Shown here: in pieces, positions 1 to 64,000 of the stretch | Position numbering within the stretch: position 1 is the first letter of the stretch | How the letters are laid out: every line of letters begins with the position of its first letter | Assembly (NCBI GenBank): GCA_016926395.1 | Contig: JAFGOT010000035.1 | Span: 692 to 64,691, forward strand | Length of the DNA stretch: 64,000 nt | Source: Candidatus Woesearchaeota archaeon | GTDB taxonomy: Archaea; Nanobdellota; Nanobdellia; Woesearchaeales; SKGA01 | Direction of reading: 5' to 3' | The notes under the pieces: model-generated | The model's database searches: none | The model's input: the letters and a program-made list of their open reading frames with translations, nothing else | What the model was told of the DNA's origin: nothing | Program-made: the position numbers and the translations under genes

Positions 1-108
1 GCTACTGCAGGTGCAATTAAAAAGGTTGAAGAAGCAGGCGGTAAGGTAGAACTTATCGTTAATGAACAACCAGCTTCAGTTGAAGAAGCAGAAGAAGACT
101 CTGAATAG
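1..108 (+). CDS. rpl15: 50S ribosomal protein uL15, C-terminal fragment (gene starts upstream of the window)
   Basis: Frame is open from base 1 to TAG at 106-108 and reads ATAGAIKKVEEAGGKVELIV..., which resembles uL15 C-termini. It sits directly upstream of secY, as in the conserved archaeal string. A T-rich tract follows. Confidence 0.5.
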   Translation, partial: ATAGAIKKVEEAGGKVELIVNEQPASVEEAEEDSE

Positions 109-233
109 AGTTTTTTTTTTATTTTTCCTTTTTATTTTTTTGCTATAAATATTTATTGGGTTTGTTTAAGACATAGTTTTTTAAACAATCAAAACGATTA
201 CAATTACATATTCCTGAGAAGGGGTTTTTAATC

Positions 234-1586
234 ATGGTTACATTCGATAAAATTTTACAGTTAATCCCCGAGGTTAAAGGTCCTACACAAAAGCACCTTT
301 CCTTCAGACAAAAGTTAAAATGGACTGGCATAGTTTTATTAATCTTTTTTATGCTTGGAGCCACACACCTATTTGGTTTGGGTGATAACGCTTTATCTCA
401 ATTTGAGTATCTTAGTGTTGTTCTTGGTGCAAGTTTTGGTTCCATTATTTCCTTAGGTATTGGTCCTATTGTTACTGCTTCTATTGTATTACAATTGTTA
501 AATGGTGCAGGTATTGTTGGTTTTGATCTAACAACTCATGAAGGTAAAAGTCGATTTCAAGGAGTTCAAAAATTATTAACCTATTTTTTCATAATTCTTG
601 AAGCAGCCATTTATGTTTTAATGGGTGGTCTAAGTCCTATGCCTGGTATTCCTGCTATTGTAATAATTATTCAAATGGTTATTGGTGGTCTTCTAATAGT
701 ATTTTTAGATGATATAATCAATAAGTGGGGCTTTGGTAGTGGTACTTCTTTATTTATTGCTGCTGGTGTTTCACAACAGATTTTCATCCAAGCATTCAGT
801 CCTCTTCATCCAACTCAAGGCGGTGTTGTTAATGCTGATGCCTTTGTTGGTGCAGTTCCTCAATTGTTTAATGCTCTTTCCGCAGGTCTTCCTCAAGAAG
901 CAGCTTTAGCGTTAGGTTCTATAATTGCAACTTTAGTTATTTTTGGAGTTGTTGTATTTGCCCAATCTATGAAAGTAGAGATACCTCTTTCTTTTGGAAG
1001 AATTAGAGGTCATGGTATAAGATGGCCGCTTAACTTTGTTTACACAAATGTTATTCCTGTTATCTTAGTATCTGCTTTGGTTGCTAACATTCAATTGTTT
1101 GGTCAGTTACTTGCAAACAGAGGTCATGTTTGGTTAAATTCAGTCGTTCCCTTTATTAGAAATACTAATCTTTTAGCGCACATTTCCCAAGGAACTTTAA
1201 CGCCTTTGATAATTATTCAAAGCGTAACTTACATGTTGTTTTTTATCAGCTTGTCGGTAGTTTTTTCTTGGTTCTGGATGCAAACTTCAGGTCTTGATCC
1301 TAAAAGTCAAGCAAAACAAATGATGAGTTCAGGTTTACAAATTCCTGGCTTCAGAAAAGACGCAAGAGTACTTGAACGTTTACTAAAAAAATACATTTAT
1401 CCGTTAACTGTGATGGGTGGTATTTTTATTGGTTTATTGGCATCGCTTGCTAACATGACTGGAACGTTTGGTAGTGGTACTGGTTTGTTGTTAACTGTAA
1501 TGATTATTTACAAACTGTACGAAGATATTGCTAAACAGCACATGGAAGATATGAATCCTATGATGCGTAAAATGATGGGAAAATAA
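234..1586 (+). CDS. secY: Preprotein translocase subunit SecY
   Basis: 450 aa multi-TM protein with typical SecY stretches (GIGPIVTASIVLQLL, GFGSGTSLFIAAGV, GSGTGLLLTVMIIY). Position after uL15 fits the conserved order. Confidence 0.95.
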   Translation: MVTFDKILQLIPEVKGPTQKHLSFRQKLKWTGIVLLIFFMLGATHLFGLGDNALSQFEYLSVVLGASFGSIISLGIGPIVTASIVLQLLNGAGIVGFDLTTHEGKSRFQGVQKLLTYFFIILEAAIYVLMGGLSPMPGIPAIVIIIQMVIGGLLIVFLDDIINKWGFGSGTSLFIAAGVSQQIFIQAFSPLHPTQGGVVNADAFVGAVPQLFNALSAGLPQEAALALGSIIATLVIFGVVVFAQSMKVEIPLSFGRIRGHGIRWPLNFVYTNVIPVILVSALVANIQLFGQLLANRGHVWLNSVVPFIRNTNLLAHISQGTLTPLIIIQSVTYMLFFISLSVVFSWFWMQTSGLDPKSQAKQMMSSGLQIPGFRKDARVLERLLKKYIYPLTVMGGIFIGLLASLANMTGTFGSGTGLLLTVMIIYKLYEDIAKQHMEDMNPMMRKMMGK

Positions 1587-1703
1587 TTCTTCTCACTTTT
1601 TTTACTTTTTTATTTTTGTGTGATTAACATCAATATTGATTTGGGTGTTTATAATTGCTTTTTTGATACTCAAAAAATAATTTCATTTAAGAGGTAATAA
1701 ATA

Positions 1704-2483
1704 ATGACTTTTTTTGATACTGCTTTGGATCCAATTCTTAGACCTTTACTTACTTTAGGTCCTCTTTTAACTATTTTGATCATCAGTTTGATTGTTTCTC
1801 TTATTACTACTTTTATCTATAAGTATGCTACGGATCAAACAAAGTTACGAAAACTAAAGGCGGATATGAAACGTTATCAAAAAAAAGCAATGGCTTCAAA
1901 GGATGATCCTGAAAAAGCAATGAAAATGCAAAAAGAAATGATGAAGTTAAATGGAGAATACATGCGTTCTTCAATGAAATCTATGCTTTATACTTTCTTG
2001 CCAATATTATTATTTTTTGGTTGGCTTGGTGCTAATCTTGCTTTTGCTCCTATCGTGCCTGGTGTTCCATTTAATGTCTCTGCAACTTTTGAAAGTGGTG
2101 TTTCTGGTTCTGTTGATTTAGTTTTACCTGTTGGTTTAACAATGAGTGATAATTTAACCAAACCTGTTCAAGAAGTTGTTTCTTGGAATAATATTTCTGG
2201 TCCTGCTGGAACTTATGATTTAAGCGTAATCCACAGTAGTGGTGAAGAGCAATTTTTTTCTGTTTTAATAACGGATAAACAAAAGTATGTTTCTCCTGAG
2301 CATTTATTAGAATCTGATATTTTTAAATCAGTTAATGTTGGTAATAAAAAGCTCTATCTTTTTAGATCGATTCCTGTTTTTAACAAAATACCTCTTATAA
2401 AGAATTTTAATTGGTTTTGGACATACTTCTTGTTCTCAATTATCTTTTCCACCACTTTAAGAAAAGTGCTTAAATTGGCTTAA
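1704..2483 (+). CDS. DUF106/EMC3-Oxa1-like membrane protein (archaeal YidC-like insertase family) with an inserted extracytoplasmic domain
   Basis: N-terminal TM followed by a Lys/Met-rich coiled coil (KLRKLKADMKRYQKKAM..KAMKMQKEMMKL) and TM2, typical of the MJ0480-like family. It occupies the conserved slot after secY. About 130 extra residues lie between TM2 and the last TM. Confidence 0.7.
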   Translation: MTFFDTALDPILRPLLTLGPLLTILIISLIVSLITTFIYKYATDQTKLRKLKADMKRYQKKAMASKDDPEKAMKMQKEMMKLNGEYMRSSMKSMLYTFLPILLFFGWLGANLAFAPIVPGVPFNVSATFESGVSGSVDLVLPVGLTMSDNLTKPVQEVVSWNNISGPAGTYDLSVIHSSGEEQFFSVLITDKQKYVSPEHLLESDIFKSVNVGNKKLYLFRSIPVFNKIPLIKNFNWFWTYFLFSIIFSTTLRKVLKLA

Positions 2484-2584
2484 ATCGCGTGTTTTAACGC
2501 ACTTTTTCTTTTCTAATTTTTCGGGAAGCTTTATAAATGGTCTTTAATTCTTGTACCTTACTTAAATTACAGAAGGTAATAACT

Positions 2585-2854
2585 ATGCCAAGAGGTATGT
2601 TTAAATCAAGAACCCTACGACGTGTTTTTAGACGTCTACCATCCGGTAAGTCTGAATTACGTTACGAACAAAGAAACCCTTCTGTTGCTCATTGTGCGAG
2701 ATGCGGATCTCAGTTGCACGGTATGCCTCGAATTCGAGCTTCCAAATTAGCAAGCGTTCCTAAATCTCAAAAAAGACCTGAGCGACCGTACGGTGGAGTT
2801 CTTTGTAGTCGATGTCAACGTGACATGATCAAAGTAGAGGCGAGAGAAGAATAA
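2585..2854 (+). CDS. rpl34e: 50S ribosomal protein L34e
   Basis: MPRGMFKSRTLRRV...CARCG...CSRC is the typical L34e N-terminus with a zinc-ribbon-like Cys pattern. The internal ATG at 2585 was chosen over the 2537 start in the ORF track. Confidence 0.9.
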   Translation: MPRGMFKSRTLRRVFRRLPSGKSELRYEQRNPSVAHCARCGSQLHGMPRIRASKLASVPKSQKRPERPYGGVLCSRCQRDMIKVEAREE

Positions 2855-2870
2855 TTTTCTTATTCCGTCT

Positions 2871-2895
2871 CTAGGATGAGGGCGACCCATCCTGG
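2871..2895 (+). other. GC-rich hairpin between L34e and L14e (8-bp stem, 9-nt loop)
   Basis: CTAGGATG (2871-2878) pairs with CATCCTGG (2888-2895), with one G-U pair. It stands out as GC-rich in an AT-rich genome. Confidence 0.3.
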
Positions 2896-2925
2896 CGAAA
2901 AAACAAGAGAAGGAGATCACAAAAA

Positions 2926-3237
2926 ATGATTTTTGAAATTGGAACTGTTTGTGTTAAACTTGCAGGAAGAGATGCTGGAAAACGTTGTGTTATTGTAGAT
3001 ACAATTGATGATTCTTTTGTACTTATCGATGGTCAAACACGGCGACGAAAGTGTAATGTTTGTCACTTAGAACCTACTAAACAAAAGTTAAGTATTTCTA
3101 AAGGTGCAGATTCCTCTGCTGTTAAGTCTGCTTTTAAAGAAATTGGTGTTGAAGTACTTGATGTTAAATCAAAAAAAGTTTCTGATAGACCAGTTAAAGC
3201 ACACAGACAACATGATAAACCCGCTAAGAAAAAATAA
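2926..3237 (+). CDS. rpl14e: 50S ribosomal protein L14e (KOW domain)
   Basis: IGTVCVKLAGRDAGKRCVIVD is a KOW motif typical of L14e. The C-terminus is basic, and an SD-like GGAG lies upstream. Confidence 0.9.
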   Translation: MIFEIGTVCVKLAGRDAGKRCVIVDTIDDSFVLIDGQTRRRKCNVCHLEPTKQKLSISKGADSSAVKSAFKEIGVEVLDVKSKKVSDRPVKAHRQHDKPAKKK

Positions 3238-3256
3238 ATCTTAGCTTTTTACTTTT

Positions 3257-3571
3257 TTATTTCTTTTCAAATCTATCTTTATCTCTTCCATAACATTTGT
3301 CCATCACTTTTGAAAAAGCTGTTTCAAGGTCTATTTCTAAAGAATTTGCAAGACAAGACAGTGTGAACAAAATATCTCCAATTTCTAAACCTAGTTCTTG
3401 GGTTTCTTCTGTTGATTTCTTTTTTTTCGGACCGTACATGTGGTTTACTTCACGTGCTAATTCGCCTGTTTCCTCCATTAGCCGAACCATTATTTCATGC
3501 GGTTTCCAGTACCCTATTTTGTGAAGTTGTATCCATTCATCTACTTCTTGTTGCATATTTTTCAGTGTCAT
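3257..3571 (-). CDS. MazG-like nucleotide pyrophosphohydrolase
   Basis: 104 aa all-alpha protein with EETGELAREV and ELGLEIGDILF metal-binding helices (EExxE...ExxD pattern). Confidence 0.8.
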   Translation of the reverse strand: MTLKNMQQEVDEWIQLHKIGYWKPHEIMVRLMEETGELAREVNHMYGPKKKKSTEETQELGLEIGDILFTLSCLANSLEIDLETAFSKVMDKCYGRDKDRFEKK

Positions 3572-3605
3572 ACACTGTTTTTTTCTCAGAACTATTTATT
3601 TTTTT

Positions 3606-4190
3606 CTAGAATGAGTTTGTTTTTCTATCAATACTTATGTTGCATACGTACTCTTTGTTGTTTATTGTGATTGTTTCTATTTTTTGTTGTCTTTTTAGCT
3701 CTGATAAGTATCTGTAAAACGTTGCTTTCGAGCAGTATCTGTACTTGTCAACAATTATTTCTTTTACGTTTTTTGATGTTGTTCTTTGTTTAGATGCAAT
3801 GGCTAAGATTTTTTGTTTTATTATTGTTTTTTTATTTTTTGCAACACTTTTTATGATTTCTTTTTCTAATGAATCCACATATTCCTCATGTGCTATTGGT
3901 GTTTTCTCTTCTTTTTTTTCTTCTAGCATTATGTAGCTTTCTTCTTCGGGTTGCAAAAATAGTTCTTTTGTTGTCGCTTCGATTTTTTGATTTTCTATTT
4001 TTTCTTCAAGCGCTTCTTGTTTTTTTAGAATTGTTTGATGATATGTTTTTTGCTGTTCAGTTATTTTTAATAGCTGATTTTGCAATTTTAAAATTTGTTT
4101 GGTTAAAATTTCGAGTCTTTCGTCTCTACTATTTGTTTCTTTTCCCACACTAAACAAATCCCTCATCCAATGATGTAATTTCTTTTTCAT
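3606..4190 (-). CDS. Hypothetical coiled-coil protein with a C-terminal winged-helix-like DNA-binding region
   Basis: 194 aa. The central region is a Glu/Lys/Gln coiled coil. The C-terminus CSKATFYRYLSELKRQQKIE looks like an HTH recognition segment. The gene is divergent from the GAGACT repeat field. Confidence 0.5.
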   Translation of the reverse strand: MKKKLHHWMRDLFSVGKETNSRDERLEILTKQILKLQNQLLKITEQQKTYHQTILKKQEALEEKIENQKIEATTKELFLQPEEESYIMLEEKKEEKTPIAHEEYVDSLEKEIIKSVAKNKKTIIKQKILAIASKQRTTSKNVKEIIVDKYRYCSKATFYRYLSELKRQQKIETITINNKEYVCNISIDRKTNSF

Positions 4191-4207
4191 ATTTAAATTT
4201 TACTCGC

Positions 4208-4385
4208 CAGTCTCATTTTTTGAGACTGAGACTCATCCGATACTGTATTGAGACTGTTTTTTGAGACTTTTGACTGAGACTGAGACTGTTAATTTGATTT
4301 TTCCATAGGAAATAAGGGGGTGTCTCATTTTTTTTATTTTGGGACTGAGACTGTCTCATTTTGAGACTGGGACTGCTTTGAGACT
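4208..4385. repeat. Dense field of GAGACT(G) short repeats (iteron-like), in both orientations
   Basis: Exact GAGACT starts at 4222, 4228, 4250, 4263, 4276, 4282, 4347, 4363 and 4380. Inverted GAGAC cores lie at 4208-4214, 4322-4326 and 4353-4357. Near-copies GGGACTG lie at 4341-4347 and 4369-4375. Confidence 0.85.
4301..4320 (+). promoter_or_regulatory. ORB-like element (dyad TTCCATAGGAA followed by a G-string)
   Basis: TTCCATAGGAAATAAGGGGG resembles archaeal origin recognition box architecture (TCCA-N-TGGAAA dyad plus a downstream G-string). Only a single copy is present. Confidence 0.25.
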
Positions 4386-4574
4386 ATCTAAGCTTGATTT
4401 GGTTCTTTTGCCTTTTTTTCTCTATTTTTTTCATTTTTTGACTTTTTGCGCATCACTGGACATTTACTCATAAGGTATATAAACAAGCCACTCTATTCGT
4501 TCTTGTATGGTAAAACCCCCTCGTCAGAGTCTCTGGCGGGTGAAATAAGAAGGGAAACCAAGGAGGAAATAACC

Positions 4575-4853
4575 ATGGAAAATATACATTTAGATAAAAA
4601 TAAACCCGAAAAAACGTTCAGAGCAAGTCCAATTGCGGCAACCATTTGGGTTAATGAAGCAACCAGCAAGGATGGTGAAAAATCATTCTACAGAACGATT
4701 TCTTTAGAAAGAAGCTTTAAGGATAAAGAAGGTGCTTGGCAAAAAACATCTTCGCTAAGAACTAACGATTTGCCTAAAGCAATTTTGGTCTTAAACAAAT
4801 CATATGAATATATTGCCTTAAAAGAAGAAGGCGAAACAATACTTGAGGAATAG
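4575..4853 (+). CDS. Small conserved-looking protein abutting radA; possibly a PC4/YdbC-like ssDNA-binding fold
   Basis: ATG at 4575 is preceded by GGAGG (4561-4565). Its TAG stop (4851-4853) directly abuts the radA ATG at 4854. The beta-rich segment followed by a helix (WQKTSSLRTNDLPKAILVLNKSYEYI) resembles PC4-like proteins. The functional assignment is tentative. Confidence 0.45.
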   Translation: MENIHLDKNKPEKTFRASPIAATIWVNEATSKDGEKSFYRTISLERSFKDKEGAWQKTSSLRTNDLPKAILVLNKSYEYIALKEEGETILEE

Positions 4854-5795
4854 ATGAAGATGTCAAAAGAGTTAACAATTGAAGATTTACCTGGTGTAGG
4901 TTCCGCTACTGCCGAAAAATTAGCTTCCTCTGGTTTTGATAATCCTATGGCAATTGCTGTAGCAACTCCTGGCGAACTTTCCGACGCGGCTGGCGTTACT
5001 GAAGCCGCTGCTAGAAAAATGATTCAAGCAGCACGTTCCATGATGGACATGGGTTTTCAATCAGGAGAAGATTTACTTAATAAACGAGAAAGGGTTATAA
5101 AAATTAAAACTGGAAGTCAAAGTTTTGATACTATGCTTAACGGTGGTTTTGAAACAGGAGCTATAACAGAATGTTTTGGTCAATATGGTAGTTCTAAAAC
5201 TCAACTGGCGCATATTCTTTGTGTTAGTATTCAAGCTCAAGAAAAGGACGCTGTGGCTGTTTATATTGACACAGAGAACACTTTTAGACCTGAAAGAATT
5301 ATTCAGATTGCCGCGGGCTTTGGTTTAGATCCTAAAGAAGTACTTCAAAATATTAAAGTTGCAAGAGCATTTAATTCTGATCACCAGATGCTTTTAGCAG
5401 AAAAAGTAGATGATTTAGTTAAAGAAGGACATAAAGTTCGTTTGGTTGTTGTAGATTCTTTGACTGCACATTTTAGAGCAGAGTTTGTTGGAAGAGGAAC
5501 TTTGGCTGAACGTCAGCAAAAGCTAAACAAACATATGCATGTTCTTGCTAAATTTGCTGATTTGAATAACGCCTGTGTTTATGTTACCAATCAAGTGATG
5601 TCAAAGCCCGATGCTTTTTTTGGAGATCCGACAGAAGCTATTGGAGGAAACATTGTAGCTCACAATAGTACTTTTCGAATTTATTTAAGAAAAGGGAAAA
5701 AAGGAACGAGGGTTGGAAAATTAGTTGACAGTCCAAATCTTCCTGATGCAGAATGCGTCTATGAAGTTGTGACAGAAGGAATTAAAGACGTTTAA
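4854..5795 (+). CDS. radA: DNA repair and recombination protein RadA
   Basis: N-terminal HhH (LPGVGSATAEKLASSGF), a RecA core with Walker A (GQYGSSKTQ) and Walker B (LVVVDS), and L2-like GGNIVAH. Confidence 0.95.
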   Translation: MKMSKELTIEDLPGVGSATAEKLASSGFDNPMAIAVATPGELSDAAGVTEAAARKMIQAARSMMDMGFQSGEDLLNKRERVIKIKTGSQSFDTMLNGGFETGAITECFGQYGSSKTQLAHILCVSIQAQEKDAVAVYIDTENTFRPERIIQIAAGFGLDPKEVLQNIKVARAFNSDHQMLLAEKVDDLVKEGHKVRLVVVDSLTAHFRAEFVGRGTLAERQQKLNKHMHVLAKFADLNNACVYVTNQVMSKPDAFFGDPTEAIGGNIVAHNSTFRIYLRKGKKGTRVGKLVDSPNLPDAECVYEVVTEGIKDV

Positions 5796-5856
5796 TTCTT
5801 TTTTATTTCTCTTTTTTTCTATATCTTTTTAAAGTCTAGTTAACTTTATTCTTCTT

Positions 5857-6906
5857 ATGATACCTTTAAAACTTGATTTTAATCATAATATCGTTTCGTT
5901 AAAAGTTTCTTTACCAGACGATTTATGGTACTTGTCTCATATCATTGCAGTAAATGACAGTATGACTATGAAGACGGAGCGAAAAATCAAATTAGGAGGG
6001 TCAGATACAAACGCTAAAGTTGTAAAAAAAATTATTGTTTTGACAATAACAGTTGAAGATATTTCTTTTTCAGATGATTCTTCTCAACTTCGTGTCAAAG
6101 GCAAAGTAACTCAAGGCCCTGAAGACGTTCCTCATGGCTCATATCATACTTTTGGAATTTCCGTTAATGATACTTTCACTCTTGTGAAACCTTCTTGGCC
6201 AAATTTTACTATGTCTCGACTTGACGAAGCAATAAAAAATAGGGATGATGTTATTTTATTTGTTTTATATGATCGTGAACAAGTTCTTTTTTCTTCTCTT
6301 AGACAAACAGGCATCCAACATCTTGGAGAGCAAAAAGGTGATGTTCAAAAAAAACAATTTGATTCTTCTTCTTCAACCGTTTTTTATGATGATATTCTTA
6401 AACAGACTCAACTTTATGATGAACAACTAAAACCAAAAAGTGTTGTTTTTGCTACTGCAAATTTTTTTAAGTCTTATGTTGAAAAAAAACTTCCTGATTC
6501 ACTAAAGAAAAAATCTTTTTTTATTGAATCGACTGTTGTTTCTAAATCTGTTGTTAGTAAACTTCTTTCAAGACCTGAACTTCAAAATATTCTCGCAAGT
6601 CAAAGACTTCAATCGGAGGTGTTGTTTGTCGATGAAGTGTTAAAAGAACTTAACAAAGACATGGTTGCTTATGGTTTTGATGATGTTGTTGAATCAGCTA
6701 CTACGGGTGCTATTTCTTATTTAGGGTTAACTGAAACATTTCTAAAAAAATCACGAGAAGAAAATTTTTATGATGCTTTAGATATGTTATTACAACAAGT
6801 TGATTCATCTAATGCTAAAATAATTTTTATTTATGGTGATGATGCTAAAAAAACTATTGATGGTCTTGGCGGTATTGTAGGTGTTCTTAGATGGAAAGCA
6901 AATTAG
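5857..6906 (+). CDS. Pelota (Dom34) homologue, mRNA surveillance/ribosome rescue factor
   Basis: 349 aa. The N-terminus (LKVSLPDDLWYLSHII) is typical of Pelota and the C-terminal half is eRF1-like. Confidence 0.85.
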   Translation: MIPLKLDFNHNIVSLKVSLPDDLWYLSHIIAVNDSMTMKTERKIKLGGSDTNAKVVKKIIVLTITVEDISFSDDSSQLRVKGKVTQGPEDVPHGSYHTFGISVNDTFTLVKPSWPNFTMSRLDEAIKNRDDVILFVLYDREQVLFSSLRQTGIQHLGEQKGDVQKKQFDSSSSTVFYDDILKQTQLYDEQLKPKSVVFATANFFKSYVEKKLPDSLKKKSFFIESTVVSKSVVSKLLSRPELQNILASQRLQSEVLFVDEVLKELNKDMVAYGFDDVVESATTGAISYLGLTETFLKKSREENFYDALDMLLQQVDSSNAKIIFIYGDDAKKTIDGLGGIVGVLRWKAN

Positions 6907-7760
6907 TTTTTGAATCAGAAATTATATCTTTAATTCAAGATAAACAAGAGTTAAAGTCTCTTGACAAAAGCTACATCAAAAAAATTCTTCTTTCAAATCT
7001 TTCAGATTCTATGATTAAAAAATTAAATTCATATTCTTCTTTTAAGCAATGTAAAAGGGGTAAAGTTTGTGGTGAATTAATTTCTCTAACAAGAAAAATT
7101 TTACGTGATCGTTATGGTGTTTTTATTAGAACTCCACTTTCTAATTACAAAAAGAAATTATTGTCTTTGTCTTCTTTTGATGATGATTACGTTGACTCTA
7201 TTCTGTCTTTTCATCAATCAACTTTTGAACGTTTGCCTTATTATTCTTCTTTCTATCCCTTGTTATTTAAAGAGCTTTTTTCTTTGGGTTTATCTGAGAA
7301 ATTTTCTTTAGGAGATTTTGCTTGCGGTTACAATCCTTTAGCGTATAAATATCTTCCTGTTAAGCCAACAAATTATTTCGCTTGTGATATTTCGTCTGAT
7401 GAAATGTCTCTGATTAATTCTTTTTTTGTAAATCAAAAAATTTCTGCTGAAGCTAGAAGCTTTGACTTGTTAAGTGATGATTTTTCTAATTTTATTTCCA
7501 ATCAAAAATTTGATGTTGTATTTTTATTGAAGGCTCTTGATTCTTTGGAGATTGTAAAAAAGCATTCTTCAAAAAAGTTATTGGATGCTATTAACACACA
7601 TTTTTTTGTTGTCTCTTTTCCTTTGGTTTCTATTGGTGGAAAAAATTCTATTGATTCAACTAAGCGTTCTTGGTTTGAAAAATTCTGTGAAAAACAATCG
7701 TGGTCTTATTCTACTTTAAGTGTTCCAAATGAGTTATTTTATGTAGTTAAGAAGGAGTAG
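6891..7760 (+). CDS. 16S rRNA (guanine1405-N7)-methyltransferase-like protein (Arm/Rmt, FmrO family)
   Basis: Blocks collinear with RmtB/ArmA: SFHQSTFERL, GDFACGYNPLAY, ACDISSDEM, DVVFLLKALDSLE, VVSFPLVSIGGKN...SWFE and ELFYVVKK. The gene overlaps the pelota 3' end by 16 nt. Confidence 0.8.
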   Translation: MESKLVFESEIISLIQDKQELKSLDKSYIKKILLSNLSDSMIKKLNSYSSFKQCKRGKVCGELISLTRKILRDRYGVFIRTPLSNYKKKLLSLSSFDDDYVDSILSFHQSTFERLPYYSSFYPLLFKELFSLGLSEKFSLGDFACGYNPLAYKYLPVKPTNYFACDISSDEMSLINSFFVNQKISAEARSFDLLSDDFSNFISNQKFDVVFLLKALDSLEIVKKHSSKKLLDAINTHFFVVSFPLVSIGGKNSIDSTKRSWFEKFCEKQSWSYSTLSVPNELFYVVKKE

Positions 7761-7975
7761 TCATCTCTTGTTTAACTTTACGTGGTAACCTCTTGGAACT
7801 CCTGCTTAGAGAAGACGTCTCAACCCGTCTATTCTTTGAATTATGCTATTTCAGCCTAATTTCACAGTAATTTTTTGTAACTATTATTAGTGAGTTAAAA
7901 ACAGTAACATATAAATAGTAGTATTTGGTGTATGAATTTTGAAAAAGGGTGAGGCCTTTTTGGAGGGTAAATTAA

Positions 7976-8794
7976 ATGATTGTTAAAGAGGAATTTCTGA
8001 GCAAGCTACGGCGCTATTTTTCGCTAAATTTATACGAAGCGAAAGTTTGGACTGCTCTACTTTCTCGAGGGGTGAGTACAGCTGGTGAGTTATCGGACAT
8101 TGCTAATGTTCCAAGATCTCGAAGCTATGATGTTTTAGAGTCCCTTGAAAAAAAAGGATTTGTTGTTATGAAGATTGGTAAACCTATTAAGTACATCGCG
8201 GTACCTCCAAAAGAAGTTCTTGAACGGGTTAAAAAAAATCTTATGTCTACAACAGAGCAACACATTAAACAACTTGATGAGTTAAGAACTACTGAGTTAG
8301 TTGATGAACTTAATTCTCTTCACACACAAGGAGTTGAACTTGTTGAACCTACTGATTTGTCTGGTTCTCTAAGAGGTAGAATTAATCTTTACAACCACAT
8401 GGAATTTACTATTCGAAGTGCAGAAGAAACTGTTACTATGATGACAACTGCTCAAGGTTTAATCAGAAAAGCAGATTCTTTAAGACAAACATTTGAAGAG
8501 TTAAAGAAACGTGGTGTTGTTATACGAATTGCAGCTCCTCTAGATACTGAAGAAGCAAAACAAGTTGCTAAAGATTTAGAAGGAATTGCAGAAGTTAGAC
8601 ACATTGACCATATTAGCGCAAGATTTGTTATTGTTGATGGGAATGAAGTTATCTTCATGGTTATGAATGATGATGAAATCCACCCAACTTATGACATTGG
8701 TATTTGGGTTAATACGCCATTCTTTGCTTCCGCTTTGGAGCAACTATTTGAATTGGCATGGGTTACTCTTGAATCATCGGTAAAGGCTAAATAA
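7976..8794 (+). CDS. TrmB-family transcriptional regulator
   Basis: N-terminal wHTH (LYEAKVWTALLSRGVSTAGELSDIANVPRSRSYDVLESLEKKGFV) plus a TrmB-type C-terminal domain. Confidence 0.85.
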   Translation: MIVKEEFLSKLRRYFSLNLYEAKVWTALLSRGVSTAGELSDIANVPRSRSYDVLESLEKKGFVVMKIGKPIKYIAVPPKEVLERVKKNLMSTTEQHIKQLDELRTTELVDELNSLHTQGVELVEPTDLSGSLRGRINLYNHMEFTIRSAEETVTMMTTAQGLIRKADSLRQTFEELKKRGVVIRIAAPLDTEEAKQVAKDLEGIAEVRHIDHISARFVIVDGNEVIFMVMNDDEIHPTYDIGIWVNTPFFASALEQLFELAWVTLESSVKAK

Positions 8795-8871
8795 GATGAT
8801 TTTTTATTTTTTTACAATTTTAAATGGCTTGGGTTTTTTGCCTAGTCATTTCTTTCTTGAGGTAATTAATT

Positions 8872-9192
8872 ATGAAGGATAATAGATCTAGTACTCCACC
8901 AATTAATGTTGGCGATGAATATACTGGCAGAATCGATTCTGTAGGCGAAAAAGGCGATGGTATTTTTCGTGTAAAAGGCTTTGTTGTCTTTGTTCCAAAT
9001 GTAAAACGGGGCGACTTTGTAAAAGTTAAAATCACTAAAGTTTTAGCTAAAGTTTCTTTTGGTGAAGTAACTGAAAAAGTGGAGCCTCCAAAGAATGCTT
9101 TTGCTCCTCCTAAACCAAAAGAGGAAGATTTGTCTCATCTGTTAACTACTGCAGGAGATAGTGAAGACTTTGGCGAAGATGAAGAGGAGTAG
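8872..9192 (+). CDS. TRAM-domain protein with an acidic tail
   Basis: GDEYTGRIDSVGEKGDGIFRVKGFVVFVPNVKRGDFVKVKITKV is a classic stand-alone TRAM fold. Confidence 0.8.
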   Translation: MKDNRSSTPPINVGDEYTGRIDSVGEKGDGIFRVKGFVVFVPNVKRGDFVKVKITKVLAKVSFGEVTEKVEPPKNAFAPPKPKEEDLSHLLTTAGDSEDFGEDEEE

Positions 9193-9424
9193 TAGTTCTT
9201 CTTCTGTTTTTCTCTTTATCTTGTTTTTGACAATAAATATATTTATAAATGAATTCGCGTTTTCTTCCTTTTATAACCTTAATCCAGACGACCAAGGAGA
9301 AATTCTGGCTAATGGCTAAAATCGTCTGAAATCGACTGCAAATGCGTCGTTGCACAAGGTAAGAATGGGTGCAAGGGATTATTTCTCTATGCTTATTCAA
9401 TTTCAAAACAACGAGGAAATAAAA

Positions 9425-10033
9425 ATGTCTGAACAACAAGAAGAAAATTTTATCATTCCTAATGAAGATTACTTAAAAAGTGGTATTCACATTGGAACTA
9501 AATTTAGAACTAAATACATGGAAAATTTTGTTTACAAAACAAGACCTGACGGTTTATCTGTTTTAAACATTCAACAAATTGATGAACGTTTAGATGCAGC
9601 TGCTAATCTTTTAGCAAATTATGAACCTGAAGATATTATTGTTGTTTCTCGAAGAGAGAATGGTTGGAAACCTGTTAGAATGTTCGCAAAAGTTACTGGC
9701 TGTAAATTTTTTGCTGGACGTTACCCTCCTGGTATTTTGACTAACCCTCAATTAAAGAACTTTATTGAAGGAAAAGTTTTACTTGTTACTGATGCAGGTC
9801 CTGACAAAAACGCTGTTAAAGATGCATTAAATGTTGGACTTCCAATTATTGGTCTTTGTGACACTAACAATGTGGCTAACAACTTAGATTTAGTAATTCC
9901 TTGTAATAACAAAGGTAAAAAAAGTCTTGGTTTAATATTCTGGGTTTTGGCAAAACTTTACATGGAGAAAAAAGGTTTAACTAATAAAGGTCAAGCTTTT
10001 GAGTACACTATTGATAATTTTACTGAAGAATAA
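9425..10033 (+). CDS. rps2: 30S ribosomal protein uS2
   Basis: LKSGIHIGTKFRTKYMENFVYKTRPDGLSVLNI and GLCDTN motifs. The internal ATG at 9425 was chosen. Confidence 0.95.
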   Translation: MSEQQEENFIIPNEDYLKSGIHIGTKFRTKYMENFVYKTRPDGLSVLNIQQIDERLDAAANLLANYEPEDIIVVSRRENGWKPVRMFAKVTGCKFFAGRYPPGILTNPQLKNFIEGKVLLVTDAGPDKNAVKDALNVGLPIIGLCDTNNVANNLDLVIPCNNKGKKSLGLIFWVLAKLYMEKKGLTNKGQAFEYTIDNFTEE

Positions 10034-10051
10034 AAACTTCAGTCTTTTTTT

Positions 10052-10666
10052 TTAATTTATTTTTTCTAGAATTCTGTTTACTTCAATTAAGTTTTTAGCA
10101 TAATAGTTAGCTTTTACATCATTATTTTTTGATAAATATATTGTTATGCAACCTGCTTTTGTTCCTGCTTCTATACCTGCCTTTCCATCATCTATTACAA
10201 TACAGTCTTTTGGTTGTACTCCTATTTTTTTTGCTGCTTTGTATATCATTTCAGGATTTGGTTTTGGTCTATTTCTGCTTGTTGTTTGTATTGTTTTAAA
10301 ATATTTAGTTATATCATTAAGTCTCATAACTTTTTTTGCATATATGTTAGGCCCATTTGTTATTATTCCTAACGGAAATTTTTTACTCCATTTCTCTAAT
10401 ATTTTGGTTGCATTTGGAAGAGGTTTTATGTGTTTTATGTCTGTGAATGAGAAATGAATCACAGTAAATATTTTTGTCCAGAAATGTATTTTTATATTGT
10501 GGTTTTTCATCCACTTCATTACTTCTTCAATGGTTGTGGTTTCAAGCACGTGTTCTTCTTTTGGGGTTATTTTATAATACTTTTTGGTCATGTTAATTAA
10601 ATAATTATTTAGAACGTCGTGTGTGTTAATTAATGTGTTATCAAGATCAAATAGAATTGCCTTCAT
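10052..10666 (-). CDS. HAD-superfamily hydrolase
   Basis: Motif I is ILFDLDNTL and motif IV is VIDDGKAGIEAGTKAG. The start was chosen at MKAILFDLD. The gene overlaps the radB stop by 20 nt. Confidence 0.8.
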   Translation of the reverse strand: MKAILFDLDNTLINTHDVLNNYLINMTKKYYKITPKEEHVLETTTIEEVMKWMKNHNIKIHFWTKIFTVIHFSFTDIKHIKPLPNATKILEKWSKKFPLGIITNGPNIYAKKVMRLNDITKYFKTIQTTSRNRPKPNPEMIYKAAKKIGVQPKDCIVIDDGKAGIEAGTKAGCITIYLSKNNDVKANYYAKNLIEVNRILEKIN

Positions 10667-11372
10667 TTTTTTCCTCGGCATTTTCTTCTTTAACCTCTTC
10701 AATTCCTCTGTTTGTTATCTTAAATGTTATTTCCTTATTTTCTTCTATTGATCGGTGTTTTCTAATTATTGCTTTTCTATATCCTTCCTTTGTTTTTTTG
10801 AGTTCAATCAAACATTTGCTTTGATATTTCAATAAATCTCCGCCAACAATATTCACTTTGTCTTTTTGTTCAAAGTCACTATATACTTGATTTGTTATTA
10901 ATATTGGAATATTATTCTTTCTTGCTATTTCTGTTAGAAATGATAGTTGCATTCCAAGTTGTCTGTTAATTCCATAAATGTCTTTTGTTTGTCCTATTTC
11001 TAGTCTATATAACATTGCAATAGAATCAACAATTATAACACCTATATCGCTTGTTATTAATTTTCTTAGTTTATCAAAAGATTTTTTTTGTTCTTCAAAT
11101 GTTGTTGGTTTCAAAAAAATGATGTTCTTTAATGATTTCTTAAATTCATCTGTTATTTGTCTGAATCTCGATATTGAAAATGAACCTTCCGTATCTACGT
11201 AGATTACTTTTTTATCTGTGAATGCATTAGCGCATAGTAAACAAATGTTTGTTTTTCCGCTTCCAGCCGGACCATATATTGTTGTTATAACTTCTTTTTC
11301 ATAGCCGCCTTCTAAGAGCCAGTCAAGAACTTCGCTTCCTGTGGTTACTTTACTGTCGACCATTCTTAACAA
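10647..11372 (-). CDS. radB: RadB-like RecA-family ATPase
   Basis: Short RecA core without an HhH domain. Walker A is GPAGSGKTN and Walker B is IIVDSI. Confidence 0.8.
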   Translation of the reverse strand: MLRMVDSKVTTGSEVLDWLLEGGYEKEVITTIYGPAGSGKTNICLLCANAFTDKKVIYVDTEGSFSISRFRQITDEFKKSLKNIIFLKPTTFEEQKKSFDKLRKLITSDIGVIIVDSIAMLYRLEIGQTKDIYGINRQLGMQLSFLTEIARKNNIPILITNQVYSDFEQKDKVNIVGGDLLKYQSKCLIELKKTKEGYRKAIIRKHRSIEENKEITFKITNRGIEEVKEENAEEKNEGNSI

Positions 11373-11761
11373 CTCGTGATGCTTTCATGGAGGGACATCA
11401 GTCCTTGTTTTATGGTTTTATCTTCAATAATTTTAGAATGTGTTTTTGGATGGATTGTCCAGCTTTCATTGGTTTTTATATTCGCAAAGATAATTGTTAT
11501 TTCATCATTTTGTACTAATTGCCAGTTATCTGCTAGGAATTTCACATTTGCGGGTGTATTAAGGGTTACAAGAAATTTTCTACCTTCACATTTTTTTTCT
11601 TCCAGAAGACTATTTTTTAATTCTTCAGCAATACAGTATAGTTTATCTTCTTTTTTTTCGTGAACTAGTAGTTTTCCATCTAGTTCTTCAATAGATGTTA
11701 TCTGTCTTTTCATACAATCTTTAAACTTGATATAATGTTTGGCCCATTCTGCAAGATTCAT
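11366..11761 (-). CDS. Hypothetical protein
   Basis: ORF is translationally linked to radB (overlap) and to the upstream membrane protein. No recognisable motif. Confidence 0.45.
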   Translation of the reverse strand: MNLAEWAKHYIKFKDCMKRQITSIEELDGKLLVHEKKEDKLYCIAEELKNSLLEEKKCEGRKFLVTLNTPANVKFLADNWQLVQNDEITIIFANIKTNESWTIHPKTHSKIIEDKTIKQGLMSLHESITSC

Positions 11762-12264
11762 TTTCTCTTTTTTTCCTCTAACCAAATAAAGATTCCATAC
11801 GGTAACAAGATACATATGCTAGAAACGACTGCCAATGCAAAAGGGTGCAATTCAACCGTTCTTCCAATTTCTTGAGCAGCTGTTCTTACTTGTTTTGACA
11901 TGATTATACTACTTATTATTGCAACAATAGGAATTATTACACTTACTGCTAAATGATGGTGTTTTTCTAAGTCTTCTATATCTTTTACGACTATTCCTGC
12001 AAATGTTCCAAACACCAAACCTACGATGCCTATTAAGATATGTGCTCCTGCAGGTTTAAGATATAACAGGAAAGGTTCTATTAGAAATGCCCCTCCTATT
12101 CCTATGCCAATGATGATTATGAATAAAAACCAGTACATTGCCTTCTCTAGGTGTTTATGTGTTGGTTGTTTATTTTCGTGAGCTTTACCTACGATTTTTT
12201 GAGCGTGTGCAATTTCTTCTTCGCTCCAGCCCTTTTCTCGTAGTGATTGCTCGTTAATCTTCAT
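11758..12264 (-). CDS. Hypothetical membrane protein (about 4 TM)
   Basis: 168 aa with several hydrophobic segments after a soluble N-terminus. Confidence 0.55.
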   Translation of the reverse strand: MKINEQSLREKGWSEEEIAHAQKIVGKAHENKQPTHKHLEKAMYWFLFIIIIGIGIGGAFLIEPFLLYLKPAGAHILIGIVGLVFGTFAGIVVKDIEDLEKHHHLAVSVIIPIVAIISSIIMSKQVRTAAQEIGRTVELHPFALAVVSSICILLPYGIFIWLEEKKRK

Positions 12265-12305
12265 ATTTTTATTATTGCTAGCTTTTCCTTAAAAAACTTG
12301 CTTTT

Positions 12306-14786
12306 TTACTCTTCTTGTTCTTCTTCACTTATTACAACTGCACAACTTTTTACTTTATCTCCTTCTACAAGTCTCATAACTCTTAATCCTTGAGTATTAC
12401 GTCCTATTGTGCTAATTTGTGATGATGGAATTCTAACAATTATTCCTTTTTCAGAAATCATAAGAATGTCTTCGTTTCCTTGTATTCTTCTTACACTTGC
12501 TACTTTTCCATTTCTTTCGCTACAGATTATGTTTCTTACTCCTTTTCCTCCTCTGTTAATCAGTCTATATTCACTAATTGGAGTTCTTTTTCCATATCCG
12601 TTCTCGGTAACTGTTAAAATTGTTTCTTCTTCTTTTGCAAGTATCATTCCTACAACGTTGTCATTTTTCGCAAGAGTTATGCCTCTAACTCCTCTGCTCG
12701 TTCTTCCTATTGGTCTTGCATCTTGTTCATTAAATTTAACTGCTTGTCCATTTTCAGATGCAATAAGAATTTGATCTTTTCCGCTTGTCTTTAGTACTTT
12801 TATGACTTTGTCTCCGTCATCAAGTGTTATTCCTATTATTCCATTTGTTCTTGGTCTAGAGTATGCTTCAAGACTTGTTTTTTTGACGATTCCTTTTTTT
12901 GTAACCATCATTAAATATTCGTCTTCTCTAAATTCTTCTACAGGGATGACTGCTGCAACTTTTTCACCTTGTTGCAGGTTTACTAGGTTGATTAGTGGTT
13001 TACCTTTTGCTTGTCTTGTTCCTTCAGGTATTTTATACACCTTTAGCCAATGTGCTTGTCCTCTGTCTGTAAATATTAATAGGTATGAATGAGTGTTTGC
13101 AATGAATAGATGTTCGATTATATCTTCTTCTTTCATGCTTGCTCCAATGACTCCTTTTCCTCCTCTATTTTGTAATTTGTATGTGTCTATTGGAAGTCTT
13201 TTAGCATATCCTGTTTGAGTGATGTTTACGACTTGGTTTTCTCTTACGATTAAATCTTCAAAATCAATATCATCATCTTCTCCTTCAATTATTTGCGTTT
13301 TTCTTTCATCGCCATATAATTCTTTTACTTCAATTAATTCTTGTCTTATTATTTCTTTAACCTTGTCTGTGCTTTCAAGGATTGATTTTAATTCTGCAAT
13401 GTTTTCAACTAGTCCTTTGTGTTCTTCTCTGATTTTATCTTGTTCAAGACCTGTTAGTTTTTGTAACTTCATATCAAGAATTGCTTGTGCTTGTTCTTCT
13501 GAGAAGTCATACTTTTCAATTAACTCATCTTTTGCAATTTGTGCCGAATCTGCTGCTTTAATTAATGTAATTATTGGATCAATGTGGTCTAATGCTTTAG
13601 TTAGTCCTTCTAATAAGTGCGCTTTTTTCTCTGCTTTCGCCAAGTCATATTTTGTTCTTCTTGTGACAACTTCTTTTCGATGTTTTATGAATTCACTAAG
13701 CATGTCTTTTAGACCTAGAATTTTTGGTTCTCCGTTAACTATGCTCAAGAAAATAATTCCTGTTCCTATTTGTAGTCTTGAGTGTTTTAATAATTGATTT
13801 TTTACGACTTCTATGTTTGCGTCTCTTTTTAATTCGATGACAATTCGCATTCCAGTTCTATCACTTTCATCTCTTAAGTCGCTGATTCCTTCTATTCTTT
13901 TATCTCTAACAGCGTCAGCTATTTGTTCTATAAGTGATGCTTTATTCACTTGATACGGGATTTCAGTAACGATAATTGCAGTTCTGTTTCTGATTTCTTC
14001 TTCATGCATTACTGCTTTTACTTTTATTTTTCCACGTCCTGTTAAGTATGCTTGTTTTATTCCTGATGTTCCTTGTATTATTGCGCCTGTTGGAAAATCA
14101 GGACCTTTTACTATTTCTATTAAATCGTTAATTTCAGTTTCTTCTCCATTTTCAAGAAGATGAATTGTTCCATCGACAACTTCTTTTAAGTTATGTGGTG
14201 GGATGTTTGTTGCCATTCCAACTGCAATTCCACTAGATCCATTCACTAATAAATTAGGAATTCTTGTTGGAAGAACAACTGGTTCTTCTAAACTTTCATC
14301 AAAGTTAGGTCTCATATCAACTGTTTCTTTGTCAATATCTGCTAAGATGCTATTTGATATTTTTTCAAGTTTAGCTTCTGTATAACGCATTGCTGCGGGA
14401 CTATCTCCATCTACACTTCCAAAGTTTCCTTGACCTTTAATTAGGGGATATCTTAACGAAAACTCCTGAGCCATACGAACTAAACTATCATAAACTGCAG
14501 TATCTCCGTGAGGGTGATATTTACCTAATACTTCCCCAACAATTCTCGCACTTTTTTTGAACGATTTGTTATGTGTTAGACCCATTTCGTTCATGGCATG
14601 CATTATTCTTCGATGGACTGGTTTTAACCCATCTCTTACGTCTGGTAATGCTCGTCCGATGATTACGGACATAGAATAATCCAAATAAGCAGTCTTCATT
14701 TCGTCTTCAATTACTGCTATTTTTATGTTTTCTTTAGGTACATTTTGACCCATATTTTGTTCCTGAGAATTGTTATTGTCTGCCAT
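12306..14786 (-). CDS. gyrA: DNA gyrase subunit A
   Basis: [16 protein letters not shown] (catalytic Tyr), GKYHPHGD, and a C-terminal beta-pinwheel containing a QNRGGKG GyrA-box-like segment. Confidence 0.97.
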
Positions 14787-14949
14787 TTTTTTATATGCTT
14801 AATAATTAACCATTATTGTTCTTTGTTACAAGCTCAATAATTGAAAAATTATTGCTGTCTACCACGTAATTTTGGACACAATAGTGCTTTATAAGTATTA
14901 CGTATTTAGCCCATTTTAAGGGGTTTTTAACTCTTTTTTTAGAACTTTT

Positions 14950-15087
14950 TTATTCAACGATTCGTTCACGGTTTATTGTAAAGCTAAAGCCGCAATAAAC
15001 GCATTTTTTAACCTTTCCAATCGCACTTCCTTTTAGCTGCTGATATTTCATGCTTTGTCTGCATTTTGGGCATCTAAGAATTAACAT
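14950..15087 (-). CDS. Small zinc-ribbon protein
   Basis: 45 aa with CPKC...CVYC. The start was chosen at MLILRCPKC, directly downstream of scpB. Confidence 0.45.
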   Translation of the reverse strand: MLILRCPKCRQSMKYQQLKGSAIGKVKKCVYCGFSFTINRERIVE

Positions 15088-15091
15088 TTTT

Positions 15092-16012
15092 TTAAAGAAG
15101 ATCTTCCTCTTCTTCCTCTTCTTGTCCTGAGACAAATTTTTCAAGTTCTTCTAAAGGGTTTTCATTGTCTTCCTTTAGTTTTCTTTCTTTTTCTTTTTCT
15201 TCATCCATTGCTTTTTTTACATCATCAAGACTGGTTGTTGTGGCATCAATTGTTTTTTGTTCTTTTTCAAGTTCTGGATGAGTGTTTCTTTGAGGAAGTT
15301 CATGGCCGTCCACTCTTTTTGATACTTCTGATAAATTTAGTTCCATACGTTTTAGAAAATCTTGTTCTTCAGCTAATTCTTCAGGTGTTCTTTTTGCCGT
15401 TTTTGGTTCAATATCTATTATTTCTAGATCCCCAATAGTCTGGGTGTTTTCTTCTTCGCTATCTTTTTCTAAATCAACTATTTTTAAATTTCCTAATTTT
15501 TCTTGGTGTGCATTTCTAAGTTGTTTGAAAACATCTTTAATATCTTCATCTCCTTCAACATCAAAGTAATTATAGAATTTATCTGTTATTTTTAGAATAT
15601 AACTTCGTCCTTCTTCTTCTTTTGTAATTAATTTTTGTTTTACTAGAACTTTTATGTGATCGTAAGCGCCTTGGCCTCTCATGTGGATTATGTCTGATTG
15701 TAAAACTGGACTTTTATATGCCACAACTGCTAATGTTTTCAAAATTGGTTTTGGAAGTTCTGTTTCACTTACTATTTTTTGGATGTCATTTGTATATTTT
15801 CCAATGACTGATAATTTCCATTTAGATTCTACTTCCGTGATTGCTAAACTAGTGTCTCTTTTTTCGTAGTCTTCTTGTAATTCTTGGAGCGCTTTTTTTA
15901 CTTCTTTTGGTTTTGAGCTAGTGAACTCTACTAAATCTGTTTCACTCACTCCTTTTCCTGAAGCAAAAAGTATTGCTTCAAGTCTATTTTTTAATTCACT
16001 CATTTTAAACAA
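15092..16012 (-). CDS. scpB: Segregation and condensation protein B (ScpB) with a long acidic C-terminal extension
   Basis: LEAILFASGKGVS...LKTLAVVAYKSPVLQSDIIHMRG...KVLVKQKLI are the tandem winged helices typical of ScpB. Confidence 0.85.
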   Translation of the reverse strand: MFKMSELKNRLEAILFASGKGVSETDLVEFTSSKPKEVKKALQELQEDYEKRDTSLAITEVESKWKLSVIGKYTNDIQKIVSETELPKPILKTLAVVAYKSPVLQSDIIHMRGQGAYDHIKVLVKQKLITKEEEGRSYILKITDKFYNYFDVEGDEDIKDVFKQLRNAHQEKLGNLKIVDLEKDSEEENTQTIGDLEIIDIEPKTAKRTPEELAEEQDFLKRMELNLSEVSKRVDGHELPQRNTHPELEKEQKTIDATTTSLDDVKKAMDEEKEKERKLKEDNENPLEELEKFVSGQEEEEEEDLL

Positions 16013-16595
16013 GATAAAAACTATTTCCTTCTTTCTTAATTTTTTTCTCTTTTAGAAGTGCATCTAAGAATTTTTGTGTATGCTCATCACTCATTCCAAT
16101 TTTTTGAGATACTGTTCCGATTTCAGCTCCTTCACGTAAGACTAAGAGAATTGCATTTCTAGTCATTGAGTTAAAATTTCTAATTAATGTTTCCGTTTGA
16201 CTTCTAACTGCTTTTTGAATCATTCCCATTTCGTGAAGTCTTGCTAATAGATCATTCATCCAGTGTGTTATTTCTCTTTGTTCAACTGTGATTGTTGCAG
16301 GCTCGATAACTTCTATGCTTGCCGGTGTAAAGTTTATTGCAAGCCAGGTTAATTTGTCCATGTTTTCAAGCAACATTTCTACTTCTGCAATTGTTGAGAA
16401 TAAATCTTCGCCAGCGTCTTCTGCTGGTTCATACTCTTCTTTAATTACTTTAATTTCTTCGTTAGTTTTGATGTTTGCAACATATGCTTTGATAGTTTCT
16501 TCCACATGTTTTTGTGGCTTTCCAACAATTTCAAATATTACAGAAACACGAATGTAGCCTTTTTCCACATACTCTTTAATTTCTTTTTCGTTCAT
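16005..16595 (-). CDS. Hypothetical protein with a C-terminal wHTH, translationally coupled to scpB
   Basis: The 8-nt overlap with scpB places it where scpA normally lies. No kleisin motifs were recognised. The C-terminus ILLVLREGAEIGTVSQKIGMSDEHTQKFLDALL is wHTH-like. Confidence 0.55.
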   Translation of the reverse strand: MNEKEIKEYVEKGYIRVSVIFEIVGKPQKHVEETIKAYVANIKTNEEIKVIKEEYEPAEDAGEDLFSTIAEVEMLLENMDKLTWLAINFTPASIEVIEPATITVEQREITHWMNDLLARLHEMGMIQKAVRSQTETLIRNFNSMTRNAILLVLREGAEIGTVSQKIGMSDEHTQKFLDALLKEKKIKKEGNSFYLV

Positions 16596-16633
16596 AATAT
16601 TGGCCTTTATGTTTTTCTCAAATGACTAAACAA

Positions 16634-17959
16634 CTATTTTTTTATAAACTTATCGATGAGTTGTTTTGGCCCATAACTTATGAGCCTTCCAAAAAACATG
16701 CTTATAAGGGCTGTAAGTATAATTACAGTTGTTGTTTTCTCTTTTTTTAAATTGGTGCTGTAGGCACTAGTTTTTCCAGTAATTTGTATTTCTTTTTCCT
16801 CAATAATTGAGCTTGTATTGATTGTTTTTTTAACTTGTTTTTCTTCTTTTTTATCTTCTTCTTTTTCTAGTTTATTTTCTTTGTTGTTTTCTTTTTCTTC
16901 TTTGTTAATTTCTTCTTTTTGTATTGTGTTAATTTCTATTTTGTCTTGTTTATCTAATCCTTCACAAATAATTGTGGTTTTATTTTTCCATTTGTTTTTA
17001 GGTTGGATTGTGGTGGTTAAAACAATTCCCTCATCTTGGTTATTGATTTTTATTTTTATTTCGTCGCTACTTTTTTTATTGTCTGTTTGTGTATAACAAT
17101 ATGTTGTTGTTTTTTTTGTAGTTCCTCTATATATCTCTATTTCTAAGTTTATTTTCTCATCATCATATCCAACTTCGTTAATCTTAATTATTGATTCTTG
17201 GTTTTTGTTTACTGTATCTGTAACTCCAAGCATTACTGTTTTTTCTTCTTCATCTGTTTTTGCTATTAAAAAATATATTTTGTCACTTTCATCTTGTTCT
17301 TTGAAGGTGTATGTTTTTTGATTGTCATTAGTTGTTGTGTATTTTTCTTTAACCATTGTGCCTTTAGAATCTTCGATCCAATATGTTATTGGTTTTGTGT
17401 TGTTGATAAAATTAAACTCTAATTTTTCTCCTACCAAAAAGAATTTTTTGTTTATGTTTATTATTGTTTTCTCTCTATTGTTATTTTGTTGTGTTGTGTT
17501 TTCTTCAGATTCGTTTTTTTCTTCTGTTTTATTATTAATGCTGGTGTTTATTTCTGTTTTATTGATTGTTTGACTTGTAGCATTAAACTCAGAAAAATTA
17601 TTTTTTGAACAATTACTTTTAATACTCCATTCTAATGTTTGATTATTAATTAAAAAGCGTAAACTATTTTCTTTACTTTCTATGTTATTTATTTCTCCCG
17701 TGTTTGTTTGAGTATATTTTTTTATTTCTTTATTGATGTTCTTTGTTTGATTGTTCCACGCTTGAATATATTTTATTGTTGTAGAATTATCTCCTGTGCT
17801 ATAATTCAGATTAGTTATCTTGAAAACTGTTGTTGTGTTCTCACAACTGTTGTTGTTAATTAATGAGATAATTTCGTATGTGTTGCTTTCAAACATTACT
17901 TCATATGCATTTACTGACGACACCATAAAAATAAACAGCATTATCCAAATAATTTTCAT
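16634..17959 (-). CDS. Secreted/anchored Asn/Lys/Thr-rich surface protein, rich in N-glycosylation sequons
   Basis: N-terminal signal peptide (IIWIMLFIFMVSSVNA), a C-terminal TM (VIILTALISMFFG), and many N-x-S/T sequons. Confidence 0.6.
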   Translation of the reverse strand: MKIIWIMLFIFMVSSVNAYEVMFESNTYEIISLINNNSCENTTTVFKITNLNYSTGDNSTTIKYIQAWNNQTKNINKEIKKYTQTNTGEINNIESKENSLRFLINNQTLEWSIKSNCSKNNFSEFNATSQTINKTEINTSINNKTEEKNESEENTTQQNNNREKTIININKKFFLVGEKLEFNFINNTKPITYWIEDSKGTMVKEKYTTTNDNQKTYTFKEQDESDKIYFLIAKTDEEEKTVMLGVTDTVNKNQESIIKINEVGYDDEKINLEIEIYRGTTKKTTTYCYTQTDNKKSSDEIKIKINNQDEGIVLTTTIQPKNKWKNKTTIICEGLDKQDKIEINTIQKEEINKEEKENNKENKLEKEEDKKEEKQVKKTINTSSIIEEKEIQITGKTSAYSTNLKKEKTTTVIILTALISMFFGRLISYGPKQLIDKFIKK

Positions 17960-18098
17960 ATTTTTGTTCTTTTGTCCTTTTATTTATTTGTTTGACCTCG
18001 CTTTTTTCGAAAGTTTTTCATTTGTTGTATCTCTTGAGGGGTTAGAAAGATTTTAATAAGTATTTTTTCCCTTATTCAGGTGAAAAGAGGTTTTTATA

Positions 18099-18806
18099 GT
18101 GGGATTTCTAGGTTTAGGGAAGAAAAAAAGCAAAACAGTGGCATCGAATGCATTAGAGACTCTTCCAAACATGCCTTCTTCACCTGCAAGTCAGCCACCA
18201 ATACCCGATGTTCCTACTCCTGTTCCTCTTGAAGTAACTTCTGATTTACTTAATAATACTTCTACGTCCATTCCTGTTCCTGAAAATTCCTCTCCTGATG
18301 AACTTTCTTCATCACAAGAACCCGTTCCTACTAACAACGAACTCGTTTCTGATACAAAAGAAACTCTAAGTTTACCTGATACTCCTGATGAGTCTTCTTT
18401 TGACGATCTTCCTGATTTTTCCGAGGATGATTTTTCCGCTCCTCCTCCACCAAGTTTGGTGTCTGATGAGAAACCAGTTGTAACCCAAGAGCCAAAAAAG
18501 ATAATTTCCAATAATAAAACTAGCTTATTTGCTCCTGCTGTTAGCGAATCTAAATCTTCAAGTCCTTTATTTTTTAGTAGTTCTTACGCAGCTTCCCAAG
18601 GAGTTTTTGTAGCTAGAGCTTCTTACATTTCATTATTAAATTCATTAAAAGAATCTTCAAAAAATGTTGCTTTACTATCAAATAGACAAAAGCATTTAAT
18701 TGATTTTGATAATTCAATGAAAAAATTATTTGACAAAGAATCTGATGCTTTTGAAAAGCTTCATAAAGATATTTTGGCAATCATGCCTTATGTTTCAAAA
18801 AAATAG
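18099..18806 (+). CDS. Hypothetical protein: Pro/Ser/Asp-rich disordered N-terminal half plus a C-terminal helical module
   Basis: GTG start. The C-terminal module resembles the two downstream small proteins. Confidence 0.5.
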   Translation: MGFLGLGKKKSKTVASNALETLPNMPSSPASQPPIPDVPTPVPLEVTSDLLNNTSTSIPVPENSSPDELSSSQEPVPTNNELVSDTKETLSLPDTPDESSFDDLPDFSEDDFSAPPPPSLVSDEKPVVTQEPKKIISNNKTSLFAPAVSESKSSSPLFFSSSYAASQGVFVARASYISLLNSLKESSKNVALLSNRQKHLIDFDNSMKKLFDKESDAFEKLHKDILAIMPYVSKK

Positions 18807-18815
18807 GTGTTATAG

Positions 18816-19040
18816 ATGGAAAAATCCCCTTTATTTGTAAAAGTTGAAGAATATGATCAAATACTTGATGTTGTTGATAAAATTAAGGAAAGAATTTCTT
18901 CAGTTCATGAAACTCTTTCTGAAATTAAACAACTAAGATCTGAAGAAGAACGAGCTATAGCTGACTGGGAAACTGGCGTAGCTCAAGTTGAAAAACGACT
19001 TGCAGAAGTTGATAAAATACTTTTTGAACCAGAGCAGTAA
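18816..19040 (+). CDS. Hypothetical small coiled-coil protein (paralogue set, member 2)
   Basis: 74 aa: PLFVKVEEYDQILDVVDKIKERI... followed by a heptad-like helix. Confidence 0.55.
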   Translation: MEKSPLFVKVEEYDQILDVVDKIKERISSVHETLSEIKQLRSEEERAIADWETGVAQVEKRLAEVDKILFEPEQ

Positions 19041-19043
19041 AAA

Positions 19044-19412
19044 ATGAATGAAGATTATTTTGTAAGTATTGCGGATCCTGTCTTTTTAGAGAAGTCTTTA
19101 CTTTCAGATGTTAAAGCGTCTATTGAATTTTCCATCATCAACCAAAAAATCCAAGATATTAAAATAAAAAAAGCAACTCTTTTTAACACTCTTAAATCCG
19201 ATCTTGATTCTATTTCAGCTTTATTGACTGAACTTGACGAAAAACTTCCTCATAAAGATTTGTTAATTCCTGAAAAACCAAAACCTGTTTCTAAATCATC
19301 CACTTCAAAGAAGAAAGCAGCTGTTAAGAAAGTATCAACTTCAATTTCTAAACTTGATAAATTAAATCATTCTTTAGCGGAGATTGAGCGGAGACTTAAG
19401 GATTTGTCCTAG
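19044..19412 (+). CDS. Hypothetical coiled-coil protein (paralogue set, member 3)
   Basis: 122 aa: DYFVSIADPVFLEKSLLSDVK..., a Lys-rich linker and a terminal amphipathic helix. Confidence 0.55.
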   Translation: MNEDYFVSIADPVFLEKSLLSDVKASIEFSIINQKIQDIKIKKATLFNTLKSDLDSISALLTELDEKLPHKDLLIPEKPKPVSKSSTSKKKAAVKKVSTSISKLDKLNHSLAEIERRLKDLS

Positions 19413-19472
19413 ATTTATTTGGTTAATTTTTTAAATGCTTCATCCTTCCTAGAATTTACGCTCCAATGTCAC

Positions 19473-19608
19473 GCGGGGATGCCGGAGCGGCCAAACGGGA
19501 TGGACTCAAGCGTCAAAAGCATTGAGTGAAGAGCCGGATTTTCCGGCTATGACTGAGCAATCCATTGGCTTAGTGCCTACAAGGGTTCGAATCCCTTTCC
19601 CCGCACCA
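19473..19608 (+). tRNA. tRNA-Leu (anticodon CAA) with a 49-nt intron; CCA is encoded
   Basis: Folded by hand. Acceptor GCGGGGA/TCCCCGC, 3-bp D stem, anticodon stem ATGGA/TCCAT, loop CTCAAG..A, long variable arm (GGC-TTAGT-GCC), T arm AAGGG-TTCGAAT-CCCTT, discriminator A and CCA. A TATA-like TTTTTAAAT lies about 40 nt upstream. Confidence 0.9.
19511..19559 (+). other. tRNA intron at the canonical 37/38 position with a bulge-helix-bulge motif
   Basis: The central 4-bp helix is CTCA (19505-19508) paired with TGAG (19554-19557). It is flanked by 3-nt bulges AG|C and CA|A carrying the splice sites. The outer helix is GTC (19512-19514) paired with GAC (19551-19553). Confidence 0.8.
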
Positions 19609-19770
19609 TTTTCTTTAAACTAATTCAAACCATATACTGGATTAAAAACCAAGAGGTTCGAATCGGTTGAATTTATTTAACCCCAAAAATCTTTGATTTT
19701 TGCTTGCCTTTCTCTGTACTTCTCTTTTTTTCATTATATTTTTATACGCTTGATTATTTTATTCTTTTTA

Positions 19771-21078
19771 ATGGTAAATATTATGTCCTTGGGCGGTTCT
19801 CAAGAAGTCGGTCGTAATTGTTTCTATGTGGATGTTGATGAAACTAAAGTAATTTTAGATATGGGTTTTCATCTAGAACAATTTTTAGAACTTTCTGAAG
19901 ATGAATTTTTAACTTCAAAAAATCACACTCTTAGAAAATTTATGAATGGAGGAGCAATTCCCGATATTCGATTGCTTAAACGCGATAGGAAACAAGTTGA
20001 TGCTATTATTTGTTCTCATGCGCATCTCGATCATGTAGCTGCTATTCCTTTCTTAATCAATAAGTTTCGTTGTCCCGTCTACGCCACTCCTTTTACTGCT
20101 AAACTAATTCGTTCTCTATGTCAAGAAAAAAATATTGAATTTGAAATAATTGAAATTCTTCCGGGTGAAACTTTTCATGTTAATAACGTTAAGGTGGAGT
20201 TCATTCAAATTGCTCATTCCACTCCTCAAACGGTTGCTATCGCTCTTCATACTTTGAAGGGTGTTATTCTTTATGCTAATGATTACAAAGAAGATCATAC
20301 TCCTCCTTTTGAGGAAGAAACAGATATAAACCGTATAGCTTCGCTTGCAGGAAAAACTAAAGCTATTTTTCTTGATTCATTATATGCTCCTGATGAAGAT
20401 TTTTGCAAAAGCGAATCTTATGCAAGAGAACAGGTTCTTAATTTGGAAGGTGATTTTTCAAATCATCGAGCAATAATTGCTTCTACTTTTTCATCACACA
20501 TTCATCGTTTACATACGTTAGTTGATTTAGCTGATAAGTTAAATCGTGAAGTTATTTTTGTTGGCCGTTCTCTTTGTAGATATATTGAAGCTGCTAGAGA
20601 TTCTGGTGTTTTGGATTTAACCACCAGAGGTCGTATGCTTAATTTTAAACGGAAAGTAAATTCTTTTTTTAAGAAACCATTTAATCCTAAAGATTATTTT
20701 TTTATAGTTACAGGTCATCAAGGAGAACCAAATGCAGTTTTATCGCGTATGGCGGATGGGATGTTTTCTTTTTCAAAGGATGATGCTGTTTTGTTTTCTT
20801 GTAATGTTATTCCTGTTCCTATATCAATAAATCATCGCTTGGCTTTGGAATCCAAACTTTCTGTTTTTGGTTTATCTATTTACAAAGATGTGCACGTCTC
20901 AGGTCATGCTCACGCAAAAGATCATCGTCATTTAATTTCTCTTTTAAAACCTGACTTTTTGTTTCCAGTTCATGGAATTCCAAAAATGCAAGATGCGATG
21001 GTAAAACTAGCTAGAGAAGAAGGCGTAAAAAATGTTATTTCTTTAAAAGTTGGTGAATTTTTTTCAACTTCTTTTTAA
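19771..21078 (+). CDS. Archaeal RNase J (metallo-beta-lactamase/beta-CASP ribonuclease)
   Basis: GGSQEVGRNCFYV and HAHLDHVAAIPF (HxHxDH), plus a late HVSGHA motif. The internal ATG at 19771 was chosen. Confidence 0.85.
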   Translation: MVNIMSLGGSQEVGRNCFYVDVDETKVILDMGFHLEQFLELSEDEFLTSKNHTLRKFMNGGAIPDIRLLKRDRKQVDAIICSHAHLDHVAAIPFLINKFRCPVYATPFTAKLIRSLCQEKNIEFEIIEILPGETFHVNNVKVEFIQIAHSTPQTVAIALHTLKGVILYANDYKEDHTPPFEEETDINRIASLAGKTKAIFLDSLYAPDEDFCKSESYAREQVLNLEGDFSNHRAIIASTFSSHIHRLHTLVDLADKLNREVIFVGRSLCRYIEAARDSGVLDLTTRGRMLNFKRKVNSFFKKPFNPKDYFFIVTGHQGEPNAVLSRMADGMFSFSKDDAVLFSCNVIPVPISINHRLALESKLSVFGLSIYKDVHVSGHAHAKDHRHLISLLKPDFLFPVHGIPKMQDAMVKLAREEGVKNVISLKVGEFFSTSF

Positions 21079-21181
21079 ATATCTTAGTTGTTTTTAAGTA
21101 ACACAATGTTTATATAGGACGCCCTACTTTTGAAATACTAGAGGAAGGGTGCTTGAACTAGCGCTTTTATATATCCGGGGG

Positions 21182-21925
21182 ATGAATATGAAATTAACTC
21201 TTGCTGAGCCAAAATATCTTAAAGAAAGTGTTTCTATTATTTCTGAAATTGTTACAGAAGCTACAATCAAAGTGAATGAAGATGGGATTGAATTAATTGC
21301 AATGGATCCTGCGAATGTTGCCTTAGTGGTATTTAGATTATTATCTTCCTCTTTTGTGTCTTATGAAATTGATGGTCCTACAAGTATTACTCTAAATCTT
21401 AATAATTTAAAGCAAGTTCTTAGACGAACAAAAGGAGGGGATACTTTAACTTTAGAGCTTGAAGAAAATAAATTAAAAATCGTCCTTCAATCTACTTCTA
21501 AAAGAACTTTTCATCTTCCTTTAATTGATATGGAAGAAAAAGAACAAAAAGTTCCTGAACTTTCTTTTAACACAACCATTGTTACTCAGTCTTCAATATT
21601 AAATGATGGTGTTGATGATGTTGATATTGTTGGTGAAAGTGTAACTTTGGCTTCTAAAGAAGGTCTTTTTTCTATCAGCAGTAAAGGCGACTTAACTAAA
21701 GCCGATGTGGCTATTCCTGCTGATAAAGTAACCAAAGTGGTTGTTGAAGAAGAATCAAAAGCAAAGTACTCTATTGAATATTTAAAGAAAATGATTGCTG
21801 GCGGAAAATTATCTGATGTTGTTCAAATAAAATTTAGCAATGATTATCCATTGAAATTAGAGTATTTAGTTCAAAACAAACTTGAGTTGTCCTTTATTCT
21901 TGCACCTCGAGTTGACAACGACTAG
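21182..21925 (+). CDS. pcn: DNA polymerase sliding clamp PCNA
   Basis: About 245 aa with typical PCNA N-terminus (AEPKYLKESVSIISEIVTEATIKVNEDGIELIAMDPANVALV) and C-terminus (LEYL...LSFILAPRV). SD-like GGGGGA lies upstream. Confidence 0.9.
   Translation: MNMKLTLAEPKYLKESVSIISEIVTEATIKVNEDGIELIAMDPANVALVVFRLLSSSFVSYEIDGPTSITLNLNNLKQVLRRTKGGDTLTLELEENKLKIVLQSTSKRTFHLPLIDMEEKEQKVPELSFNTTIVTQSSILNDGVDDVDIVGESVTLASKEGLFSISSKGDLTKADVAIPADKVTKVVVEEESKAKYSIEYLKKMIAGGKLSDVVQIKFSNDYPLKLEYLVQNKLELSFILAPRVDND
21905..21924 (+). repeat. Direct repeat copy 1 (last codons of PCNA)
   Basis: CCTCGAGTTGACAACGACTA is repeated exactly 60 bp downstream. Confidence 0.9.
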
Positions 21926-21964
21926 TTGTTAAAAAGAGACTCAATAATTTTTAATTATTGTTTG

Positions 21965-21984
21965 CCTCGAGTTGACAACGACTA
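21965..21984 (+). repeat. Direct repeat copy 2 (intergenic duplicate of the PCNA 3' end)
   Basis: Identical 20-mer CCTCGAGTTGACAACGACTA. Confidence 0.9.
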
Positions 21985-22051
21985 ACTATTTTCATTTCTT
22001 TTTATGCTCTTTTTAGATAGTTTTATATCTTATTTGTTTTAAAAGTTTTTT

Positions 22052-23229
22052 GTGTTAAATATACATCGAAAACATAGAAAACTTTCCAGAGGAAAAGAAT
22101 TATCTTTTTTAGGTTTGTTTGTGGCTATTGGCTTAGCTTGTATTGATTCAATATGGGCTTTGTACATGAATGGTTTTGGTCTATCAGAATCAAGAATTGG
22201 TTTTATCTCTGCATTTTTAGTTATTTTAAGCATCCTATTCACTATTTTTTCAACACCTATAATTGAGTATTTTAAACAAACAAAAATACTATTTTTTAGT
22301 TTAATATCTTCTGTTGTTGCTTACTTTTTTATTGGTTTAGTTGATAGTTTGTCTTTTTTTCTTGCAATGGCTGCTTTATTGACGATCTCAGGAATTTTGC
22401 GTGTTGAGTGTTTAGATATTCTTTTTAGAGACAACACTCCAAAAAAAGACTTGAATAAAGAAGAGGGTTTTCTTTATAGTTTGTTAAATTTAGGTTGGCT
22501 TATTGGTCCTTTAATTGCTGGTTTTTTTATGCTAAAATTTAATTTAGCTTCCGTGTTTTTTGTTTCTGCATTTTTTTTCCTGATTAGTTAATCTTGTTTT
22601 CCATAACTAGCGTGAAAGATGTTTCCAAACCAAGAAAATCCTATGATACTAATTATTTAAGGAATATCAAAGATTTTTTTTCAAATAAGAAACTTCATCT
22701 ACCTTATATTATGGCAACGGGTGTTGAGGTGTGGTGGTCTTTAGTTTATATCTATGTTCCTTTATTTATGATAAAAAATAATTTGTCAGATTCCTCTGTT
22801 GCACTATTTTTCTCTTTGATAATTGTTCCTCTAGTTATATTAGAAAACAAAGTGGGAAATTTATCTTCAAAAAAAGGATTTCGTTTCTTTTTTGTTGGTG
22901 GATTTTTAGGATTAGTTTTAATCTCTCTTTTTCTATTTTTTACTTCTAATATTATTTATCAGTTGGTTTTAATTGTTATTGGTAGTGTTTTTGTATCTTT
23001 TTTAGAACCTATTCAAGATACTTTCTTTTTCAAACAAGTGTTAACTTCGGACGAAGAAAAGTATTATCCCTTATTTTCTTCTTCTGCTGACTTGGGTGGT
23101 TTTTTAGGAAAGTTTGTTATTGCGGCGTTCCTTTTATTTTTACCAAACAAGTATGCTTATGCTAGTATGTTCTTTATGATGTTGTTTTTTGTCTTTATGG
23201 CTCTTAGAATTCCTAAGAATAAAAAGTAA
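22052..23229 (+). pseudogene. MFS transporter interrupted by a frameshift (or expressed as two 6-TM halves)
   Basis: ORF 22052-22591 carries TM1-6 and stops at TAA within TM6. ORF 22594-23229, in a different frame, continues with the central loop and TM7-12. The frames overlap only around 22585-22596. Confidence 0.5.
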
Positions 23230-23232
23230 TTT

Positions 23233-23868
23233 TTATTCTTTATTTGATTCTTTTTTTAATCCTATTATCTTGAAGATAAAATGTATTATTCTAAGAATTG
23301 ATTCTAAGACAACGATAAATAATAGGAAGAAAAGCATTGTATCTATCATTGATAAAAATTCTAATCCTTTTGTTACTAGTTCAGATAACGGGATTGCGTG
23401 CATATCAATAACATAAACTCCTAAAAATGCAAACGGAATCATCTTTGCTAAATCTTTTGATAAGTCGCTATTGTAGTGTGCTGCAATTCTTATCGCACCG
23501 ATTATTGCCATTGAAACAAGCATTATTTGGCTTGGTGTATTGCTGCTAAGAAGTAATAGTAGTCCTGCTAAAACAAAGAACCAAAAGAAAACCGCTATTG
23601 GTGCGATTATTAAATATTCTAGCGTGTAAAAAATTCCTTTCATAAATGTTGTTAAAAAGCTTTCTCGCCATTCGTATTTTTTGTGCCAATGTCTTTTTAT
23701 GATATCTTTATCTGCAAGAAATCTGTAAAATTTAAAGATAAAAAAAGAGTATATGAATATTCCAATTGTCAACAATATTAGTGGTTTTAATTCTCCAAAA
23801 ACGTGGCTTGTTTGTGTGCCTAAAATCGCGGTTGCATTAGTTGCGTTTAGTGTTATGTTAACTGCCAT
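23233..23868 (-). CDS. Hypothetical integral membrane protein
   Basis: 211 aa with about 5-6 hydrophobic helices and no recognisable motif. Confidence 0.55.
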   Translation of the reverse strand: MAVNITLNATNATAILGTQTSHVFGELKPLILLTIGIFIYSFFIFKFYRFLADKDIIKRHWHKKYEWRESFLTTFMKGIFYTLEYLIIAPIAVFFWFFVLAGLLLLLSSNTPSQIMLVSMAIIGAIRIAAHYNSDLSKDLAKMIPFAFLGVYVIDMHAIPLSELVTKGLEFLSMIDTMLFFLLFIVVLESILRIIHFIFKIIGLKKESNKE

Positions 23869-23959
23869 TGATGTTTTTTTTCGCTTTTAAGGTTATAAAC
23901 TTTTTTATAAATGAATTTTTGCGCTCAGCTTGGCTAAGCTAAACTTAACTTTATAAATA

Positions 23960-25405
23960 ATGCCTTGTTTTGATACTTTTATGTACAATGGGATAATCAT
24001 TAGGCTTAGTGAGATGGGCCTTAAAAGTCGTCGTAAGCGTCCTTTTTTTGAACGTATGGCAATCAATGCTATTCAAGATGCTTTTTCAAGAAATGGTATT
24101 GGAGATTATAAATTAAAAAATATTGGACAGATGTTTTTTTTAAAAACCGATAATGTTCAAGATATGATTCCTGTTCTAAAAAAAGTTCCTGGTATTCAAC
24201 ATTTTTCTCCTTGTATTTCTTTTCCTTTTGTTTCTTATGATGCTACTGTAGCCCAAACTGTTAAACTTGCAAAACCTCTAATTGAAAATAAAACTTTTAG
24301 AGTTACTGCAAAAAGATCTGGCGTATCAGGATTTACTTCCATGGATCTTGCTGCTAAGTGTGGTGAAGATTTGATGGATTTTAGTGCAGGTGTATCTCTT
24401 AGAAACTCCGATATCAATGTTGTCATCGAAGTTCGTGGTCCTGATTGTTTTTTTTATACTGATTCTGTTAGTGGTTTAGGGGGAATGCCGCCAAAAAGCG
24501 CGGGTACATCTCTTTGTTTATTTAGCGGCGGTCTTGATAGTCCTGTTGCTGCGTATCTTATGCTTAAACGAGGGGTTGTTTTGGATTATGTTTTTGTTAA
24601 TCTTCTAGGAGAAACTGCTCTGGAGCAGGTAGCGCCCGTCTATAATTTTCTAGTGAGCGAATACCAGTATTCTTATCGTCCAACTTTCTGTGAAGTTGAT
24701 GGTAGGGAGTTGGTTGATTTTATTAACAAAAACGTTGAACCAACTTTAAGACAATTAGCTCTTAAAATAGCTTTTTACAAAATATCTGAAATCTTGATCG
24801 AAGAAAATAAAGTTTGGGGTGTTGTAACAGGTGAGGCTCTATCTCAAAAATCATCTCAGACAATTCAAAGCTTGGCCTTCATTCAAGGGCAGTCGTCTGC
24901 ATTTGTTCTTAGACCTTTACTTTCTATGGATAAATCCGATATTATTGCAATAGCTCAACAAATTGGCACTTTTGCTTCTTCCCAAAACGTTCAAGAAATG
25001 TGTAGTTTATCTGATGGTCCTGTTACTGCTGTTCCTGTAAAAAAAGATATTGAGCGAATTCCTAACATTGATGCTGTTATTAAAAAGGCTGTTGAAAATG
25101 TTAAAAGAACTAAAGGTTTACTCCCTCAATTTTCTAATTTGAGTTCTGATTCTCCAACTGTTGAGGGCGAAATAATAGTTGATTTGCGTATTCCTTCTGC
25201 TACAAAACAAGATCCAATTAAATTTGATTATAATTTTCCATATCCTGATATCTTAACTAAATTGAATTTGTTTGAAGAAAATAAGACTTACGTTCTTGTG
25301 TGTCCTCATGGTGTTATTGGTCAAGAAGTTGCATATCTTCTTTCAAAAAGAAAAATTAATGCGCGATCTGTTTCAGTTAAAGAATTTTTAAAACATAAAA
25401 ATTAA
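23960..25405 (+). CDS. thiI: tRNA 4-thiouridine synthase ThiI (THUMP + PP-loop + C-terminal rhodanese-like domain)
   Basis: PP-loop SGGLDSPVAAYLM, an N-terminal THUMP-like region, and a C-terminal KTYVLVCPHGVIGQEVAYLL that is collinear with the E. coli ThiI rhodanese loop. Confidence 0.9.
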   Translation: MPCFDTFMYNGIIIRLSEMGLKSRRKRPFFERMAINAIQDAFSRNGIGDYKLKNIGQMFFLKTDNVQDMIPVLKKVPGIQHFSPCISFPFVSYDATVAQTVKLAKPLIENKTFRVTAKRSGVSGFTSMDLAAKCGEDLMDFSAGVSLRNSDINVVIEVRGPDCFFYTDSVSGLGGMPPKSAGTSLCLFSGGLDSPVAAYLMLKRGVVLDYVFVNLLGETALEQVAPVYNFLVSEYQYSYRPTFCEVDGRELVDFINKNVEPTLRQLALKIAFYKISEILIEENKVWGVVTGEALSQKSSQTIQSLAFIQGQSSAFVLRPLLSMDKSDIIAIAQQIGTFASSQNVQEMCSLSDGPVTAVPVKKDIERIPNIDAVIKKAVENVKRTKGLLPQFSNLSSDSPTVEGEIIVDLRIPSATKQDPIKFDYNFPYPDILTKLNLFEENKTYVLVCPHGVIGQEVAYLLSKRKINARSVSVKEFLKHKN

Positions 25406-25502
25406 TTTGCTTTTTTTATTCCTTTCTGCAAAGTCACTTTTATGCGTTTGCAGTTCTTTTATTCTGTTATGTGGTTGGTCCTATTGTTGCCTTTTTGACT
25501 AA

Positions 25503-27080
25503 TTATTCGACAGCATATGTTTTTATTATTTTTATTTTATTTCTGAAATTAACATCTTTGCTTACTTGGATTGGTTTTGCTTGTCCTGCTTTAGCTAACA
25601 TTTCAGTGTTTAGTTTAGTGTATGTGTTTTCTTCTGCAATGCTAAGAATTGGACTTTTCATTCTTCCAAATTCATTTCTTGTTTCTTTGTATGTTAGAAT
25701 TCTTTGTTGTAAATAATTATCAAATCTTAAAATTATTTTTTTAGCTTCTTCTTTTTTTAATTCTCCGCTCGTTAATTCTATTATTAATTCATATCGTGGT
25801 TTTTCTTGGAGTGATTGGATAAATGGCGTGACTGTAAATCCTGATATTGAAATGTTTTTTAGAGCTTCTTGTGCACATTTTATTATTTCTGTTTGCGGTG
25901 CGTGCTCTTCTGCTATATTTAACCATTTGTTTCTTCCAGCAAACCGAACTATTGGTAGTTTATTTTTAAAATCAATAATTTCTACAATATCTTCAATATC
26001 ATATCTATATAATCCTTCTTGTGTTGTCATTATTATTTTGTATTTTTTTCCTTTTTCTACTTCGTCGATTAACTTAATTTCTCCAAATGCATCATCATTT
26101 TTGTATTCTTGAAACTCAAAGAAGTTTTCGTTTGCTACTATTACTCCTGCATCTTCATAGTCGGTAACTCCTAAACTTATTCTTCCCTCGCTTGAAAATA
26201 TTCCTGGGTCTCTAACCGGAATGTCTTTTCCTATTTTCCTTAACAATTCGTCTATATACATTCCGTGAGTTTCTGTCTTTATGCAACTTATTAGCATTAA
26301 ATCAGGCCACAAATTGATTGGTTTCCAATCCACGTGTTTTAGCTTTTCCACTAATTTATTTTTTCCTCTTTTTGTTAATTCTTCTAAAAGTTCTTCTTTG
26401 TGTTTTTGCAAATAATCAATAAAAATTATTGCTTGAATAGGCGAGGCAGTTCCTATTTGTGTTATTTTACTATCGAGAGCTAAGAGTGAGACTTCAAACA
26501 TTTTTTTCTCGAAGTCTAATTCATCCATCAGTTCGTCAGGTATTACTAATCCTTTTTTTACTATCTTAGGTGTATTCCTTGTAACGTATCCAGAAATGTT
26601 TCCATGTTCAATTCCTCCTTCTGTAAATCCATTGGAGCTATTAGCTGCAAAGTAAAGTGTTTTGCCTGTTGCTAATTTTGGAAATCTTTTAAGCATACTT
26701 ACACTCCATATTGCAAACTCTTCTCTAAATTGATCAATTCTTGTTTTTGTTATGGGAATATATTTTGCTTCATTAGTTGTTCCACTCGTAGTCGCAAAAA
26801 ATTTAACTTTCCTTTTCGTTAGAACGTTTTGTTTGCCTTTTTTTATCTCTTCAATGTATGGTAAGTAATCTTCATATTTGCTTATAGGGATGTTTTTTTG
26901 GAAATCTTTTGTTGTTCTGATTTTTTTAAATTCGTGCTCTTTTCCAAATGTTGTTTTTCTATTTTTTATTAGAATTTTTGCTAGTAAGAACTTTTGAACG
27001 TGTTTTGGATTAACCTGCGAGGCTAAATATCTCTCAACGTAACGTGATTTTCCAAGTAAACGAGGGATGTGCATACACAT
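25503..27080 (-). CDS. GH3-family acyl-acid amido synthetase-like protein (adenylate-forming)
   Basis: FATTSGTTNEAKYIPIT (the SSGTT-type AMP-binding motif of GH3 proteins), YRYDIEDIVE, about 525 aa. Confidence 0.8.
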   Translation of the reverse strand: MCMHIPRLLGKSRYVERYLASQVNPKHVQKFLLAKILIKNRKTTFGKEHEFKKIRTTKDFQKNIPISKYEDYLPYIEEIKKGKQNVLTKRKVKFFATTSGTTNEAKYIPITKTRIDQFREEFAIWSVSMLKRFPKLATGKTLYFAANSSNGFTEGGIEHGNISGYVTRNTPKIVKKGLVIPDELMDELDFEKKMFEVSLLALDSKITQIGTASPIQAIIFIDYLQKHKEELLEELTKRGKNKLVEKLKHVDWKPINLWPDLMLISCIKTETHGMYIDELLRKIGKDIPVRDPGIFSSEGRISLGVTDYEDAGVIVANENFFEFQEYKNDDAFGEIKLIDEVEKGKKYKIIMTTQEGLYRYDIEDIVEIIDFKNKLPIVRFAGRNKWLNIAEEHAPQTEIIKCAQEALKNISISGFTVTPFIQSLQEKPRYELIIELTSGELKKEEAKKIILRFDNYLQQRILTYKETRNEFGRMKSPILSIAEENTYTKLNTEMLAKAGQAKPIQVSKDVNFRNKIKIIKTYAVE

Positions 27081-27163
27081 TTGTCTAAAAACTCCATTTA
27101 TATATGTTTGTTTAGTTTTTTCCCAAACGTTTTTATAGCTGTTATATATAAAATATTTTGAAG

Positions 27164-28948
27164 ATGGACCTTCCAGATAATTATGGCTTTGACATTCCAG
27201 ATTATAAGAAATGGCTTTCCTTGCTTTATTTATCTCCTCTAGCTAATGACTTGCTAAAACTGCGTTATTTAAAACGTGACTCTGAAGGTAACATTTGTGA
27301 AGATGTTGTGGGGATGTTTTATAGAGTTGCGAAAAATGTTGCTTCTGCAGACAATCGTTATGGTGGCAATGTGGTTGGTTCAACTGAAAAATTTCTTAAA
27401 CATATGATTGAATTGGATTTAATTCCTGCTTCTCCTATTTTAATGAATGCAGGAAACACTTTGCAATTCTTATTTTCAGATCATGCTCTTGGTGTTCCTG
27501 ATAGTGTTGAAGAGATTTTTGACGTATTAAAAATAAGTGCTACAATTCAGCAACATGGCGGCGGTGTTGGTTTTAACTTCTCTTCTATCAGGCCAAAACA
27601 TGATTCTGTTTCCGGAATGAAAAATGTTGCTTTTGGACCTCTTAGTGTTATGAAAATATTTGATACTTCTTTTAGTGCTATAATCCAAGGTGGACGAAGA
27701 AGTGGTGCTAATATGGCAATTCTTTCAATAGATCATCCTGATGTTCTTTCATTCATTGAGGCTAAGAAAAATGTTAATGTTCTGACAAATTTTAATCTTT
27801 CAGTTGCAGTAACTGATGAATTTATGAAAGCCGTAAAAGATGATTCTTTGTTTAATTTGATTAATCCTAGAAATAATGAAGTTATGCGTTCATTACCTGC
27901 TCGTTATATTTTTGATGCTCTAGTTCAACAAGCATGGAGCACAGGAGATCCAGGGATTGTTTTTATTGATGAAATGAATAGAAAACATCCTTTCAAAAAT
28001 TGTTCTGTTCTTGGCACTGGCTCTTGCGGTCAGTATCAATTAGAATCTTTTGAGGGTGTTCCGTATATGCATATTAATTTGTCAAAAATAGTTACTATCA
28101 AAAATTCTTCCTATAAAGTCGATGAACAAAAGTTACGAGACTTGGTAAGAACCGCGGTTCATTTTTTGGACAATTGTATTGATGTTCATAGATATCCTAA
28201 CTCTCGATTAGAAGAAGCTACCAAACGAGTTAGAAAAATCGGTCTTGGGGTCTTGGGTTTTGCAGATTTACTTTTTAAAATGCGAATTTCTTATGGGTCT
28301 GATGATTGCTTACATTTAATAGATTCTGTGATGAGTATAATTCAAGATGAGTCTCAAAAAGCATCCCATAATTTGGCTTTGCAAAGAGCTCCTTTTCCTG
28401 CTTACAAAGAATCCACTCACAAAAAGCCTTTACGTAATGCTACTATGACTTCTATTGCTCCAACCGGTTCTACAAGTTTAATCGCAGGAACATCTCAGTC
28501 CATTGAACCTGTTTACGCGTTCTCATTCACAACCACCACTAGTGAAGGCGAAGAACTTACAGTTCTTAATAGTGCTTTTCAAGAAGCGGTGGATACGCTG
28601 ACTGTCGATAGGACATCTAAGATACAACTAAAATTTGTTGATTCAATTCAAAACATTCCTTGGTTGGATGATGATTTTAAACATGTATTCAAAACCGCAA
28701 TGGATATTGACCCTAAAGACCATGTTGCTGTTATGAGTCGATTTCAAAAATATGTTGATAATTCCATTTCTAAAACGATAAATATTCCTCACGAGGCAAC
28801 TCAACAAGATATTTCTGAAATATTTTTCTTAGCTTATGAATCATCTTGTAAAGGTATTACTATTTATCGAGATAGGTGTAGAGATAGCCAAGCTTTGCTT
28901 ACAAAGCCTCAAACTAGGCTTTCAGCTTTCGACGAATCAAAAGTCTAA
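27164..28948 (+). CDS. Class II (NrdJ-like) ribonucleotide reductase paralogue with a degenerate active site
   Basis: The RNR barrel is recognisable (GGGVGFNFSSIRP, QGGRRSGANM, DPGIVFIDEMN, SKTINIP, GITIYRD). The finger loop reads GTGSCGQ instead of TNPCGEQ, CNLG is replaced by PYMH, and there is no C-terminal Cys tail. Confidence 0.85.
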   Translation: MDLPDNYGFDIPDYKKWLSLLYLSPLANDLLKLRYLKRDSEGNICEDVVGMFYRVAKNVASADNRYGGNVVGSTEKFLKHMIELDLIPASPILMNAGNTLQFLFSDHALGVPDSVEEIFDVLKISATIQQHGGGVGFNFSSIRPKHDSVSGMKNVAFGPLSVMKIFDTSFSAIIQGGRRSGANMAILSIDHPDVLSFIEAKKNVNVLTNFNLSVAVTDEFMKAVKDDSLFNLINPRNNEVMRSLPARYIFDALVQQAWSTGDPGIVFIDEMNRKHPFKNCSVLGTGSCGQYQLESFEGVPYMHINLSKIVTIKNSSYKVDEQKLRDLVRTAVHFLDNCIDVHRYPNSRLEEATKRVRKIGLGVLGFADLLFKMRISYGSDDCLHLIDSVMSIIQDESQKASHNLALQRAPFPAYKESTHKKPLRNATMTSIAPTGSTSLIAGTSQSIEPVYAFSFTTTTSEGEELTVLNSAFQEAVDTLTVDRTSKIQLKFVDSIQNIPWLDDDFKHVFKTAMDIDPKDHVAVMSRFQKYVDNSISKTINIPHEATQQDISEIFFLAYESSCKGITIYRDRCRDSQALLTKPQTRLSAFDESKV

Positions 28949-29032
28949 AACTTTAATATATATTTTCTATAAGTTATGTTCTAATATTCCTTTTGAAGTT
29001 GAATTAATTATATAAATGAAACTGTTTCCAAA

Positions 29033-29048
29033 CTACTACATGTAGTGT
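29033..29048. promoter_or_regulatory. NrdR-box-like palindrome, distal/weaker copy
   Basis: CTACTACATGTAGTGT. Its centre is 31 bp from the proximal box. Confidence 0.5.
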
Positions 29049-29063
29049 TCATAAAATTTAAAA

Positions 29064-29079
29064 ACACTACATATAGTGT
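29064..29079. promoter_or_regulatory. NrdR-box-like palindrome, proximal/strong copy
   Basis: ACACTACATATAGTGT has 7 of 8 palindromic pairs and is one mismatch from the bacterial NrdR-box consensus. It is identical to the box at 32353-32368. Confidence 0.6.
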
Positions 29080-29192
29080 TTTATCACATTGCTTTGATTT
29101 TGTGATATTCGCAATTTATTGGTGTGATTTTCAATAAATATTTTATATTTGGCTGAAAAGATGTCAAATTTTGTTTTTGTAAGTGTTGGGGC

Positions 29193-31472
29193 GTGAAACC
29201 TATGAGTTTAAATTTATTGCAGAAAAATACAACGGACGTTCCTTTAGTTGAAGACTTACTTGCTAAAGGTCTAAAGTTAACAGACAAAGCTAGAGATATT
29301 CTAAATAATTCGACATCTCTTAAAGAGATGGGTTTGATTATTTTTATGGATCGTTATGCTATAAAGGCTAAACGTGATGATTTTGAAATTGGTGATTTAG
29401 TTGTTGCAATTTCAAAAGATCATCCTAAATATCCTAAAAAAGATTTGGGTATTATTGTGTCTGAGGATGAACATAATTTTCAGATTCAAATGGTTACTGG
29501 TGTTTACAAAGACGATGTTCCTATGTCTATTTCAAAGCTTCAGTGTGACAAGCCATTAGAAAGTATTTATGATGCTTACACTCGAGTTGGAAAAGCCGTC
29601 GCTAGTAAAGAAAGCGAACCAAGCAAATGGCAAGCTAAATTTACTGAAGAACTTTTAAAAGGTCATATTCAACCCGCGGGCCGTATTATGGCGGGTGCAA
29701 ATGTTGATGAAACAGGCAAATATACTTCTAATCTAACTCTTTACAATTGTTATGTTATTCCTTCTCCTGGTGATTCTAGAGCTTCTATTGTGAAAGATAC
29801 TCTTTATCAGATGGTTGAAATTTTTAGTAGAGGTGGCGGTGTCGGTATCAACCTAAGCACTCTTCGTCCACGGTATGCTTACATTAGAGGTGTGAATGGA
29901 AAATCAAGTGGTTCTGTTTCTTGGGGAAATTTATACTCCAATGCGACTGGTCTAATTGAACAAGGAGGTTCAAGGCGTGGGGCTTTAATGTTGATGCTTG
30001 CTGATTGGCACCCTGATATTGAAGAGTTTATTGCTTCTAAACATAAAATAGGTTTTCTTGACAATGCAAACATTTCTGTTTTGATTTCGGATCCATTTAT
30101 GAAAGCAGTAAAAGAAGATGCTATTTGGCCTTTAGAATTCCCTGATTTAGATGATACTGAAACCAAAAGACTTTATGATACAGAATGGGATGGTGATTTG
30201 TTTAATTGGAAGAAGAAAGGTTACAAAACTCATGTTTACAAAAATGTTAAAGCAAGAGATATGTGGCAAAAACTTATTCAATCTGCTTGGAAAAGTGCCG
30301 AACCAGGTATTGTATTTATTGATCACTATAATAACATGAGCAATTCTTGGTATTATAACCCTCTTATTTGTACAAACCCTTGTGGTGAACAAGGACTTCC
30401 AGCTTGGGGCGTTTGTAATTTAGGTCATTTGGCTCTAAATAATTTCGTTGTAAAAACAGGCGAAGATGAAATCGGTCCTTTGTATGATTTTGATTGGGAT
30501 GCACTAAAAGATGCGACTTCTACTTTGGTTCGTTTCTTAGATGATGTTATTGATTTAACTCCTTATATTTTTGAAGAAAATAAGCAGAATCAATTATCTG
30601 AGCGACGTGTTGGTTGTGGTACTTTAGGTTTGGCTGAAGTTCTTATTCGTTTAAGATTAAAAATTGGCGATAAAGAAGCAACTGATTTTGTTGATAAATT
30701 ATACAGAACTATTGCTGTTAACGCTTATATGGCTTCAGTTGATTTAGCAAAGGAAAAAGGTGCCTTTGACAAATTCGAAGTCGACAAGTTTTTAGAAAGT
30801 GGTTTTATGAAAGGAATGCCTGAAGACGTGAGAACTGCAGTTAAAGAGTTTGGAATTAGAAATGTAACTCTCACAACCCAAGCACCTACTGGAACAGTTG
30901 GTTCTATGGTTGGAACTTCAACAGGTATTGAACCATTCTATGCTTTCAAATACTTTCAACAATCTCGTTTAGGATTTCATGAAGTAGAAATTGATTTAGT
31001 TAAAGAGTATGCTAAAAAAGAAGATGGCTCTCTTCAAGATTTCTTTGTAAGTGCTATGGATATGGGTCCTGAGGATCATATAGATCTTCAAGCCACTATT
31101 CAAAGATGGACAGATTCTTCTATTTCAAAAACAGCGAATGTTCCAAGTGATTTTACTGTCGATCAAACAATGAAATTATATGAATATGCTTTCGATACTG
31201 GTTGTAAAGGCGTAACCATTTATCGTGATGGTAGTCGTGATGAACAAATACTTTCAACAGATAAATCTGCTGAAGAAAAAAATGCAGAGCATAAACCAAC
31301 TCTTGCACAGGCAGATGTTCCTAAAGAAGACTTAGAATCTGTTGAAATCGTTTATGGTTCTGAAGTTGGAGAAACCTGTCCTATTTGTAAAAAAGGAATC
31401 ATGGTCAAAGTCGGTGGTTGTACTGAATGTAATGCTGGCTGTGGCTTTAAGGGCGGTTGTGATATGAAGTAA
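29193..31472 (+). CDS. nrdJ: Class II adenosylcobalamin-dependent ribonucleotide reductase NrdJ with a C-terminal Cys-rich redox tail
   Basis: GGGVGINLSTLRP, QGGSRRGALM, EPGIVFID, the TNPCGEQ finger loop, CNLGH, SKTANVP, GVTIYRDGSR, and the tail CPICKKG...CTECNAGCGFKGGC. An alternative ATG start lies at 29202. Confidence 0.95.
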   Translation: MKPMSLNLLQKNTTDVPLVEDLLAKGLKLTDKARDILNNSTSLKEMGLIIFMDRYAIKAKRDDFEIGDLVVAISKDHPKYPKKDLGIIVSEDEHNFQIQMVTGVYKDDVPMSISKLQCDKPLESIYDAYTRVGKAVASKESEPSKWQAKFTEELLKGHIQPAGRIMAGANVDETGKYTSNLTLYNCYVIPSPGDSRASIVKDTLYQMVEIFSRGGGVGINLSTLRPRYAYIRGVNGKSSGSVSWGNLYSNATGLIEQGGSRRGALMLMLADWHPDIEEFIASKHKIGFLDNANISVLISDPFMKAVKEDAIWPLEFPDLDDTETKRLYDTEWDGDLFNWKKKGYKTHVYKNVKARDMWQKLIQSAWKSAEPGIVFIDHYNNMSNSWYYNPLICTNPCGEQGLPAWGVCNLGHLALNNFVVKTGEDEIGPLYDFDWDALKDATSTLVRFLDDVIDLTPYIFEENKQNQLSERRVGCGTLGLAEVLIRLRLKIGDKEATDFVDKLYRTIAVNAYMASVDLAKEKGAFDKFEVDKFLESGFMKGMPEDVRTAVKEFGIRNVTLTTQAPTGTVGSMVGTSTGIEPFYAFKYFQQSRLGFHEVEIDLVKEYAKKEDGSLQDFFVSAMDMGPEDHIDLQATIQRWTDSSISKTANVPSDFTVDQTMKLYEYAFDTGCKGVTIYRDGSRDEQILSTDKSAEEKNAEHKPTLAQADVPKEDLESVEIVYGSEVGETCPICKKGIMVKVGGCTECNAGCGFKGGCDMK

Positions 31473-31545
31473 TGTGTTGAGTTTTACTCAATGTGCCTCG
31501 TATGTCTATGACTTTTCTTTTTTTTCTATTTTCTGTGTGGTCTTT

Positions 31546-31758
31546 ATGGAAAAAAATAAACCCCTTGATTTGAAAAAAATATTACTTTCAGAAGCAAAAG
31601 CAGATCTTTCTGGTATTACTCTATTAAATGGTGACTCTGTTTCACTAGAATACTTATCTACTCATCCTTTGAATTTTATCTTGCCTTCAGATAATTATTG
31701 TCCTGAAGTAGATTCTATACTTAGTAATTTAAGAAATAATTATAAAAAAGAAAATTAA
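31546..31758 (+). CDS. Hypothetical small protein
   Basis: 70-aa ORF after nrdJ with no motif. Its end overlaps the convergent adenosyltransferase gene. Confidence 0.3.
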   Translation: MEKNKPLDLKKILLSEAKADLSGITLLNGDSVSLEYLSTHPLNFILPSDNYCPEVDSILSNLRNNYKKEN

Positions 31759-32321
31759 AAACTAATAATTCTTTGAGACTCTTTAACTGTTTCTTCAGTT
31801 TGTTTTCTTTCAATGCCTCTAACGTAGTATTCTTCTTTTTGAGCCATTAACCAAAGATAGTCTGAAAGTCTATTTACGAAAACTTGTAAGTGTTCATTTT
31901 CATTTCTTAGTTGAACTAATCTTCTTTCAAGTCTTCTTGCAATAGTTCTTGCTTGTTCTAACTGAGCGCTACTCAATGTTTCTCCTGGAATAAACCAGTT
32001 GTTAATATCGTTGTATTTTTCAAGATTCACTATTGTTGATTCTATTTCGTCAACGTGTTCTTTAGAAATTATTTTTTTTAATTTGTGATAATCATCTGAG
32101 TGTGTCGCTACTTCTGCTCCCATAATAAATAGAATGTGCTGTAAGCTTAATAGTTCTTGTTTCATATTAGGTGCTGCGACACTTGCTCTTGCCACTCCAA
32201 TTGCAGCATTTAATTCATCTACTGTTCCGCAAAGATCAAGCATTGGGTCCGCTTTGCTCACCATTCGCCCAAAAAGAATGCTTGTTTTTCCTTTATCGCC
32301 AATTTTAGTCGTTATTGCCAT
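31755..32321 (-). CDS. ATP:cob(I)alamin adenosyltransferase, PduO type
   Basis: TKIGDKGKTSILFG...DELNAAIGVARA and the helical bundle are typical of PduO/MMAB-type adenosyltransferases. Confidence 0.9.
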   Translation of the reverse strand: MAITTKIGDKGKTSILFGRMVSKADPMLDLCGTVDELNAAIGVARASVAAPNMKQELLSLQHILFIMGAEVATHSDDYHKLKKIISKEHVDEIESTIVNLEKYNDINNWFIPGETLSSAQLEQARTIARRLERRLVQLRNENEHLQVFVNRLSDYLWLMAQKEEYYVRGIERKQTEETVKESQRIISF

Positions 32322-32352
32322 TAATCACACCAATTTTCACCACTTGGTAAAA

Positions 32353-32368
32353 ACACTACATATAGTGT
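32353..32368. promoter_or_regulatory. NrdR-box-like palindrome, proximal/strong copy
   Basis: ACACTACATATAGTGT is identical to 29064-29079. It lies 32 nt upstream of the minus-strand adenosyltransferase start. Confidence 0.6.
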
Positions 32369-32384
32369 CTGTCATCTTTATGAC

Positions 32385-32400
32385 ACGCTACATCTAGTAC
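32385..32400. promoter_or_regulatory. NrdR-box-like palindrome, distal/weaker copy
   Basis: ACGCTACATCTAGTAC. Its centre is 32 bp from the proximal box. Confidence 0.45.
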
Positions 32401-32559
32401 TTTGTGTTTTTAGTCGTTAGGGTTTATATATACTTATGTTCCATCATTTATACTTTGTAAAATATACTTTTTGTTATTATTTTTTCCTGCCTTTCTCTTG
32501 GCGGAATTTTAAGGTTAAAGCGACAATTTATAAACGACTTTTCACTTTTATCTAGTATC

Positions 32560-33687
32560 ATGAAGGCCAATCTATCTTCGATTGAAGTAACTTACCTTGT
32601 CAAGGAACTCCAAGAGCTTGTTGGAGCTAAAGTGGAAAAGATTTTTCAAACTGACAAGCCAAAAGAGGATTTTTTATTCTCTCTTCACGTTCCTAGTTCT
32701 GGAAAAAGATATCTTTATGTTTCTTTGCCAAACCTTCTTTGTTTAACTTCTTTTAAACCTTCTTTCCCTCAAGTTCCTCCTGCTTTCTGTGCTTCATTAA
32801 GACGAAAGATAACTAATGCAAAAATTACTGCGATAAATCAAGTTGGTTTTGAACGTATTATTCAAATTGATTTTACAACAAAAAACGGTCCTAGTCAACT
32901 GATTATTGAACTTTTACCTCCAGGAAATATTGTTTTAATTTTACCTGAAGAGGAGAATAAAATAATTGCTGTGTTACATGCAAAGATTTGGAGTGATGAA
33001 AGAAAAATTCTTCCAAACAAAACCTACACATTTCCTCCTTCACAACTAGATCCTCGAACTTTATCATTAGAAGATTTTACAAAGCTTGTTAATCAAAGCG
33101 ACAAAGATTCTGTTGTTAAAACGCTCGCTATTGAAACCAGTCTTGGTGGTTTATTTGCAAAAGAGGTATTGTTCGAATCTAATGTTGAACAGACAATAAA
33201 ACCAAATGAAATTTCTAAAGATCAAACAAAATTAATCTTTGATTCTTTACAGGCTTTATTTACTAAAGAAATTTCTGCTACTATTGTTGATGGAGATGCT
33301 TTGGCATTCCCTCTTCATTCTTTTGCTTGTGGTGAAAAAAAAGATTCTTTTAATGATGCTATTGCTACTATTGCACTTTCATCTTTGGAAACTCAAGAAG
33401 TCAAAGAACAAAATAAATCTTCAAAAGAAGAATTATCAAAAGTCCAAAAAGTCATTAAAGCTCAATCCTCCACTCTTCAAAATTTAGAAAAAACTCAAGA
33501 AGAAAAAAGAAAAAAAGGCGAGCTGATTTATGCTAATTATAATGATATCAATAATCTTCTTCATGATATTCTAGACTTGCGAAAAACGCATACTTGGGCA
33601 GAAATTAAACACCACTTTCAAGATCATCCTTTAAATGTTAAAATTGACGAGAAACAAGGAACAATAACTGTGGAGCTTGATGAGTAA
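32560..33687 (+). CDS. NFACT-N protein (Rqc2/NEMF/RqcH-FbpA family), short form lacking the NFACT-R/C part
   Basis: The N-terminus is collinear with RqcH (VKELQELVGAKVEKIFQ...FCASLRRKITNAKITAINQVGFERIIQIDF...ELLPPGNIVLI). It ends after the coiled coil at 375 aa. Confidence 0.8.
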   Translation: MKANLSSIEVTYLVKELQELVGAKVEKIFQTDKPKEDFLFSLHVPSSGKRYLYVSLPNLLCLTSFKPSFPQVPPAFCASLRRKITNAKITAINQVGFERIIQIDFTTKNGPSQLIIELLPPGNIVLILPEEENKIIAVLHAKIWSDERKILPNKTYTFPPSQLDPRTLSLEDFTKLVNQSDKDSVVKTLAIETSLGGLFAKEVLFESNVEQTIKPNEISKDQTKLIFDSLQALFTKEISATIVDGDALAFPLHSFACGEKKDSFNDAIATIALSSLETQEVKEQNKSSKEELSKVQKVIKAQSSTLQNLEKTQEEKRKKGELIYANYNDINNLLHDILDLRKTHTWAEIKHHFQDHPLNVKIDEKQGTITVELDE

Positions 33688-34583
33688 TGAATCCTATTTT
33701 AGAAAGATACTCCAAATTGGGGGAAAATTTTGATCCTGAAACCGTTTTACTAAAGACCTCTCTTAGGATTAACACTCTAAAAATATCTAAGGATGATTTT
33801 GTTTCTCGTATGAATAAAAAAGAAGTTTTTCTTAAAAAAATTCCTTTCACCAAAAATGGTTACTGGTTTGAATCACCTTTTCCTTTATCCTCAAGTGAAG
33901 AATATTTACAAGGTTTATTTTATATTCAAGAAGCTGCAAGCCAATTACCTGTTGAGGTTTTGCTAAGAGATGCATCTTATGACAAGAATTCTCTAATTGC
34001 AGATGTCGCGTCCGCTCCTGGTTCTAAAACCACTCAGTTAGCTCAAATGACTGAGAATAAAGTTTCTATTCTTGCTCTTGATTCTGTTTCTCCAAGACTT
34101 GATGTTTTAGAGTATAATTTAGAACGAATGGGAGTATCTTCTGTTGTTACTATGCGAAAAGATAGTCGGTTTGTTGACGATATTAATCTACGGTTTGATT
34201 ATATTTTGCTTGATGCTCCTTGTTCAGGAAATTTTTGTGTTGAAAAAGATTTTTTCTCAAAAAGATCCTTTGCTGATTTTAATTCTAAATCTCTTGATCA
34301 AAAAAAATTTTTAGCATCTGCAATTAAAGTTTTGAAATCTGGTGGTGTTATGGTCTATTCTACTTGTTCTTTAGAACCTGAAGAGAACGAACTTGTTATT
34401 GATTGGTTACTTGATACTTTTGATGATTTAGAATTACTCGATACTGGACTAGATATGGGCGATTGTGGTTTAACTAATGTGTTTGGTAAAGAGTTGAATC
34501 CTCAAGTTTCAAAAACAAGGCGATTTTGGCCTCATAAAACAGGAACAGAAGGTTTCTTCATCGCTAAGATTCGTAAAGCATAG
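33687..34583 (+). CDS. NOL1/NOP2/Sun-family RNA (cytosine-C5)-methyltransferase
   Basis: DVASAPGSKTTQLA, LLDAPCSGN, VYSTCSLEPEENE. The TAATG start overlaps the previous stop. Confidence 0.9.
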   Translation: MNPILERYSKLGENFDPETVLLKTSLRINTLKISKDDFVSRMNKKEVFLKKIPFTKNGYWFESPFPLSSSEEYLQGLFYIQEAASQLPVEVLLRDASYDKNSLIADVASAPGSKTTQLAQMTENKVSILALDSVSPRLDVLEYNLERMGVSSVVTMRKDSRFVDDINLRFDYILLDAPCSGNFCVEKDFFSKRSFADFNSKSLDQKKFLASAIKVLKSGGVMVYSTCSLEPEENELVIDWLLDTFDDLELLDTGLDMGDCGLTNVFGKELNPQVSKTRRFWPHKTGTEGFFIAKIRKA

Positions 34584-34615
34584 ATTTTATAAGTGGTTTC
34601 TTAATCTTTAATTTA

Positions 34616-35809
34616 ATGAGCAGAGGTTTTAAGAAAAAGAAAAAAGACTTTTTCGAAAATATTGATTATTCTATTTTAGAATCTGCTATTCCGTCGTGTC
34701 CTCACTTTGGTGATTGTGGTGGTTGCCGTTTTCAAAACATTTCTTATGATTCTCAAATTCAGTTAAAAAAAGATTACTTAAAATCAATTTTTAAAGTGGA
34801 TGTAGATGTTACTGCTGCTCCTTTTGAGTTGGGTTATCGTAATCGTGTAGATTTTGTTTATGCTTATGGTTCTTTAGGTATGCGCCGTTTTGGTGATTTT
34901 AAAACGGTTGTTAATATTTCAACTTGTTACTTAATTCCTTCTTGGGGTAATGATGTTTTTAAATACATAAAGTCTCTTCTCAATTCATATAAAATTTCTT
35001 CATATGATTTTATTGAGCATGTTGGTTTTCTTCGTTATGTTACTTTAAGATTTGTTCCTTCAACACAAGAGATAATGGCTATTTTTACAACCCATAATCC
35101 TCGTGATAAGCAAGAAGAAAATACTTTTCAAGATTTTTTATCTGAATTGTCATCCAATGATTCTCTTAATATAACGAGTGTTTATTGGTTTATTAACGAT
35201 ACGCTAACTGATGTTGCTATTCCAGATGTCGATCCGAAATTAATCATTGGTAAAGAGACTTTAATCGAAACTCTTGGCGATACATCTCTTTCTTTTAGTC
35301 CAAAAAGTTTTTTTCAAGTTAATAGTGAAGTTTCAAAAATAATGTTTGATGAAATAAAAAATAACACTGCGGGAAATACTGTGGACCTTTGTTGTGGTGT
35401 TGGTGCAATATCTTTATTTGTTCGCGAAAACACAAACACTATTTTAGGTATTGAAGAAGTTGATCAAGCTATTAAACTGGCCAAAGAAAATGCTGATTTA
35501 AATGATGTAAAAAAAGCAAGCTATTTTACTCTTCCTATGAAGAAACTTCTTGATGTAACTCCTTTAGAAGTTGATACTTTGATTGTTGATCCTCCAAGAA
35601 GTGGTCTTGAAAAAAAAGTTGTTGGAAAAATTTTAGAACTTGCCCCTTCTAAAATTATTTACATGTCTTGTAATCCAAAAACACAAAAATTAGATATTGA
35701 CATGTTAACTCAAAACCATGAATATGAAATTACTTTCTTAAAAGGTTATGATATGTTTCCACAAACAGTTCATGTTGAGACACTTTGTGTCTTACATAGA
35801 ACTGATTGA
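34616..35809 (+). CDS. RumA/TrmA-like RNA (uracil-C5)-methyltransferase with an N-terminal Fe-S Cys cluster
   Basis: CPHFGDCGGCRFQN, SAM motif VDLCCGVGAI, DPPRSG, YMSCNP, and a C-terminal DMFPQTVHVE. Confidence 0.85.
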   Translation: MSRGFKKKKKDFFENIDYSILESAIPSCPHFGDCGGCRFQNISYDSQIQLKKDYLKSIFKVDVDVTAAPFELGYRNRVDFVYAYGSLGMRRFGDFKTVVNISTCYLIPSWGNDVFKYIKSLLNSYKISSYDFIEHVGFLRYVTLRFVPSTQEIMAIFTTHNPRDKQEENTFQDFLSELSSNDSLNITSVYWFINDTLTDVAIPDVDPKLIIGKETLIETLGDTSLSFSPKSFFQVNSEVSKIMFDEIKNNTAGNTVDLCCGVGAISLFVRENTNTILGIEEVDQAIKLAKENADLNDVKKASYFTLPMKKLLDVTPLEVDTLIVDPPRSGLEKKVVGKILELAPSKIIYMSCNPKTQKLDIDMLTQNHEYEITFLKGYDMFPQTVHVETLCVLHRTD

Positions 35810-35832
35810 AACATTAAGAATGTAATGACTGT

Positions 35833-35892
35833 ATGTTTCCGCAGACGTCACATGTAGAAACTTTAGCAATTCTCGAAAAAACAACGAATTAA
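35833..35892 (+). pseudogene. Diverged duplicate of the last ~19 codons of the RumA-like gene
   Basis: Translates MFPQTSHVETLAILEKTTN*, compared with the gene end MFPQTVHVETLCVLHRTD*. It lies 24 nt after the true stop, and the differences are mostly at synonymous or neighbouring positions. Confidence 0.7.
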
Positions 35893-35955
35893 ACACCCCA
35901 AATTATAAGTTTAATTTCTAAAATAAGTTATCTCATAAAGTCTTGAGGTGATTTT

Positions 35956-36198
35956 ATGGGATTAACAAATAAAAAAGAAGAACAACTACGGCGAATGCCT
36001 CTTGTTGAAAGCAAGTTCAAGAAGAGTAAAGATGGAAAATATTTGGTTCATACAACAACCATAACAACTATTCGTCCAATTGCTTACTTCGAAAAAGTTG
36101 TTTCTAGCGAGGGAACTGTTGATGATAGTGAGATTCAAAAAACTCTCGCAGATGATCCGATGGTTGTTGAAGGAGAAGATTTGGTTGCAGAGAATTAA
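35956..36198 (+). CDS. Hypothetical small protein
   Basis: 80-aa ORF with SD-like GAGGTGA upstream. It is followed by a 9-bp hairpin (CTCAGCAAA...TTTGCTGAG, about 36283-36312) and a T-tract. Confidence 0.4.
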   Translation: MGLTNKKEEQLRRMPLVESKFKKSKDGKYLVHTTTITTIRPIAYFEKVVSSEGTVDDSEIQKTLADDPMVVEGEDLVAEN

Positions 36199-36322
36199 TT
36201 TTCTCTTTTTCTTTTTTTAAGATGAAAAATACTCGCTACCAACATCTTAACTTGCGTGAATTAAATAAAAATAACTTAGAATCTCAGCAAACACTTTTTG
36301 CTTTTGCTGAGTTCTTTATTAT

Positions 36323-36339
36323 TTAGTTTTCTTTCAAAA
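36323..36339 (+). promoter_or_regulatory. Shared 17-nt promoter-proximal motif, copy 1
   Basis: TTAGTTTTCTTTCAAAA is followed by the TATA-like GGTTTAAAAA, 40 nt before the wbpB-like ATG. Confidence 0.5.
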
Positions 36340-36378
36340 GGTTTAAAAACGCGGCGTTTCTTGTTTAATTGAGTGGTA

Positions 36379-37329
36379 ATGGTTAAGAATCTTAATTTTG
36401 CTATTATTGGTGTTGGAGGTTATATTGCGCCTCGTCATCTAAATGCTATAAAAGAAAATGGCAATACTGTTGTTGCCTCTGTTGACAAAAGTGACTCTGT
36501 TGGAATAATGGATAAGTATTTTCCAGACGCTAGTTTTTTTACTGAGTTTGAAAGATTTGATAGACATTGCGAAAAATTAAAGCAATCTAATTCAAATGAA
36601 AAAATTGACTTTGTGACTGTTTGTTCTCCTAATTATTTACACGATGCTCACATTCGTTTTGGATTGAGATTGGGAGCAAATGTTATTTGTGAAAAACCCA
36701 TTGTTCTTAATCCTTGGAACATCGATTCTCTAATCAATATAGAAAAAGAAACCGGGAAAAAAGTTTACACTGTTCTTCAATTAAGGTATCATCCAACTAT
36801 TGTTGATTTAAAAAAACGAATTGAAAAAGAATCAAAAAATGAAAAATATGAAATTGAATTGACTTATATGACTCCTAGAGGAAAATGGTATTTTCATTCT
36901 TGGAAAGCTGATTTAGAGAAATCAGGCGGAATTGCAACCAATATTGGTGTTCATTTTTTTGATATGCTAACGTGGATATTTGGTGATGTTATTAAGCAAG
37001 AAGTTCATCTTAATGAAACCAAAAAAATGTCTGGTTACTTGCAACTAGAAAAAGCTAATGTTAAATGGTTTTTATCTTTAGATAGAACTGATTTACCTAA
37101 AGAAAATTTAATTGATAATAAACCGTTTAGATCTATTGTTATTGATGGTGAAGAATTAGAATTTTCTTCAGGATTTACTGATTTGCACACGGAAGTTTAC
37201 AAAAAAACATTGGAAGGAAAAGGGTTTACTATTTCTGACGCTTTGCCTTCAATAAAAATTGTTAGTGAAATGAGAACTCTACCTGTTGTTAATTCTTCTA
37301 TTAACAAGCATCCTTTGGTAAAAAAATGA
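36379..37329 (+). CDS. wbpB: UDP-N-acetyl-2-amino-2-deoxy-glucuronate 3-dehydrogenase (WbpB-like, Gfo/Idh/MocA)
   Basis: Near full-length collinearity with P. aeruginosa WbpB: NFAIIGVGGYIAPRHLNAIK, DSVGIMD, FFTEFERFD, CSPNYLH, VICEKP, LQLRYHP, NIGVHFFDML, FSSGFTDLHT. Confidence 0.9.
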   Translation: MVKNLNFAIIGVGGYIAPRHLNAIKENGNTVVASVDKSDSVGIMDKYFPDASFFTEFERFDRHCEKLKQSNSNEKIDFVTVCSPNYLHDAHIRFGLRLGANVICEKPIVLNPWNIDSLINIEKETGKKVYTVLQLRYHPTIVDLKKRIEKESKNEKYEIELTYMTPRGKWYFHSWKADLEKSGGIATNIGVHFFDMLTWIFGDVIKQEVHLNETKKMSGYLQLEKANVKWFLSLDRTDLPKENLIDNKPFRSIVIDGEELEFSSGFTDLHTEVYKKTLEGKGFTISDALPSIKIVSEMRTLPVVNSSINKHPLVKK

Positions 37330-38015
37330 ACTTGATAAAAGGAAATAATGTTACTCTTGGTTTAAATGTTGTTATTGGTAATAATGTTGTGATTTATGAT
37401 GATGTTGTTATTGGTGATAACGTTCGTATAGATGACAATGTCGTCCTTGGTAAACTTCCAATGAAATCAATTAATTCTGCGGTTACCACGCTAAAACCTC
37501 TTCCTCCTTTAGAAATTGGTTCTAACTGTATTGTTGGTTCTGGTGCGATTATTTATCGTGGCTCAAAAATTAAAGATGGTTGTTTAGTTGCTGATTTAGC
37601 TACTATTCGGGAAAACGTTTTAATTGGTGAAAAAACCATTGTTGGTCGAGGAGTAGCAATAGAAAATGAGTGTTCTGTTGGTTCTAAATGTAAACTAGAA
37701 ACAAACGCATACATTACTGCATATTCTATTATTGAAGACGGTGTGTTTGTTGCCCCTAATGTTAGCACTAGCAATGATAATTTTGTCGGTAGAACAAAAG
37801 ATCGTTTTAAACATTTTAAAGGAGTTGTTGCAAGAAGAGGTTCTCGAATTGGTGTCGGAGCTATTATTCTGCCTGGTATTGAATTGGGTGAAGATTGCCT
37901 TGTAGCTGCAGGATCTTTAGTTACCAAAAATGTTCCTGCAAAAAAAATAGTTATGGGTGTTCCTGCAATAATATTTCGGGATGTTCCTGATGAACAATTG
38001 TTAAAGAATCAGTAA
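37326..38015 (+). CDS. Left-handed beta-helix N-acetyltransferase (WbpD-like)
   Basis: Hexapeptide repeats throughout. Its position between the WbpB-like and WbpE-like genes, with an ATGA overlap, supports the call. Confidence 0.7.
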   Translation: MNLIKGNNVTLGLNVVIGNNVVIYDDVVIGDNVRIDDNVVLGKLPMKSINSAVTTLKPLPPLEIGSNCIVGSGAIIYRGSKIKDGCLVADLATIRENVLIGEKTIVGRGVAIENECSVGSKCKLETNAYITAYSIIEDGVFVAPNVSTSNDNFVGRTKDRFKHFKGVVARRGSRIGVGAIILPGIELGEDCLVAAGSLVTKNVPAKKIVMGVPAIIFRDVPDEQLLKNQ

Positions 38016-38020
38016 GGTGT

Positions 38021-39127
38021 ATGTTAATGGTAATTCCTTTTTTAGATTTGCAAGCGCAATTAAAACCAATAAATAAAGATATTATGGTTGCAGTTAAAGA
38101 TGTAATTGACTCTGGAAATTTCATTATGGGTAATCAAATTAATTTATTTGAGTCGGAGATTGCTTCTTATTTAGGTGTTAAGCACGCAATTTCTTGTGCT
38201 TCAGGAAGCGATGCTCTTCTTCTTTCTTTGATGTCTATTGGTGTTAAGCCGGGTGACGAAATAATTACGTCTCCCTTTACTTTTTTTGCGACTGCAGGTG
38301 CTATATCAAGACTAGGAGCAAAACCTGTTTTTGTAGATATTGATAAACACACTTTTAATATTGATCCTTCTTTAATTGAAGAAAAAATAACTTCTAAAAC
38401 AAAAGCAATTCTTCCAGTACACATTTTTGGCCAGCCTGCTGATATGGATGCCATAATTTCCATTGCAAATAGACGTGGTTTGAAAGTGATTGAAGATGCT
38501 TGTCAAGCTATAGGGTCAGAATATGGTGGTTTAAAAGCAGGCACTATTGGGGATTTAGGCTGCTTTAGTTTTTTTCCAACAAAGAATTTAGGTGCTTTTG
38601 GTGATGGTGGTTTGATAGTGACTAATGATGATAATTTAGCTTCTTATCTAAAAAAAGCTCGTCTTCACGGTTCATCAAAAAAATATCATCATGATTTTGT
38701 TGGTTTTAATTCGAGATTAGATGCCTTGCAAGCTTCAGTATTGCGTATAAAATTGCCTTACTTAGATGTGTGGAATAATCAACGAAGATATGTTGCAGAA
38801 AAGTATTCTTCTCATTTGCAAAATCATTTTATAACGCCTTTTGTTGCTTCTAATGTTGTTCCTGTTTTTCACCAGTATGCTTTGCTTGCTAAATCTGAAG
38901 AAGAGCGTGATTCTGTTTTGGATTATTTAAATTCTCAAAAAATTTCTTCAGGAGTTTATTATCCAATTCCTCTTCACTTACAAGATTGTTTTGCTGATTT
39001 AGGATATTTAAAAGGTGATTTGCCTATTGCTGAAGATGTTTGCAAACGAATATTTAGCATTCCTATTTATCCTGAAGTTGATTATAAAACAGTACTTGAT
39101 TCACTAGATTCTTTTTATCCTAGCTGA
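38021..39127 (+). CDS. DegT/DnrJ/EryC1-family PLP aminotransferase (WbpE-like)
   Basis: IPFLDLQAQ, GSDALLLSL, FFPTKNLGAFGDGG (Lys for PLP). Confidence 0.85.
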   Translation: MLMVIPFLDLQAQLKPINKDIMVAVKDVIDSGNFIMGNQINLFESEIASYLGVKHAISCASGSDALLLSLMSIGVKPGDEIITSPFTFFATAGAISRLGAKPVFVDIDKHTFNIDPSLIEEKITSKTKAILPVHIFGQPADMDAIISIANRRGLKVIEDACQAIGSEYGGLKAGTIGDLGCFSFFPTKNLGAFGDGGLIVTNDDNLASYLKKARLHGSSKKYHHDFVGFNSRLDALQASVLRIKLPYLDVWNNQRRYVAEKYSSHLQNHFITPFVASNVVPVFHQYALLAKSEEERDSVLDYLNSQKISSGVYYPIPLHLQDCFADLGYLKGDLPIAEDVCKRIFSIPIYPEVDYKTVLDSLDSFYPS

Positions 39128-39152
39128 TTATAAGCCCTCTACGCGTTGTTCT

Positions 39153-39169
39153 TTAGTTTTCTTTCAAAA
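39153..39169 (+). promoter_or_regulatory. Shared 17-nt promoter-proximal motif, copy 2
   Basis: Identical TTAGTTTTCTTTCAAAA, followed by CATTTTTAAAT, 34 nt before the epimerase ATG. Confidence 0.5.
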
Positions 39170-39202
39170 CATTTTTAAATCACTTTTCAACCTTTCATAC
39201 TT

Positions 39203-40309
39203 ATGATGAAGAAAGTTCTTTTTGTGGCTGGTGCAAGGCCTAATTTCCCTAAAATAGCTCCTTTAATGCGTGCTTTTAAAGGAATGGATTCTGTTGTAAC
39301 AAAATTGGTTCATACTGGTCAACATTATGATAAAGTAATGTCTGATTCGTTTTTTTCAACTCTGGAAATTCCCGAGCCTGATGTAAATTTTGACGTTCGA
39401 GGTGGTAGTCACGCACAGCAAACAGCCAAAATAATGATTGCTTTTGAAGACTATGTATTAGATGAAAAACCAGATATAGTGGTTGTTGTTGGAGATGTTA
39501 ATTCGACATTAGCTTGTGGTCTTGTCGCAAAGAAATGTCACATCCCTTTAGCACACGTTGAAGCAGGACTAAGAAGTTTCGATAATTCTATGCCAGAAGA
39601 AATTAATAGGATTCTTGTTGATCGAATTTCTGATTTAATGTTTGTAACTGAGCAATCTGGTTTGGATAATTTAAAAAACGAGGGAGTTGATGACTCTAAA
39701 GTTCATTTTGTTGGTAATGTTATGATTGATTCTTTAGTTTTTGCTCTTCCAAAAATACGTGAATCAAATACCTTTTCAAAATATAATTTAGAGAAAGGTT
39801 CTTATGGTTTAATAACCATGCATCGACCTGCAACTGTTGATTTTAAGGACAAACTAGAAAAATACTTGGATTTCTTATTGGAGACTAAATTAGATAAATT
39901 AGTTTGGCCTATTCATCCTAGGACTAAAAACAACATTTCTAAATTTGAATTAGAAGACAAATTAAATTCCATTCCTAACTTAATAATTTTGGAGCCTTTA
40001 GAATATGTTGATTTCATGAATTTAGTTATTAATTCAAAAGTTGTTTTAACTGATAGTGGCGGTATTCAAGAAGAAACCTCTTTTTTAGATATTCCTTGTT
40101 TAACTTTCAGAGAAAACACTGAAAGGCCAGTTACAGCTGATATTGGATCAAATGTTATGGTTGGACGAAATTATGATTTAGCTCTTAAAGTTTTAGCTGA
40201 TTTAGATTCTGGTTCTTTTAAAAAAGCAGAAAAAATTCCTCTATGGGATGGTGATGCAGCTAAAAGAATTGCAAAATTGATACTTGATTATTTAGAAATA
40301 AAAGATTAG
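39203..40309 (+). CDS. UDP-N-acetylglucosamine(uronate) 2-epimerase, non-hydrolysing (WecB/WbpI-like)
   Basis: RPNFPKIAPL, HTGQHYD, GDVNSTLA, HVEAGLRS, PEEINR, DSGGIQEE. Confidence 0.85.
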   Translation: MMKKVLFVAGARPNFPKIAPLMRAFKGMDSVVTKLVHTGQHYDKVMSDSFFSTLEIPEPDVNFDVRGGSHAQQTAKIMIAFEDYVLDEKPDIVVVVGDVNSTLACGLVAKKCHIPLAHVEAGLRSFDNSMPEEINRILVDRISDLMFVTEQSGLDNLKNEGVDDSKVHFVGNVMIDSLVFALPKIRESNTFSKYNLEKGSYGLITMHRPATVDFKDKLEKYLDFLLETKLDKLVWPIHPRTKNNISKFELEDKLNSIPNLIILEPLEYVDFMNLVINSKVVLTDSGGIQEETSFLDIPCLTFRENTERPVTADIGSNVMVGRNYDLALKVLADLDSGSFKKAEKIPLWDGDAAKRIAKLILDYLEIKD

Positions 40310-40315
40310 GATGTA

Positions 40316-42334
40316 ATGCTGATGATAGAAAATAAAAAAGTTTTAGTAACTGGTGGCGCTGGTGCTATTGGCAGCAATTTGGTTGCGGAATTAATAAAGC
40401 ATAATTGCACTGTTTATGTTCTTGATGATTTAAGTTCAGGATATGTTGATATTGTTCCAAACGATCCTCGAGTTCATTTAATTATTGGTAGTATTTTAGA
40501 TGATAAAATACTAGATGATATTTTTCAGAAAAAAATTGATATAGTATATCATTTAGCTGCTTTTTTTGCAAACCAAAACTCTGTTGATCATCCCGAAGCT
40601 GATCTATCTGTAAATATTTTAGGAACTTTAAAAGTATTACAGAGAGCTTCAAAACACAAAGTGCAACGATTTGTTTACACCGGAACTTCTTGTGTTTATG
40701 GAACTACAACTAATGCTATTGAATCAACAACAGATTTTCATTTAGATACTCCTTATGCCATATCTAAATTAACTGGAGAAAAATATGTTTTACAATATAA
40801 CGAACTGTATGGTTTAAGCGCAGTTGTTGTACGTTTTTTCAATTCATTTGGACCTGGAGAAAAACCAGGCAAATATCGAAATGTAATTCCTAATTTTATT
40901 TGGAAAGCAATGAATAATGAGCCTCTAACCATTTATGGTACTGGTGATGAAACTAGAGACTTTAATTGGATGGGTAATGCAGTTCAAGCCCTAATCCTTG
41001 CCGGCACTAAAGAAGGGATTGAAGGAGAGATATTTAATATTGGTTCTGGAAAAGAAACAAAAATTAAAGATTTAGCTGAAGTTATTAACAGAGTCGTTGG
41101 AAACAAAACTCCTATAGAGTATATTCCAAGACGAAAATGGGATACCATTACTAGGCGTGTTGCTAATGTTTCTAAAACAAAAAAAGTTTTAGGTTATGTG
41201 CCTGATGTTGGAGGGTTTGAAGATAAAATACGTCAAACTTATGAGTGGGTTAAAAAACATGCTCGTCCAAAACCACTAAGCTCGATAACATTAATAAGTC
41301 CACGTCCATGGCACGCACAGTGGGGTCAGGAGAAAGAATTAATTTATATCTTGAACGAACACTATAATTTATCTGTTTTAGAGTTATATGATTCTCAAGG
41401 TCATACTTCTGGTTTATCCATTCCTAAAAATACAAATGTAATTTTTAGAAAAACATCTATTAAAAACACTTTTATTCTAGGTTTATTAAATGAGTTTTCT
41501 AATCTTAGAAAAACACTTTTTTCCAAATCTAAAGTAATTATTACATATGTTGCCTCAGGTTCCATTCTAACTCTTCTTTTTGCGAGAGTTTTAGGGAAGA
41601 AAACTGTTTTTATTCTTTCAGAAGATATAGACTCGTTGCTTGGTATGAAGTCTTTCTTTTCAAAAAAAGTTTCTTCTTTTTTCACAAAAATTGCAATTAA
41701 GTTAGCAAATAAATCTGTTGGTCAAACTTACGAGCTTTGTGATTTAATTTCTAAATCAGGGAAGAAGCCAATTTATGTACCTTATGCAGTTGATATGCAA
41801 AGAAACCTTCCTTCAACTTTTGAAAACACTAATAAAATTGGTTATGTGGGTAGTTTAGGAGACTGGTTGGACATTGATTTAATAGACCACTTATTAAAAT
41901 CATTCAAAGAAAAAGAGTTTTATTTTGTTGGTGATGGTTCTAAATTTAGTGTTCTTTCCAAATTATCTAAGAAACATTCTAATTTAGTTTTAGTAAAATC
42001 AGTGGATGAATCAGAAATTGATAAACTAATAGTTTCTTTTGATGCTTGCATATTTCCATTCAAGAAATCAGCCTACACTGATAAGTTAATGCCTTTAAGG
42101 TTCTTAGATTTTATGGCACGTAAGAAAGTGGTAATCTCTTCTGATTTAAAAGAGTTAAAACGGGTTTCAAAAGATGCGTCTCTATTTTCTAAAACAAAAA
42201 GTGAATTTGTTCAAAACATTTCTAAAGTTTACAACTTAGAATTCGCTGATTCGTTGAAAAATCGAGCATTTGACTTGGCTTCTAAGTATGACATAGAGCT
42301 ATTAAGAAGTGATTATCATAAATTAGTTGAGTGA
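40316..42334 (+). CDS. Fusion protein: NAD-dependent sugar epimerase/dehydratase (SDR) N-terminal half plus a GT4/TuaH-like glycosyltransferase C-terminal half
   Basis: The N-terminal half has VLVTGGAGAIGSNL and YAISK (YxxxK). From about residue 325 onward the protein is collinear with the following 360-aa gene (PRPWHAQWGQEKELI versus PRQWNLQWGQEKDLI). Confidence 0.8.
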   Translation: MLMIENKKVLVTGGAGAIGSNLVAELIKHNCTVYVLDDLSSGYVDIVPNDPRVHLIIGSILDDKILDDIFQKKIDIVYHLAAFFANQNSVDHPEADLSVNILGTLKVLQRASKHKVQRFVYTGTSCVYGTTTNAIESTTDFHLDTPYAISKLTGEKYVLQYNELYGLSAVVVRFFNSFGPGEKPGKYRNVIPNFIWKAMNNEPLTIYGTGDETRDFNWMGNAVQALILAGTKEGIEGEIFNIGSGKETKIKDLAEVINRVVGNKTPIEYIPRRKWDTITRRVANVSKTKKVLGYVPDVGGFEDKIRQTYEWVKKHARPKPLSSITLISPRPWHAQWGQEKELIYILNEHYNLSVLELYDSQGHTSGLSIPKNTNVIFRKTSIKNTFILGLLNEFSNLRKTLFSKSKVIITYVASGSILTLLFARVLGKKTVFILSEDIDSLLGMKSFFSKKVSSFFTKIAIKLANKSVGQTYELCDLISKSGKKPIYVPYAVDMQRNLPSTFENTNKIGYVGSLGDWLDIDLIDHLLKSFKEKEFYFVGDGSKFSVLSKLSKKHSNLVLVKSVDESEIDKLIVSFDACIFPFKKSAYTDKLMPLRFLDFMARKKVVISSDLKELKRVSKDASLFSKTKSEFVQNISKVYNLEFADSLKNRAFDLASKYDIELLRSDYHKLVE

Positions 42335-43413
42335 TTTTTATGAAAAAAATATTGTTATTTACTCCGCGTCAATGGAATTTACAGTGGGGTCAGGAGAAAG
42401 ACTTAATTAATCAAATTAATACACACTATAAAATTAAAGTGATTGATTTATTTGACTATTCTGATTTGCCAAACACTTATTCGATTCCAAAAAACACTGA
42501 GTTAGTCATCAGAAAAACCAACACCAAACCTGGATTGTTATTAGGAATAAAAACAGAAATACAAAATGCCAAGCAAGCTTTGAAAAGCGATTTTAACATC
42601 ATGATTACTTATTTAACAGCCGGAACTATACTTGCATCTATTATTTCAAGAATCCGAGGTAAAAAGGTTTTATTGATTTATGCTGACGATTACCCTGAAC
42701 TTAATAGAAACAGTAGCTACGTTGGTTACTTACTAACAAAATATTTTGCTAATCCTATCTTAGCTTTAATGTCAAATAAGATTGTTGCTACAGCAAGACT
42801 TTTAGCTAAAGACATTTCAATAATGGGTAAAAAAGCAGAGAAAATACCTAATGGGGTTCACATTGAATCTTATACTTCAGATAAAAAAATAAAAAATAAT
42901 AATTATACTGTTGGCTTTGTGGGTGGTTTTGGTGAGTGGTTAGATTTTGATTTAATTATTAATGCTGCAAAAAAGTTACCTGCTGTTAATTTTGTTCTAG
43001 TTGGTGATGGACCACAATTTAATTATGTAAAAAAACAAACTAAACAATTGAAAAATGTTCGTTTAACAGGAATGATTCCAAAAGACGAAGTTGTAAAAGA
43101 AATTGATTCTATGAGTGTTTGCACTATTCCCTTCAAAGTCAATCGTCTAACTGATCGTGTTTCCCCAATAAAGCTTTTCGAATATTGGGCAAGAGAAAAA
43201 CCCGTTATTTCTACTAGCTTCTTAGAATTAAAAGAAACCGGAGAAAACATAGTTGAATTTGCAGACTCAAAAGATGATTTTCTAAATAAAATATTGTTGT
43301 TAGAAAATTTAAAATTAAGAAATGAGATTGGTGAAAAAGGAAAGAAAGAAGTTAAAAAATATGATTGGTCCTCATTAGGTAAACGTTATCTAAAAATATT
43401 GGGTGATTTATGA
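42331..43413 (+). CDS. GT4/TuaH-like glycosyltransferase (paralogue of the C-terminal half of the preceding gene)
   Basis: VGFVGGFGEWLDFDLI, FVLVGDGPQ, PIKLFEYWAREKPVIST. Confidence 0.75.
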   Translation: MIFMKKILLFTPRQWNLQWGQEKDLINQINTHYKIKVIDLFDYSDLPNTYSIPKNTELVIRKTNTKPGLLLGIKTEIQNAKQALKSDFNIMITYLTAGTILASIISRIRGKKVLLIYADDYPELNRNSSYVGYLLTKYFANPILALMSNKIVATARLLAKDISIMGKKAEKIPNGVHIESYTSDKKIKNNNYTVGFVGGFGEWLDFDLIINAAKKLPAVNFVLVGDGPQFNYVKKQTKQLKNVRLTGMIPKDEVVKEIDSMSVCTIPFKVNRLTDRVSPIKLFEYWAREKPVISTSFLELKETGENIVEFADSKDDFLNKILLLENLKLRNEIGEKGKKEVKKYDWSSLGKRYLKILGDL

Positions 43414-44234
43414 TGTTACAGTTAGCTAAAGAAGTTGTTGTGAACTTGTTATTTTCAAAACATTACTTCAATAAAAAAATAATTCAGAAATCAAAAAACG
43501 CCTCTAAACCTAAATTTATTTTATCTTTTGACCCTGATGAAGAAAATGATATAAAAAGAATACCTTGGTTATTAGAACTTCTAAAAAAGTATAATATTAA
43601 AGCCAGCTTTGCAGCGATTGGTATTTGGGTGGAAAAATATCCTTTAATCTTTAAACAAATAATCGATGAAGGTCACGAATTAATAAACCACACTTATTCA
43701 CATCCTGATAACCCTGATCTAAACCCCTATAAACATTTTAATAAAATAAGTTCTCAAGAAAGATTTAATGAAATAAAAAAATGTGATGAAGTTGTTTTTG
43801 AGTTATTAAAATATAAAATGAATGGTTTTAGAATACCTCACTTTGGTAATCAGTTTATCGAAGATATTTACCCAATGTTGGAAAAACTAAATTATTCTTT
43901 TTCATCTTCTACATTAGCTATTAAATCAGGAACTGGCGGCGATCCTTACATGGTTGGAAATATAAAAGAGTTTCCTATAATGAATTGTCCAAAGCACGCT
44001 TATTGTATCTTTGACACTTCTCATGCTTTTAGGGCTAAGATTGTTAAACATTCTCCTGATGATTTTATTAATACCTTTAAAGACTTATTATCCATTTCCA
44101 AAAAACATAATCTTTTTCTAAATCTATATCAAGATCCTCAAGATTTGCATAAATTTGATTATGAAAAATTTCTAAAATTAATTGATAAAAACAGGTCACA
44201 CTTCGATATTGTTGTTTATGGTGATATTCTATGA
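43410..44234 (+). CDS. Polysaccharide deacetylase (NodB homology, CE4)
   Basis: SFDPDEE (the TFDD-like motif) and INHTYSHPD (HxxxH). Confidence 0.8.
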   Translation: MMLQLAKEVVVNLLFSKHYFNKKIIQKSKNASKPKFILSFDPDEENDIKRIPWLLELLKKYNIKASFAAIGIWVEKYPLIFKQIIDEGHELINHTYSHPDNPDLNPYKHFNKISSQERFNEIKKCDEVVFELLKYKMNGFRIPHFGNQFIEDIYPMLEKLNYSFSSSTLAIKSGTGGDPYMVGNIKEFPIMNCPKHAYCIFDTSHAFRAKIVKHSPDDFINTFKDLLSISKKHNLFLNLYQDPQDLHKFDYEKFLKLIDKNRSHFDIVVYGDIL

Positions 44235-45385
44235 AAAAAAATAAAATATTAGCTGTCTTTCCTGTTGGAAATATTGATCAATATTTAAAAAAAGGCGAGT
44301 TTAAGAGGCGATATTTTAATCCTGATAATTATTTTGATGACGTTCATTTGTTTAATTTATCAAGCAAAGTATTTTCTGAAGAGGAAAAAACAAAAATCTC
44401 TTTAATGACGGGTAATGCCAAATTGTTTATTCATAGTTTGGGCGATTATTCTTTCAAAAAATCTTTTTTATTTAGACATAAACTTGCGAGAAAAGCCAGC
44501 CATATTCTAAAAGGTGTAAACCCCTCTGTTATTCGTTCATATGGGAATTCAATTGAAGGATATCTTGGAATGTATTGTGCTAAAAAACTACATATTCCTT
44601 TCATTTTATCAATGCACACTCATATGGAAAATGATCATCGAGTTCTTCCAAGGATAGACAAAGAGTATTCTAAGTTCATTTTTTATTCGTTATGGAAACC
44701 TATCGAGAAAAAGATTTTATTTAGCGCAGATATTATTCTGTGTGTTTACAAATATACTCAGTCATACGTTTTGTCAATGGGGATCTCAAAAAACAAAACA
44801 AGACAAATGTATAATCGAGTTTATTTAGATCAATATAAGCCCCTTCCTGATTTAAGAAATAAAGAATTTACATTAATTAATGTTTCAAATATGACTGTCG
44901 GTAAAAATCAAGGAACTTTGATTAAAGCAGTTGCTCCTATTAAAGATGTTAAGTTAATTCTTGTAGGTTCTGGACCTGAATTTAATAATTTTAAAAAATT
45001 GGCTAATAATTTAAATGCAGATAATGTGGAATTTATACCCAAAATAAATAATGAAGACCTTCCAAAGTATTATAATAAAGCTCATGCTTTTATAACTGCT
45101 ATACGACATGGAGGGATAGGAATTCCTCCATTAGAAGCAATGGCTTGCGGTCTTCCAATTATAACTCCAAAACCATTGTTTGAAAGAACACCTGAGCTTG
45201 TTGGCGATATTGCTTTAGTTCCAAAGAATGATCCTGAATCATTTAGAAAAGCAATATTAAAACTAAAAAACAATCCTTCTTTGCAAAAAGAGATGTCAAA
45301 AAAATCTTTAGAATTAATGAAGACAATTTCTGGAGATAAAATGGAACACTATGAAAAATCAGCGTATGAGGAGGTTACTAGATGA
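44231..45385 (+). CDS. Glycosyltransferase family 4
   Basis: LILVGSGPE and GGIGIPPLEAMACGLPIITP. Confidence 0.8.
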   Translation: MKKNKILAVFPVGNIDQYLKKGEFKRRYFNPDNYFDDVHLFNLSSKVFSEEEKTKISLMTGNAKLFIHSLGDYSFKKSFLFRHKLARKASHILKGVNPSVIRSYGNSIEGYLGMYCAKKLHIPFILSMHTHMENDHRVLPRIDKEYSKFIFYSLWKPIEKKILFSADIILCVYKYTQSYVLSMGISKNKTRQMYNRVYLDQYKPLPDLRNKEFTLINVSNMTVGKNQGTLIKAVAPIKDVKLILVGSGPEFNNFKKLANNLNADNVEFIPKINNEDLPKYYNKAHAFITAIRHGGIGIPPLEAMACGLPIITPKPLFERTPELVGDIALVPKNDPESFRKAILKLKNNPSLQKEMSKKSLELMKTISGDKMEHYEKSAYEEVTR

Positions 45386-46548
45386 AAAAAAACATTCTGA
45401 TGGTTTTAGGAAATGATTTGCTAAAACCACATGTAGATAATAGGGTGTTAAAAGAAGCTGAATCATTAATTAAATCTGGTTATTGTGTTTCTGTTCTTTG
45501 TCGTTCTCCAAATAATTTGCCACGTAATGAAGTTTATAACAAAATAAATGTATATAGGTTATCCAAAAAAAATTTATTAGGATGGTTTGTCGGCGCTGTT
45601 TTTTTTATTAAACGATTTTTAAGAAAAAATAAAGTTGATTTGTTGCATTGTCATGATTTAGGAGGATTTATTGTTGGTTCTTTGTTCAAATTGTTTGTAA
45701 GACGAAAGACTAAAGTTATTTATGATGCACACGAATTAGCATCCGAAATGTTTCAACCAAAAATAATTAACAAAACAGCTTCATTTCTAGAACATTTGTT
45801 TTTGCCTCTCGCATCAGGATTAATTGTTACTAACACTGATAGATTGGGAGTTATGAAACAAAAACATTCTATCTTAAAGTCCTTTAAACCAATACTGGAA
45901 TTGCCTAATTATCCAAAAAAAGAAGTTGTTAGTTTTTCTTCAAAAGAATTTATCTCTAGTTTAAGAAAAAAATACTTAATTCCTTCTTCTGGTAAAATCT
46001 TTGTTTATCAAGGTCCTTTAAGTTTTGAGAAAAGAGGAATTAATACTTTAGTTAGTGCGTTTATGAAACTAAATTCTTCTGATTGCTTGATTCTTATAGG
46101 TGGCCAAAATAGTAATTTAGAAAATTTGATTCAATCTAATCCATCTAAAGGAAAAGTCATAATTATTCCTTGGCTTTCTCAAAAAGAATTATATGGTGTA
46201 ATGTCTTTATCAGATTTTGGTGTTGTGGCTTATAAGAATATTTGTTTAAATAATTATTATTGTGCTCCAAATAAAACCTATGAATATATGGCTTCTAACT
46301 TGGCTATAATAGGGTCTGATTTTCCTATATTTAAAAGAGAAGTTTCAAATAATAATATTGGTTTTAATGGTTCTTTTGATTCTGAAAAACATTTGCTAAG
46401 AGCATTAAAAAAAGCATCTGCTGTTTCAAAACAAGAATTAGCTGATATGAAATCACGTTCTAAACAGTTATTTGATAAGCAATATAATTGGGAAATATTA
46501 GATCCTTCTTTTTTCAGATTCTATGAAGAGGTGTTATTTAATGATTAA
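45382..46548 (+). CDS. Glycosyltransferase family 4
   Basis: GT-B fold signatures, with NKTYEYMASNLAIIGSD at the E(x7)E position. Confidence 0.75.
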   Translation: MKKNILMVLGNDLLKPHVDNRVLKEAESLIKSGYCVSVLCRSPNNLPRNEVYNKINVYRLSKKNLLGWFVGAVFFIKRFLRKNKVDLLHCHDLGGFIVGSLFKLFVRRKTKVIYDAHELASEMFQPKIINKTASFLEHLFLPLASGLIVTNTDRLGVMKQKHSILKSFKPILELPNYPKKEVVSFSSKEFISSLRKKYLIPSSGKIFVYQGPLSFEKRGINTLVSAFMKLNSSDCLILIGGQNSNLENLIQSNPSKGKVIIIPWLSQKELYGVMSLSDFGVVAYKNICLNNYYCAPNKTYEYMASNLAIIGSDFPIFKREVSNNNIGFNGSFDSEKHLLRALKKASAVSKQELADMKSRSKQLFDKQYNWEILDPSFFRFYEEVLFND

Positions 46549-46575
46549 TTTTTTTAAATTTAATGAGGTCTTAAA

Positions 46576-47265
46576 ATGAAATTGCCTTTGTTTGTTTCTA
46601 AATTAGTTTCGAAAGTTGTTATTTATTTTAAGTACAGAATTCACAACTCTAAGATATCTTCTAATGCAAAAATATTTCCTTTTGATAATGTTGTTTTAGG
46701 AAAAAATGTTTCTGTTGGGGAAGGTGCTGTGTTATCAGGTAATTTGTTTGTTGGGGATTACACTCACATAAATAGAAATTGTGATTTTAGTGGTGGGAGA
46801 AGTGTTGATGTAGTTTTAGGAAAGTTTTGTTCTGTTGCATCTGGAACATCAATAATAAATTCTAACCATTACACTAATAGAATAACGACGTACGGTATTA
46901 AGGAAGAACTAGGTTTAAATTGTAAAAAGAAGGACTATTATGAAAAAGGACCTATTACAATAGGTAATGACGTTTGGATTGGTCGTGATGCAATTATTCT
47001 TTCAGGAGTGAGAATTGGTAATGGTGCAATTGTTGCTGCTTCGGCTGTTGTTTCCAAGGATGTTGATGACTATGAAATTGTTGGTGGCATTCCTGCTAAA
47101 CACATAAAGTACAGATTTTCTGAAGAGGTTAGAACGTTATTATTATCTTTAAAATGGTGGGATTGGTCAGAAAAGAAAATACGTGATAATAGTTTAATTT
47201 TTGATTTGGATTTAACTAACCAAGATGATATAAAAAAGTTGAGAGATATTGTTAATAAAAAATGA
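46576..47265 (+). CDS. Hexapeptide-repeat acetyltransferase (xenobiotic/Vat-CatB-like)
   Basis: IGNDVWIGRDAIILSGVRIGNGAIVAASAVV..GGIPAK, then the WWDWSEKKI tail typical of this subfamily. Confidence 0.8.
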   Translation: MKLPLFVSKLVSKVVIYFKYRIHNSKISSNAKIFPFDNVVLGKNVSVGEGAVLSGNLFVGDYTHINRNCDFSGGRSVDVVLGKFCSVASGTSIINSNHYTNRITTYGIKEELGLNCKKKDYYEKGPITIGNDVWIGRDAIILSGVRIGNGAIVAASAVVSKDVDDYEIVGGIPAKHIKYRFSEEVRTLLLSLKWWDWSEKKIRDNSLIFDLDLTNQDDIKKLRDIVNKK

Positions 47266-48644
47266 CTTCGTTTCACCAATCTTTGGAGTACGCTAAAATA
47301 TATGAACACAACTATTTATACTCCTGGGGTCAAAAAAGTGGAGTTTTATTTTTGAGAGGTGTAAATCCCAATTTATTCTTAAAACAACGTTGGTTGGGAA
47401 AACTATTTTATCCTTTATTAAAATTAATATCCTACAATTTAATAATTTTAGATGTTAAAGAATTACCAGATTCTTTTTATGATTTTTTTTCAAAAAAGTC
47501 ATATTCCTCAATATTGTTATCGCCGGATTTTAACTCTGGATTATTAACTTTGGATGAAAAATTAGTTTCCAATGAAGGGTTTGTGAAACAAAAGAAAGCC
47601 ACTGTTATTTTAAATCTAGAGAAGTTTGATTCTTTTGAATCTTATTCTAAAACTCTGAACAAGTCGTTATTAAAATCAATAAAGAAAGCAAATTCTAGTT
47701 TAACTTTTTTTAAAATAGATTCCATAAATGACTTAAAAAAAGCTTATTCTTTAGTAAAGCAAACTAATAAACGTAACTCTATAAGAATATACAATTCTTT
47801 TTCATCTTATAAGTATTTATTTTCTCGAAGTTGTATTGATTTTTATGCTGTTCGTGATAATGATAAATTATTGTCTTTACAAGGCGTAATCAAGTATAAT
47901 CGTCATGTTAATCTTTTTTCTGTAGCGAGTTCTGACTATGCTATTAAAAACAAAATTAATGCGAACGATTTTTTGCAGTATAAACTAATTGAAACTTGTT
48001 TTTTTGAACGAATTAAGTCGATAGATTGGGTGGGTTTTTCAGGTAAATCTACCGGTAAAGAAGCTTCTATTGATAAATTCAAACTAAAATGGAAAGGGGA
48101 TGTTATTAATTATTTTGAATACAGAAAAGCTAATAAGAGTCTTTTCTTTTCTTTCTTAAGAAAGATTTTTTCTTCAAATTCTTCAAACACTTATGATGTT
48201 AAATCCGCAGAGCCACTTTCATTGAAAGACGAAATTGAGAATTCCTCTTTGCCTTACAAAGAGGTATTATTGAATCAGTTTTCATTTTTGGATAAAAATT
48301 ACGCTTTGAGCAACAAATTTGATTTAGATTCTTTAAATACTGTTTTGAATTTTGCCAAGAACAATGGCATTTCTAATCATCGCATAATTGATTTTTTAGT
48401 TTCTTTTTTTAACACAGGTGATATGAACTTATCTTTTTCAAATATTAAAGTTAGTGATGACGCGATATCCAAAATACAAGCCATCATTGATGAAAATATT
48501 GATTTTATTAGACGAGAAGGCAAACATTCTTTTGGAAAGATAATCTCCATTTGTAAAAAAAGCTTAGGTCGAGATTTTGATGGCAAGAAAGTTTCTGAAA
48601 TGTTAACGAAACAATTAAATGGGTTAAAAAATGAAAAATTATAA
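47262..48644 (+). CDS. FemABX-like (Acetyltransf_6/GNAT) transferase fused to a GatB/YqeY-like C-terminal domain
   Basis: The N-terminus FHQSLEYAKIYE plus the central block (FYAVRDNDKLLSLQG...FSVASSD...NDFLQYKLIE...IDWVGFSG) resemble Fem-family proteins. The last ~115 aa (NGISNHRIIDFLVSFF...VSDDAISKIQAIIDENIDFIRREGKHSFGKIISICKKSLGRDFDGKKVSEMLTKQL) follow the GatB/YqeY tail pattern. Confidence 0.55.
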   Translation: MTSFHQSLEYAKIYEHNYLYSWGQKSGVLFLRGVNPNLFLKQRWLGKLFYPLLKLISYNLIILDVKELPDSFYDFFSKKSYSSILLSPDFNSGLLTLDEKLVSNEGFVKQKKATVILNLEKFDSFESYSKTLNKSLLKSIKKANSSLTFFKIDSINDLKKAYSLVKQTNKRNSIRIYNSFSSYKYLFSRSCIDFYAVRDNDKLLSLQGVIKYNRHVNLFSVASSDYAIKNKINANDFLQYKLIETCFFERIKSIDWVGFSGKSTGKEASIDKFKLKWKGDVINYFEYRKANKSLFFSFLRKIFSSNSSNTYDVKSAEPLSLKDEIENSSLPYKEVLLNQFSFLDKNYALSNKFDLDSLNTVLNFAKNNGISNHRIIDFLVSFFNTGDMNLSFSNIKVSDDAISKIQAIIDENIDFIRREGKHSFGKIISICKKSLGRDFDGKKVSEMLTKQLNGLKNEKL

Positions 48645-49284
48645 ACGAATACGTTCACTTTGGACTGAAAACGCACCTCATCTTTGGTGGGGTGATCCTC
48701 TGGATGTCCGGTTCTTTTTGTGCGAAGAGTTATCTCGCTTTAAAAATAAGAACGTATTGGATGTGGCATGTAATGCAGGTATTGTTTCCTCATTGATGAC
48801 TCATTGTGATGTTACTGGAGTGGACATTAATAAGGATGCCATTGACGTTGCCCGCCGGATTAATCCTTCCTTCAAATATTTTGTTGCTGACATATTTAAA
48901 TTAAATAATCTTTTTGAAAACGAGTCATTTGATATAATTATTCTATCACATGTTTTACCAAAAGACAATTTTCCTTCAGAAAAATTTCCGATTGAATTAA
49001 TGGATGTTATTTTTCCTTTATTAAAAAAAGGAGGTATATTGTTTATTACTACCCCCAATCCAGCTCGTGCATTCAACGGGAAAAACAAGTTTATTAATGA
49101 TGTTTATTTAACTCATTTGCTTAATAGGTATAATTTGCGTTATGACTTAAGGTATTGGTGTAAATGGAACATACATTTAAATCATCTATTCAAGTTTATA
49201 CCTAACATTTGGAATTTGCTAATAAGTATGAGTTTTAAAAAAGGAAGGAGTGTAAGTTTTTATGTTAAAGCAATTAAAAAATAA
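48631..49284 (+). CDS. Class I SAM-dependent methyltransferase
   Basis: VLDVACNAGI, DIIILSHVL, LKKGGILFITTP. Confidence 0.75.
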   Translation: MKNYKRIRSLWTENAPHLWWGDPLDVRFFLCEELSRFKNKNVLDVACNAGIVSSLMTHCDVTGVDINKDAIDVARRINPSFKYFVADIFKLNNLFENESFDIIILSHVLPKDNFPSEKFPIELMDVIFPLLKKGGILFITTPNPARAFNGKNKFINDVYLTHLLNRYNLRYDLRYWCKWNIHLNHLFKFIPNIWNLLISMSFKKGRSVSFYVKAIKK

Positions 49285-50191
49285 TCTAATATGGTTTATT
49301 AACTTATTAGACAAGAATTTTCACTTACACATATTTCCAAGAGATCGAATTTTTTCTCTAGACTCTAATGATTTGGTTATTTTTAAGAATAGAAAACTTG
49401 TTTTAAACACGAACCGTTATGGATTTGACATGTTCTATTTTTGTTGTTCTTTTGATTACTTAAATGAACATTATTTTTGTTTTCAAGCATCCAAGTTGAA
49501 TAAAGATCTTTCTCACTCTTCGTTTATTTGTATCATTGATTCAAAAAATAACCTTGTTAAAAAAATATCTGCTAAAGAATTAGGTTTTTCATCATTTTCT
49601 TCGTTACAGGTGTTAGTTGATGATAAACCAATCTTATATTTCTGTGCAGACAATAACAAACAATTTTCATTATATTCTTTGATTTTGGAAGATATTGGTT
49701 TATATTCAAAACCTACTTTGTTACGAAGGGATATTTTTCAGTTCAGTATTTTTAGCTTTAAAAATAAATTTATAATAATTTACAAAAAATCTAATGATAC
49801 TTCTTTGAATGCCGTGAAAACTGCCGACTTTTTACATTTTTCAGATTGGAAACTAAATTTAATAACTGCTGAAGATTTTGTTTTTATTGATAATCCATCC
49901 ATTGTACAAAATGATTCAACTATACATTTATTTTGTAGAATTTCTCATCATAGTGCCTTAGAATCTAATATAATATCTTTCACTTCTTCAGATGCGCATA
50001 CTTTTAATCAGTCATCTGTTAGATTGTTACCTTTACACAATCGTTATGAACGACATTCTACCGCTTTTCCATTTGTTACAACTTTTGATGGTAAATTTCG
50101 TCTATATTATACAGCTTATTGGGGATTTCATTTGTTGAATAAATTAACAATAAAGAGATGGGTTAATAATAAACGTTCTTCAGGTAAATAA
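49262..50191 (+). CDS. Hypothetical protein (possibly a beta-propeller glycosidase/transferase-like fold)
   Basis: 309 aa with weak resemblance (FPFVTTFDGKFRLYYTAY) to 5-bladed propeller sugar enzymes. It is embedded in the glycan operon. Confidence 0.4.
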   Translation: MLKQLKNNLIWFINLLDKNFHLHIFPRDRIFSLDSNDLVIFKNRKLVLNTNRYGFDMFYFCCSFDYLNEHYFCFQASKLNKDLSHSSFICIIDSKNNLVKKISAKELGFSSFSSLQVLVDDKPILYFCADNNKQFSLYSLILEDIGLYSKPTLLRRDIFQFSIFSFKNKFIIIYKKSNDTSLNAVKTADFLHFSDWKLNLITAEDFVFIDNPSIVQNDSTIHLFCRISHHSALESNIISFTSSDAHTFNQSSVRLLPLHNRYERHSTAFPFVTTFDGKFRLYYTAYWGFHLLNKLTIKRWVNNKRSSGK

Positions 50192-50192
50192 A

Positions 50193-50870
50193 ATGGTAAT
50201 TAAAAAATTAAAGATTTATGGTAAGTTGGCTAATCGCGAGAGTTTGAAAGATTACATTTCTAAAATAAAAAACAATCCTAACACTCTAAAATTGCGTGTA
50301 TTAAAGCATGTTGCTTCTAATATGGCTGATGTTCATTTTTTAGATGTTGGTGCCCAAATGGGTGCTTACCTTTTTCATCTAAGCAAAGAGAATAATTTCA
50401 AACAGCTTGATGGTATTGATATTGAACCAGAATTTATTTCTCTTGGGAATAAATATTTAGTCAATGGGCTTGATAATGTAAACTTGTCTTTGACAAATCT
50501 ATTTGATATTAATAATAAGAAATATGATTTAATTTTTATGTCCGAAGTTATTGAGCATGTTGATAATCCTTTAGCTTTTATTACGAAAATATATTCTTTA
50601 CTTGAGGCAGGGGGACACTTTGTAATAACCACGCCTTCAGGTAATAGTCTAACAAATATACTTTTGAATATTAAGCATTTTAAAGATTTATCTTATATTG
50701 AGAATGAAAAAAGAGGTTTTGGCACGGAAACAGACCATTATTATTGTTGGGACAAATTGACTTTATTCCGTCTTTGTAATAGTGTTGGTTTTAAGTATGT
50801 TGACCATCGCATCTCAAATCGTTTCAGACCTATAAAAGGTCAATCAATCATCTTAATTGTTAAGAAATAA
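50193..50870 (+). CDS. Class I SAM-dependent methyltransferase
   Basis: FLDVGAQMGAY, DLIFMSEVIEHVDNP, GGHFVITTP. Confidence 0.75.
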   Translation: MVIKKLKIYGKLANRESLKDYISKIKNNPNTLKLRVLKHVASNMADVHFLDVGAQMGAYLFHLSKENNFKQLDGIDIEPEFISLGNKYLVNGLDNVNLSLTNLFDINNKKYDLIFMSEVIEHVDNPLAFITKIYSLLEAGGHFVITTPSGNSLTNILLNIKHFKDLSYIENEKRGFGTETDHYYCWDKLTLFRLCNSVGFKYVDHRISNRFRPIKGQSIILIVKK

Positions 50871-52341
50871 ATTTTGATTTTAATTCTTTTATTTCTTTAA
50901 CTGTAACTGTTTTGGTTGTTATTAATATTGAACAGTAAATTATAGCAAGAACCAAAACAAATAATGCTCCAGAAATTAAATTATTAATTTTGAACTGTGA
51001 ATTAATTATGATTCCTATTGCTGTGGTTATTGCTCCGATAAAAATTACTAGAAAATGACCTTTATTAAATGTAACTTTTGTTTTGCTTTTAACGTGAATA
51101 AAACCAAGTACAAACATTAATGTGTACCCAATTACTGTTGTAATTGCAGCTCCTTTAAGCCCTAATGCAGGTATTAACAAAAGATTTAGCAAAAAGTTTA
51201 TTGCTCCTCCGAAAAGAGTGTACTGAGCAATTTTTTTTGTTTCACCTATTGCAAACAAAACATTGAAATTGGTCGTTGATAAAAGACCCATTAATCCTGC
51301 AAAAATTAATATTTTTAATACGGCACCTCCTGCGATATATTGTTTACCGAAAAGAAGGATTACTATTTCCTTTGATAGTATTGTTATTATTCCAACCAAT
51401 GGTAATGTTACCAACAATAAGTATTTGTAGATTTGTTCAATTCCTTCCTTGAGATGTGTATACATTTTTTTTGCCCACAACTCAGATGTCATAGGTATCA
51501 TAACTGTGCTAACTGCGGTACTGACATATATTAGAATACTTGATATTGGAACTGCAGAATTATATATTCCAACGTCTGACGTTGTTTTTAGTATTGAAAT
51601 CATAAATGTATCTATGTTTTGCAGAAGTAATCCGCCTAATGATGCAAATATTGTTGGAAGTCCAAAAGTCCAAAGTTGTTTTGTTATTGATTTATTTTTG
51701 TTTATTCTTTTTATTTTTGGAATTAATTTTTTTCCAAACCATGAAAAATAGAGAACTAACAAAGTCAATGAAGTTATTATATATGAGAATATAGGTGCTT
51801 GGATTTTAAGACCAAATTTTAACAATGGTATGACTATTATCAGTGACAAAATTTGTCTGATGAATTGAAATGAGGCATACTTAAAATGTTTTTGAAATGC
51901 AGTTAATATTTGTGCCATTGTTTGATCAATTCCTTGAAACAAAAACAACAAACTGAACAATCTAACTTCAAAAACAAGTTCCACTGAGTGAAGATAGTGT
52001 ATTGCAATATATTTGGATAATATCAATGCTGAGGTAGCCAAAACAACACTGGTGGCACCAATAATTTTGACGCAATAATTAAACACAATTTTAGCTTCAG
52101 ATAATTTTTCATTCGCAATATATTTAGAGATATAAGTGACCAACGCTTGACCCATGCCAAGTCCTCTAAATAAAAACAATAATGACATAAATGCATAAAG
52201 TGAATAAAATAATCCATACTCTTCAACGGTTAAATTTCTTGCTAAGACCATTCTATAAACATAACCTATAACTGCACCTAGCATAGTCATTAAGAATACC
52301 CAGAAAAATCCTTTAACTGCTCTTTGAGTATAGTTTGTCAT
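50860..52341 (-). CDS. Oligosaccharide flippase (Wzx/MOP superfamily, AglR-like)
   Basis: 493 aa with about 12-14 TM helices and the typical polysaccharide biosynthesis protein architecture. It is convergent with the plus-strand glycan operon (11-nt overlap). Confidence 0.85.
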   Translation of the reverse strand: MTNYTQRAVKGFFWVFLMTMLGAVIGYVYRMVLARNLTVEEYGLFYSLYAFMSLLFLFRGLGMGQALVTYISKYIANEKLSEAKIVFNYCVKIIGATSVVLATSALILSKYIAIHYLHSVELVFEVRLFSLLFLFQGIDQTMAQILTAFQKHFKYASFQFIRQILSLIIVIPLLKFGLKIQAPIFSYIITSLTLLVLYFSWFGKKLIPKIKRINKNKSITKQLWTFGLPTIFASLGGLLLQNIDTFMISILKTTSDVGIYNSAVPISSILIYVSTAVSTVMIPMTSELWAKKMYTHLKEGIEQIYKYLLLVTLPLVGIITILSKEIVILLFGKQYIAGGAVLKILIFAGLMGLLSTTNFNVLFAIGETKKIAQYTLFGGAINFLLNLLLIPALGLKGAAITTVIGYTLMFVLGFIHVKSKTKVTFNKGHFLVIFIGAITTAIGIIINSQFKINNLISGALFVLVLAIIYCSILITTKTVTVKEIKELKSKFIS

Positions 52342-52342
52342 T

Positions 52343-53446
52343 TCATTCCTCTATAATATTTTCAAACTTCTCAATAGTTTTTGTCCAATCAAAGTTGTTC
52401 TTCACTTTCTCTTTTATTTTTTTAGAAAATTCGCTTCTTAGTTTTTTATTTTCTAATTTTTTCAATGCTTTTTTTATTTCATCAACACTTTTAGACTTAA
52501 TTAATATTCCATTGATACCATCATCTATTATTTCATTTGTTCCACCAACGTCTGTTGCTATTATTGGCAAACCTATCGCCCCTGCTTCTAGTACGCTTGT
52601 CGGTAGTCCTTCTGAGTATGATGGGTTTACGAAAATATCTGACTCGCTTAGAATTTTAATTATTTCTTTTTGATTTTTTTGTCCTAAGAAATTAACTTTA
52701 ACTTTTAACTTGAAACTTAACTTTTCTAATTCTTTTTTATATGGTCCTTCGCCAACAACATTCAACACATAATCTTTTCCTTTTACTGCTTCTATTATGT
52801 GTTGTATTCCTTTGGCATATATTAATCTTCCAACATATGTTATTGTAGTTTTCTTATTCTTTTCACTTTTTATTTTACTAAATTGACTTGTATGTATTGA
52901 ATTATGTATTGTTGTTGTTTTTTTAGCTCCTAGTTTTTTTGAGAAAGAAACGCATTTTTTTGAAATTCCAACAACCAAATTTGCTTTGCTAATAACAAAA
53001 CGTCCTAATGTCTGATCATATATCCATGCAGCTATTGTTACAATAGGGTTTTTATGTGTTACAAACTTATTTCCATGCTCTATGTGTATAAATTTAGATT
53101 TCATTTTTTGAGCTAATTTAAGCCCAATAAATGTGCTTGTAAAGAAGCGAGTGTTGGTTATAACAACATCATATTTTTCATTTAATATTTTTTTTCTTAA
53201 TTTTTTATATTCAAAACTAAACACTTTAGGAATTGAGTATGTGTCCCCAAGAATTTCAAAACAAGGAAGGCGGATTATGTTTATATTGTTTTTTTTCTCA
53301 AATTCTTTTAGTTGTTTGTATTGAAATGTGAGAACATCAACTTTGTTACCTTTCTTGGCAAGTCCGTTTGATAGTTCTAATGCAAACTTTTCTAGTCCTC
53401 CAACGTATGGATAAAAATGATTAGCAACAATCAGTATTTTTTTCAA
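52343..53446 (-). CDS. Glycosyltransferase family 4
   Basis: N-terminus ILIVANHFYPYVGGLEKF and C-terminus SEGLPTSVLEAGAIGLPIIATDVGG. Confidence 0.85.
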   Translation of the reverse strand: MKKILIVANHFYPYVGGLEKFALELSNGLAKKGNKVDVLTFQYKQLKEFEKKNNINIIRLPCFEILGDTYSIPKVFSFEYKKLRKKILNEKYDVVITNTRFFTSTFIGLKLAQKMKSKFIHIEHGNKFVTHKNPIVTIAAWIYDQTLGRFVISKANLVVGISKKCVSFSKKLGAKKTTTIHNSIHTSQFSKIKSEKNKKTTITYVGRLIYAKGIQHIIEAVKGKDYVLNVVGEGPYKKELEKLSFKLKVKVNFLGQKNQKEIIKILSESDIFVNPSYSEGLPTSVLEAGAIGLPIIATDVGGTNEIIDDGINGILIKSKSVDEIKKALKKLENKKLRSEFSKKIKEKVKNNFDWTKTIEKFENIIEE

Positions 53447-53465
53447 TTTTGTTTTCCCCTAAGGT

Positions 53466-53813
53466 TCATTTCTTTTTTTCTTTCTTATCAACTTCTTTGT
53501 ATGCGATTGTTCTTACTAATTTTTCTAGTTTGTTTTCCGTTTTGTTTACTTTTTGATGTAAATAAAACATTAAAACCAAGAAGAACGCAAAGCCAATTAG
53601 TGTTAGAAAGTCTATTGTTCCTGTGACGCTTAGTTTACCGCCCACTCCTGATATTATTTGAGGAAATATTGATAAAATAATCACTATCAGCCATATTCCT
53701 CCCCAGAGTGCTAATCCTTGTTTGCTAGTTTGGTTTCTTTTAAACCCATGAAATGTTAGGTAAAACATTGCTAATGCAAATAATATTCCCAAAATTTGTA
53801 TTCCAAGTACCAT
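53466..53813 (-). CDS. DUF2304-like small membrane protein
   Basis: 115 aa with 4 TM helices. It lies directly downstream of a GT2 gene, which is the usual partner arrangement. Confidence 0.65.
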   Translation of the reverse strand: MVLGIQILGILFALAMFYLTFHGFKRNQTSKQGLALWGGIWLIVIILSIFPQIISGVGGKLSVTGTIDFLTLIGFAFFLVLMFYLHQKVNKTENKLEKLVRTIAYKEVDKKEKKK

Positions 53814-53823
53814 TTTTTTAGTT

Positions 53824-54522
53824 TTACTTTCCTCCTAGTAGTTGTATTGCTTTCCATTTGATCATTTGAATTAATATTTTGATTCCGTGTATTGGGGTAG
53901 TTCCTTTGTAATTATCTAAGTATATTGTTTTTATTGGTATCTCTTTATATTTTAATCCCTTTGCGTTGACTATCATTTCTGTTTCCATACCATATAGCTT
54001 AGATTCCCATCGCAACTGTTTGTACACGTTTCTTCTAAATGTTCTAAAACCTGATTGTGTGTCTCTAATTTTTGCTCCAAACATTATACGAACCAACCAC
54101 GTTAATCCCCAGTTTCCAACACTCATTAGAAATGGAGATTTTCCTTCAGAAGTCCTATATCCATACACTATGTCTGTGTTTTTTAGCGCTTCTAGAAATC
54201 TTGGTATATCTTCTGGTTCGTGTTGTCCGTCCGAATCCATCAGAATAAAGATATTGTATTTTTCTTTGTAAGCAAAGTCACAACCTGTTCTTGCCGCGTT
54301 ACCTTTTCCAAGATTTATTATGTGTCGCAAGACAACGTCTGCTTTTGATTCTTTTGCAATCTTTGAGGTATTATCTGCACTTCCATCATCGATAACTATG
54401 ATTTCTAGGTCTAATTTATTTTTTAGAGAAACATGTTTTATTCTTTTTATTACTTCAGAAATGTGTTTTTCTTCATTCCATGCAGGCATAATAACTGCTA
54501 TTTTCTTTGCCATGACAACCAC
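53824..54522 (-). CDS. GT2 dolichyl-phosphate sugar synthase-like glycosyltransferase
   Basis: IAVIMPAWNEE, VIDDGSADNT, MDSDGQH (DxD). Confidence 0.9.
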   Translation of the reverse strand: MVVMAKKIAVIMPAWNEEKHISEVIKRIKHVSLKNKLDLEIIVIDDGSADNTSKIAKESKADVVLRHIINLGKGNAARTGCDFAYKEKYNIFILMDSDGQHEPEDIPRFLEALKNTDIVYGYRTSEGKSPFLMSVGNWGLTWLVRIMFGAKIRDTQSGFRTFRRNVYKQLRWESKLYGMETEMIVNAKGLKYKEIPIKTIYLDNYKGTTPIHGIKILIQMIKWKAIQLLGGK

Positions 54523-54604
54523 ATAACTAGACTTACTTAATAATTCTTTTAAAAATAAAATGAAGGTAACTTCTAGAATCTGTTACCTTTGTTTTTGTAT
54601 TTAA

Positions 54605-57388
54605 TTATTGTTCACTACTTAAATTTACTTTGTAAACAATTATTCTTTGACCTGTAAAGTCTGTTATGTCGCTTAGTACTTCATAACCTTTCATCCCAAC
54701 ACCTTCAAAGAAGAACAATCTTGTAAACGCTCCCGTTCCCATTACAGTATCGCTGATTATTGCTTTTACTCCTTTTGGAGTATTCGCAACCGCTAATTCG
54801 TAGTCAAGTGTACTGCTTGGTATTTGGTATGTTTTTGTTTCTTCTTCAGTTATTATGCTAACTTCTTTTGGTACTAAAGAATCACCACTACCAACTTTTT
54901 GGTTGCCGTTATATAGTCCAATACTGATTTTTGTGTTTAGAGGATTATTCTTTGGAATTGTCGCTGTTTCCATAACGACTTGTCCGCCTTGTTGTTGTCC
55001 TATGACTTGGTTAATTGAACAAGTATACTCTGTTGCTGTTTCTTTACATGATTTTGCATTTGCGGTCACGTAATTTGGCCAAGGGCTAATCCAGCTATCA
55101 ACCGATCTACTATCTGCAAGAGTATTGATTTCATAGTACATATTGTTTAAAGTATCTTCATCATATGGGCTTTGTTCTAATAATATTTGAAGTGCTTTGT
55201 CGTACGGTTTATTTTTGAATGTGTTGTATACGAACGCTTTATCAAAATCCCAACTTCCAAAGTGGGCCCAAACGCCTGCTTTTCCTACCATGTCTTGAGA
55301 TGTGATGTAGTATTGATCTAAAAGTTCACTATCATCGCAATGAGTCTTTTCTAACACGCTGTTTGCTTCGCTTTCGCTAAGACCTATTCCCAAAAGATTT
55401 GCTTTTGCTTCATCTTTTGTTTGGTAGATTATTTCATTTATTTTTTTACTTGCTAAATAACTGTTATTTGTATATTCAAATATTCTCTCATATCCTTTGT
55501 TTTGACCGCAGTTAAGCATTCGAAGAATTGCTTTGTTTTCAGTTAGATTTTCAGTCATTAAACTTTTTCCAACCCAATATATTCTCTTGCCTTGGTCTCC
55601 ACCATCAAATGTTACTCTTGTTTCTGCAACATTAACAAACCAATGTCCAAAATCCCACCAACTAGTTATTATTCCGTCATTAGTGTCATTTTTAATTGTT
55701 GTCAGACTGTTATACCATGCATCGTTCATACTTGGAACTTCACCTATTGCTACTGCATTAGCAGATTTTATTGGTGCGATAAATAATATTAAAATCAAAA
55801 CAATTAGTGTTATTTGAGTTGCGATTTTTGGTATTTGCATACTTTTTTTTATCCACACACTTCCTTTTGTCCATAGTATTCCAAAGAATACTCCAAATGC
55901 AATTGCGAAAGGTGCTGCAAGTAATGCTATGAATCTTGATGCAATAACTCCCATTATTGCAATTCCAATAAACCAAAATGTTAACAATGCTGCATATCTT
56001 ATTTCTGGTTTTCCACTTTCTGTTTTTATGAAAAAAGTTAGTAACACTCCAAGAAGACCTATGGTGAATAATACTTTACCACCAACTGAGGCGATAACTT
56101 GCGCCCAGCTTCCTGCATTTAGCTCTGCCACTGTTGTTAAAACGTTTGGCCAGATGTTGCTTCCTGTTGCAACGTTTTTTATGTGGAGGGCCATTATAGG
56201 TCCTGCAAGCATTTGTTTTGTCGGTTCAAATATGTTTTGAACGAATGAATTGTTACTAACTGATGTCAGTCCTACAATTGCCAGTATCAATCCTGATATT
56301 AATAGGAACGAGATACCAACTATTATTGCTTGTCCACCACTTGTTTTTGTTATTTCTTTGAAGTTTTTACTGTTGTATTTATTCCATTCTTTATTGATGA
56401 TTAATGAGTATATGAAATGAACTCCTAAGACTCCTAGTAATAAACTTCCGATGTACCACCAGTATGACCAACTGTATCTAAATAAAACAATCCCTATTGC
56501 TGATATGCTTGTCCAGATCATTTTTTGTTTTATGTCTTTTGCTGTCATTGCTTCAAGGGCTGTCCAGGCAATTAGAAGTGGGAACATTATTATGTATGAA
56601 TCCGTATCTGAAAATCCTGCAGGTGTCCTGCCAAGTAGTGCGGTGTTAAGTGCGATTGCTAATCCTGCTACAAATCCTGCTACATTCCCGCCTATTTTTC
56701 TTGCTAAGAAAAAAGCAAAAATAATTGCTAGTGATATAAGAATTACAGGCAAGATGAACATTGCTCTTTGTAGTGTGAAATCTTTATTGAATATTGATCC
56801 TATTTTATGTACTAATACTCCTAATGCTGGATGAATACTAAATCCTGTTGGTCTTGCTTCTCGGCCGTTTCTTAGACTAAAGCTTTGTTTTCCATCTACT
56901 ATTTCATCTCCTTGAAATCCGTTTGCTTCTATGTTTTTTGCTTGTGAATACCATAAATATGGGTCTATTGCCAGAAGATATGTGTTGTCGTTTTCATCTT
57001 GTAATTGTGATTTAAAATATTTTGACGTTTGTTCTACTTGTTTGTTATAATCTTCCTTCTGGGCGGTTATAACTTTGTCTACTTCTTCGTTGATTAGTTG
57101 CTGTTTTTGTGCTGTTGGGAGATTTGGATATTGGCTGCTTACTTGACTACTTACTTGGCTTGATATTTGATTTTTTATGCTATCCTCGGCCCATTTATCT
57201 GTTGCTGGTAAGTCTGACGGGTACATCCTAAAAAATGTACTAAGTCCTATTGCAACAAGGATTAATACTACAATTAACCATTTCTCGTTTTGTTTGTTTT
57301 TAAAGAAATTAACTTTTCCTGTTTTGCTTTCTTCAGTAGAATTGTTTGTTTTTTGTTTTTTTTCGTGCTTTGTATGTCTCTTTGCCAC
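54605..57388 (-). CDS. aglB: Archaeal oligosaccharyltransferase AglB (STT3 family)
   Basis: 927 aa. N-terminal multi-TM domain with GFSDTDSY (DxD), catalytic WWDFGHW (WWDxG), and a large C-terminal soluble domain. Confidence 0.95.
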   Translation of the reverse strand: MAKRHTKHEKKQKTNNSTEESKTGKVNFFKNKQNEKWLIVVLILVAIGLSTFFRMYPSDLPATDKWAEDSIKNQISSQVSSQVSSQYPNLPTAQKQQLINEEVDKVITAQKEDYNKQVEQTSKYFKSQLQDENDNTYLLAIDPYLWYSQAKNIEANGFQGDEIVDGKQSFSLRNGREARPTGFSIHPALGVLVHKIGSIFNKDFTLQRAMFILPVILISLAIIFAFFLARKIGGNVAGFVAGLAIALNTALLGRTPAGFSDTDSYIIMFPLLIAWTALEAMTAKDIKQKMIWTSISAIGIVLFRYSWSYWWYIGSLLLGVLGVHFIYSLIINKEWNKYNSKNFKEITKTSGGQAIIVGISFLLISGLILAIVGLTSVSNNSFVQNIFEPTKQMLAGPIMALHIKNVATGSNIWPNVLTTVAELNAGSWAQVIASVGGKVLFTIGLLGVLLTFFIKTESGKPEIRYAALLTFWFIGIAIMGVIASRFIALLAAPFAIAFGVFFGILWTKGSVWIKKSMQIPKIATQITLIVLILILFIAPIKSANAVAIGEVPSMNDAWYNSLTTIKNDTNDGIITSWWDFGHWFVNVAETRVTFDGGDQGKRIYWVGKSLMTENLTENKAILRMLNCGQNKGYERIFEYTNNSYLASKKINEIIYQTKDEAKANLLGIGLSESEANSVLEKTHCDDSELLDQYYITSQDMVGKAGVWAHFGSWDFDKAFVYNTFKNKPYDKALQILLEQSPYDEDTLNNMYYEINTLADSRSVDSWISPWPNYVTANAKSCKETATEYTCSINQVIGQQQGGQVVMETATIPKNNPLNTKISIGLYNGNQKVGSGDSLVPKEVSIITEEETKTYQIPSSTLDYELAVANTPKGVKAIISDTVMGTGAFTRLFFFEGVGMKGYEVLSDITDFTGQRIIVYKVNLSSEQ

Positions 57389-57722
57389 GTTTTACCACCC
57401 ATTATGAGCATTATTTTATACTTCCTTTGCTATTTGCTTTCCATTTATATCTTTTTGGTGTTTTTTTGATTTTTTGAGTTGTATTTTTTCTTTCTTGATT
57501 TTCTAATTAGGCACTATTTTTCATTTCCGTGATTCTCTTTGAAATGTCTGATTTGGCCAGTTTCAGAAGTTGTGTTTATTAATTTTGCGTTAGCTTTTTA
57601 TCTTTTCTTTGTTTTTCACTATTTTTCCTGTTGGTGTTTATCTTTGTATTTATAAATAGGACTTCGTTCGTGTTGTCCTAGCACGGTAGTTACATACAGA
57701 AAGATTTAAATATTAGTTGTAT

Positions 57723-57736
57723 CTACTATATAGTAG
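57723..57736. promoter_or_regulatory. Perfect 14-bp palindrome just downstream of a TATA-like box, in front of the surface operon
   Basis: CTACTATATAGTAG (7 of 7 pairs), with TTTAAATA at 57705-57712. The first ATG of the operon is at 57786. Confidence 0.4.
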
Positions 57737-57785
57737 TGTTCGATATTCTTATCGAGTATTTCATAAAAAGAGGGTTGAAATCAAA

Positions 57786-58310
57786 ATGGAAAAAAATTAT
57801 CTTGCGCTAGATGCGCAGTCTAAAAAAATGGCTAAATTAAAGACATATCTTATTGGCGGCGCTATTGCTCTAGGTACTGCTGGAATCATGTATTTCGCAA
57901 TGAAAAACAATTCTAAAGAAACGCCTGTAAATTACAACAATAATATTCCTGCTGTTATCATTAATGGTAGTAATATTGATGTTAATGCTCCTATCACTGT
58001 AATTCAAAATCAAACAACTGTCTCTGATGGTAGTGCTTTAGTAATTACTGCTCCGTATCATGTTGGAAATTCTTCCTGTGATTCTTGTTATACTTTAACT
58101 AATCCTGTTGATACTCTTCCAGCTGATGATCTTACTAAAAAAGTAATAATTAACACTGAAAAAAAAGAAGAAAAAAAGAAAGAGAATAAGAAAAAAGAAA
58201 CTAAAATTATTTCTTCAATCGACGATTGTGTTGGCGGAAAAGATCTCTTTCAAGATTCAATTTTGTTAAATGATCTTCAAAAATCTCTTTACGAGAATCA
58301 AATTAATTAA
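57786..58310 (+). CDS. N-terminally anchored small surface protein (paralogue A)
   Basis: Single TM (LIGGAIALGTAGIMYFAM), a beta-rich ectodomain with VITAPYHVGNSS, and a Lys/Glu tract. ATG at 57786 was chosen. Confidence 0.6.
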   Translation: MEKNYLALDAQSKKMAKLKTYLIGGAIALGTAGIMYFAMKNNSKETPVNYNNNIPAVIINGSNIDVNAPITVIQNQTTVSDGSALVITAPYHVGNSSCDSCYTLTNPVDTLPADDLTKKVIINTEKKEEKKKENKKKETKIISSIDDCVGGKDLFQDSILLNDLQKSLYENQIN

Positions 58311-58323
58311 TGGGGAAATTAAA

Positions 58324-58686
58324 ATGAAACACGATAAAAATTCAAAACAAAATTATTTTACTAGATATGTTTTACCTATTGCAGGCGGTCTTGCAGTTGG
58401 TGGTGCAATTGTTTTTGGTGCTATGAAATATAATCAAAAAAATGTTACTGATTCATACACTCCTTCTGTTGAATTAGGTCACACTATTGATGCACCTATG
58501 ATTAGTTCTCCTGTAAATCAATTTTATGTTGATAAAACTTCTAATGTTGTAATTACAGGAAATTTTAATGTTGGTAATAATTCAGGTAATGCTGAAAAAA
58601 ACGTTCCAACTTCTAGCAACGTCAAAATAACTAATGGCTCTCTTGATGTTGTTGTTAATGATTCTTTAGTAATGGTGAAAAAATGA
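58324..58686 (+). CDS. N-terminally anchored small surface protein (paralogue B)
   Basis: Single TM (VLPIAGGLAVGGAIVFGAM) and VVITGNFNVGNNSGN. The architecture matches the preceding gene. Confidence 0.6.
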   Translation: MKHDKNSKQNYFTRYVLPIAGGLAVGGAIVFGAMKYNQKNVTDSYTPSVELGHTIDAPMISSPVNQFYVDKTSNVVITGNFNVGNNSGNAEKNVPTSSNVKITNGSLDVVVNDSLVMVKK

Positions 58687-59864
58687 AAAAATCAAACAAA
58701 TTCAGAAATGCTGTTCTTGGAACTGCTGCAGGTTTAGGTATGCTACTTGCTACTTCATGTAGTACTCAAAAAATGACTTCCACTTATGGTCTTCCAACAA
58801 CTCCGATTGTTGATAATGTTCAAACAGAACAAGTTTCACAACTAGATACTCTTCCAGTATCTAATGGTGTTAATTACTTTACTGATGCTGTTGTTGAAGA
58901 AGAAAATAATAATGCTGAAACTTCTGAATTTGGTACACGTCTAAATGCAAGAAAAGTTATGAACGAACAAGAATTAAGAGATTTAAGAAAAACTCTTTAT
59001 CCTGTTAATACTAATCTTAATTTAGGTGCACAAAATTTATATCTTAAACCAGTTCTAGCTGCAAATGGTGACACATTAAATTTTGTTCTTGGTGCTGTTT
59101 CACCAGATTACAAATGCACTCAAATTTCTAAAGAAGAAGGAGTTGATTTACTTAACAGAAACAAAAAAACACCTTCTAAGAAAGTGGTTACTAGTAATAC
59201 TTTCACTGGTGAGCCAGTTAAAGTTAACTATGACAATAATAAATTTGGTGTTGGTATAAATCCAAAATTTGCTTTTGGCAATGGTTTTGGTCTAGCTGCT
59301 GATGCAAACATTTTCAACTTTTTAGTGTCTGTTGAATCTCCTTTATACAGTACTGATTTTTCTAGTAAAATAAATTCTTTAGATTCTTACGAAAATCAAA
59401 CTGAAAGAAGACAAAATGGAGATATGAATCTTACTTATGTTATTACTACAACTGATCACAAAGGATTAGCAACTCAAGATTTTGGTTGGGGTTTTGGCGC
59501 TGGTTATCAATTACCTATTGGCAATTGGAGATTAGGTCTAACTGCAAACGGAAAAAAATCTACTGTTAACATTTCCGAATCTTCAGAAGAACTTTCAAAA
59601 GAAGTTTTCTCAACTATTGGTGATGTTCCGCAAGGTCCTGAAGATGCAACTCTTTGGTCTGAGTCTAACTCTACATCCCATTCTGGTTGGTACTTGGGTG
59701 GAACAGCAAGAGTTTCTTATGTTCTTAAAAATGGTTTAGAATTTGGTGTTAATGGAAGTTTATTAGCTCCTTTGAAAGGGGTTAAAGAATTTGACTTTAA
59801 TAGCGCAAAAATTCAAACTGATAATTTAACCAATCTTGGTTTTATGGTGAGATATAACTTTTAG
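58683..59864 (+). CDS. Lipobox-containing protein whose C-terminal half resembles an outer-membrane-type beta-barrel
   Basis: The signal LGTAAGLGMLLATSC has a Cys at the lipobox position. The C-terminal ~215 aa has alternating-hydrophobic strands (FGVGINPKFAFGNGFGLAA, FGWGFGAGYQLPIGNWRLGLTA, GWYLGGTARVSYVL, LEFGVNGSL) and ends in NLGFMVRYNF. Confidence 0.6.
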   Translation: MKKSNKFRNAVLGTAAGLGMLLATSCSTQKMTSTYGLPTTPIVDNVQTEQVSQLDTLPVSNGVNYFTDAVVEEENNNAETSEFGTRLNARKVMNEQELRDLRKTLYPVNTNLNLGAQNLYLKPVLAANGDTLNFVLGAVSPDYKCTQISKEEGVDLLNRNKKTPSKKVVTSNTFTGEPVKVNYDNNKFGVGINPKFAFGNGFGLAADANIFNFLVSVESPLYSTDFSSKINSLDSYENQTERRQNGDMNLTYVITTTDHKGLATQDFGWGFGAGYQLPIGNWRLGLTANGKKSTVNISESSEELSKEVFSTIGDVPQGPEDATLWSESNSTSHSGWYLGGTARVSYVLKNGLEFGVNGSLLAPLKGVKEFDFNSAKIQTDNLTNLGFMVRYNF

Positions 59865-59876
59865 GGGAACTAAAAA

Positions 59877-62498
59877 ATGAAAAAATTACTACTTTCAATG
59901 TTTTTTCTTTTTGTTCTAACTTTATCTTTAGCTTCAGCTATTACTGTAAGCATGGTCTGGGATGACAATGGTGTTTACGGTACTGATCCTATTAATTTAG
60001 AACAAGGGGAAACAGCTCAATATATTGTTGATGCGTACACTACTGCAGGTCCAAATGCAGGTTACGACCACTTAATTGGAGTGGACTTGTATGTTCTTGA
60101 AGCAGATGATTTAACTCAGATTGTTCAAGTTATTTCTCAAGAGACCCATCTTTATAGTCTTGGCTATGCTAATACTTTAGATACTTCAAGTTTACCTGTT
60201 GGTGACTACACTCTTGCTGCTATTGCAACTGATTATGATGATACTTATCCAAATGGTGGTAATAGACAAGATACTGCAATTCTGAATTTTAGTGTTCTTA
60301 TGCCAACATATGCTCCTGTAATGCAAGAAGTAGTAATTAATCCTGCTAATCCAACAATTGCAGATAATTTAACTGGAACTTGTATTGCTACAGATGCTGA
60401 TTCAACTAATGTTATGTATGAATATCAATGGGTTCAAGTAATTCCTATTAGTGCTGTAGAAACAACTTCTTATTATCCACAAAATACTGTTGTTCCTGTT
60501 AATGGAATTGATTCTTCTCAAACAAGTTTAAATCAAGTTTGGGAACTTAGATGTAGAGCTTTTGATGGTGCTCTTTATAGTAGCTGGATGAGTACATCTG
60601 TTACTATTGCTGATCTTCCACCACAAAACAATGCACCTGTAACTCTTTTTTCATTCATCTTACCAAACACACCTGGAGACGATGATATGCTTAGTGGTTA
60701 CTGTTCTGCTTTTGATGCTGATGCTGATGCTGTTGCATTCAATTGGGCTTGGTATCAAAATGGTGCTGTGGTTTCACAAGGTATTTCAAATTATTTCACT
60801 GATTTGTCTGGACCAATACAAGTTTCTAATTATAGTGAAACTTTCACTAATGTTGGTGATGATTTCATCTTTGCTTGTCAAGCATATGATGGTCAAGATG
60901 CTGGTGCATGGCTTAACAGTTCAAACGTAACTATTTCAGGTGGTTCAACTGGTAATGTTGCTCCTGTTAATTTAACTGTTTCAGTTCCTTCACAATTAAA
61001 CAGTACTCAAGATCTTCTAGGGACTTGTGTTGCTGATGATGCTGATGGAGATTTATTATATTACAACGCTAGATGGTACTTAAATGGAGCTTTCTTCTCA
61101 GGAACAAGTTCTATTCCTTTAGCACCTGGAGTTGCTTTTAGTGCATCCATGCCTGCATCTTACACTTCTGTTGGTGATGTTTGGACTTTAAGTTGTGATG
61201 TTACTGATGGTCAAGTTACTGTTGGTCCTGTTTCTGGTTCAACTTTGATTGTTGATGGGACTGGTAATAACAACGCTCCTGTTAATTTAACTGTTTCAGT
61301 TCCACCTCAAGTTAATGATGCACAAAATGTCATTGCTACTTGTGTTGCTGATGATGTTGATGGTGATTTGCTTCATTATGGTGTTGAATGGTATCAAAAC
61401 GGCGTTTACCTTATTGGTTCTAGCTCCGGTTGGATTGCCTCTGGAGTTGACTTTACTGCTACTCTTTCATCTGCTTTCACTTCTGTTGGTGATAATATTA
61501 CTATTAGTTGTGAAGTTACAGATGGTCAAGATATTGTTGGTCCTGTTAATGCTTCAACTAGTATTGTAAGTAACGGTGGTTGTTTAACTAATCCTGTTGC
61601 AATTATAGCTGGCCCTACAACTGTTGACGCTAACACTTTAGCAAGTTTTGATGCAAGTGGTTCTGTCGCTTCGAATTGTGGAACTATTGTTTCCTATGAT
61701 TGGAATGTGACTTGTGGCTTACAATCTGTTGTTTTTAGCGGTGTTACTTTCAACTATACTTTTGCTACTTTAGGTGATTGTTCTGTTGAGTTAACTGTTA
61801 CTGATGATAGTAATTTAACTGCATCCGACGTGCTAAATGTTACGGTTGTTAACCCTTTTGCACAAGGACCTACTGCAATAATAAAAGCACCTCAATTTGT
61901 TAACAAAGGTGAAGAGTTTGTAGTTCATGGATTTGATTCAATTGCACCTGCTGGTGAAGAAATTGTTTCATATCAATGGGTAGTTACTAACAGTTTAGGA
62001 GTTGTTGTTGCAACTTACTCTGGTAAAATGCAATATCCTTTATTTGATGTAGCTGACCAATATACTTTCACATTAACTGTAGAAGATACATCTGGAGACT
62101 TAGACTCTGCAAGTAAAATTGTTACTGTAAAAGAGCCTGAAGCTGCTGATGAAGACGATACTTTTAAAATAAAAGACAAATTACAAGTTAGTTCAATCCA
62201 CTTGGAAGGCTCTGCTTTCGAACAGGTTTCTCCAGATGGTTTGCTATATGTAAGTGTTGTTGTTAAGAACAATTTCGACGAAAGAGTTGATGACGTTCAA
62301 GTAACTTTCTTGTTACCTGAGCTTGGTCGATTCAAAAGTTCAACAAGTTCAATATCTTCTGGAGATAGTAAACGATTCACTGTTTTAGTGGATATTCCTT
62401 ATGATTTTGAGGAAGGTTACTATTACCCTGAAATTATTGTAGATGCTGATCAAGTCGATAAGAGAGTTAAAATCTCTTATTTCGAGGTTGTTAACTAA
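59877..62498 (+). CDS. Large secreted adhesin-like protein: 4 tandem Cys/DxDxD Ig-like repeats, 2 PKD-like domains and a CARDB-like C-terminal domain
   Basis: Signal peptide (LFVLTLSLASA). The repeats have the pattern TC.A.D.DGD...W..NG...VGD....C...DG. PKD-like segments are (FDASGS...VSYDWNV...LTVTDD) and (VSYQWVV...LTVEDTSGD). Confidence 0.8.
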   Translation: MKKLLLSMFFLFVLTLSLASAITVSMVWDDNGVYGTDPINLEQGETAQYIVDAYTTAGPNAGYDHLIGVDLYVLEADDLTQIVQVISQETHLYSLGYANTLDTSSLPVGDYTLAAIATDYDDTYPNGGNRQDTAILNFSVLMPTYAPVMQEVVINPANPTIADNLTGTCIATDADSTNVMYEYQWVQVIPISAVETTSYYPQNTVVPVNGIDSSQTSLNQVWELRCRAFDGALYSSWMSTSVTIADLPPQNNAPVTLFSFILPNTPGDDDMLSGYCSAFDADADAVAFNWAWYQNGAVVSQGISNYFTDLSGPIQVSNYSETFTNVGDDFIFACQAYDGQDAGAWLNSSNVTISGGSTGNVAPVNLTVSVPSQLNSTQDLLGTCVADDADGDLLYYNARWYLNGAFFSGTSSIPLAPGVAFSASMPASYTSVGDVWTLSCDVTDGQVTVGPVSGSTLIVDGTGNNNAPVNLTVSVPPQVNDAQNVIATCVADDVDGDLLHYGVEWYQNGVYLIGSSSGWIASGVDFTATLSSAFTSVGDNITISCEVTDGQDIVGPVNASTSIVSNGGCLTNPVAIIAGPTTVDANTLASFDASGSVASNCGTIVSYDWNVTCGLQSVVFSGVTFNYTFATLGDCSVELTVTDDSNLTASDVLNVTVVNPFAQGPTAIIKAPQFVNKGEEFVVHGFDSIAPAGEEIVSYQWVVTNSLGVVVATYSGKMQYPLFDVADQYTFTLTVEDTSGDLDSASKIVTVKEPEAADEDDTFKIKDKLQVSSIHLEGSAFEQVSPDGLLYVSVVVKNNFDERVDDVQVTFLLPELGRFKSSTSSISSGDSKRFTVLVDIPYDFEEGYYYPEIIVDADQVDKRVKISYFEVVN
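60312..61571 (+). repeat. Four tandem ~100-codon coding repeats inside the adhesin gene
   Basis: The repeats cover about aa 146-246, 251-354, 359-459 and 466-565. The last two share long identical DNA strings, for example CTCCTGTTAATTTAACTGTTTCAGTTCC at about 60961 and 61276. Confidence 0.8.
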
Positions 62499-62633
62499 TC
62501 AAGAGGGACGTTTTGTCTCCACTTGAAAATGGTTAATATTCGAAACATTTAAATAAGCCTATATGTTCTTTGGACATAACTAAGGCTTGATATTAATAAA
62601 TAAACGCAAGTAAAAGTTTAGGGAGGATTTAAA

Positions 62634-63923
62634 ATGAATACAAAATTATTAACAATTTTGTTTGCGGTCTTCACTCTAGTATCTATGGGTGTTGTAGTGG
62701 CTGCTCCAAGCAATGCGACTGTTGATTTAGAAGTTTTATCTTTAGATATTAACGGTCATGAACAAGGTCTTTTCGGCAACGATCTAAATTTAGAAGTAGC
62801 TCGTGGTGAAAAATTAGATCTTGAATTAGAACTAGGAACATTAGCAGATGTTTCTGACGTACAAGTTTCCGCTATGATTGGTGGTTATGAATACAGTAAT
62901 TATGAATTTGACAAAGTCTTTGACATGTCAAGAACATTTAACTTACAAGCAGGAGACAAAAAATTTGTTTCACTAGAACTTGAAGTTCCAGTAAACATTG
63001 ATCCTGATTACGCAAAACTGTACATTGAAGTACACAGTCGAGATGAACTTCGACAATCTTATTACTATGAACTTAACATTGTTAATGTAGAAAATGGTAA
63101 TGAAGTTCTTATTAAAGATGCATACCTATCTCCATCCAGTGAAGTAATGGCTGGACGAGCATTAACTGCTACTGTTCGAGTAGAAAACATCGGTCAACAA
63201 GACTTTGATGATGCAACTCTTTTAGTAAAAGTTCCAGCACTTAACATTCAAGCTGTTGAAACTATTGAGAATCTAGAAGTTGGCGAAAAAGAAACTTTTG
63301 AAGAATTAGTTTTACGTTTCCCAAAAGATGCTCAACCTGGAGATTATGTTGTTGAATATACTGTTAAATACGATGAATATGAATCCGTAACTAAAACTGC
63401 TGTTGTTCACGTTTCTGAATGTGCAGATGTAACTTGCGGTGCTGCTGTAAAAGAAAATGATGTTGTAACTCAACTATTCTTTGACAGTGAAAAAATCGTA
63501 GATGCAAAATCCGGTGCAACATTCCCAATTATGATTCAAAATACTGGAAACAGCCAAAAAAGTTATACTTTAGCTGTATCAGGTGTTGATTCATGGGGAA
63601 CTGCTACTCTTAGTGAAGGCTCTTTAGTTGTAGTACCTGCAGGTGCAATGGTTCCTGTTTACGTACATGTTGTTGCTAACGACAACGCTGCAGCTGGTGA
63701 ACATTCATTCTCAGTAACTGTTGCAAGTGATGGTGCACAAGATGTACTTCCTATGAAAGCAGTTGTTACCGAAGACGGTAGCAAAGACCGAAGCGGTCTA
63801 CAAAAAGCATTAGAAATTGGTCTAATTGTTTTAGTTGTTATCTTAATCCTTATTGGATTAATCATTGGCTTCAACAAGCTACGTGGTTCTGATGACGACG
63901 AAGACGCAAAGACTTACTACTAA
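62634..63923 (+). CDS. Candidate S-layer/major surface protein with a C-terminal TM anchor
   Basis: Signal peptide (FAVFTLVSMGVVVAAPS), CARDB/NEW3-like beta-sandwich segments, the TM IGLIVLVVILILIGLIIGF and an acidic tail. A strong SD (GGGAGG) and TTTAAATA at 62548-62555 lie upstream. Codon choice differs visibly from neighbouring genes, which suggests high expression. Confidence 0.75.
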   Translation: MNTKLLTILFAVFTLVSMGVVVAAPSNATVDLEVLSLDINGHEQGLFGNDLNLEVARGEKLDLELELGTLADVSDVQVSAMIGGYEYSNYEFDKVFDMSRTFNLQAGDKKFVSLELEVPVNIDPDYAKLYIEVHSRDELRQSYYYELNIVNVENGNEVLIKDAYLSPSSEVMAGRALTATVRVENIGQQDFDDATLLVKVPALNIQAVETIENLEVGEKETFEELVLRFPKDAQPGDYVVEYTVKYDEYESVTKTAVVHVSECADVTCGAAVKENDVVTQLFFDSEKIVDAKSGATFPIMIQNTGNSQKSYTLAVSGVDSWGTATLSEGSLVVVPAGAMVPVYVHVVANDNAAAGEHSFSVTVASDGAQDVLPMKAVVTEDGSKDRSGLQKALEIGLIVLVVILILIGLIIGFNKLRGSDDDEDAKTYY

Positions 63924-63940
63924 GCTTTCCGTTAGGGCTT

Positions 63941-63975
63941 CTAAGATTTAATCTTAGTTGCTTTTTTCTTTTACT
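63941..63975 (+). terminator. Hairpin plus T-tract after the S-layer-like gene
   Basis: CTAAGAT-TTA-ATCTTAG (63941-63957) is followed by TTGCTTTTTTCTTTT. Confidence 0.4.
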
Positions 63976-64000
63976 TGCGCTTTTTTCTTTATCATAAAAA

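Follow-up and report, generated by a model that had tools for sequence, protein, structure and literature searches.

Probable NrdR operators at the promoters of a class II ribonucleotide reductase gene and a cobalamin adenosyltransferase gene in a DPANN archaeon

Introduction

The bacterial NrdR system, described for nrdRJ and nrdAB of Streptomyces coelicolor and for nrdAB, nrdHIEF and nrdDG of Escherichia coli, acts at ribonucleotide reductase promoters, and the class II gene nrdJ is one of its targets in S. coelicolor (PMC9110341, PMC13584703). An NrdR site consists of two partially palindromic 16-bp boxes placed 15-16 bp apart or a further helical turn away, with six positions per box that are highly conserved (C4, A6, A8, T9, T11 and G13), and the boxes are conserved while the linker is not (PMC13584703). 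NrdR has been reported in “some archaea” (PMC9110341, PMC13584703) and in “22% of archaeal genomes” (PMC13584703), but the contrary statement, that NrdR is without archaeal orthologues, has also been published (bioRxiv 10.1101/2025.03.28.645925). The box survey of PMC13584703 covered bacterial genomes only. In haloarchaea, nrdR-nrdAB operons have been ascribed to horizontal transfer from a bacterial source; these operons encode class I reductases, carry nrdR in the same operon, are high in G+C and in some cases lie on plasmids (PMC3019208). When we combined NrdR with the names of DPANN lineages in a literature search, NrdR was unmentioned in the best-ranked matches.

Here, we analyzed a 64-kb stretch of DNA from a DPANN archaeon, hereafter the window. 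Like the bacterial sites, it has paired boxes with the six positions and an unconserved linker of 15-16 bp upstream of a ribonucleotide reductase gene, probably on its promoter, and the putative target is a class II nrdJ, as in S. coelicolor. The differences are that the boxes belong to a DPANN archaeon, whose promoter appears to be of the TBP/TFB type, that a TATA-like element upstream of box 1 would replace the overlap with -35/-10 elements, that no nrdR adjoins nrdJ, and that a second putative operator lies at a PduO-type adenosyltransferase gene. As in the haloarchaeal operons (PMC3019208), this would be a bacterial-type NrdR regulon in an archaeon, probably acquired by inter-domain transfer, but the target is class II and the lineage is a DPANN lineage of low G+C. 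Archaeal NrdR itself is already published, so the window would be an expected extension of the bacterial regulon to a new host group.

Results

Putative target genes and their surroundings

The window carries two class II reductase genes in tandem and, on the opposite strand, a cobalamin adenosyltransferase gene:
27158-28948, plus strand: second class II reductase gene, 596 aa, directly upstream of nrdJ; TIGR02504 551 bits, no ATP-cone
29202-31472, plus strand: nrdJ, 756 aa, an adenosylcobalamin-dependent (class II) ribonucleotide reductase; its Pfam matches are Ribonuc_red_lgC and lgN alone
31755-32321, minus strand: PduO-type cob(I)alamin adenosyltransferase; Pfam Cob_adeno_trans E = 5.7e-45, TIGR00636 PduO_Nterm 143 bits against a cut-off of 108

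The nrdJ product scored 520 bits with TIGR02504 NrdJ_Z (cut-off 400), and no ATP-cone was found in it by Pfam. Exactly this product was also called on the Logan contig L001 (8.7 kb), which confirmed the ATG at 29202. The upstream paralogue was 30% identical to the window nrdJ and 43% identical to the nrdJ product of the archaeal contig L039, and the tandem arrangement was kept in all relatives of the clade. The PduO-type adenosyltransferase makes adenosylcobalamin, the cofactor of NrdJ, so the two putative targets are functionally linked as an enzyme and its cofactor-activating enzyme. An ORF of 70-94 aa with no family match filled the slot that follows nrdJ and precedes the end of the adenosyltransferase gene (31474-31758, plus strand); in relatives, the same slot was occupied by a dUTPase (L021), a HAD hydrolase (L024 and L028) or a nucleotidyltransferase (L027).

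Apart from the boxes, the window was archaeal, as the original prediction had stated: it encodes ribosomal protein L14e, SecY, STT3/AglB and RNase J, and its nearest relatives are named Woesearchaeota or Nanoarchaeota. We also observed a GH3-family (acyl-acid amido synthetase-like) protein at 25503-27080 (minus strand), divergent from the reductase genes and present in L026 too, and a DNA gyrase A subunit at 12306-14786 (minus strand). The GH3 family and DNA gyrase A are more typical of bacteria or plants. A 133-nt tRNA at 19473-19605 (plus strand) was found by Rfam (42.7 bits) and left uncalled by ARAGORN, and it probably contains an intron.

Two box pairs in the window

The first pair sits inside the 253-bp gap between the two reductase genes:
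29033-29048, no strand: box 1 of the putative NrdR site at nrdJ, CTACTACATGTAGTGT; six conserved positions complete
29049-29063, no strand: linker of the nrdJ site, 15 bp, TCATAAAATTTAAAA; canonical length, sequence unconserved among orthologues
29064-29079, no strand: box 2 of the putative NrdR site at nrdJ, ACACTACATATAGTGT; one mismatch against the published consensus

Direct reading of the sequence bore out the stronger palindrome that had been predicted at 29064-29079, with 7 of 8 symmetric pairs and C7 as the sole mismatch to acaCwAtATaTwGtgt. The weaker copy at 29033-29048 was also as described: it had 6 of 8 symmetric pairs around a perfect 12-bp palindromic core (ACTACATGTAGT), the box starts were 31 bp apart, and an independent repeat finder returned both copies at a spacing of 31. 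The pair does lie upstream of the nrdJ start; the original prediction gave a distance of about 115-160 nt, and we measured 123-169 nt from the ATG at 29202.

A search of the window with the consensus, allowing up to three mismatches, gave 6 strand-hits where 0.5 were expected, and none of 100 shuffles attained 6; it also exposed a further copy at 32353-32368. This copy belongs to a second pair, absent from the original prediction, in front of the adenosyltransferase gene:
32353-32368, no strand: proximal putative NrdR box of the adenosyltransferase site, plus-strand sequence ACACTACATATAGTGT; identical to nrdJ box 2
32369-32384, no strand: linker of the adenosyltransferase site, 16 bp, canonical; sequence unconserved among orthologues
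32385-32400, no strand: distal putative NrdR box of the adenosyltransferase site, plus-strand sequence ACGCTACATCTAGTAC; six conserved positions complete

The proximal box is 31 nt upstream of the adenosyltransferase ATG (32321, minus strand). The linkers are thus 15 bp at nrdJ and 16 bp at the adenosyltransferase gene, the palindromic symmetry of the four boxes amounts to 6/8, 7/8, 7/8 and 5/8 pairs, and C4, A6, A8, T9, T11 and G13 are complete in all four of them.

Specificity of the motif

With the loose regular expression from the literature, C.[AT].[AT][AT].[AT].G, the window yielded 403 single matches and about 30 spaced pairs. This expression is therefore non-specific at 32% G+C, and we used the strict six-position form and a weight matrix instead. 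A strict pair was defined as two boxes with all six conserved positions, 30-33 bp apart. Exactly two strict pairs were found in the 64 kb, against a mean of 0.017 in first-order Markov shuffles, and none of the 300 shuffles reached two. The weight matrix was built from the 20 boxes of the relatives, and with it the four window boxes were the four best 16-mers of about 128,000 on either strand. The copy at 32353-32368 and nrdJ box 2 were joint best with 24.4 bits each, followed by nrdJ box 1 with 17.3 bits and the distal box with 15.5 bits, while the next 16-mer in the window had 13.8 bits and the 99.9th percentile was 3.6 bits. Occurrence at chance frequency had been named as the result that would empty the motif of meaning; the count of strict pairs and the ranking of the four boxes at the top of the matrix scan both speak against it.

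Putative promoter anatomy

A TATA-like element precedes each pair:
29008-29016, plus strand: TATA-like element of nrdJ, TTATATAAA; putative archaeal TATA box, ends 16 nt upstream of box 1
32423-32432, minus strand: TATA-like element of the adenosyltransferase gene, TATATATAAA (read on the minus strand); putative TATA box, ends 22 nt upstream of the distal box

The block at nrdJ was conserved between the window and its relative L012. In all 12 clade promoters, which are orthologous and so not independent samples, T[AT]TAAA ended 14-25 nt before box 1; the background was 0.0017 per position per strand as calculated from whole loci, and AT-rich intergenic DNA would give more. The archaeal TATA box is usually centred near -26. 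With this spacing, and if the TATA-like element is the TATA box, transcription probably starts in or just before box 1, so that the boxes would lie within the first ~45 nt transcribed. Shine-Dalgarno runs of the GGTG type were read before most start codons, and they fit leadered mRNAs.

The nrdJ boxes are 123 nt from the start codon in the window and 15-50 nt in the relatives. The longer distance is explained by an insertion of about 85 nt in the window leader (29080-29201) relative to L012, whose nrdJ product is 86% identical. The insertion holds a TATA-like run (29143-29152) and a 19-nt stretch (29130-29148) that matches 28952-28970 with 84% identity. It may represent a promoter segment that was duplicated and provides a second, NrdR-independent start downstream of the operator.

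Conservation of the boxes in relatives

The nearest nrdJ proteins form a tier of 65-86% identity, with 699-838 aa (mostly 750-800) and without an ATP-cone; where named, they come from Candidatus Woesearchaeota, Nanobdellota, Nanoarchaeota or Nanoarchaeia. Proteins of the next tier, at about 60% identity, have an N-terminal ATP-cone and come from DPANN archaea and Patescibacteria. Seven relatives' loci with an nrdJ product 67-86% identical to that of the window were compared:
L012, 86%
L021, 79%
L022, 74%
L024, 73%
L028, 73%
L026, 70%
L027, 67%

The box-bearing relatives include GCA_046540075.1, GCA_046546105.1, GCA_051819805.1 and JGI Ga0222667_1000002. The six long loci share one gene order, namely reductase paralogue, nrdJ, variable gene, adenosyltransferase (opposite strand) and NFACT_N. 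The remaining locus, L012, is only 3.3 kb long and contains the end of the paralogue, the intergenic region and nrdJ, and it is too short for the adenosyltransferase promoter.

The box pair was present at the nrdJ promoter in six of the seven relatives (L012, L021, L022, L024, L026 and L028), and four of six carried one at the adenosyltransferase gene (L021, L022, L024 and L028). L026 had none at the adenosyltransferase promoter, and L027 had boxes at neither promoter. The sequence of nrdJ box 2, ACACTACATATAGTGT, recurred in L012. All pairs of the relatives had a 16-bp linker, as did 11 of the 12 clade sites when the window was included. Conservation upstream of nrdJ in related genomes, which the original prediction had proposed as a check, was thus observed at six of seven promoters, and the linkers were divergent. 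Because no box pair precedes the upstream reductase paralogue in the window or in any relative's locus examined, one of the two paralogues would escape NrdR control.

The logo of the 24 boxes at the 12 orthologous promoters was ACACTAnATrTAGTGT, which agrees with the bacterial consensus at 16 of 16 positions, the weakly conserved flanks included. Position C4 was kept in 24 of 24 boxes, and the other five key positions were kept in 21-22 of 24. The mean information per position was 1.32 bits in box 1 and 1.59 bits in box 2, against 0.43 bits in the linker and 0.45-0.46 bits in the flanks.

The boxless locus L027 (JGI Ga0645780_00016) is part of a 1.02-Mb contig; the locus has 25% G+C, an nrdJ without ATP-cone and the same gene order. 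We predict that it is a natural negative control and lacks nrdR. Since L027 is without sites and L026 is without one at the adenosyltransferase promoter, the regulon appears dispensable and could have been lost in the window's genome too.

Search for NrdR

The original prediction had noted that nrdR is absent from the window, and tblastn with E. coli NrdR, a scan for zinc ribbons and a search of all six-frame ORFs with the NrdR profile (filters off) all gave the same negative answer for the 64 kb. Two candidates were discarded. The ORF at 2926-3237, to which tblastn gave a weak match (E = 0.73), encodes ribosomal protein L14e. The other, a zinc-ribbon ORF (14953-15150, minus strand, CPKC-17-CVYCGFSFT), has a loose likeness to the zinc ribbon of NrdR, no ATP-cone and a non-significant profile match (E = 1.3). 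Likewise, nrdR was not found within 10 kb on either side of nrdJ in the seven clade relatives. E. coli NrdR had at least 120 matches in the protein database; those listed were 84-100% identical, and the named ones among them were enterobacterial. The NrdR alignment against viral contigs returned four loci, none of them relevant.

Canonical NrdR was found on other archaeal or DPANN contigs. With the equivalog cut-off of TIGR00244 at 124.65 bits, L035 scored 210, L018 204, L038 181 and L039 171 bits, and the NrdR proteins of L035, L038 and L039 matched both PF22811 (Zn_ribbon_NrdR) and PF03477 (ATP-cone). The nrdR product of L035 is NCBI HII14734.1, “transcriptional repressor NrdR [Nanoarchaeota archaeon]”, which we reached by an exhaustive search seeded with four short fragments resembling the relic in L002 (see below) and then through cluster names. 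L035 is a 91.6-kb groundwater contig that also encodes eIF-1A, TBP, MCM, eIF-2beta and NMD3, and its nrdR-nrdD-nrdG operon is preceded by the box pair ACGCAAGGTATAGTAT-16-GCACAATATCTGGTGG. L039 carries the archaeal markers TFIIE-alpha, Hjc and archaeal histone, and at 4436-7669 it has nrdR, an ATP-cone nrdJ and a CobA-type adenosyltransferase gene after the strict pair TTGCCACATCTTGTAA-16-ACACAATATGTTGTGT. On L038 (35% G+C), nrdR adjoins an NFACT_N-RsmF block, the same block as flanks the adenosyltransferase operator of the window, and a CobA/CobO/BtuR-type adenosyltransferase gene lies near nrdR (882-3573).

These three contigs share with the window the DPANN or archaeal context, box pairs with a 16-bp linker and a TATA-like element upstream of box 1, and L039 also shares the association of NrdR control with a cobalamin adenosyltransferase. 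They differ in that nrdR heads the operon and the reductases have their own ATP-cone, whereas in the window's genome nrdR would lie elsewhere and nrdJ is without ATP-cone. The adenosyltransferase of L039 is of the CobA type, in contrast to the PduO-type enzyme with its own operator in the window. Judging from gene order and boxes, L039 would independently tie NrdR control to cofactor adenosylation in archaea, and with L038 it suggests that NrdR also governs cobalamin adenosylation where the adenosyltransferase belongs to a non-homologous family.

Other contigs showed further arrangements. In L018, whose nrdJ product is 61% identical to that of the window, nrdR, dcd, the box pair and nrdJ follow in this order, and in L014 nrdR stands directly before nrdJ. 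On L034 (Logan SRR29366189, 2 kb), a frameshift divides nrdR into 101 + 46 aa before an ATP-cone nrdD; upstream are the strict pair ACACAATATATAGTAT-16-CCACAATATGTTGTGT and the TATA-like sequence CTTTATATA 8 nt before box 1, a layout as in L035. In L002 (DPANN MAG NIOZ-UU113, JACNFY010000037.1), an in-frame 41-aa relic of the NrdR C-terminus was found at 9554-9676 (plus strand; profile E 1e-12), immediately upstream of an ATP-cone nrdJ 60% identical to that of the window, with no zinc-ribbon part and no boxes. It looks as though an ancestral nrdR-nrdJ operon has decayed within a DPANN lineage.

Discussion

We consider it highly probable (roughly 85%) that the four palindromes are two functional NrdR operators, which would repress nrdJ together with the activation of its cofactor. 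Under the proposed mechanism, a canonical NrdR with an N-terminal zinc ribbon and an ATP-cone would be encoded elsewhere in this DPANN genome. By analogy with the bacterial mechanism, NrdR loaded with dATP and ATP would bind both boxes as a tetramer, each operator having two 16-bp boxes three helical turns apart. With the TATA-like element 16-22 nt upstream of the first box, the start of transcription would be in or beside box 1, with box 2 at about +30 to +45. Archaeal repressors usually block polymerase recruitment or promoter escape, and MDR1, LrpA and Phr are examples that occupy sites downstream of the TATA box and keep RNA polymerase from being recruited. The operator position predicted here, over the start and the early transcribed region, is like theirs, but NrdR belongs to a different protein family. 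Bound NrdR would accordingly be expected to block RNA polymerase recruitment or promoter escape at a TBP/TFB promoter, and a high dATP level would then shut down the ATP-cone-less NrdJ and the PduO-type adenosyltransferase together.

The original prediction had set an NrdR regulon beside convergence of an unrelated factor on the same operator architecture, and NrdR operators are now strongly favoured by the consensus, the linkers of 15 and 16 bp, the orthologous promoters, the second pair and the presence of archaeal NrdR with boxes. A box-bearing Woesearchaeota-type clade without canonical nrdR, in which a non-orthologous archaeal factor reads the palindromes after true convergence or after taking over the NrdR operators, seems quite improbable to us. 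It would fit the absence of nrdR from the window and from 10 kb on either side of nrdJ in the seven relatives, and the window does contain the small stand-alone zinc-ribbon ORF at 14953-15150, although its match to the NrdR profile (E = 1.3) was non-significant. But the clade logo equals the bacterial consensus at all 16 positions with the same 15-16-bp linker (PMC13584703), and canonical NrdR with the same kind of boxes is found on DPANN contigs, which makes such convergence implausible. It is also unlikely, though less so, that the operators are relics, with sites inherited, nrdR lost in this genome and boxes left unbound. Loss of nrdR does happen in DPANN, as the 41-aa remnant in L002 documents, the sites have been lost in L027 and L026, and the 64-kb window is without nrdR. 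Against this, the window boxes are the highest-scoring in the clade, two of them being perfect copies (24.4 bits), and full pairs are retained at both promoters. Decay would be expected within the time span in which the linkers diverged; L002 itself, where nrdR decayed, has no boxes left.

The boxes are self-complementary and can also pair with each other (26-nt arms, 81% complementary), and both would be transcribed if the start lies in box 1, so an action as nucleic-acid structure, either as hairpins in the 5' leader or as a terminator of the upstream reductase paralogue, was considered. Covariation is absent at the variable positions 7 and 10, which formed a Watson-Crick pair within only 5 of 24 boxes and, between boxes, in 3-4 of 12 cases; this argues that the conservation is base-specific, as for protein contacts, and not pairing-specific. 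Moreover, no T-run follows the boxes, no Rfam family matched, and the motif also occurs at the divergent adenosyltransferase promoter, where there is no upstream gene to terminate. We therefore rejected the hairpin and terminator reading, to which we give very little probability. Chance AT-rich palindromes in a genome of 32% G+C could account for the many hits of the loose expression, but they almost certainly do not account for the excess of strict pairs over the shuffles, for the position at functionally linked promoters, for the conservation in relatives or for the ranking by a matrix made from relatives only, and we regard chance as refuted.

Taking the window sites as NrdR operators, the comparison of loci suggests that NrdR forms a conserved regulon in DPANN archaea of the Woesearchaeota/Nanoarchaeota type, beyond the mere presence of an nrdR gene. 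The regulon would gain a member in the adenosyltransferase that supplies the cofactor of the reductase and has its own operator in the window. The locus is also a natural test case of a bacterial repressor, which bends DNA over two boxes, acting on a TBP/TFB promoter. Current understanding is not overturned; the adenosyltransferase target and the archaeal promoter context are modest additions. Because nrdJ has 35% G+C against 32% for the window and the gene order is clade-wide, the data indicate that the acquisition was old and not recent. A trade-off is hinted at by the distribution of the ATP-cone, since nrdJ in the clade is without ATP-cone and has boxes, whereas L002 has an ATP-cone nrdJ and has lost nrdR and boxes.

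Follow-up and report, generated by a model that had tools for sequence, protein, structure and literature searches.

A Fem-type transferase with a GatE/GatB-like tail in an archaeal glycan operon: a candidate for tRNA-dependent aminoacylation of a glycan sugar

Enzymes of the Fem type withdraw aminoacyl-tRNA from translation for use in peptidoglycan, lipids and a few antibiotics; to our knowledge, no member acting on polysaccharides or protein-linked glycans has been demonstrated, nor any in Archaea. N-aminoacyl sugars are, as far as we know, widespread in bacterial O-antigens and nonulosonic acids, mostly without an assigned enzyme. The tail of GatB and GatE binds the D-loop of tRNA, and Deinococcus GlnRS binds tRNA better thanks to an appended YqeY domain; we know of no job for this type of module other than holding tRNA. 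A comparable job has been proposed for the helical arm inserted in S. aureus FemA and FemX. In Methanococcus, AglU/MMP1084 was reportedly implicated, by the genetic work of Ding et al. in 2013, in the threonine modification of ManNAcA6Thr.

The chemistry proposed below, with a sugar amine as acceptor, is that of Orf11, Sbb17 and Sba18 (PDB 9WQW-9WQY), which are Fem-like, depend on aminoacyl-tRNA and aminoacylate streptothrisamine on its amino sugar (PMC12945691). Unlike the protein studied here, these belong to bacterial antibiotic pathways, are about 310 aa long, lack a tail and act on a small-molecule, aminoglycoside-like substrate. The FemAB family XrtA/PEP-CTERM system-associated proteins (TIGR03019) are also Fem-like and encoded in (exo)polysaccharide loci, and their function is likewise only predicted; they differ in being bacterial and tail-less and in having no link to AglB, and our protein scores under the TIGR03019 model. 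MprF/aaPGS (PDB 4V34-4V36, 5VRV, 6LV0, 7DUW) is a further tandem-GNAT, aminoacyl-tRNA-dependent, envelope-modifying enzyme, but it acylates a lipid hydroxyl, carries a membrane flippase domain and is only remotely akin in sequence. Finally, the N-glycans of M. voltae and M. maripaludis carry threonine in amide linkage to C-6 of (Man)NAcA (PMC11407970, PMC2952790), which corrects an earlier note on this DNA that knew of no description of such chemistry for archaeal N-glycans. There, too, an amino acid sits on an AglB-dependent N-glycan, but the linkage is the opposite one, from the amino group of threonine to a sugar carboxyl, and lies beyond Fem chemistry; an exhaustive phmmer search found no full-length relative of our protein of the Methanococcus type.

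We analyzed a gene in a stretch of archaeal DNA of 64,000 nucleotides, hereafter the window, which has a GC content of ~29%. The reading frame is open over 460 codons, and its start ATG shares an ATGA with the stop codon of the gene upstream. Its sole full-length relative (P0002) is collinear with it over aa 1 to 449, with conserved residues near the N-terminus (F4, Q6, S7, Y10 and G33-N35-P36-N37-L38). Because this alignment begins at residue 1 and the ATGA overlap fits the same codon, the 460-aa start is correct, which means that the protein collection's record of 416 aa (P0001) is too short. The gene is a genuine two-domain gene, with a Fem core (aa 1-300) and a tail (aa 333-454). The coordinates of these parts and of the surrounding genes are collected in Table 1.

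Table 1. Features of the Fem-type gene and its neighbourhood, in positions of the window.
Feature	Position	Strand	Basis or remark
Fem-type transferase with GatE/GatB-like tail, whole gene	47262..48644	+	460 aa plus stop
N-terminal GNAT lobe, shortened (aa 1-100)	47262..47561	+	AF2 pLDDT 53-77; gaps in family alignment
C-terminal GNAT lobe of Fem core (aa 101-300), best-conserved part	47562..48161	+	pLDDT 86-98
F273-K274, F-K motif, whose lysine is catalytic or binds the aminoacyl group in Fem enzymes	48078..48083	+	Conservation and alignment
Ser/Asn-rich, low-confidence linker, Fem core to tail (aa 301-332)	48162..48257	+	pLDDT <50 at aa 306-319; unconserved relative to P0002
All-helical tail (aa 333-454) apparently related to GatE/GatB/YqeY C-terminal tail	48258..48623	+	NCBIfam; Pfam below gathering score; AF2
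Last tail helices (aa 399-452), most clearly GatE-like segment	48456..48617	+	Aligned to 2d6f_C 558-615
14-gene glycan operon including the Fem gene	36373..50870	+	Junctions from 23-nt overlap to 75-nt gap
DegT-type sugar aminotransferase, alternative candidate source of acceptor amine	38021..39127	+	Pfam DegT 4.7e-120
Polysaccharide de-N-acetylase, candidate maker of acceptor sugar amine	43410..44234	+	Pfam Polysacc_deac_1 5e-18
Hexapeptide-repeat acyltransferase, translationally coupled to Fem gene	46576..47265	+	Pfam Hexapep 3.4e-13; stop overlaps Fem start
SAM methyltransferase, 14-nt overlap with Fem stop	48631..49284	+	Pfam Methyltransf_31/23/11
309-aa protein without Pfam match, like GH130-like C-terminal half of P0050	49262..50191	+	phmmer E=5.5e-20
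Second SAM methyltransferase, final plus-strand operon gene	50193..50870	+	Pfam
Convergent genes: Wzx-type flippase, GT4, DUF2304, GT2, AglB/STT3	50860..57388	-	Pfam Polysacc_synt 3e-32, STT3 4e-34 and others
AglB/STT3	54605-57388	-	Pfam STT3 4e-34

Neither the whole protein nor its N-terminal 290 aa matched a Fem family in Pfam (PF02388, PF13480), even at E<=10, and its best direct sequence match in the PDB was Sbb17/Sba18 over aa 234-288 (E=0.22). Its relatives, however, place it: an exhaustive phmmer search returned 149 of them, and among 33 sampled, 26 matched PF02388 (FemAB), 25 PF13480 (Acetyltransf_6), 26 TIGR03019 and 22 the FemX model, while P0002 itself passes PF13480 (26.2 bits, GA 22). 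The family profile found S. aureus FemX (FemX_Sa) in the PDB at 1e-28, FemX_Wv at 1e-22, Sbb17/Sba18 at 3e-21 and FemA at 6e-16. Thus, by transitive and profile searches rather than by a direct Pfam match, the protein is assigned to the Fem (FemABX) homologues, which bears out the Fem/Acetyltransf_6 likeness that the earlier note had read in its N-terminal ~290 aa; the motifs cited there are present as well (FHQSLEYAK at aa 4-12; NDFLQYKLIE...DWVGFSG at aa 235-260).

The phmmer matches in the E range of 1e-22 to 1e-3 are all confined to aa ~100-300. The N-terminal lobe, which we take to be the acceptor-binding lobe as in FemX, is ~50 aa shorter than in typical relatives, aa ~100 pairing with aa ~145-175 of relatives of 340-370 aa; its F-x-Q-S-x-x-Y-A motif is common to the window protein, P0002 and P0003, the last being the closest syntenic homologue of the gene. 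In the C-terminal lobe, F273 and K274 are each conserved in at least 90% of 67 sequences and align with the FK of Sba18 and the FK of FemX_Sa. K274 is probably equivalent to K305 of FemX_Wv and K329 of DhpH-C (PMC12945691), an assignment to be read with the alignment to FemX_Wv ending 5 residues short of K305. Compared with FemX, FemA, FemB and MurM (PF02388; PDB 1NE9, 4II9, 6SNR, 1LRZ), the window protein thus has the tandem-GNAT fold and the F-K motif in common, with profile homology of 1e-16 to 1e-28, but it differs in lacking a direct Pfam match, in its shorter N-lobe, in its GatE-like C-terminal tail and in its archaeal glycan locus. The coiled-coil arm of the S. aureus enzymes is missing from the window family, as it is from FemX_Wv, and the alignment to FemX_Sa skips residues 235-312.

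The AF2 model of the full-length protein (pLDDT 81.7) supports the tandem-GNAT Fem fold that had been proposed for the core, with the N-lobe modelled at lower confidence. Its best Foldseek matches were FemX_Wv (6e-14, with a target-normalised TM-score of 0.66 across 338 columns), Sbb17/Sba18 (1e-12) and MprF (1e-9). The best 26 neighbours are all aminoacyl-tRNA-dependent transferases (FemX_Wv, Sbb17/Sba18, MprF/aaPGS and FemX_Sa), and acetyl-CoA-using tandem GNATs, such as VipF and the clavulanate tandem GNAT, rank below them.

The tail matched the C-terminus of two NCBIfam models of GatE, NF003107 at E=1.2e-7 (over positions 499-626 of its 630) and TIGR00134 at E=6e-7, in both cases over the last ~128 model positions. 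In Pfam it stayed under the gathering scores of PF02637 and PF09424: GatB_Yqey aligned with aa 346-452 (E=0.0017-0.006) and YqeY reached E=0.0015, with 17-19 bits where GA is 27. Furthermore, aa 399-452 aligned with residues 558-615 of M. thermautotrophicus GatE (2d6f_C) at a Smith-Waterman score of 66 (z=10.4), a score that none of 5000 shuffles reached. Over aa 351-450 the full-length AF2 model consists of helices only (pLDDT ~76-87). When the tail was modelled alone from a two-sequence alignment (all-helical, pLDDT 73.6), Foldseek found no structural neighbour; a two-sequence tail profile found neither GatB nor GatE in the PDB, and the tail of P0002 by itself matched no family. Judged by the significant collinear match, the tail appears to be homologous to the C-terminal tail of GatE, so that the earlier reading of a GatB/YqeY-type tail holds for the GatE C-terminus but without a score above the Pfam cutoff and without support from Foldseek. 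Unlike GatE and GatB themselves (PDB 2D6F, 1ZQ1), the window protein has neither the amidotransferase cradle nor the catalytic domains, and its tail is about neutral in charge, with 20 K+R and 19 D+E and no marked net positive charge.

The fusion, which the earlier note had not known from elsewhere, is very rare: a survey of 1.84 billion representatives found a single collinear relative, P0002. Two further Fem relatives carry GatE-like tails, P0030 clearly and P0119 faintly (E=0.046). The short tail of P0030 matched the GatE C-terminus at E=1.1e-6 (z=13.5) and had GatE as its best PDB match (E=0.026), and it was acquired independently of that of the window protein. P0003, in locus L004, has no tail, so the tail must be dispensable for the basic function of the family. 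Other fusions join the Fem domain to a methyltransferase (P0061, P0144) or to Glyco_hydro_130 (P0050); they mirror the gene order of the window and tie the Fem family to sugar-modifying partners.

These observations bear on whether tRNA is used at all. The structural neighbours and the GatE-like tail suggest that aminoacyl-tRNA would be the donor. An unlikely alternative is an acyl-CoA-dependent tandem-GNAT N-acyltransferase that moves an acetyl or other short acyl group to an amino sugar without tRNA, with a tail that serves to form oligomers, to associate with the membrane or to bind a partner. In its favour, PF13480 is listed as an acetyltransferase (GNAT) domain, acyl-CoA is the substrate of some tandem GNATs, VipF and the clavulanate enzyme are among the lower Foldseek matches, the tail fell short in Pfam and Foldseek, and the tail-less P0003 fills the same syntenic slot. 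However, the best matches in both sequence and structure are all aminoacyl-tRNA-dependent, and the F-K motif typical of Fem enzymes has been retained. The tails of the window protein and P0030, two independent Fem relatives, are significantly similar to the tail with which GatE binds tRNA, and two hexapeptide acyltransferases are already available in the operon for acetyl transfer.

We also analyzed the genomic setting of the gene. As had been noted before, it lies between acetyl- and methyltransferases, a hexapeptide acyltransferase upstream and two methyltransferases downstream. The first of these methyltransferases is 52% identical to the one 3' of P0003 in L004, and the second 38% identical to the one 3' of P0002 in L001. 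The cluster as a whole holds five stand-alone GT4 genes, a GT4 domain fused to an SDR, and a GT2 with DUF2304, as well as DegT, 2-epimerase, deacetylase, acyltransferase (including the two hexapeptide ones of the operon) and methyltransferase genes. With genes for an oligosaccharyltransferase, a flippase, glycosyltransferases and sugar modification grouped together, it has the gene content of an AglB-dependent N-glycosylation cluster, as the earlier note had put it; the uronic acids also claimed there depend solely on WbpB/D/E-like genes, which are typical of 2,3-diacetamido uronic acid pathways, and the cluster has no UDP-sugar 6-dehydrogenase. Because AglB is encoded on the opposite strand ~6 kb away, the putative N-glycan destination follows from adjacency only. 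The window also contains an archaeal SecY gene and an intron-containing tRNA, which together with AglB mark the host as an archaeon, and a GH3-type carboxylate-amino acid ligase is encoded elsewhere in it (25503-27080).

The glycan setting recurs among relatives: seven of eight informative loci are glycan loci (the window, L001, L002, L005/6, L007, L009 and L013), with methyltransferases, GT4 genes, Wzx flippases, DegT aminotransferases and de-N-acetylases as recurrent members. De-N-acetylases adjoin Fem relatives in L001 (PIG-L), L005 and L009 (PF01522, faintly in L009), and DegT genes in L002, L009 and L013; P0010, in L010, lies outside any obvious glycan locus. Mur-type ligases or other Mur-type genes were absent from the window genes examined, in line with the lack of any sign of a peptidoglycan or pseudomurein pathway remarked on earlier. 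With its archaeal host and a locus devoted to glycan rather than peptidoglycan, the enzyme would therefore use an acceptor other than a peptidoglycan precursor or MurNAc-peptide.

On balance we consider it somewhat probable that the gene product is a Fem-type aminoacyl transferase that works in the cytoplasm and independently of the ribosome, with aminoacyl-tRNA as donor and a sugar nucleophile of the operon's glycan precursor, most likely a free amine, as acceptor; donor, acceptor and transferred amino acid, like the binding of tRNA to the tail and the N-glycan as final destination, are inferred. The tRNA-dependent glycan aminoacylation of the earlier note thus stands as the best-supported function. 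Since aminoacyl-tRNA carries the activated carboxyl of the amino acid, it can react only with a nucleophilic acceptor (amine or hydroxyl), and of the two acceptors named in that note only the amino sugar fits, an option backed by the recurrence of de-N-acetylases and DegT aminotransferases near family members; Fem chemistry does not allow an amide with the carboxyl of a uronic acid. In the proposed mechanism, an amino acid would be moved from aminoacyl-tRNA to a sugar of a nucleotide-linked or dolichol-linked glycan precursor, giving an N-aminoacyl amino sugar, the acceptor amine being made by the operon's de-N-acetylase or its aminotransferase. The Fem core would hold both the acceptor and the tRNA's aminoacylated 3' end, with K274 as the likely key lysine, and the helical tail would dock on the tRNA body at the D-loop/elbow, as the tails of GatB and GatE do, adding affinity or tRNA selectivity. 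Capping or methylation of the product by the hexapeptide acyltransferase and the methyltransferases encoded alongside may follow, after which the finished glycan would be flipped and put on protein by AglB.

The acceptor could differ in three ways. Esterification of a sugar hydroxyl by aminoacyl-tRNA, as MprF does with phosphatidylglycerol, is a minor possibility: MprF/aaPGS domains rank high among the structural neighbours (E about 1e-9) and hydroxyl nucleophiles can be used by enzymes of the Fem superfamily, but the closest matches in sequence and structure, FemX and Sbb17/Sba18, acylate amines, and it is amine-generating enzymes that recur beside family members. Rather improbable, too, is an acceptor that is no glycan, for instance a peptide in the cross-bridge of a pseudomurein-like or different cell wall, the head group of a lipid, or a small metabolite, with the location in the operon incidental. 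Characterised Fem enzymes do use peptidoglycan precursors or natural products (PMC12945691), and P0010 lies apart from glycan genes, but the window gene is translationally coupled on both sides inside a 14-gene glycan operon, glycan loci predominate among its relatives, Mur-type ligases were missing from the window genes examined, and members of the family are fused to methyltransferase and GH130-like domains. An amide with the C-6 carboxyl of a uronic acid is very improbable, for although such amino-acid amides are known in archaeal N-glycans (PMC11407970, PMC2952790) and WbpB/D/E-like genes are at hand, the reaction would have to run opposite to the Fem mechanism (PMC12945691), with the sugar acid activated and the free amino acid attacking as the nucleophile, the 6-dehydrogenase is absent from the cluster, and the GH3-type ligase would be the more plausible catalyst.

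Transfer to a sugar amine, the reading we prefer, can be extended to a bolder and more tentative one, in which an archaeon, possibly one of the DPANN type, would draw directly on charged tRNA for the decoration of its protein N-glycan: a Fem transferase with a tRNA-docking tail captured from GatE, the archaeal Glu-tRNA(Gln) amidotransferase, would N-aminoacylate a de-N-acetylated or aminated sugar of a dolichol-linked glycan, and the amino acid would then be methylated or acetylated by co-transcribed enzymes. The argument from sequence is unusually explicit, combining tRNA-dependent best matches, a fused tRNA-holding module and an AglB-linked operon beside amine-making enzymes. If true, tRNA-dependent modification would be seen for the first time on a protein-linked glycan, a route to N-aminoacyl sugars would be explained, and the large uncharacterised TIGR03019-like Fem clade in bacterial and archaeal polysaccharide loci would gain a function. 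Translation and the glycosylation of the cell surface would also be connected in a new way.

The Fem-tail gene (coordinates of this and other features are tabulated below) is an ORF of 460 codons in a region of ~28-29% GC, and a chance ORF of this length is very unlikely at that composition. It is about the tenth gene in a close-set run of 14 on the plus strand; its ATG and the stop codon of the preceding hexapeptide acyltransferase gene share the sequence ATGA, and the next gene overlaps its own stop by 14 nt. The database version of the protein, P0001 (416 aa), begins at residue 45 (47394 vs 47262). P0002, the only full-length relative, aligns from residue 1, with F4, Q6, S7, Y10 and G33-x-N-P-N-L38 conserved. 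This alignment rules out the 416-aa call as too late and, together with the ATGA overlap, shows that the 460-aa start is correct.

Features of the window and of two related loci
Feature	Location	Strand	Description
tRNA gene	19473-19605	+	133 nt; Rfam 42.7 bits
GH3-family acyl-acid amido synthetase	25503-27080	-	Pfam GH3 N/M/C domains 4.7e-55; weak OlsH match
Ribonucleotide reductase gene pair	27158-28948, 29193-31472	+	NrdJ-like, adenosylcobalamin-dependent; adjacent, divergent
Glycan operon	36373-50870	+	14 genes
Operon start, in order		+	WbpB-like oxidoreductase, hexapeptide acyltransferase, DegT aminotransferase, UDP-GlcNAc 2-epimerase
Operon middle, in order		+	SDR-GT4 fusion, GT4, PF01522 de-N-acetylase, GT4, GT4
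Operon end, in order		+	second hexapeptide acyltransferase, Fem-tail gene, methyltransferase, 309-aa unknown, second methyltransferase
SDR-GT4 fusion	40316-42334	+	672 aa; NAD-dependent sugar epimerase/dehydratase aa 9-306, GT4-type domain aa 506-639
Fem-tail gene	47262-48644	+	460 aa
N-terminal lobe of Fem-tail protein	47262-47561	+	aa 1-100
309-aa ORF	49262-50191	+	no Pfam match
Apparent functional module	47262-50870	+	Fem-tail gene to end of operon
Convergent genes facing operon		-	Wzx-type flippase, GT4, DUF2304, GT2, AglB/STT3
Putative surface proteins	59877-63923	+	873-aa PKD-domain protein, then 429-aa protein
P0061 gene	L013 1567-2937		Fem + SAM methyltransferase
P0030 gene	L002 10001-11332		443 aa; Fem + GatE-like tail

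Neither the whole protein nor its N-terminal 290 aa gave a Fem match when scanned directly with Pfam, and the N-terminal 300 residues were likewise not recognized directly by NCBIfam. Among 1.84 billion representatives, searched exhaustively with phmmer, there were 149 relatives, nearly all of 320-370 aa and matching window residues ~100-300 with E-values of 1e-22 to 1e-3. Sampled relatives matched PF02388 FemAB (26/33), PF13480 (25/33), the PEP-CTERM-associated FemAB model TIGR03019 (26/33) and FemX (22/33). Compared with the PDB, a 67-member family profile found S. aureus FemX (1e-28), Weissella FemX (1e-22), Sbb17/Sba18 (3e-21 and 3e-20) and FemA (6e-16). The AlphaFold2 model built on the 67-member alignment had a mean pLDDT of 81.7, with values of 86-98 over residues 101-290 and lower confidence in the N-terminal lobe than in the rest of the Fem core. 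Its best Foldseek matches were FemX_Wv (6e-14), Sbb17/Sba18 (~1e-12) and MprF/aaPGS domains (~1e-9), along with FemX_Sa and FemA. Each of these enzymes depends on aminoacyl-tRNA, and tandem GNATs that use acetyl-CoA were placed below them. Together, the Pfam and NCBIfam matches of the relatives, the PDB profile matches and the predicted fold bear out the Fem core proposed in the earlier note: residues 1-300 form a tandem GNAT of the Fem type.

F273-K274 is nearly invariant across the family alignment and lines up with the F-K of Sba18 and FemX_Sa. In FemX_Wv (K305) and DhpH-C (K329) the lysine of this motif is the key residue (PMC12945691), and we infer that K274 is the residue-for-residue equivalent of FemX_Wv K305. 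Most relatives have an N-terminal lobe ~50 residues longer than that of the window protein, a shortening that P0002 and P0003 (the closest Fem homologue) share with it, and, in contrast to S. aureus FemX and FemA, the window family has no coiled-coil arm. The shortened acceptor-binding lobe could mean that the enzyme uses another acceptor, perhaps linked to a lipid.

The tail is preceded by a Ser/Asn-rich, disordered linker (pLDDT <50 at residues 306-319) and is all-helical in the AlphaFold2 model over residues ~333-454. In Pfam it matched GatB_Yqey (E=0.0017) and YqeY (E=0.0015) under the gathering score of each, but the two NCBIfam GatE models gave more convincing matches over their final ~128 positions (E=1.2e-7 and 6e-7). 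Furthermore, aa 399-452 aligned to the very end of M. thermautotrophicus GatE (2d6f_C 558-615) with a Smith-Waterman score of 66; shuffled sequences averaged 22.9 (sd 4.1), and none of 5000 scored as high. Foldseek with a model of the tail alone (pLDDT 73.6) found no structural neighbour in the PDB, and a two-sequence tail profile retrieved neither GatB nor GatE from the PDB, only weak FtsY N-domain noise. The very divergent P0002 tail, taken alone, had no match in Pfam or NCBIfam and matched only the window tail (z=6.8). P0072, a 1268-aa DUF11/DUF7507-repeat protein that matches window aa ~365-412 nine times through a repeated 'NLSNIQVSDD.LGSITNIID' string, was judged a chance or repeat artefact and rejected as a tail homologue. 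On sequence grounds the tail is probably a GatE/GatB-type domain, in line with the GatB/YqeY-type tail of the earlier note.

The full collinear architecture was found elsewhere only in P0002 (472 aa, 28% identity), on a 5-kb metagenome contig. Word-index searches for homologues, whether started from the protein or from the two-sequence alignment, gave nothing beyond the window protein itself and P0002, and two scans of genome contigs and one of metagenome contigs confirmed no relatives. P0030 (FemAB 3e-12) carries a shorter tail that matches the GatE C-terminus (E=1.1e-6), with GatE as its best PDB match and a tail pairwise z of 13.5; this tail was gained independently and lends independent support to the window tail assignment. 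Counting the window protein, P0002, P0030 and possibly P0119 (504 aa; faint GatE-tail signal, E=0.046), Fem + GatE-tail fusions make up three or four of the 149 listed proteins, and a literature search found no paper in which YqeY was paired with Fem terms. P0003 (36% identity) is tail-less but syntenic with the window gene: the GT4 upstream and the methyltransferase downstream of it are 42% and 52% identical to those of the window. The tail is therefore accessory to the enzyme and not required. The P0030 gene is high-GC (57%) and lies in a nonulosonic-acid-type locus with NeuB, DegT, a PseB-like dehydratase, HisH/HisF-like genes, a radical SAM gene, a TagF-like gene and Wzx; P0030 may aminoacylate the amine of a nonulosonic acid.

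Fem-like proteins in polysaccharide loci have already been catalogued (TIGR03019). Of the seven loci of relatives for which flanking DNA sufficed, six were glycan loci (L001, L002, L005/6, L007, L009 and L013; seven of eight with the window), the exception being L010. Methyltransferases, GT4s, Wzx, DegT and de-N-acetylases recur in them, the last as PIG-L in L001 and as PF01522 in L005 and, faintly, in L009. Two relatives, P0061 and P0144, are Fem + SAM methyltransferase fusions whose domain order matches the gene order of the window, L001, L004 and L005, an arrangement suggesting that the Fem product is the methyltransferase substrate. The P0061 locus also encodes Wzx, DegT, a UDP-sugar dehydrogenase and a GT4. 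A further relative, P0050 (670 aa), joins Fem to a Glyco_hydro_130-like domain in its C-terminal half, to which the 309-aa ORF is homologous (phmmer E=5.5e-20). P0050 therefore provides a Rosetta-stone tie between this ORF and the Fem gene two genes upstream, and the ORF may encode a phosphorylase-like or GT108-like sugar transferase. As fusions elsewhere mirror the window gene order, the block from the Fem-tail gene to the end of the operon looks like a single functional module. To our knowledge, the Fem-like proteins of polysaccharide loci under TIGR03019 are functionally uncharacterised.

The position of the gene within an AglB-linked glycan operon was confirmed, with AglB/STT3 on the convergent minus strand. 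Although WbpB/WbpD/WbpE-like genes are present, whose products normally act on uronic acid, no UDP-GlcNAc/UDP-glucose 6-dehydrogenase was found in 36373-57388, so the uronic acid synthesis asserted in the earlier note is only implied. A UDP-sugar 6-dehydrogenase is encoded in the related loci L009 and L013. The host is an archaeon, as judged from AglB, an archaeal SecY and an intron-bearing tRNA; the length of the tRNA gene allows an intron and is consistent with an archaeal host. Downstream, the 429-aa protein matches the NCBIfam model 'PACE-CTERM putative S-layer protein' (2e-27, under cutoff), and it and the PKD-domain protein are likely surface glycoprotein substrates. By its name, this model may point to a DPANN/Pacearchaeota-like host. 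GH3-family enzymes ligate amino acids to carboxylates with ATP, the kind of chemistry required to amidate a uronic acid with an amino acid, and the GH3-family gene lies ~9 kb upstream of the glycan operon.

The best explanation of these data, to which we give slightly better than even chances, is that an enzyme with a GatE-derived tRNA-docking tail N-aminoacylates an amino sugar of the glycan in an aminoacyl-tRNA-dependent reaction. Because the tRNA ester already activates the carboxyl of the amino acid, a sugar amine is the expected acceptor, with a sugar hydroxyl less likely. The free amine would be supplied by the de-N-acetylase or the aminotransferase of the operon, and an amino sugar fits well because amine-making enzymes are present there and recur beside relatives. 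In GatB and GatE the tail contacts the D-loop of the tRNA, and Deinococcus GlnRS carries a YqeY domain as an added module for tRNA binding; the window tail would, by analogy, grip the body of the tRNA. Fem enzymes take the aminoacyl group off the 3' end of the tRNA and pass it to an acceptor nucleophile, and the Fem-like Orf11/Sbb17 offers a precedent in the Gly-tRNA-dependent aminoacylation of the amino sugar of streptothrisamine (PMC12945691). More speculatively, the coupled acyltransferase and methyltransferases may modify the added residue. An amide to a uronic acid carboxyl, which the earlier note had also entertained, is incompatible with Fem chemistry and is ruled out, as this bond needs an activated sugar acid.

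Archaeal N-glycans bearing an amino acid are known, namely ManNAcA6Thr in Methanococcus (PMC11407970, PMC2952790). Its linkage is the opposite of the one proposed here and could not be made by Fem chemistry. Ding et al. 2013 reportedly implicated M. maripaludis AglU/MMP1084 genetically in threonine attachment. The observation of the earlier note is confirmed and, with the linkage and the known Methanococcus N-glycans corrected, its interpretation is largely right; it predicts that archaeal glycan decoration is linked directly to charged tRNA, which can readily be tested.

Follow-up and report, generated by a model that had tools for sequence, protein, structure and literature searches.

Transmembrane beta-barrels are seen as a defining feature of the outer membranes of bacteria and of organelles derived from these. 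To our knowledge, archaea are thought to lack both transmembrane beta-barrel proteins and the machinery that assembles them, and we know of no transmembrane beta-barrel and no BAM/Omp85 machinery established for any archaeon. Barrel proteins that are also lipoproteins occur in bacteria, either in the outer membrane (the GfcD/YjbH type) or with soluble 8-stranded barrels (TbpB and fHbp), and rely on the Lol, BAM or Slam pathways, none of which is known to us in archaea. The outer-membrane pore protein of Ignicoccus hospitalis, Ihomp1/Imp1227, is a small alpha-helical protein, and Ignicoccus does not belong to the DPANN archaea. The latter are tiny symbionts unable to make many of their own building blocks, which raises the question of how they tap their hosts.

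The window, that is, the whole 64-kb stretch of DNA analysed here, belongs to a Woesearchaeota/Nanobdellota-type DPANN archaeon: its SecY is 70-72% identical to the proteins of Woesearchaeota/Nanobdellota MAGs, and it encodes the archaeal markers AglB/STT3, RadA, aRF1 and PCNA, which bears out the archaeal host assumed in the initial annotation. Beside aglB lie three genes, denoted p1, p2 and p3, whose best explanation is that they form the beginning of a cell-surface operon conserved in a narrow Woesearchaeota-type DPANN clade. The preferred reading of p3, to which we assign a probability of roughly 0.45, is that of a lipid-tethered surface protein with a lipid-facing beta-barrel resembling those of outer-membrane proteins (OMPs), whose partners would be two membrane anchors and an adhesin. 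The locus is laid out as follows:

54605..57388, minus strand: AglB/STT3 oligosaccharyltransferase, 927 aa (Pfam STT3, E=4e-34, and the STT3-PglB core)
57700..57716, plus strand: candidate archaeal BRE/TATA element AAAGATTTAAATATTAG, proposed from reading the sequence only
57786..58310, plus strand: p1, 174 aa (ORF and hydropathy; orthologues in loci L001, L002 and L018)
58324..58686, plus strand: p2, 120 aa (BLASTP against p1 and a six-sequence alignment; homologues P0005, P0007 and P0008)
58683..59864, plus strand: p3, 393 aa (ORF)
59877..62498, plus strand: secreted "adhesin", 873 aa, with repeats and PKD domains (Pfam PKD_4, E=2e-13)
62634..63923, plus strand: 429-aa protein with NEW3/CARDB/FixG_C Ig-like domains (Pfam NPCBM_assoc, E=8e-9)

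The tight coupling of the three genes described originally is evident: p1 and p2 are separated by 13 nt, p2 and p3 overlap by 4 nt (ATGA), 12 nt separate p3 from the PKD gene, and a GAGG/GGGG Shine-Dalgarno-like motif is present 5' of each start. The candidate BRE/TATA element lies about 70 nt 5' of the p1 start, within a T-rich intergenic region of 397 nt, and a sigma-70 scan gives matches at the chance level. The aglB gene is transcribed divergently from the operon and flanks it on the left in the related loci L001 and L002 as well; together with aglB, a large glycosylation cluster adjoins p1-p2-p3. The PKD adhesin, which carries a Sec signal peptide but lacks an anchor at its C-terminus, is the conserved gene 3' of p3, with orthologues in both L001 and L002 (45% identity over the 190 aa available in L002). 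The 429-aa protein combines an N-terminal signal peptide with a C-terminal TM anchor, has an orthologue in the same position in L001, and is a candidate cell-surface or S-layer-type protein. The gene order is thus p1-p2-p3-PKD adhesin, followed by the anchored Ig-like protein where the contig is long enough, and the surface operon proposed in the initial annotation, adhesin included, is conserved in L001 and L002.

The p3 proteins are an orphan family that comprises four lineages, none of them bacterial, among the more than 5 billion proteins searched. An exhaustive phmmer search of 1.84 billion representative proteins and searches of 5.8 billion proteins with one sequence and one profile added two complete lineages; the fourth, truncated lineage (L023) was found through synteny, via a p1/p2 profile search. 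A match from the JGI metagenomes (L018) represents the same lineage as the protein P0003. GTDB genomes and IMG/VR yielded no further p3 lineage when scanned by two short peptide patterns, and given this mode of search, absence there is weak evidence. The junction between aglB on the minus strand and p1-p2-p3 is repeated in L001 and L002, two more assemblies from different samples, and adjacency of p1-p2-p3 or of p2-p3 is seen on three shorter contigs (L003, L018 and L023), again from different samples.

These data bear on the possibility, raised in the initial annotation, that p3 is a bacterial OMP gene obtained by horizontal transfer or that the contig is a bacterial-archaeal chimera, with the OMP features a functionless relic. 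Such an origin, for which only the OMP-like character of the sequence and weak PF13505 matches (see below) speak, is very improbable and can be considered largely refuted. No homologue is found beyond the four syntenic archaeal lineages in the protein databases, GTDB genomes, JGI metagenomes or IMG/VR, and the GC content of p3 (0.327) and its GC3 (0.14) equal those of the neighbouring genes. Recent transfer is rejected in view of this native composition and of the lack of bacterial relatives among the 1.84 and 5.8 billion proteins searched; a chimeric junction at 57.4-57.8 kb, another early concern, is dismissed because the order aglB/p1-p2-p3-PKD recurs in independent assemblies. Furthermore, the identity of 45-68% within the family and the invariance of its key residues point to purifying selection among archaea, which contradicts the notion of a functionless relic.

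The p1, p2 and p3 proteins have no match in Pfam, NCBIfam or PHROG at normal thresholds. The p1 protein is a bitopic membrane protein, with a short basic N-terminal tail followed by a TM helix (aa 21-39, nt 57846-57902), and p2 is its shorter paralog, with a TM helix at aa 15-34 (nt 58366-58425) and a short SLDVVVNDSLVMVKK strand at the C-terminal end. Downstream of the helices, the following elements can be delineated:

58035..58076, plus strand: p1 strand motif ALVITAPYHVGNSS
58158..58205, plus strand: p1 K/E-rich linker
58215..58298, plus strand: conserved p1 C-terminal motif SIDDCVGGKDLFQ...LYEN
58543..58584, plus strand: p2 strand motif NVVITGNFNVGNNS

The paralogy of p1 and p2 noted at the outset is real but limited. 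A BLASTP comparison aligns the two proteins with E=8e-7 and 39% identity over 79 aa, a stretch that spans the TM helix and the (V/I)(V/I)(I/V)T/N..(Y/F)xVG strand. Six orthologues and paralogues can be aligned together, with the N-terminal tail, the TM helix and the strand motif kept in all lineages, and a p1/p2 profile search retrieves proteins of both types. A type IV pilin-like signal in p1 and p2 was ruled out by eye because the hydrophobic stretch is not preceded by a [KR]G/A cleavage motif.

The p3 protein can be divided into four parts, the last of which contains ten predicted strands:

58683..58760, plus strand: signal peptide with the lipobox-like sequence LLATS-C26, the lipobox itself at nt 58746-58760 (pattern match)
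58761..58928, plus strand: variable S/T/P/Q/E-rich linker, aa 27-82 (alignment gaps and low conservation)
58929..59213, plus strand: conserved middle domain, aa 83-177 (conservation)
59214..59864, plus strand: C-terminal OMP-like beta domain, aa 178-393 and the stop codon (amphipathicity and face composition)
59241..59276, 59283..59333, 59424..59456, 59475..59516 and 59523..59555, plus strand: strands 1-5
59646..59669, 59682..59726, 59733..59774, 59787..59816 and 59826..59861, plus strand: strands 6-10

The N-terminus, MKKSNKFRNAVLGTAAGLGMLLATSC, satisfies the PROSITE-type lipobox rule, and p3 is the sole plausible lipobox ORF within the 64-kb window, the other two matches to the rule being located inside the gyrA ORF on the opposite strand and in a segment of an MFS transporter. 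The lipobox-like LLATSC sequence recognized in the initial annotation, including Cys26, is invariant in all four lineages, which share only 45-68% identity. In detail, it reads L(-4)A(-3)T(-2)S(-1)C(+1), with Ala at -3 as against the canonical L/V/I of a stricter criterion, [LVI](-3)[ASTVI](-2)[GAS](-1)C(+1), and the A-T-S sequence before the Cys is compatible with a signal-peptidase-I site too. Lipoproteins and the lipidation enzyme AliA have been reported for DPANN archaea (PMC12462473), and a lipoprotein pathway for p3 appears plausible, in which case Cys26 would be the lipid-modified residue. An archaeosortase-type C-terminal sorting signal was also considered and dismissed because no TM helix follows the motif. 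The linker, a putative flexible tether, is about 29 aa shorter in P0003 than in p3. The middle domain has no Pfam match at E<=10; its secondary structure is roughly beta-alpha-beta-beta-alpha, with low-confidence DSSP helices at 95-105 and 150-158.

The amphipathicity profile of the C-terminal domain reveals 7-8 strongly amphipathic strands and 2-3 weaker ones, and the strand motifs cited in the initial annotation are located at residues 187-393. The amphipathic segments are 8-17 aa long, most of them 11-17 aa, strands of beta-sandwiches being typically shorter; the loop lengths lack the clean alternation of short turns and long loops found in classical OMPs. On the polar face of the strands, Gly accounts for 33% of the residues, compared to 21% in OMPs and 13% in other proteins, and on the hydrophobic face, aromatic residues make up 31%, compared to 34% and 16%, respectively. 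A home-made dyad score, calibrated on 169 E. coli ORFs, places OmpX, OmpT and OmpW at the top of that set (2.92, 2.52 and 2.36 per 100 aa), and the C-terminal domains of the p3 family, with 3.24, 3.24 and 2.78 per 100 aa, are the top three of 191 archaeal ORFs. The score of a soluble E. coli protein, the secreted Ig-like fimbrial subunit YcbU, is 2.22; therefore, amphipathic density alone cannot separate membrane barrels from secreted beta proteins.

The last strand, LTNLGFMVRYNF, bears a beta-signal-like end in which the residues F(1), Y(3), V(5), F(7) and L(9), counted from the C-terminus, are hydrophobic or aromatic. The three complete proteins of the family end in L-G-F-M-V-R-Y-N-F, V-G-F-M-V-R-Y-N-F and I-G-L-M-L-R-Y-N-F, so that xRYNF is invariant in all three. 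If a beta-signal is taken to require Phe or Trp as the last residue and a hydrophobic or aromatic residue at each of positions 3, 5, 7 and 9 counted backwards, these are the only matches among the 191 archaeal ORFs; in the E. coli control (169 ORFs), the pattern detects 5 OMPs and 1 other protein. The pattern of the ...GFMVRYNF end that had attracted attention initially is shared by all three complete proteins and is more than a chance occurrence.

The same data can be read differently: p3 could be lipid-tethered and soluble or S-layer-associated, the C-terminal domain being a beta-sandwich, a jelly-roll or a closed soluble barrel whose hydrophobic faces are buried in the core or in interfaces, e.g., in an oligomer or by beta-augmentation with the p1/p2 strands. 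The complex would then anchor or organize the anchorless PKD protein or the S-layer near the N-glycosylation machinery, with only the cytoplasmic membrane involved. This is the main rival reading, somewhat less probable than the preferred one. It is what one would expect by default of a single-membrane archaeon, it suits an operon that is located beside aglB and the glycosylation cluster and encodes an anchorless 873-aa protein and an anchored Ig-like protein, and the density of amphipathic strands is similar in YcbU. The C-terminal domain also contains 5-6 N-x-S/T sequons, some of them inside predicted strands, which would fit a soluble domain, the counts of sequons as such being uninformative. 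However, solvent-exposed G-x-G-x-G-x-G-x-Q runs would be unusual in such a protein, the composition of the strand faces fits OMPs and not other proteins, the strands are long (11-17 aa), and none of the other archaeal ORFs tested has the perfect and invariant F/Y/hydrophobic 1-3-5-7-9 C-terminus.

Profile searches point in the same direction inasmuch as the recurring best Pfam match of the family is OMP_b-brl (PF13505, MBB clan; E=8e-4, 2.9e-4, 0.0023, 0.021 and 0.18), not any soluble beta family. The scores of 21.5 bits (the P0003 fragment, E=2.9e-4), 20.0, 18.5 (consensus) and 15.4 do not reach the gathering threshold of 28.7; two of the alignments extend to the last position of the profile, and p3 of the window itself has no OMP_b-brl match. 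Two other families of membrane beta-barrels, MspA (E=0.009-0.017) and PorV2, are also matched weakly. None of the Pfam and NCBIfam matches of p3 reaches its curated cut-off, which is in line with a soluble domain, and the matches could be caused by composition. A PDB sequence search with two profiles yields noise only. When the family profile is compared to 169 single E. coli proteins using hhalign, 7 of the 10 beta-barrel OMPs are among the top 20 (hypergeometric P=1e-5), with no individually significant match.

AlphaFold2 models are too poor to identify the fold, both for full-length p3 (2 sequences, pLDDT 26.6) and for the C-terminal domain (3 sequences, pLDDT 44.7, pTM 0.38, residues 1-84 of the domain being absent from the model); given the low pLDDT, barrel closure and membrane insertion are unproven, and the failure to obtain a closed, confident barrel counts in favor of a soluble domain. 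A Foldseek search of the PDB with the better model detects no match at E<=1e-3. The highest-ranking entries, none of them significant, include OMPs as well as MAC, gasdermin and pleurotolysin pores; the list is rich in membrane beta-proteins, as would be the case for any model with long hairpins. Thus, of the OMP-type beta-barrel originally proposed for the last ~215 aa, the OMP-like character stands, in strand density, face composition, C-terminus and sub-threshold similarity to PF13505, and the closed barrel with a hydrophobic belt does not emerge from the structural comparisons.

The low-confidence model of the C-terminal domain consists of two hairpins with strands of 12-23 residues, which, along with the MspA matches and the pores on the Foldseek list, raises the possibility that p3 chains assemble into a large oligomeric beta-pore (MspA, secretin or pore-forming-toxin type) to which each contributes only a few long hairpins. 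The ring would span the envelope or puncture a host membrane, with the middle alpha/beta domain as the ring-building module. An unidentified, secretin-like barrel-shaped structure has been observed by cryo-ET in the envelope of another DPANN archaeon (PMC11329633), which is compatible with such a pore. Nevertheless, an oligomeric pore appears improbable: the supporting matches are all non-significant, p3 has no match to Pfam Secretin or to a ring-building motif, and 7-8 amphipathic strands per chain with a beta-signal-like last strand suit a monomeric barrel better.

Under the preferred reading, a lipid-tethered protein with an OMP-like barrel, p3 would be exported via Sec, cleaved and lipid-modified at the invariant Cys26, and would hang from the cytoplasmic membrane by the variable linker of 30-55 residues, beyond which the ~95-aa middle domain and then the ~215-aa C-terminal domain would be located. 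The latter would fold as a beta-barrel similar to those of OMPs, with some 8-10 long amphipathic strands whose aromatic/aliphatic residues face outward and whose Gly/polar residues line the interior; the terminal ...F-x-V-x-Y-x-F strand would close it. The hydrophobic belt of this barrel would reside in a lipid phase beyond the cell's own cytoplasmic membrane, either the membrane of the host cell where the two cells make contact or an outer lipid layer or vesicle. The p1 and p2 proteins, predicted to be N-in bitopic membrane proteins, may be the membrane-side partners of p3, and the anchorless adhesin, presumably co-transcribed, would supply attachment; p3 might have a pore or transport function. 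No Omp85-family match is detected among the ORFs scanned in the window (64 kb of the genome). A bolder proposal, which we consider unlikely, is that p3 is the first transmembrane beta-barrel of archaeal origin, either a lipid-tethered, BAM-independent barrel or an oligomeric beta-pore, inserted into the host membrane or into the cell's own outer lipid layer at the site of adhesin contact, with p1 and p2 as the cell-side base of a trans-envelope conduit for the uptake of lipids or metabolites.

With its putative lipid anchor, its C-terminal domain of OMP-like character and the conserved linkage of its genes to an adhesin gene, the p3 family offers a clonable candidate for addressing whether archaea have beta-barrel membrane proteins, and bears on how such barrels would fold without BAM and on host contact. 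Should the domain prove soluble, the family would still represent a new surface module linked to an N-glycosylation locus and a caution that sequence signatures of the OMP type are not confined to membrane proteins.

Among the described systems, Ihomp1 resembles p3 as an archaeal protein proposed to reside in a membrane other than the cytoplasmic one, whereas p3 is beta-rich and shows no sequence relationship to this alpha-helical protein. MspA-type beta-pores share with p3 a weak Pfam similarity (E about 0.01) and long predicted hairpins, and their producers, like the p3 host, lack a classical Gram-negative outer membrane; however, the matches are non-significant, and a p3 chain contains far more amphipathic strands and ends in a strand of the OMP type. 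The archaeal lipoproteins that depend on AliA/AliB (Haloferax volcanii; PMC12462473) have in common with p3 a Sec-type signal peptide and a conserved Cys in a lipobox-like context, but known archaeal lipoproteins are mostly solute-binding or redox proteins without OMP-like beta domains, and the p3 lipobox has the atypical Ala. The bacterial barrel lipoproteins GfcD/YjbH, TbpB and fHbp match p3 in overall design, i.e., an N-terminal lipid anchor (putative in p3), a tether and a C-terminal domain of the beta-barrel type, and in a surface- or polysaccharide-related gene neighborhood, with no detectable sequence relationship and, in the case of GfcD, a dyad score of only 1.15 per 100 aa. Finally, p3 differs from the small bacterial OMPs (PF13505, i.e., OmpA-N, Omp25/31 and Opa-like proteins, as well as OmpX and OmpW) in that the similarity is sub-threshold, no homologue is found outside the four archaeal lineages, the host archaeon has no known outer membrane or BAM machinery, and the protein carries an extra lipobox-like signal, linker and 95-aa domain. 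What it shares with them is a ~200-aa domain of long amphipathic strands at a similar dyad-strand density, with a Gly-rich inner face and an aromatic-rich outer face, and the hydrophobic-x-hydrophobic-x-Y-x-F C-terminus that is also seen in OmpX (...GVGYRF) and OmpW (...SAGYRF).

The genes of the surface operon and the gene after it lie on the forward strand, next to a divergent gene, aglB:

57786-58310, + strand: p1, ORF of 174 aa
58324-58686, + strand: p2, ORF of 120 aa
58683-59864, + strand: p3, ORF of 393 aa
59877-62498, + strand: PKD-domain protein, 873 aa
62634-63923, + strand: NEW3/CARDB-like protein with a C-terminal TM anchor, 429 aa

The p1 and p2 genes are separated by 13 nt, p2 and p3 share 4 nt (ATGA overlap), and a 12-nt gap leads from p3 to the gene of the PKD-domain protein; a GAGG/GGGG motif is found upstream of the p1, p2 and p3 starts. 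The coordinates, junctions and peptide motifs quoted in the initial annotation all proved correct. Upstream of p1, the opposite strand encodes an AglB/STT3 oligosaccharyltransferase (927 aa, Pfam E=4e-34), and past aglB there is a large cluster of glycosyltransferase, sugar-modification and flippase genes. This cluster (about 18 kb, 36373-54522) directly adjoins aglB and includes, among the ORFs scanned, an oxidoreductase, a hexapeptide acyltransferase, an epimerase/dehydratase fused to a GT1 domain, GT4 and GT2 transferases and a Polysacc_synt/MurJ-like flippase. Presumably the cluster assembles N-glycans for the surface proteins of the adjacent genes. The aglB-p1 intergenic region (57389-57785, 397 nt) is strongly T-rich on the + strand and contains a BRE/TATA-like element, AAAGATTTAAATA, at 57700-57716.

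The p1 and p2 proteins have a common plan: the N-terminal tail is short and basic, a single TM helix follows, and a conserved strand reads ALVITAPYHVGNSS in p1 and NVVITGNFNVGNNS in p2. This shared architecture and the BLASTP similarity of the two (E=8e-7 across 79 aa) bear out their proposed paralogy, and a joint alignment accommodates all six orthologues and paralogues. Additionally, p1 contains a K/E-rich linker and a conserved C-terminal motif with a Cys. No family in Pfam, NCBIfam or PHROG matches p1 or p2, and a p1/p2 profile search identifies homologues only in the same few lineages as p3.

The PKD-domain protein, previously described as an adhesin, contains some five internal repeats, each roughly 105 aa long (motif CVADDxDGDxLxYxxxWYxNG, without a Pfam assignment); after them come a pair of PKD domains and a C-terminal domain. 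It possesses a signal peptide and no membrane anchor, so that its retention at the surface must come from another protein. The 429-aa protein encoded downstream combines a signal peptide, Ig-like domains (NEW3/CARDB/FixG_C), a C-terminal TM helix and an acidic tail; its counterpart in the related locus L001 occupies the same position, and it may be an S-layer-type or stalk protein.

The genes of the window (GC about 32%) include those for SecY, RadA, a RadB-like paralogue, aRF1, PCNA and TrmB, as well as an archaeal YidC/EMC3-like insertase, RNase J, gyrase A and two ribonucleotide reductases. Given this archaeal gene set and the 68-72% identity of SecY to proteins of MAGs labelled Woesearchaeota or Nanobdellota, the organism, as read from its sequence, is a DPANN archaeon. 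Several GTDB contigs with SecY 53-72% identical to that of the window (L014 and L005/L008/L016) carry the labels "Acidobacteriota bacterium" or "uncultured Methanosarcinales archaeon"; probably these are DPANN contigs that were mis-binned or mislabelled. The gyrase A subunit is complete and bacterial-type (12306-14786, - strand, 826 aa, E=4e-166); such subunits are known from some archaea, and its presence is of note for placing the lineage. The ribonucleotide reductase genes are an adjacent pair of the large-subunit type (27158-28948, 596 aa, and 29193-31472, 759 aa, both + strand), each matching Ribonuc_red_lgC at about E=1e-112, a tandem duplication that is unusual for a reduced genome. A full-length GH3-family protein (25503-27080, - strand), with N-terminal, middle and C-terminal domains all matched, is of the acyl-acid amido synthetase, plant auxin-conjugating type, which is unexpected in a DPANN archaeon. 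An MFS transporter is apparently split into two back-to-back ORFs (22052-22591, 179 aa, and 22594-23229, 211 aa, + strand) that match separate parts of the MFS_1 profile; this could reflect a pseudogene or a sequencing error, or the ORFs could be two half-transporters. Sizeable ORFs for uncharacterised proteins (194-441 aa), which gave nothing in Pfam at E<=1e-3, lie at 16634-17959 (-), 18099-18806 (+), 3606-4190 (-) and 23233-23868 (-).

The initial annotation considered that p3 could be a horizontally acquired bacterial OMP, or that the contig could be chimeric at 57.4-57.8 kb. The order of divergent aglB (- strand), p1, p2, p3 and the PKD-protein gene is repeated in L001 (p3 identity 67%) and L002 (43%), and pieces of it occur on three other contigs (L003, L018 and L023); all these loci come from different samples, which rules out a chimeric join. 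An exhaustive search with phmmer (1.84 billion representative proteins) and two word-seeded searches (5.8 billion proteins) identified no bacterial homologue of p3, and its composition (GC 0.327, GC3 0.14) is in line with that of the neighbouring genes; bacterial transfer or chimerism is thus essentially excluded. The same searches yielded two complete homologues, P0002 and P0003, and a truncated member on L023 was reached via synteny with a p2 homologue; the JGI match belongs to the P0003 lineage, and scans of GTDB genomes and IMG/VR with two short peptide patterns found no homologues. By these searches, p3 is an orphan family.

The p3 protein can be divided as follows:

residues 1-26: signal peptide, ending LLATS-C
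residues 27-82: variable S/T/P/Q/E-rich linker, 29 aa shorter in P0003
residues 83-177: conserved domain, no fold assigned
residues 178-393: beta-rich domain (C-domain)

The LLATS-C sequence satisfies the PROSITE-type lipobox rule, as the sole plausible such ORF in the window, and the Cys is invariant in four lineages, with variable residues after it. The residue at position -3 is Ala, however, and cleavage at ATS|C by signal peptidase I is also possible. A wide distribution of lipoproteins and of the AliA enzyme among DPANN has been reported (PMC12462473).

AlphaFold2 gave pLDDT 26.6 for full-length p3 (two sequences) and pLDDT 44.7 with pTM 0.38 for the C-domain (three sequences), the latter a low-confidence model of hairpins with strands of 12-23 residues, and Foldseek found no match to this C-domain model at E<=1e-3. 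Sequence measures were therefore calibrated on 169 ORFs from four 50-kb stretches of E. coli K-12. Strand density (the number per 100 aa of 9-residue windows in which five hydrophobic positions alternate with polar or small residues) is highest there in OmpX (2.92), OmpT (2.52) and OmpW (2.36), with the caveat that a soluble fimbrial subunit also reaches 2.22. Among 191 archaeal ORFs, the three p3 proteins rank 1-3, with C-domain values of 3.24, 3.24 and 2.78. Such a density might also suit the main rival reading, somewhat less probable than the model given below: a beta-rich lipoprotein, soluble or associated with an S-layer, that would help to keep the PKD-domain protein at the surface beside the glycosylation locus. 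The C-terminus and the face composition of the strands are OMP-like as well. A rule of F/W/Y at position 1 from the C-terminus and hydrophobic residues at 3, 5 and 7 matches five OMPs and one other protein in E. coli, and the p3 proteins alone among the archaeal ORFs. In the amphipathic windows, Gly accounts for 33% of the polar face in p3 (OMPs 21%, other proteins 13%) and aromatic residues for 31% of the hydrophobic face (34% and 16%, respectively).

OMP_b-brl (PF13505) recurs as the top Pfam family in scans of the isolated domain, its fragments and the family consensus (E-values 8e-4, 2.9e-4, 0.0023, 0.021 and 0.18, all under the curated cut-off), with two alignments extending to the profile end; weaker matches, also under curated cut-offs, are to MspA, DUF5982 and NCBIfam PorV2. 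The window p3 itself has no OMP_b-brl match in a Pfam scan. In hhalign, the p3 family profile matches none of the 169 single E. coli proteins significantly, but 7 of the 10 beta-barrel OMPs rank within the top 20 (P=1e-5). Taken together, the measures establish an OMP-like signature in the p3 sequences that is genuine, conserved and out of the ordinary for this genome. This much of the initial beta-barrel claim stands; a closed membrane-embedded barrel does not follow from it. An oligomeric beta-pore, a variant of the membrane reading, appears unlikely.

In the best-supported model (probability roughly 0.45), p3 would be exported via Sec, probably lipid-anchored, and placed on a flexible tether, with the C-domain forming an OMP-like beta-barrel with a lipid-facing belt; its co-expressed partners would be two bitopic membrane proteins (p1 and p2) and the anchorless adhesin. 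To our knowledge, no outer membrane has been demonstrated for this organism, so the lipid phase for the barrel would have to be a host membrane where the cells touch, or else some outer layer not yet described. ARMAN cells, which are DPANN, are reported to have two membranes (PMC4243693), and the envelope of another DPANN archaeon shows a secretin-like, barrel-shaped structure (PMC11329633); in contrast, a recent preprint states that Ignicoccus alone is known to have two membranes.

The literature searched describes no archaeal protein that joins a lipobox-type anchor to an extra domain and an OMP-like tail, nor the occurrence of such a protein in a BAM-less archaeon, nor its fixed linkage to an adhesin and to aglB; what comes closest is a possible PopA-like relative in Altiarchaeales (PMC12228718). 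The case for the p3 family consists of sequence statistics from three complete sequences and one truncated sequence, and makes it a surprising, directly testable lead. Since the family falls below the PF13505 gathering threshold, the sole formal membership test at hand, its resemblance to the MBB clan points to a likely mechanism rather than established membership; among known systems, the p3 C-domain is closest to the small bacterial OMP barrels of that clan.
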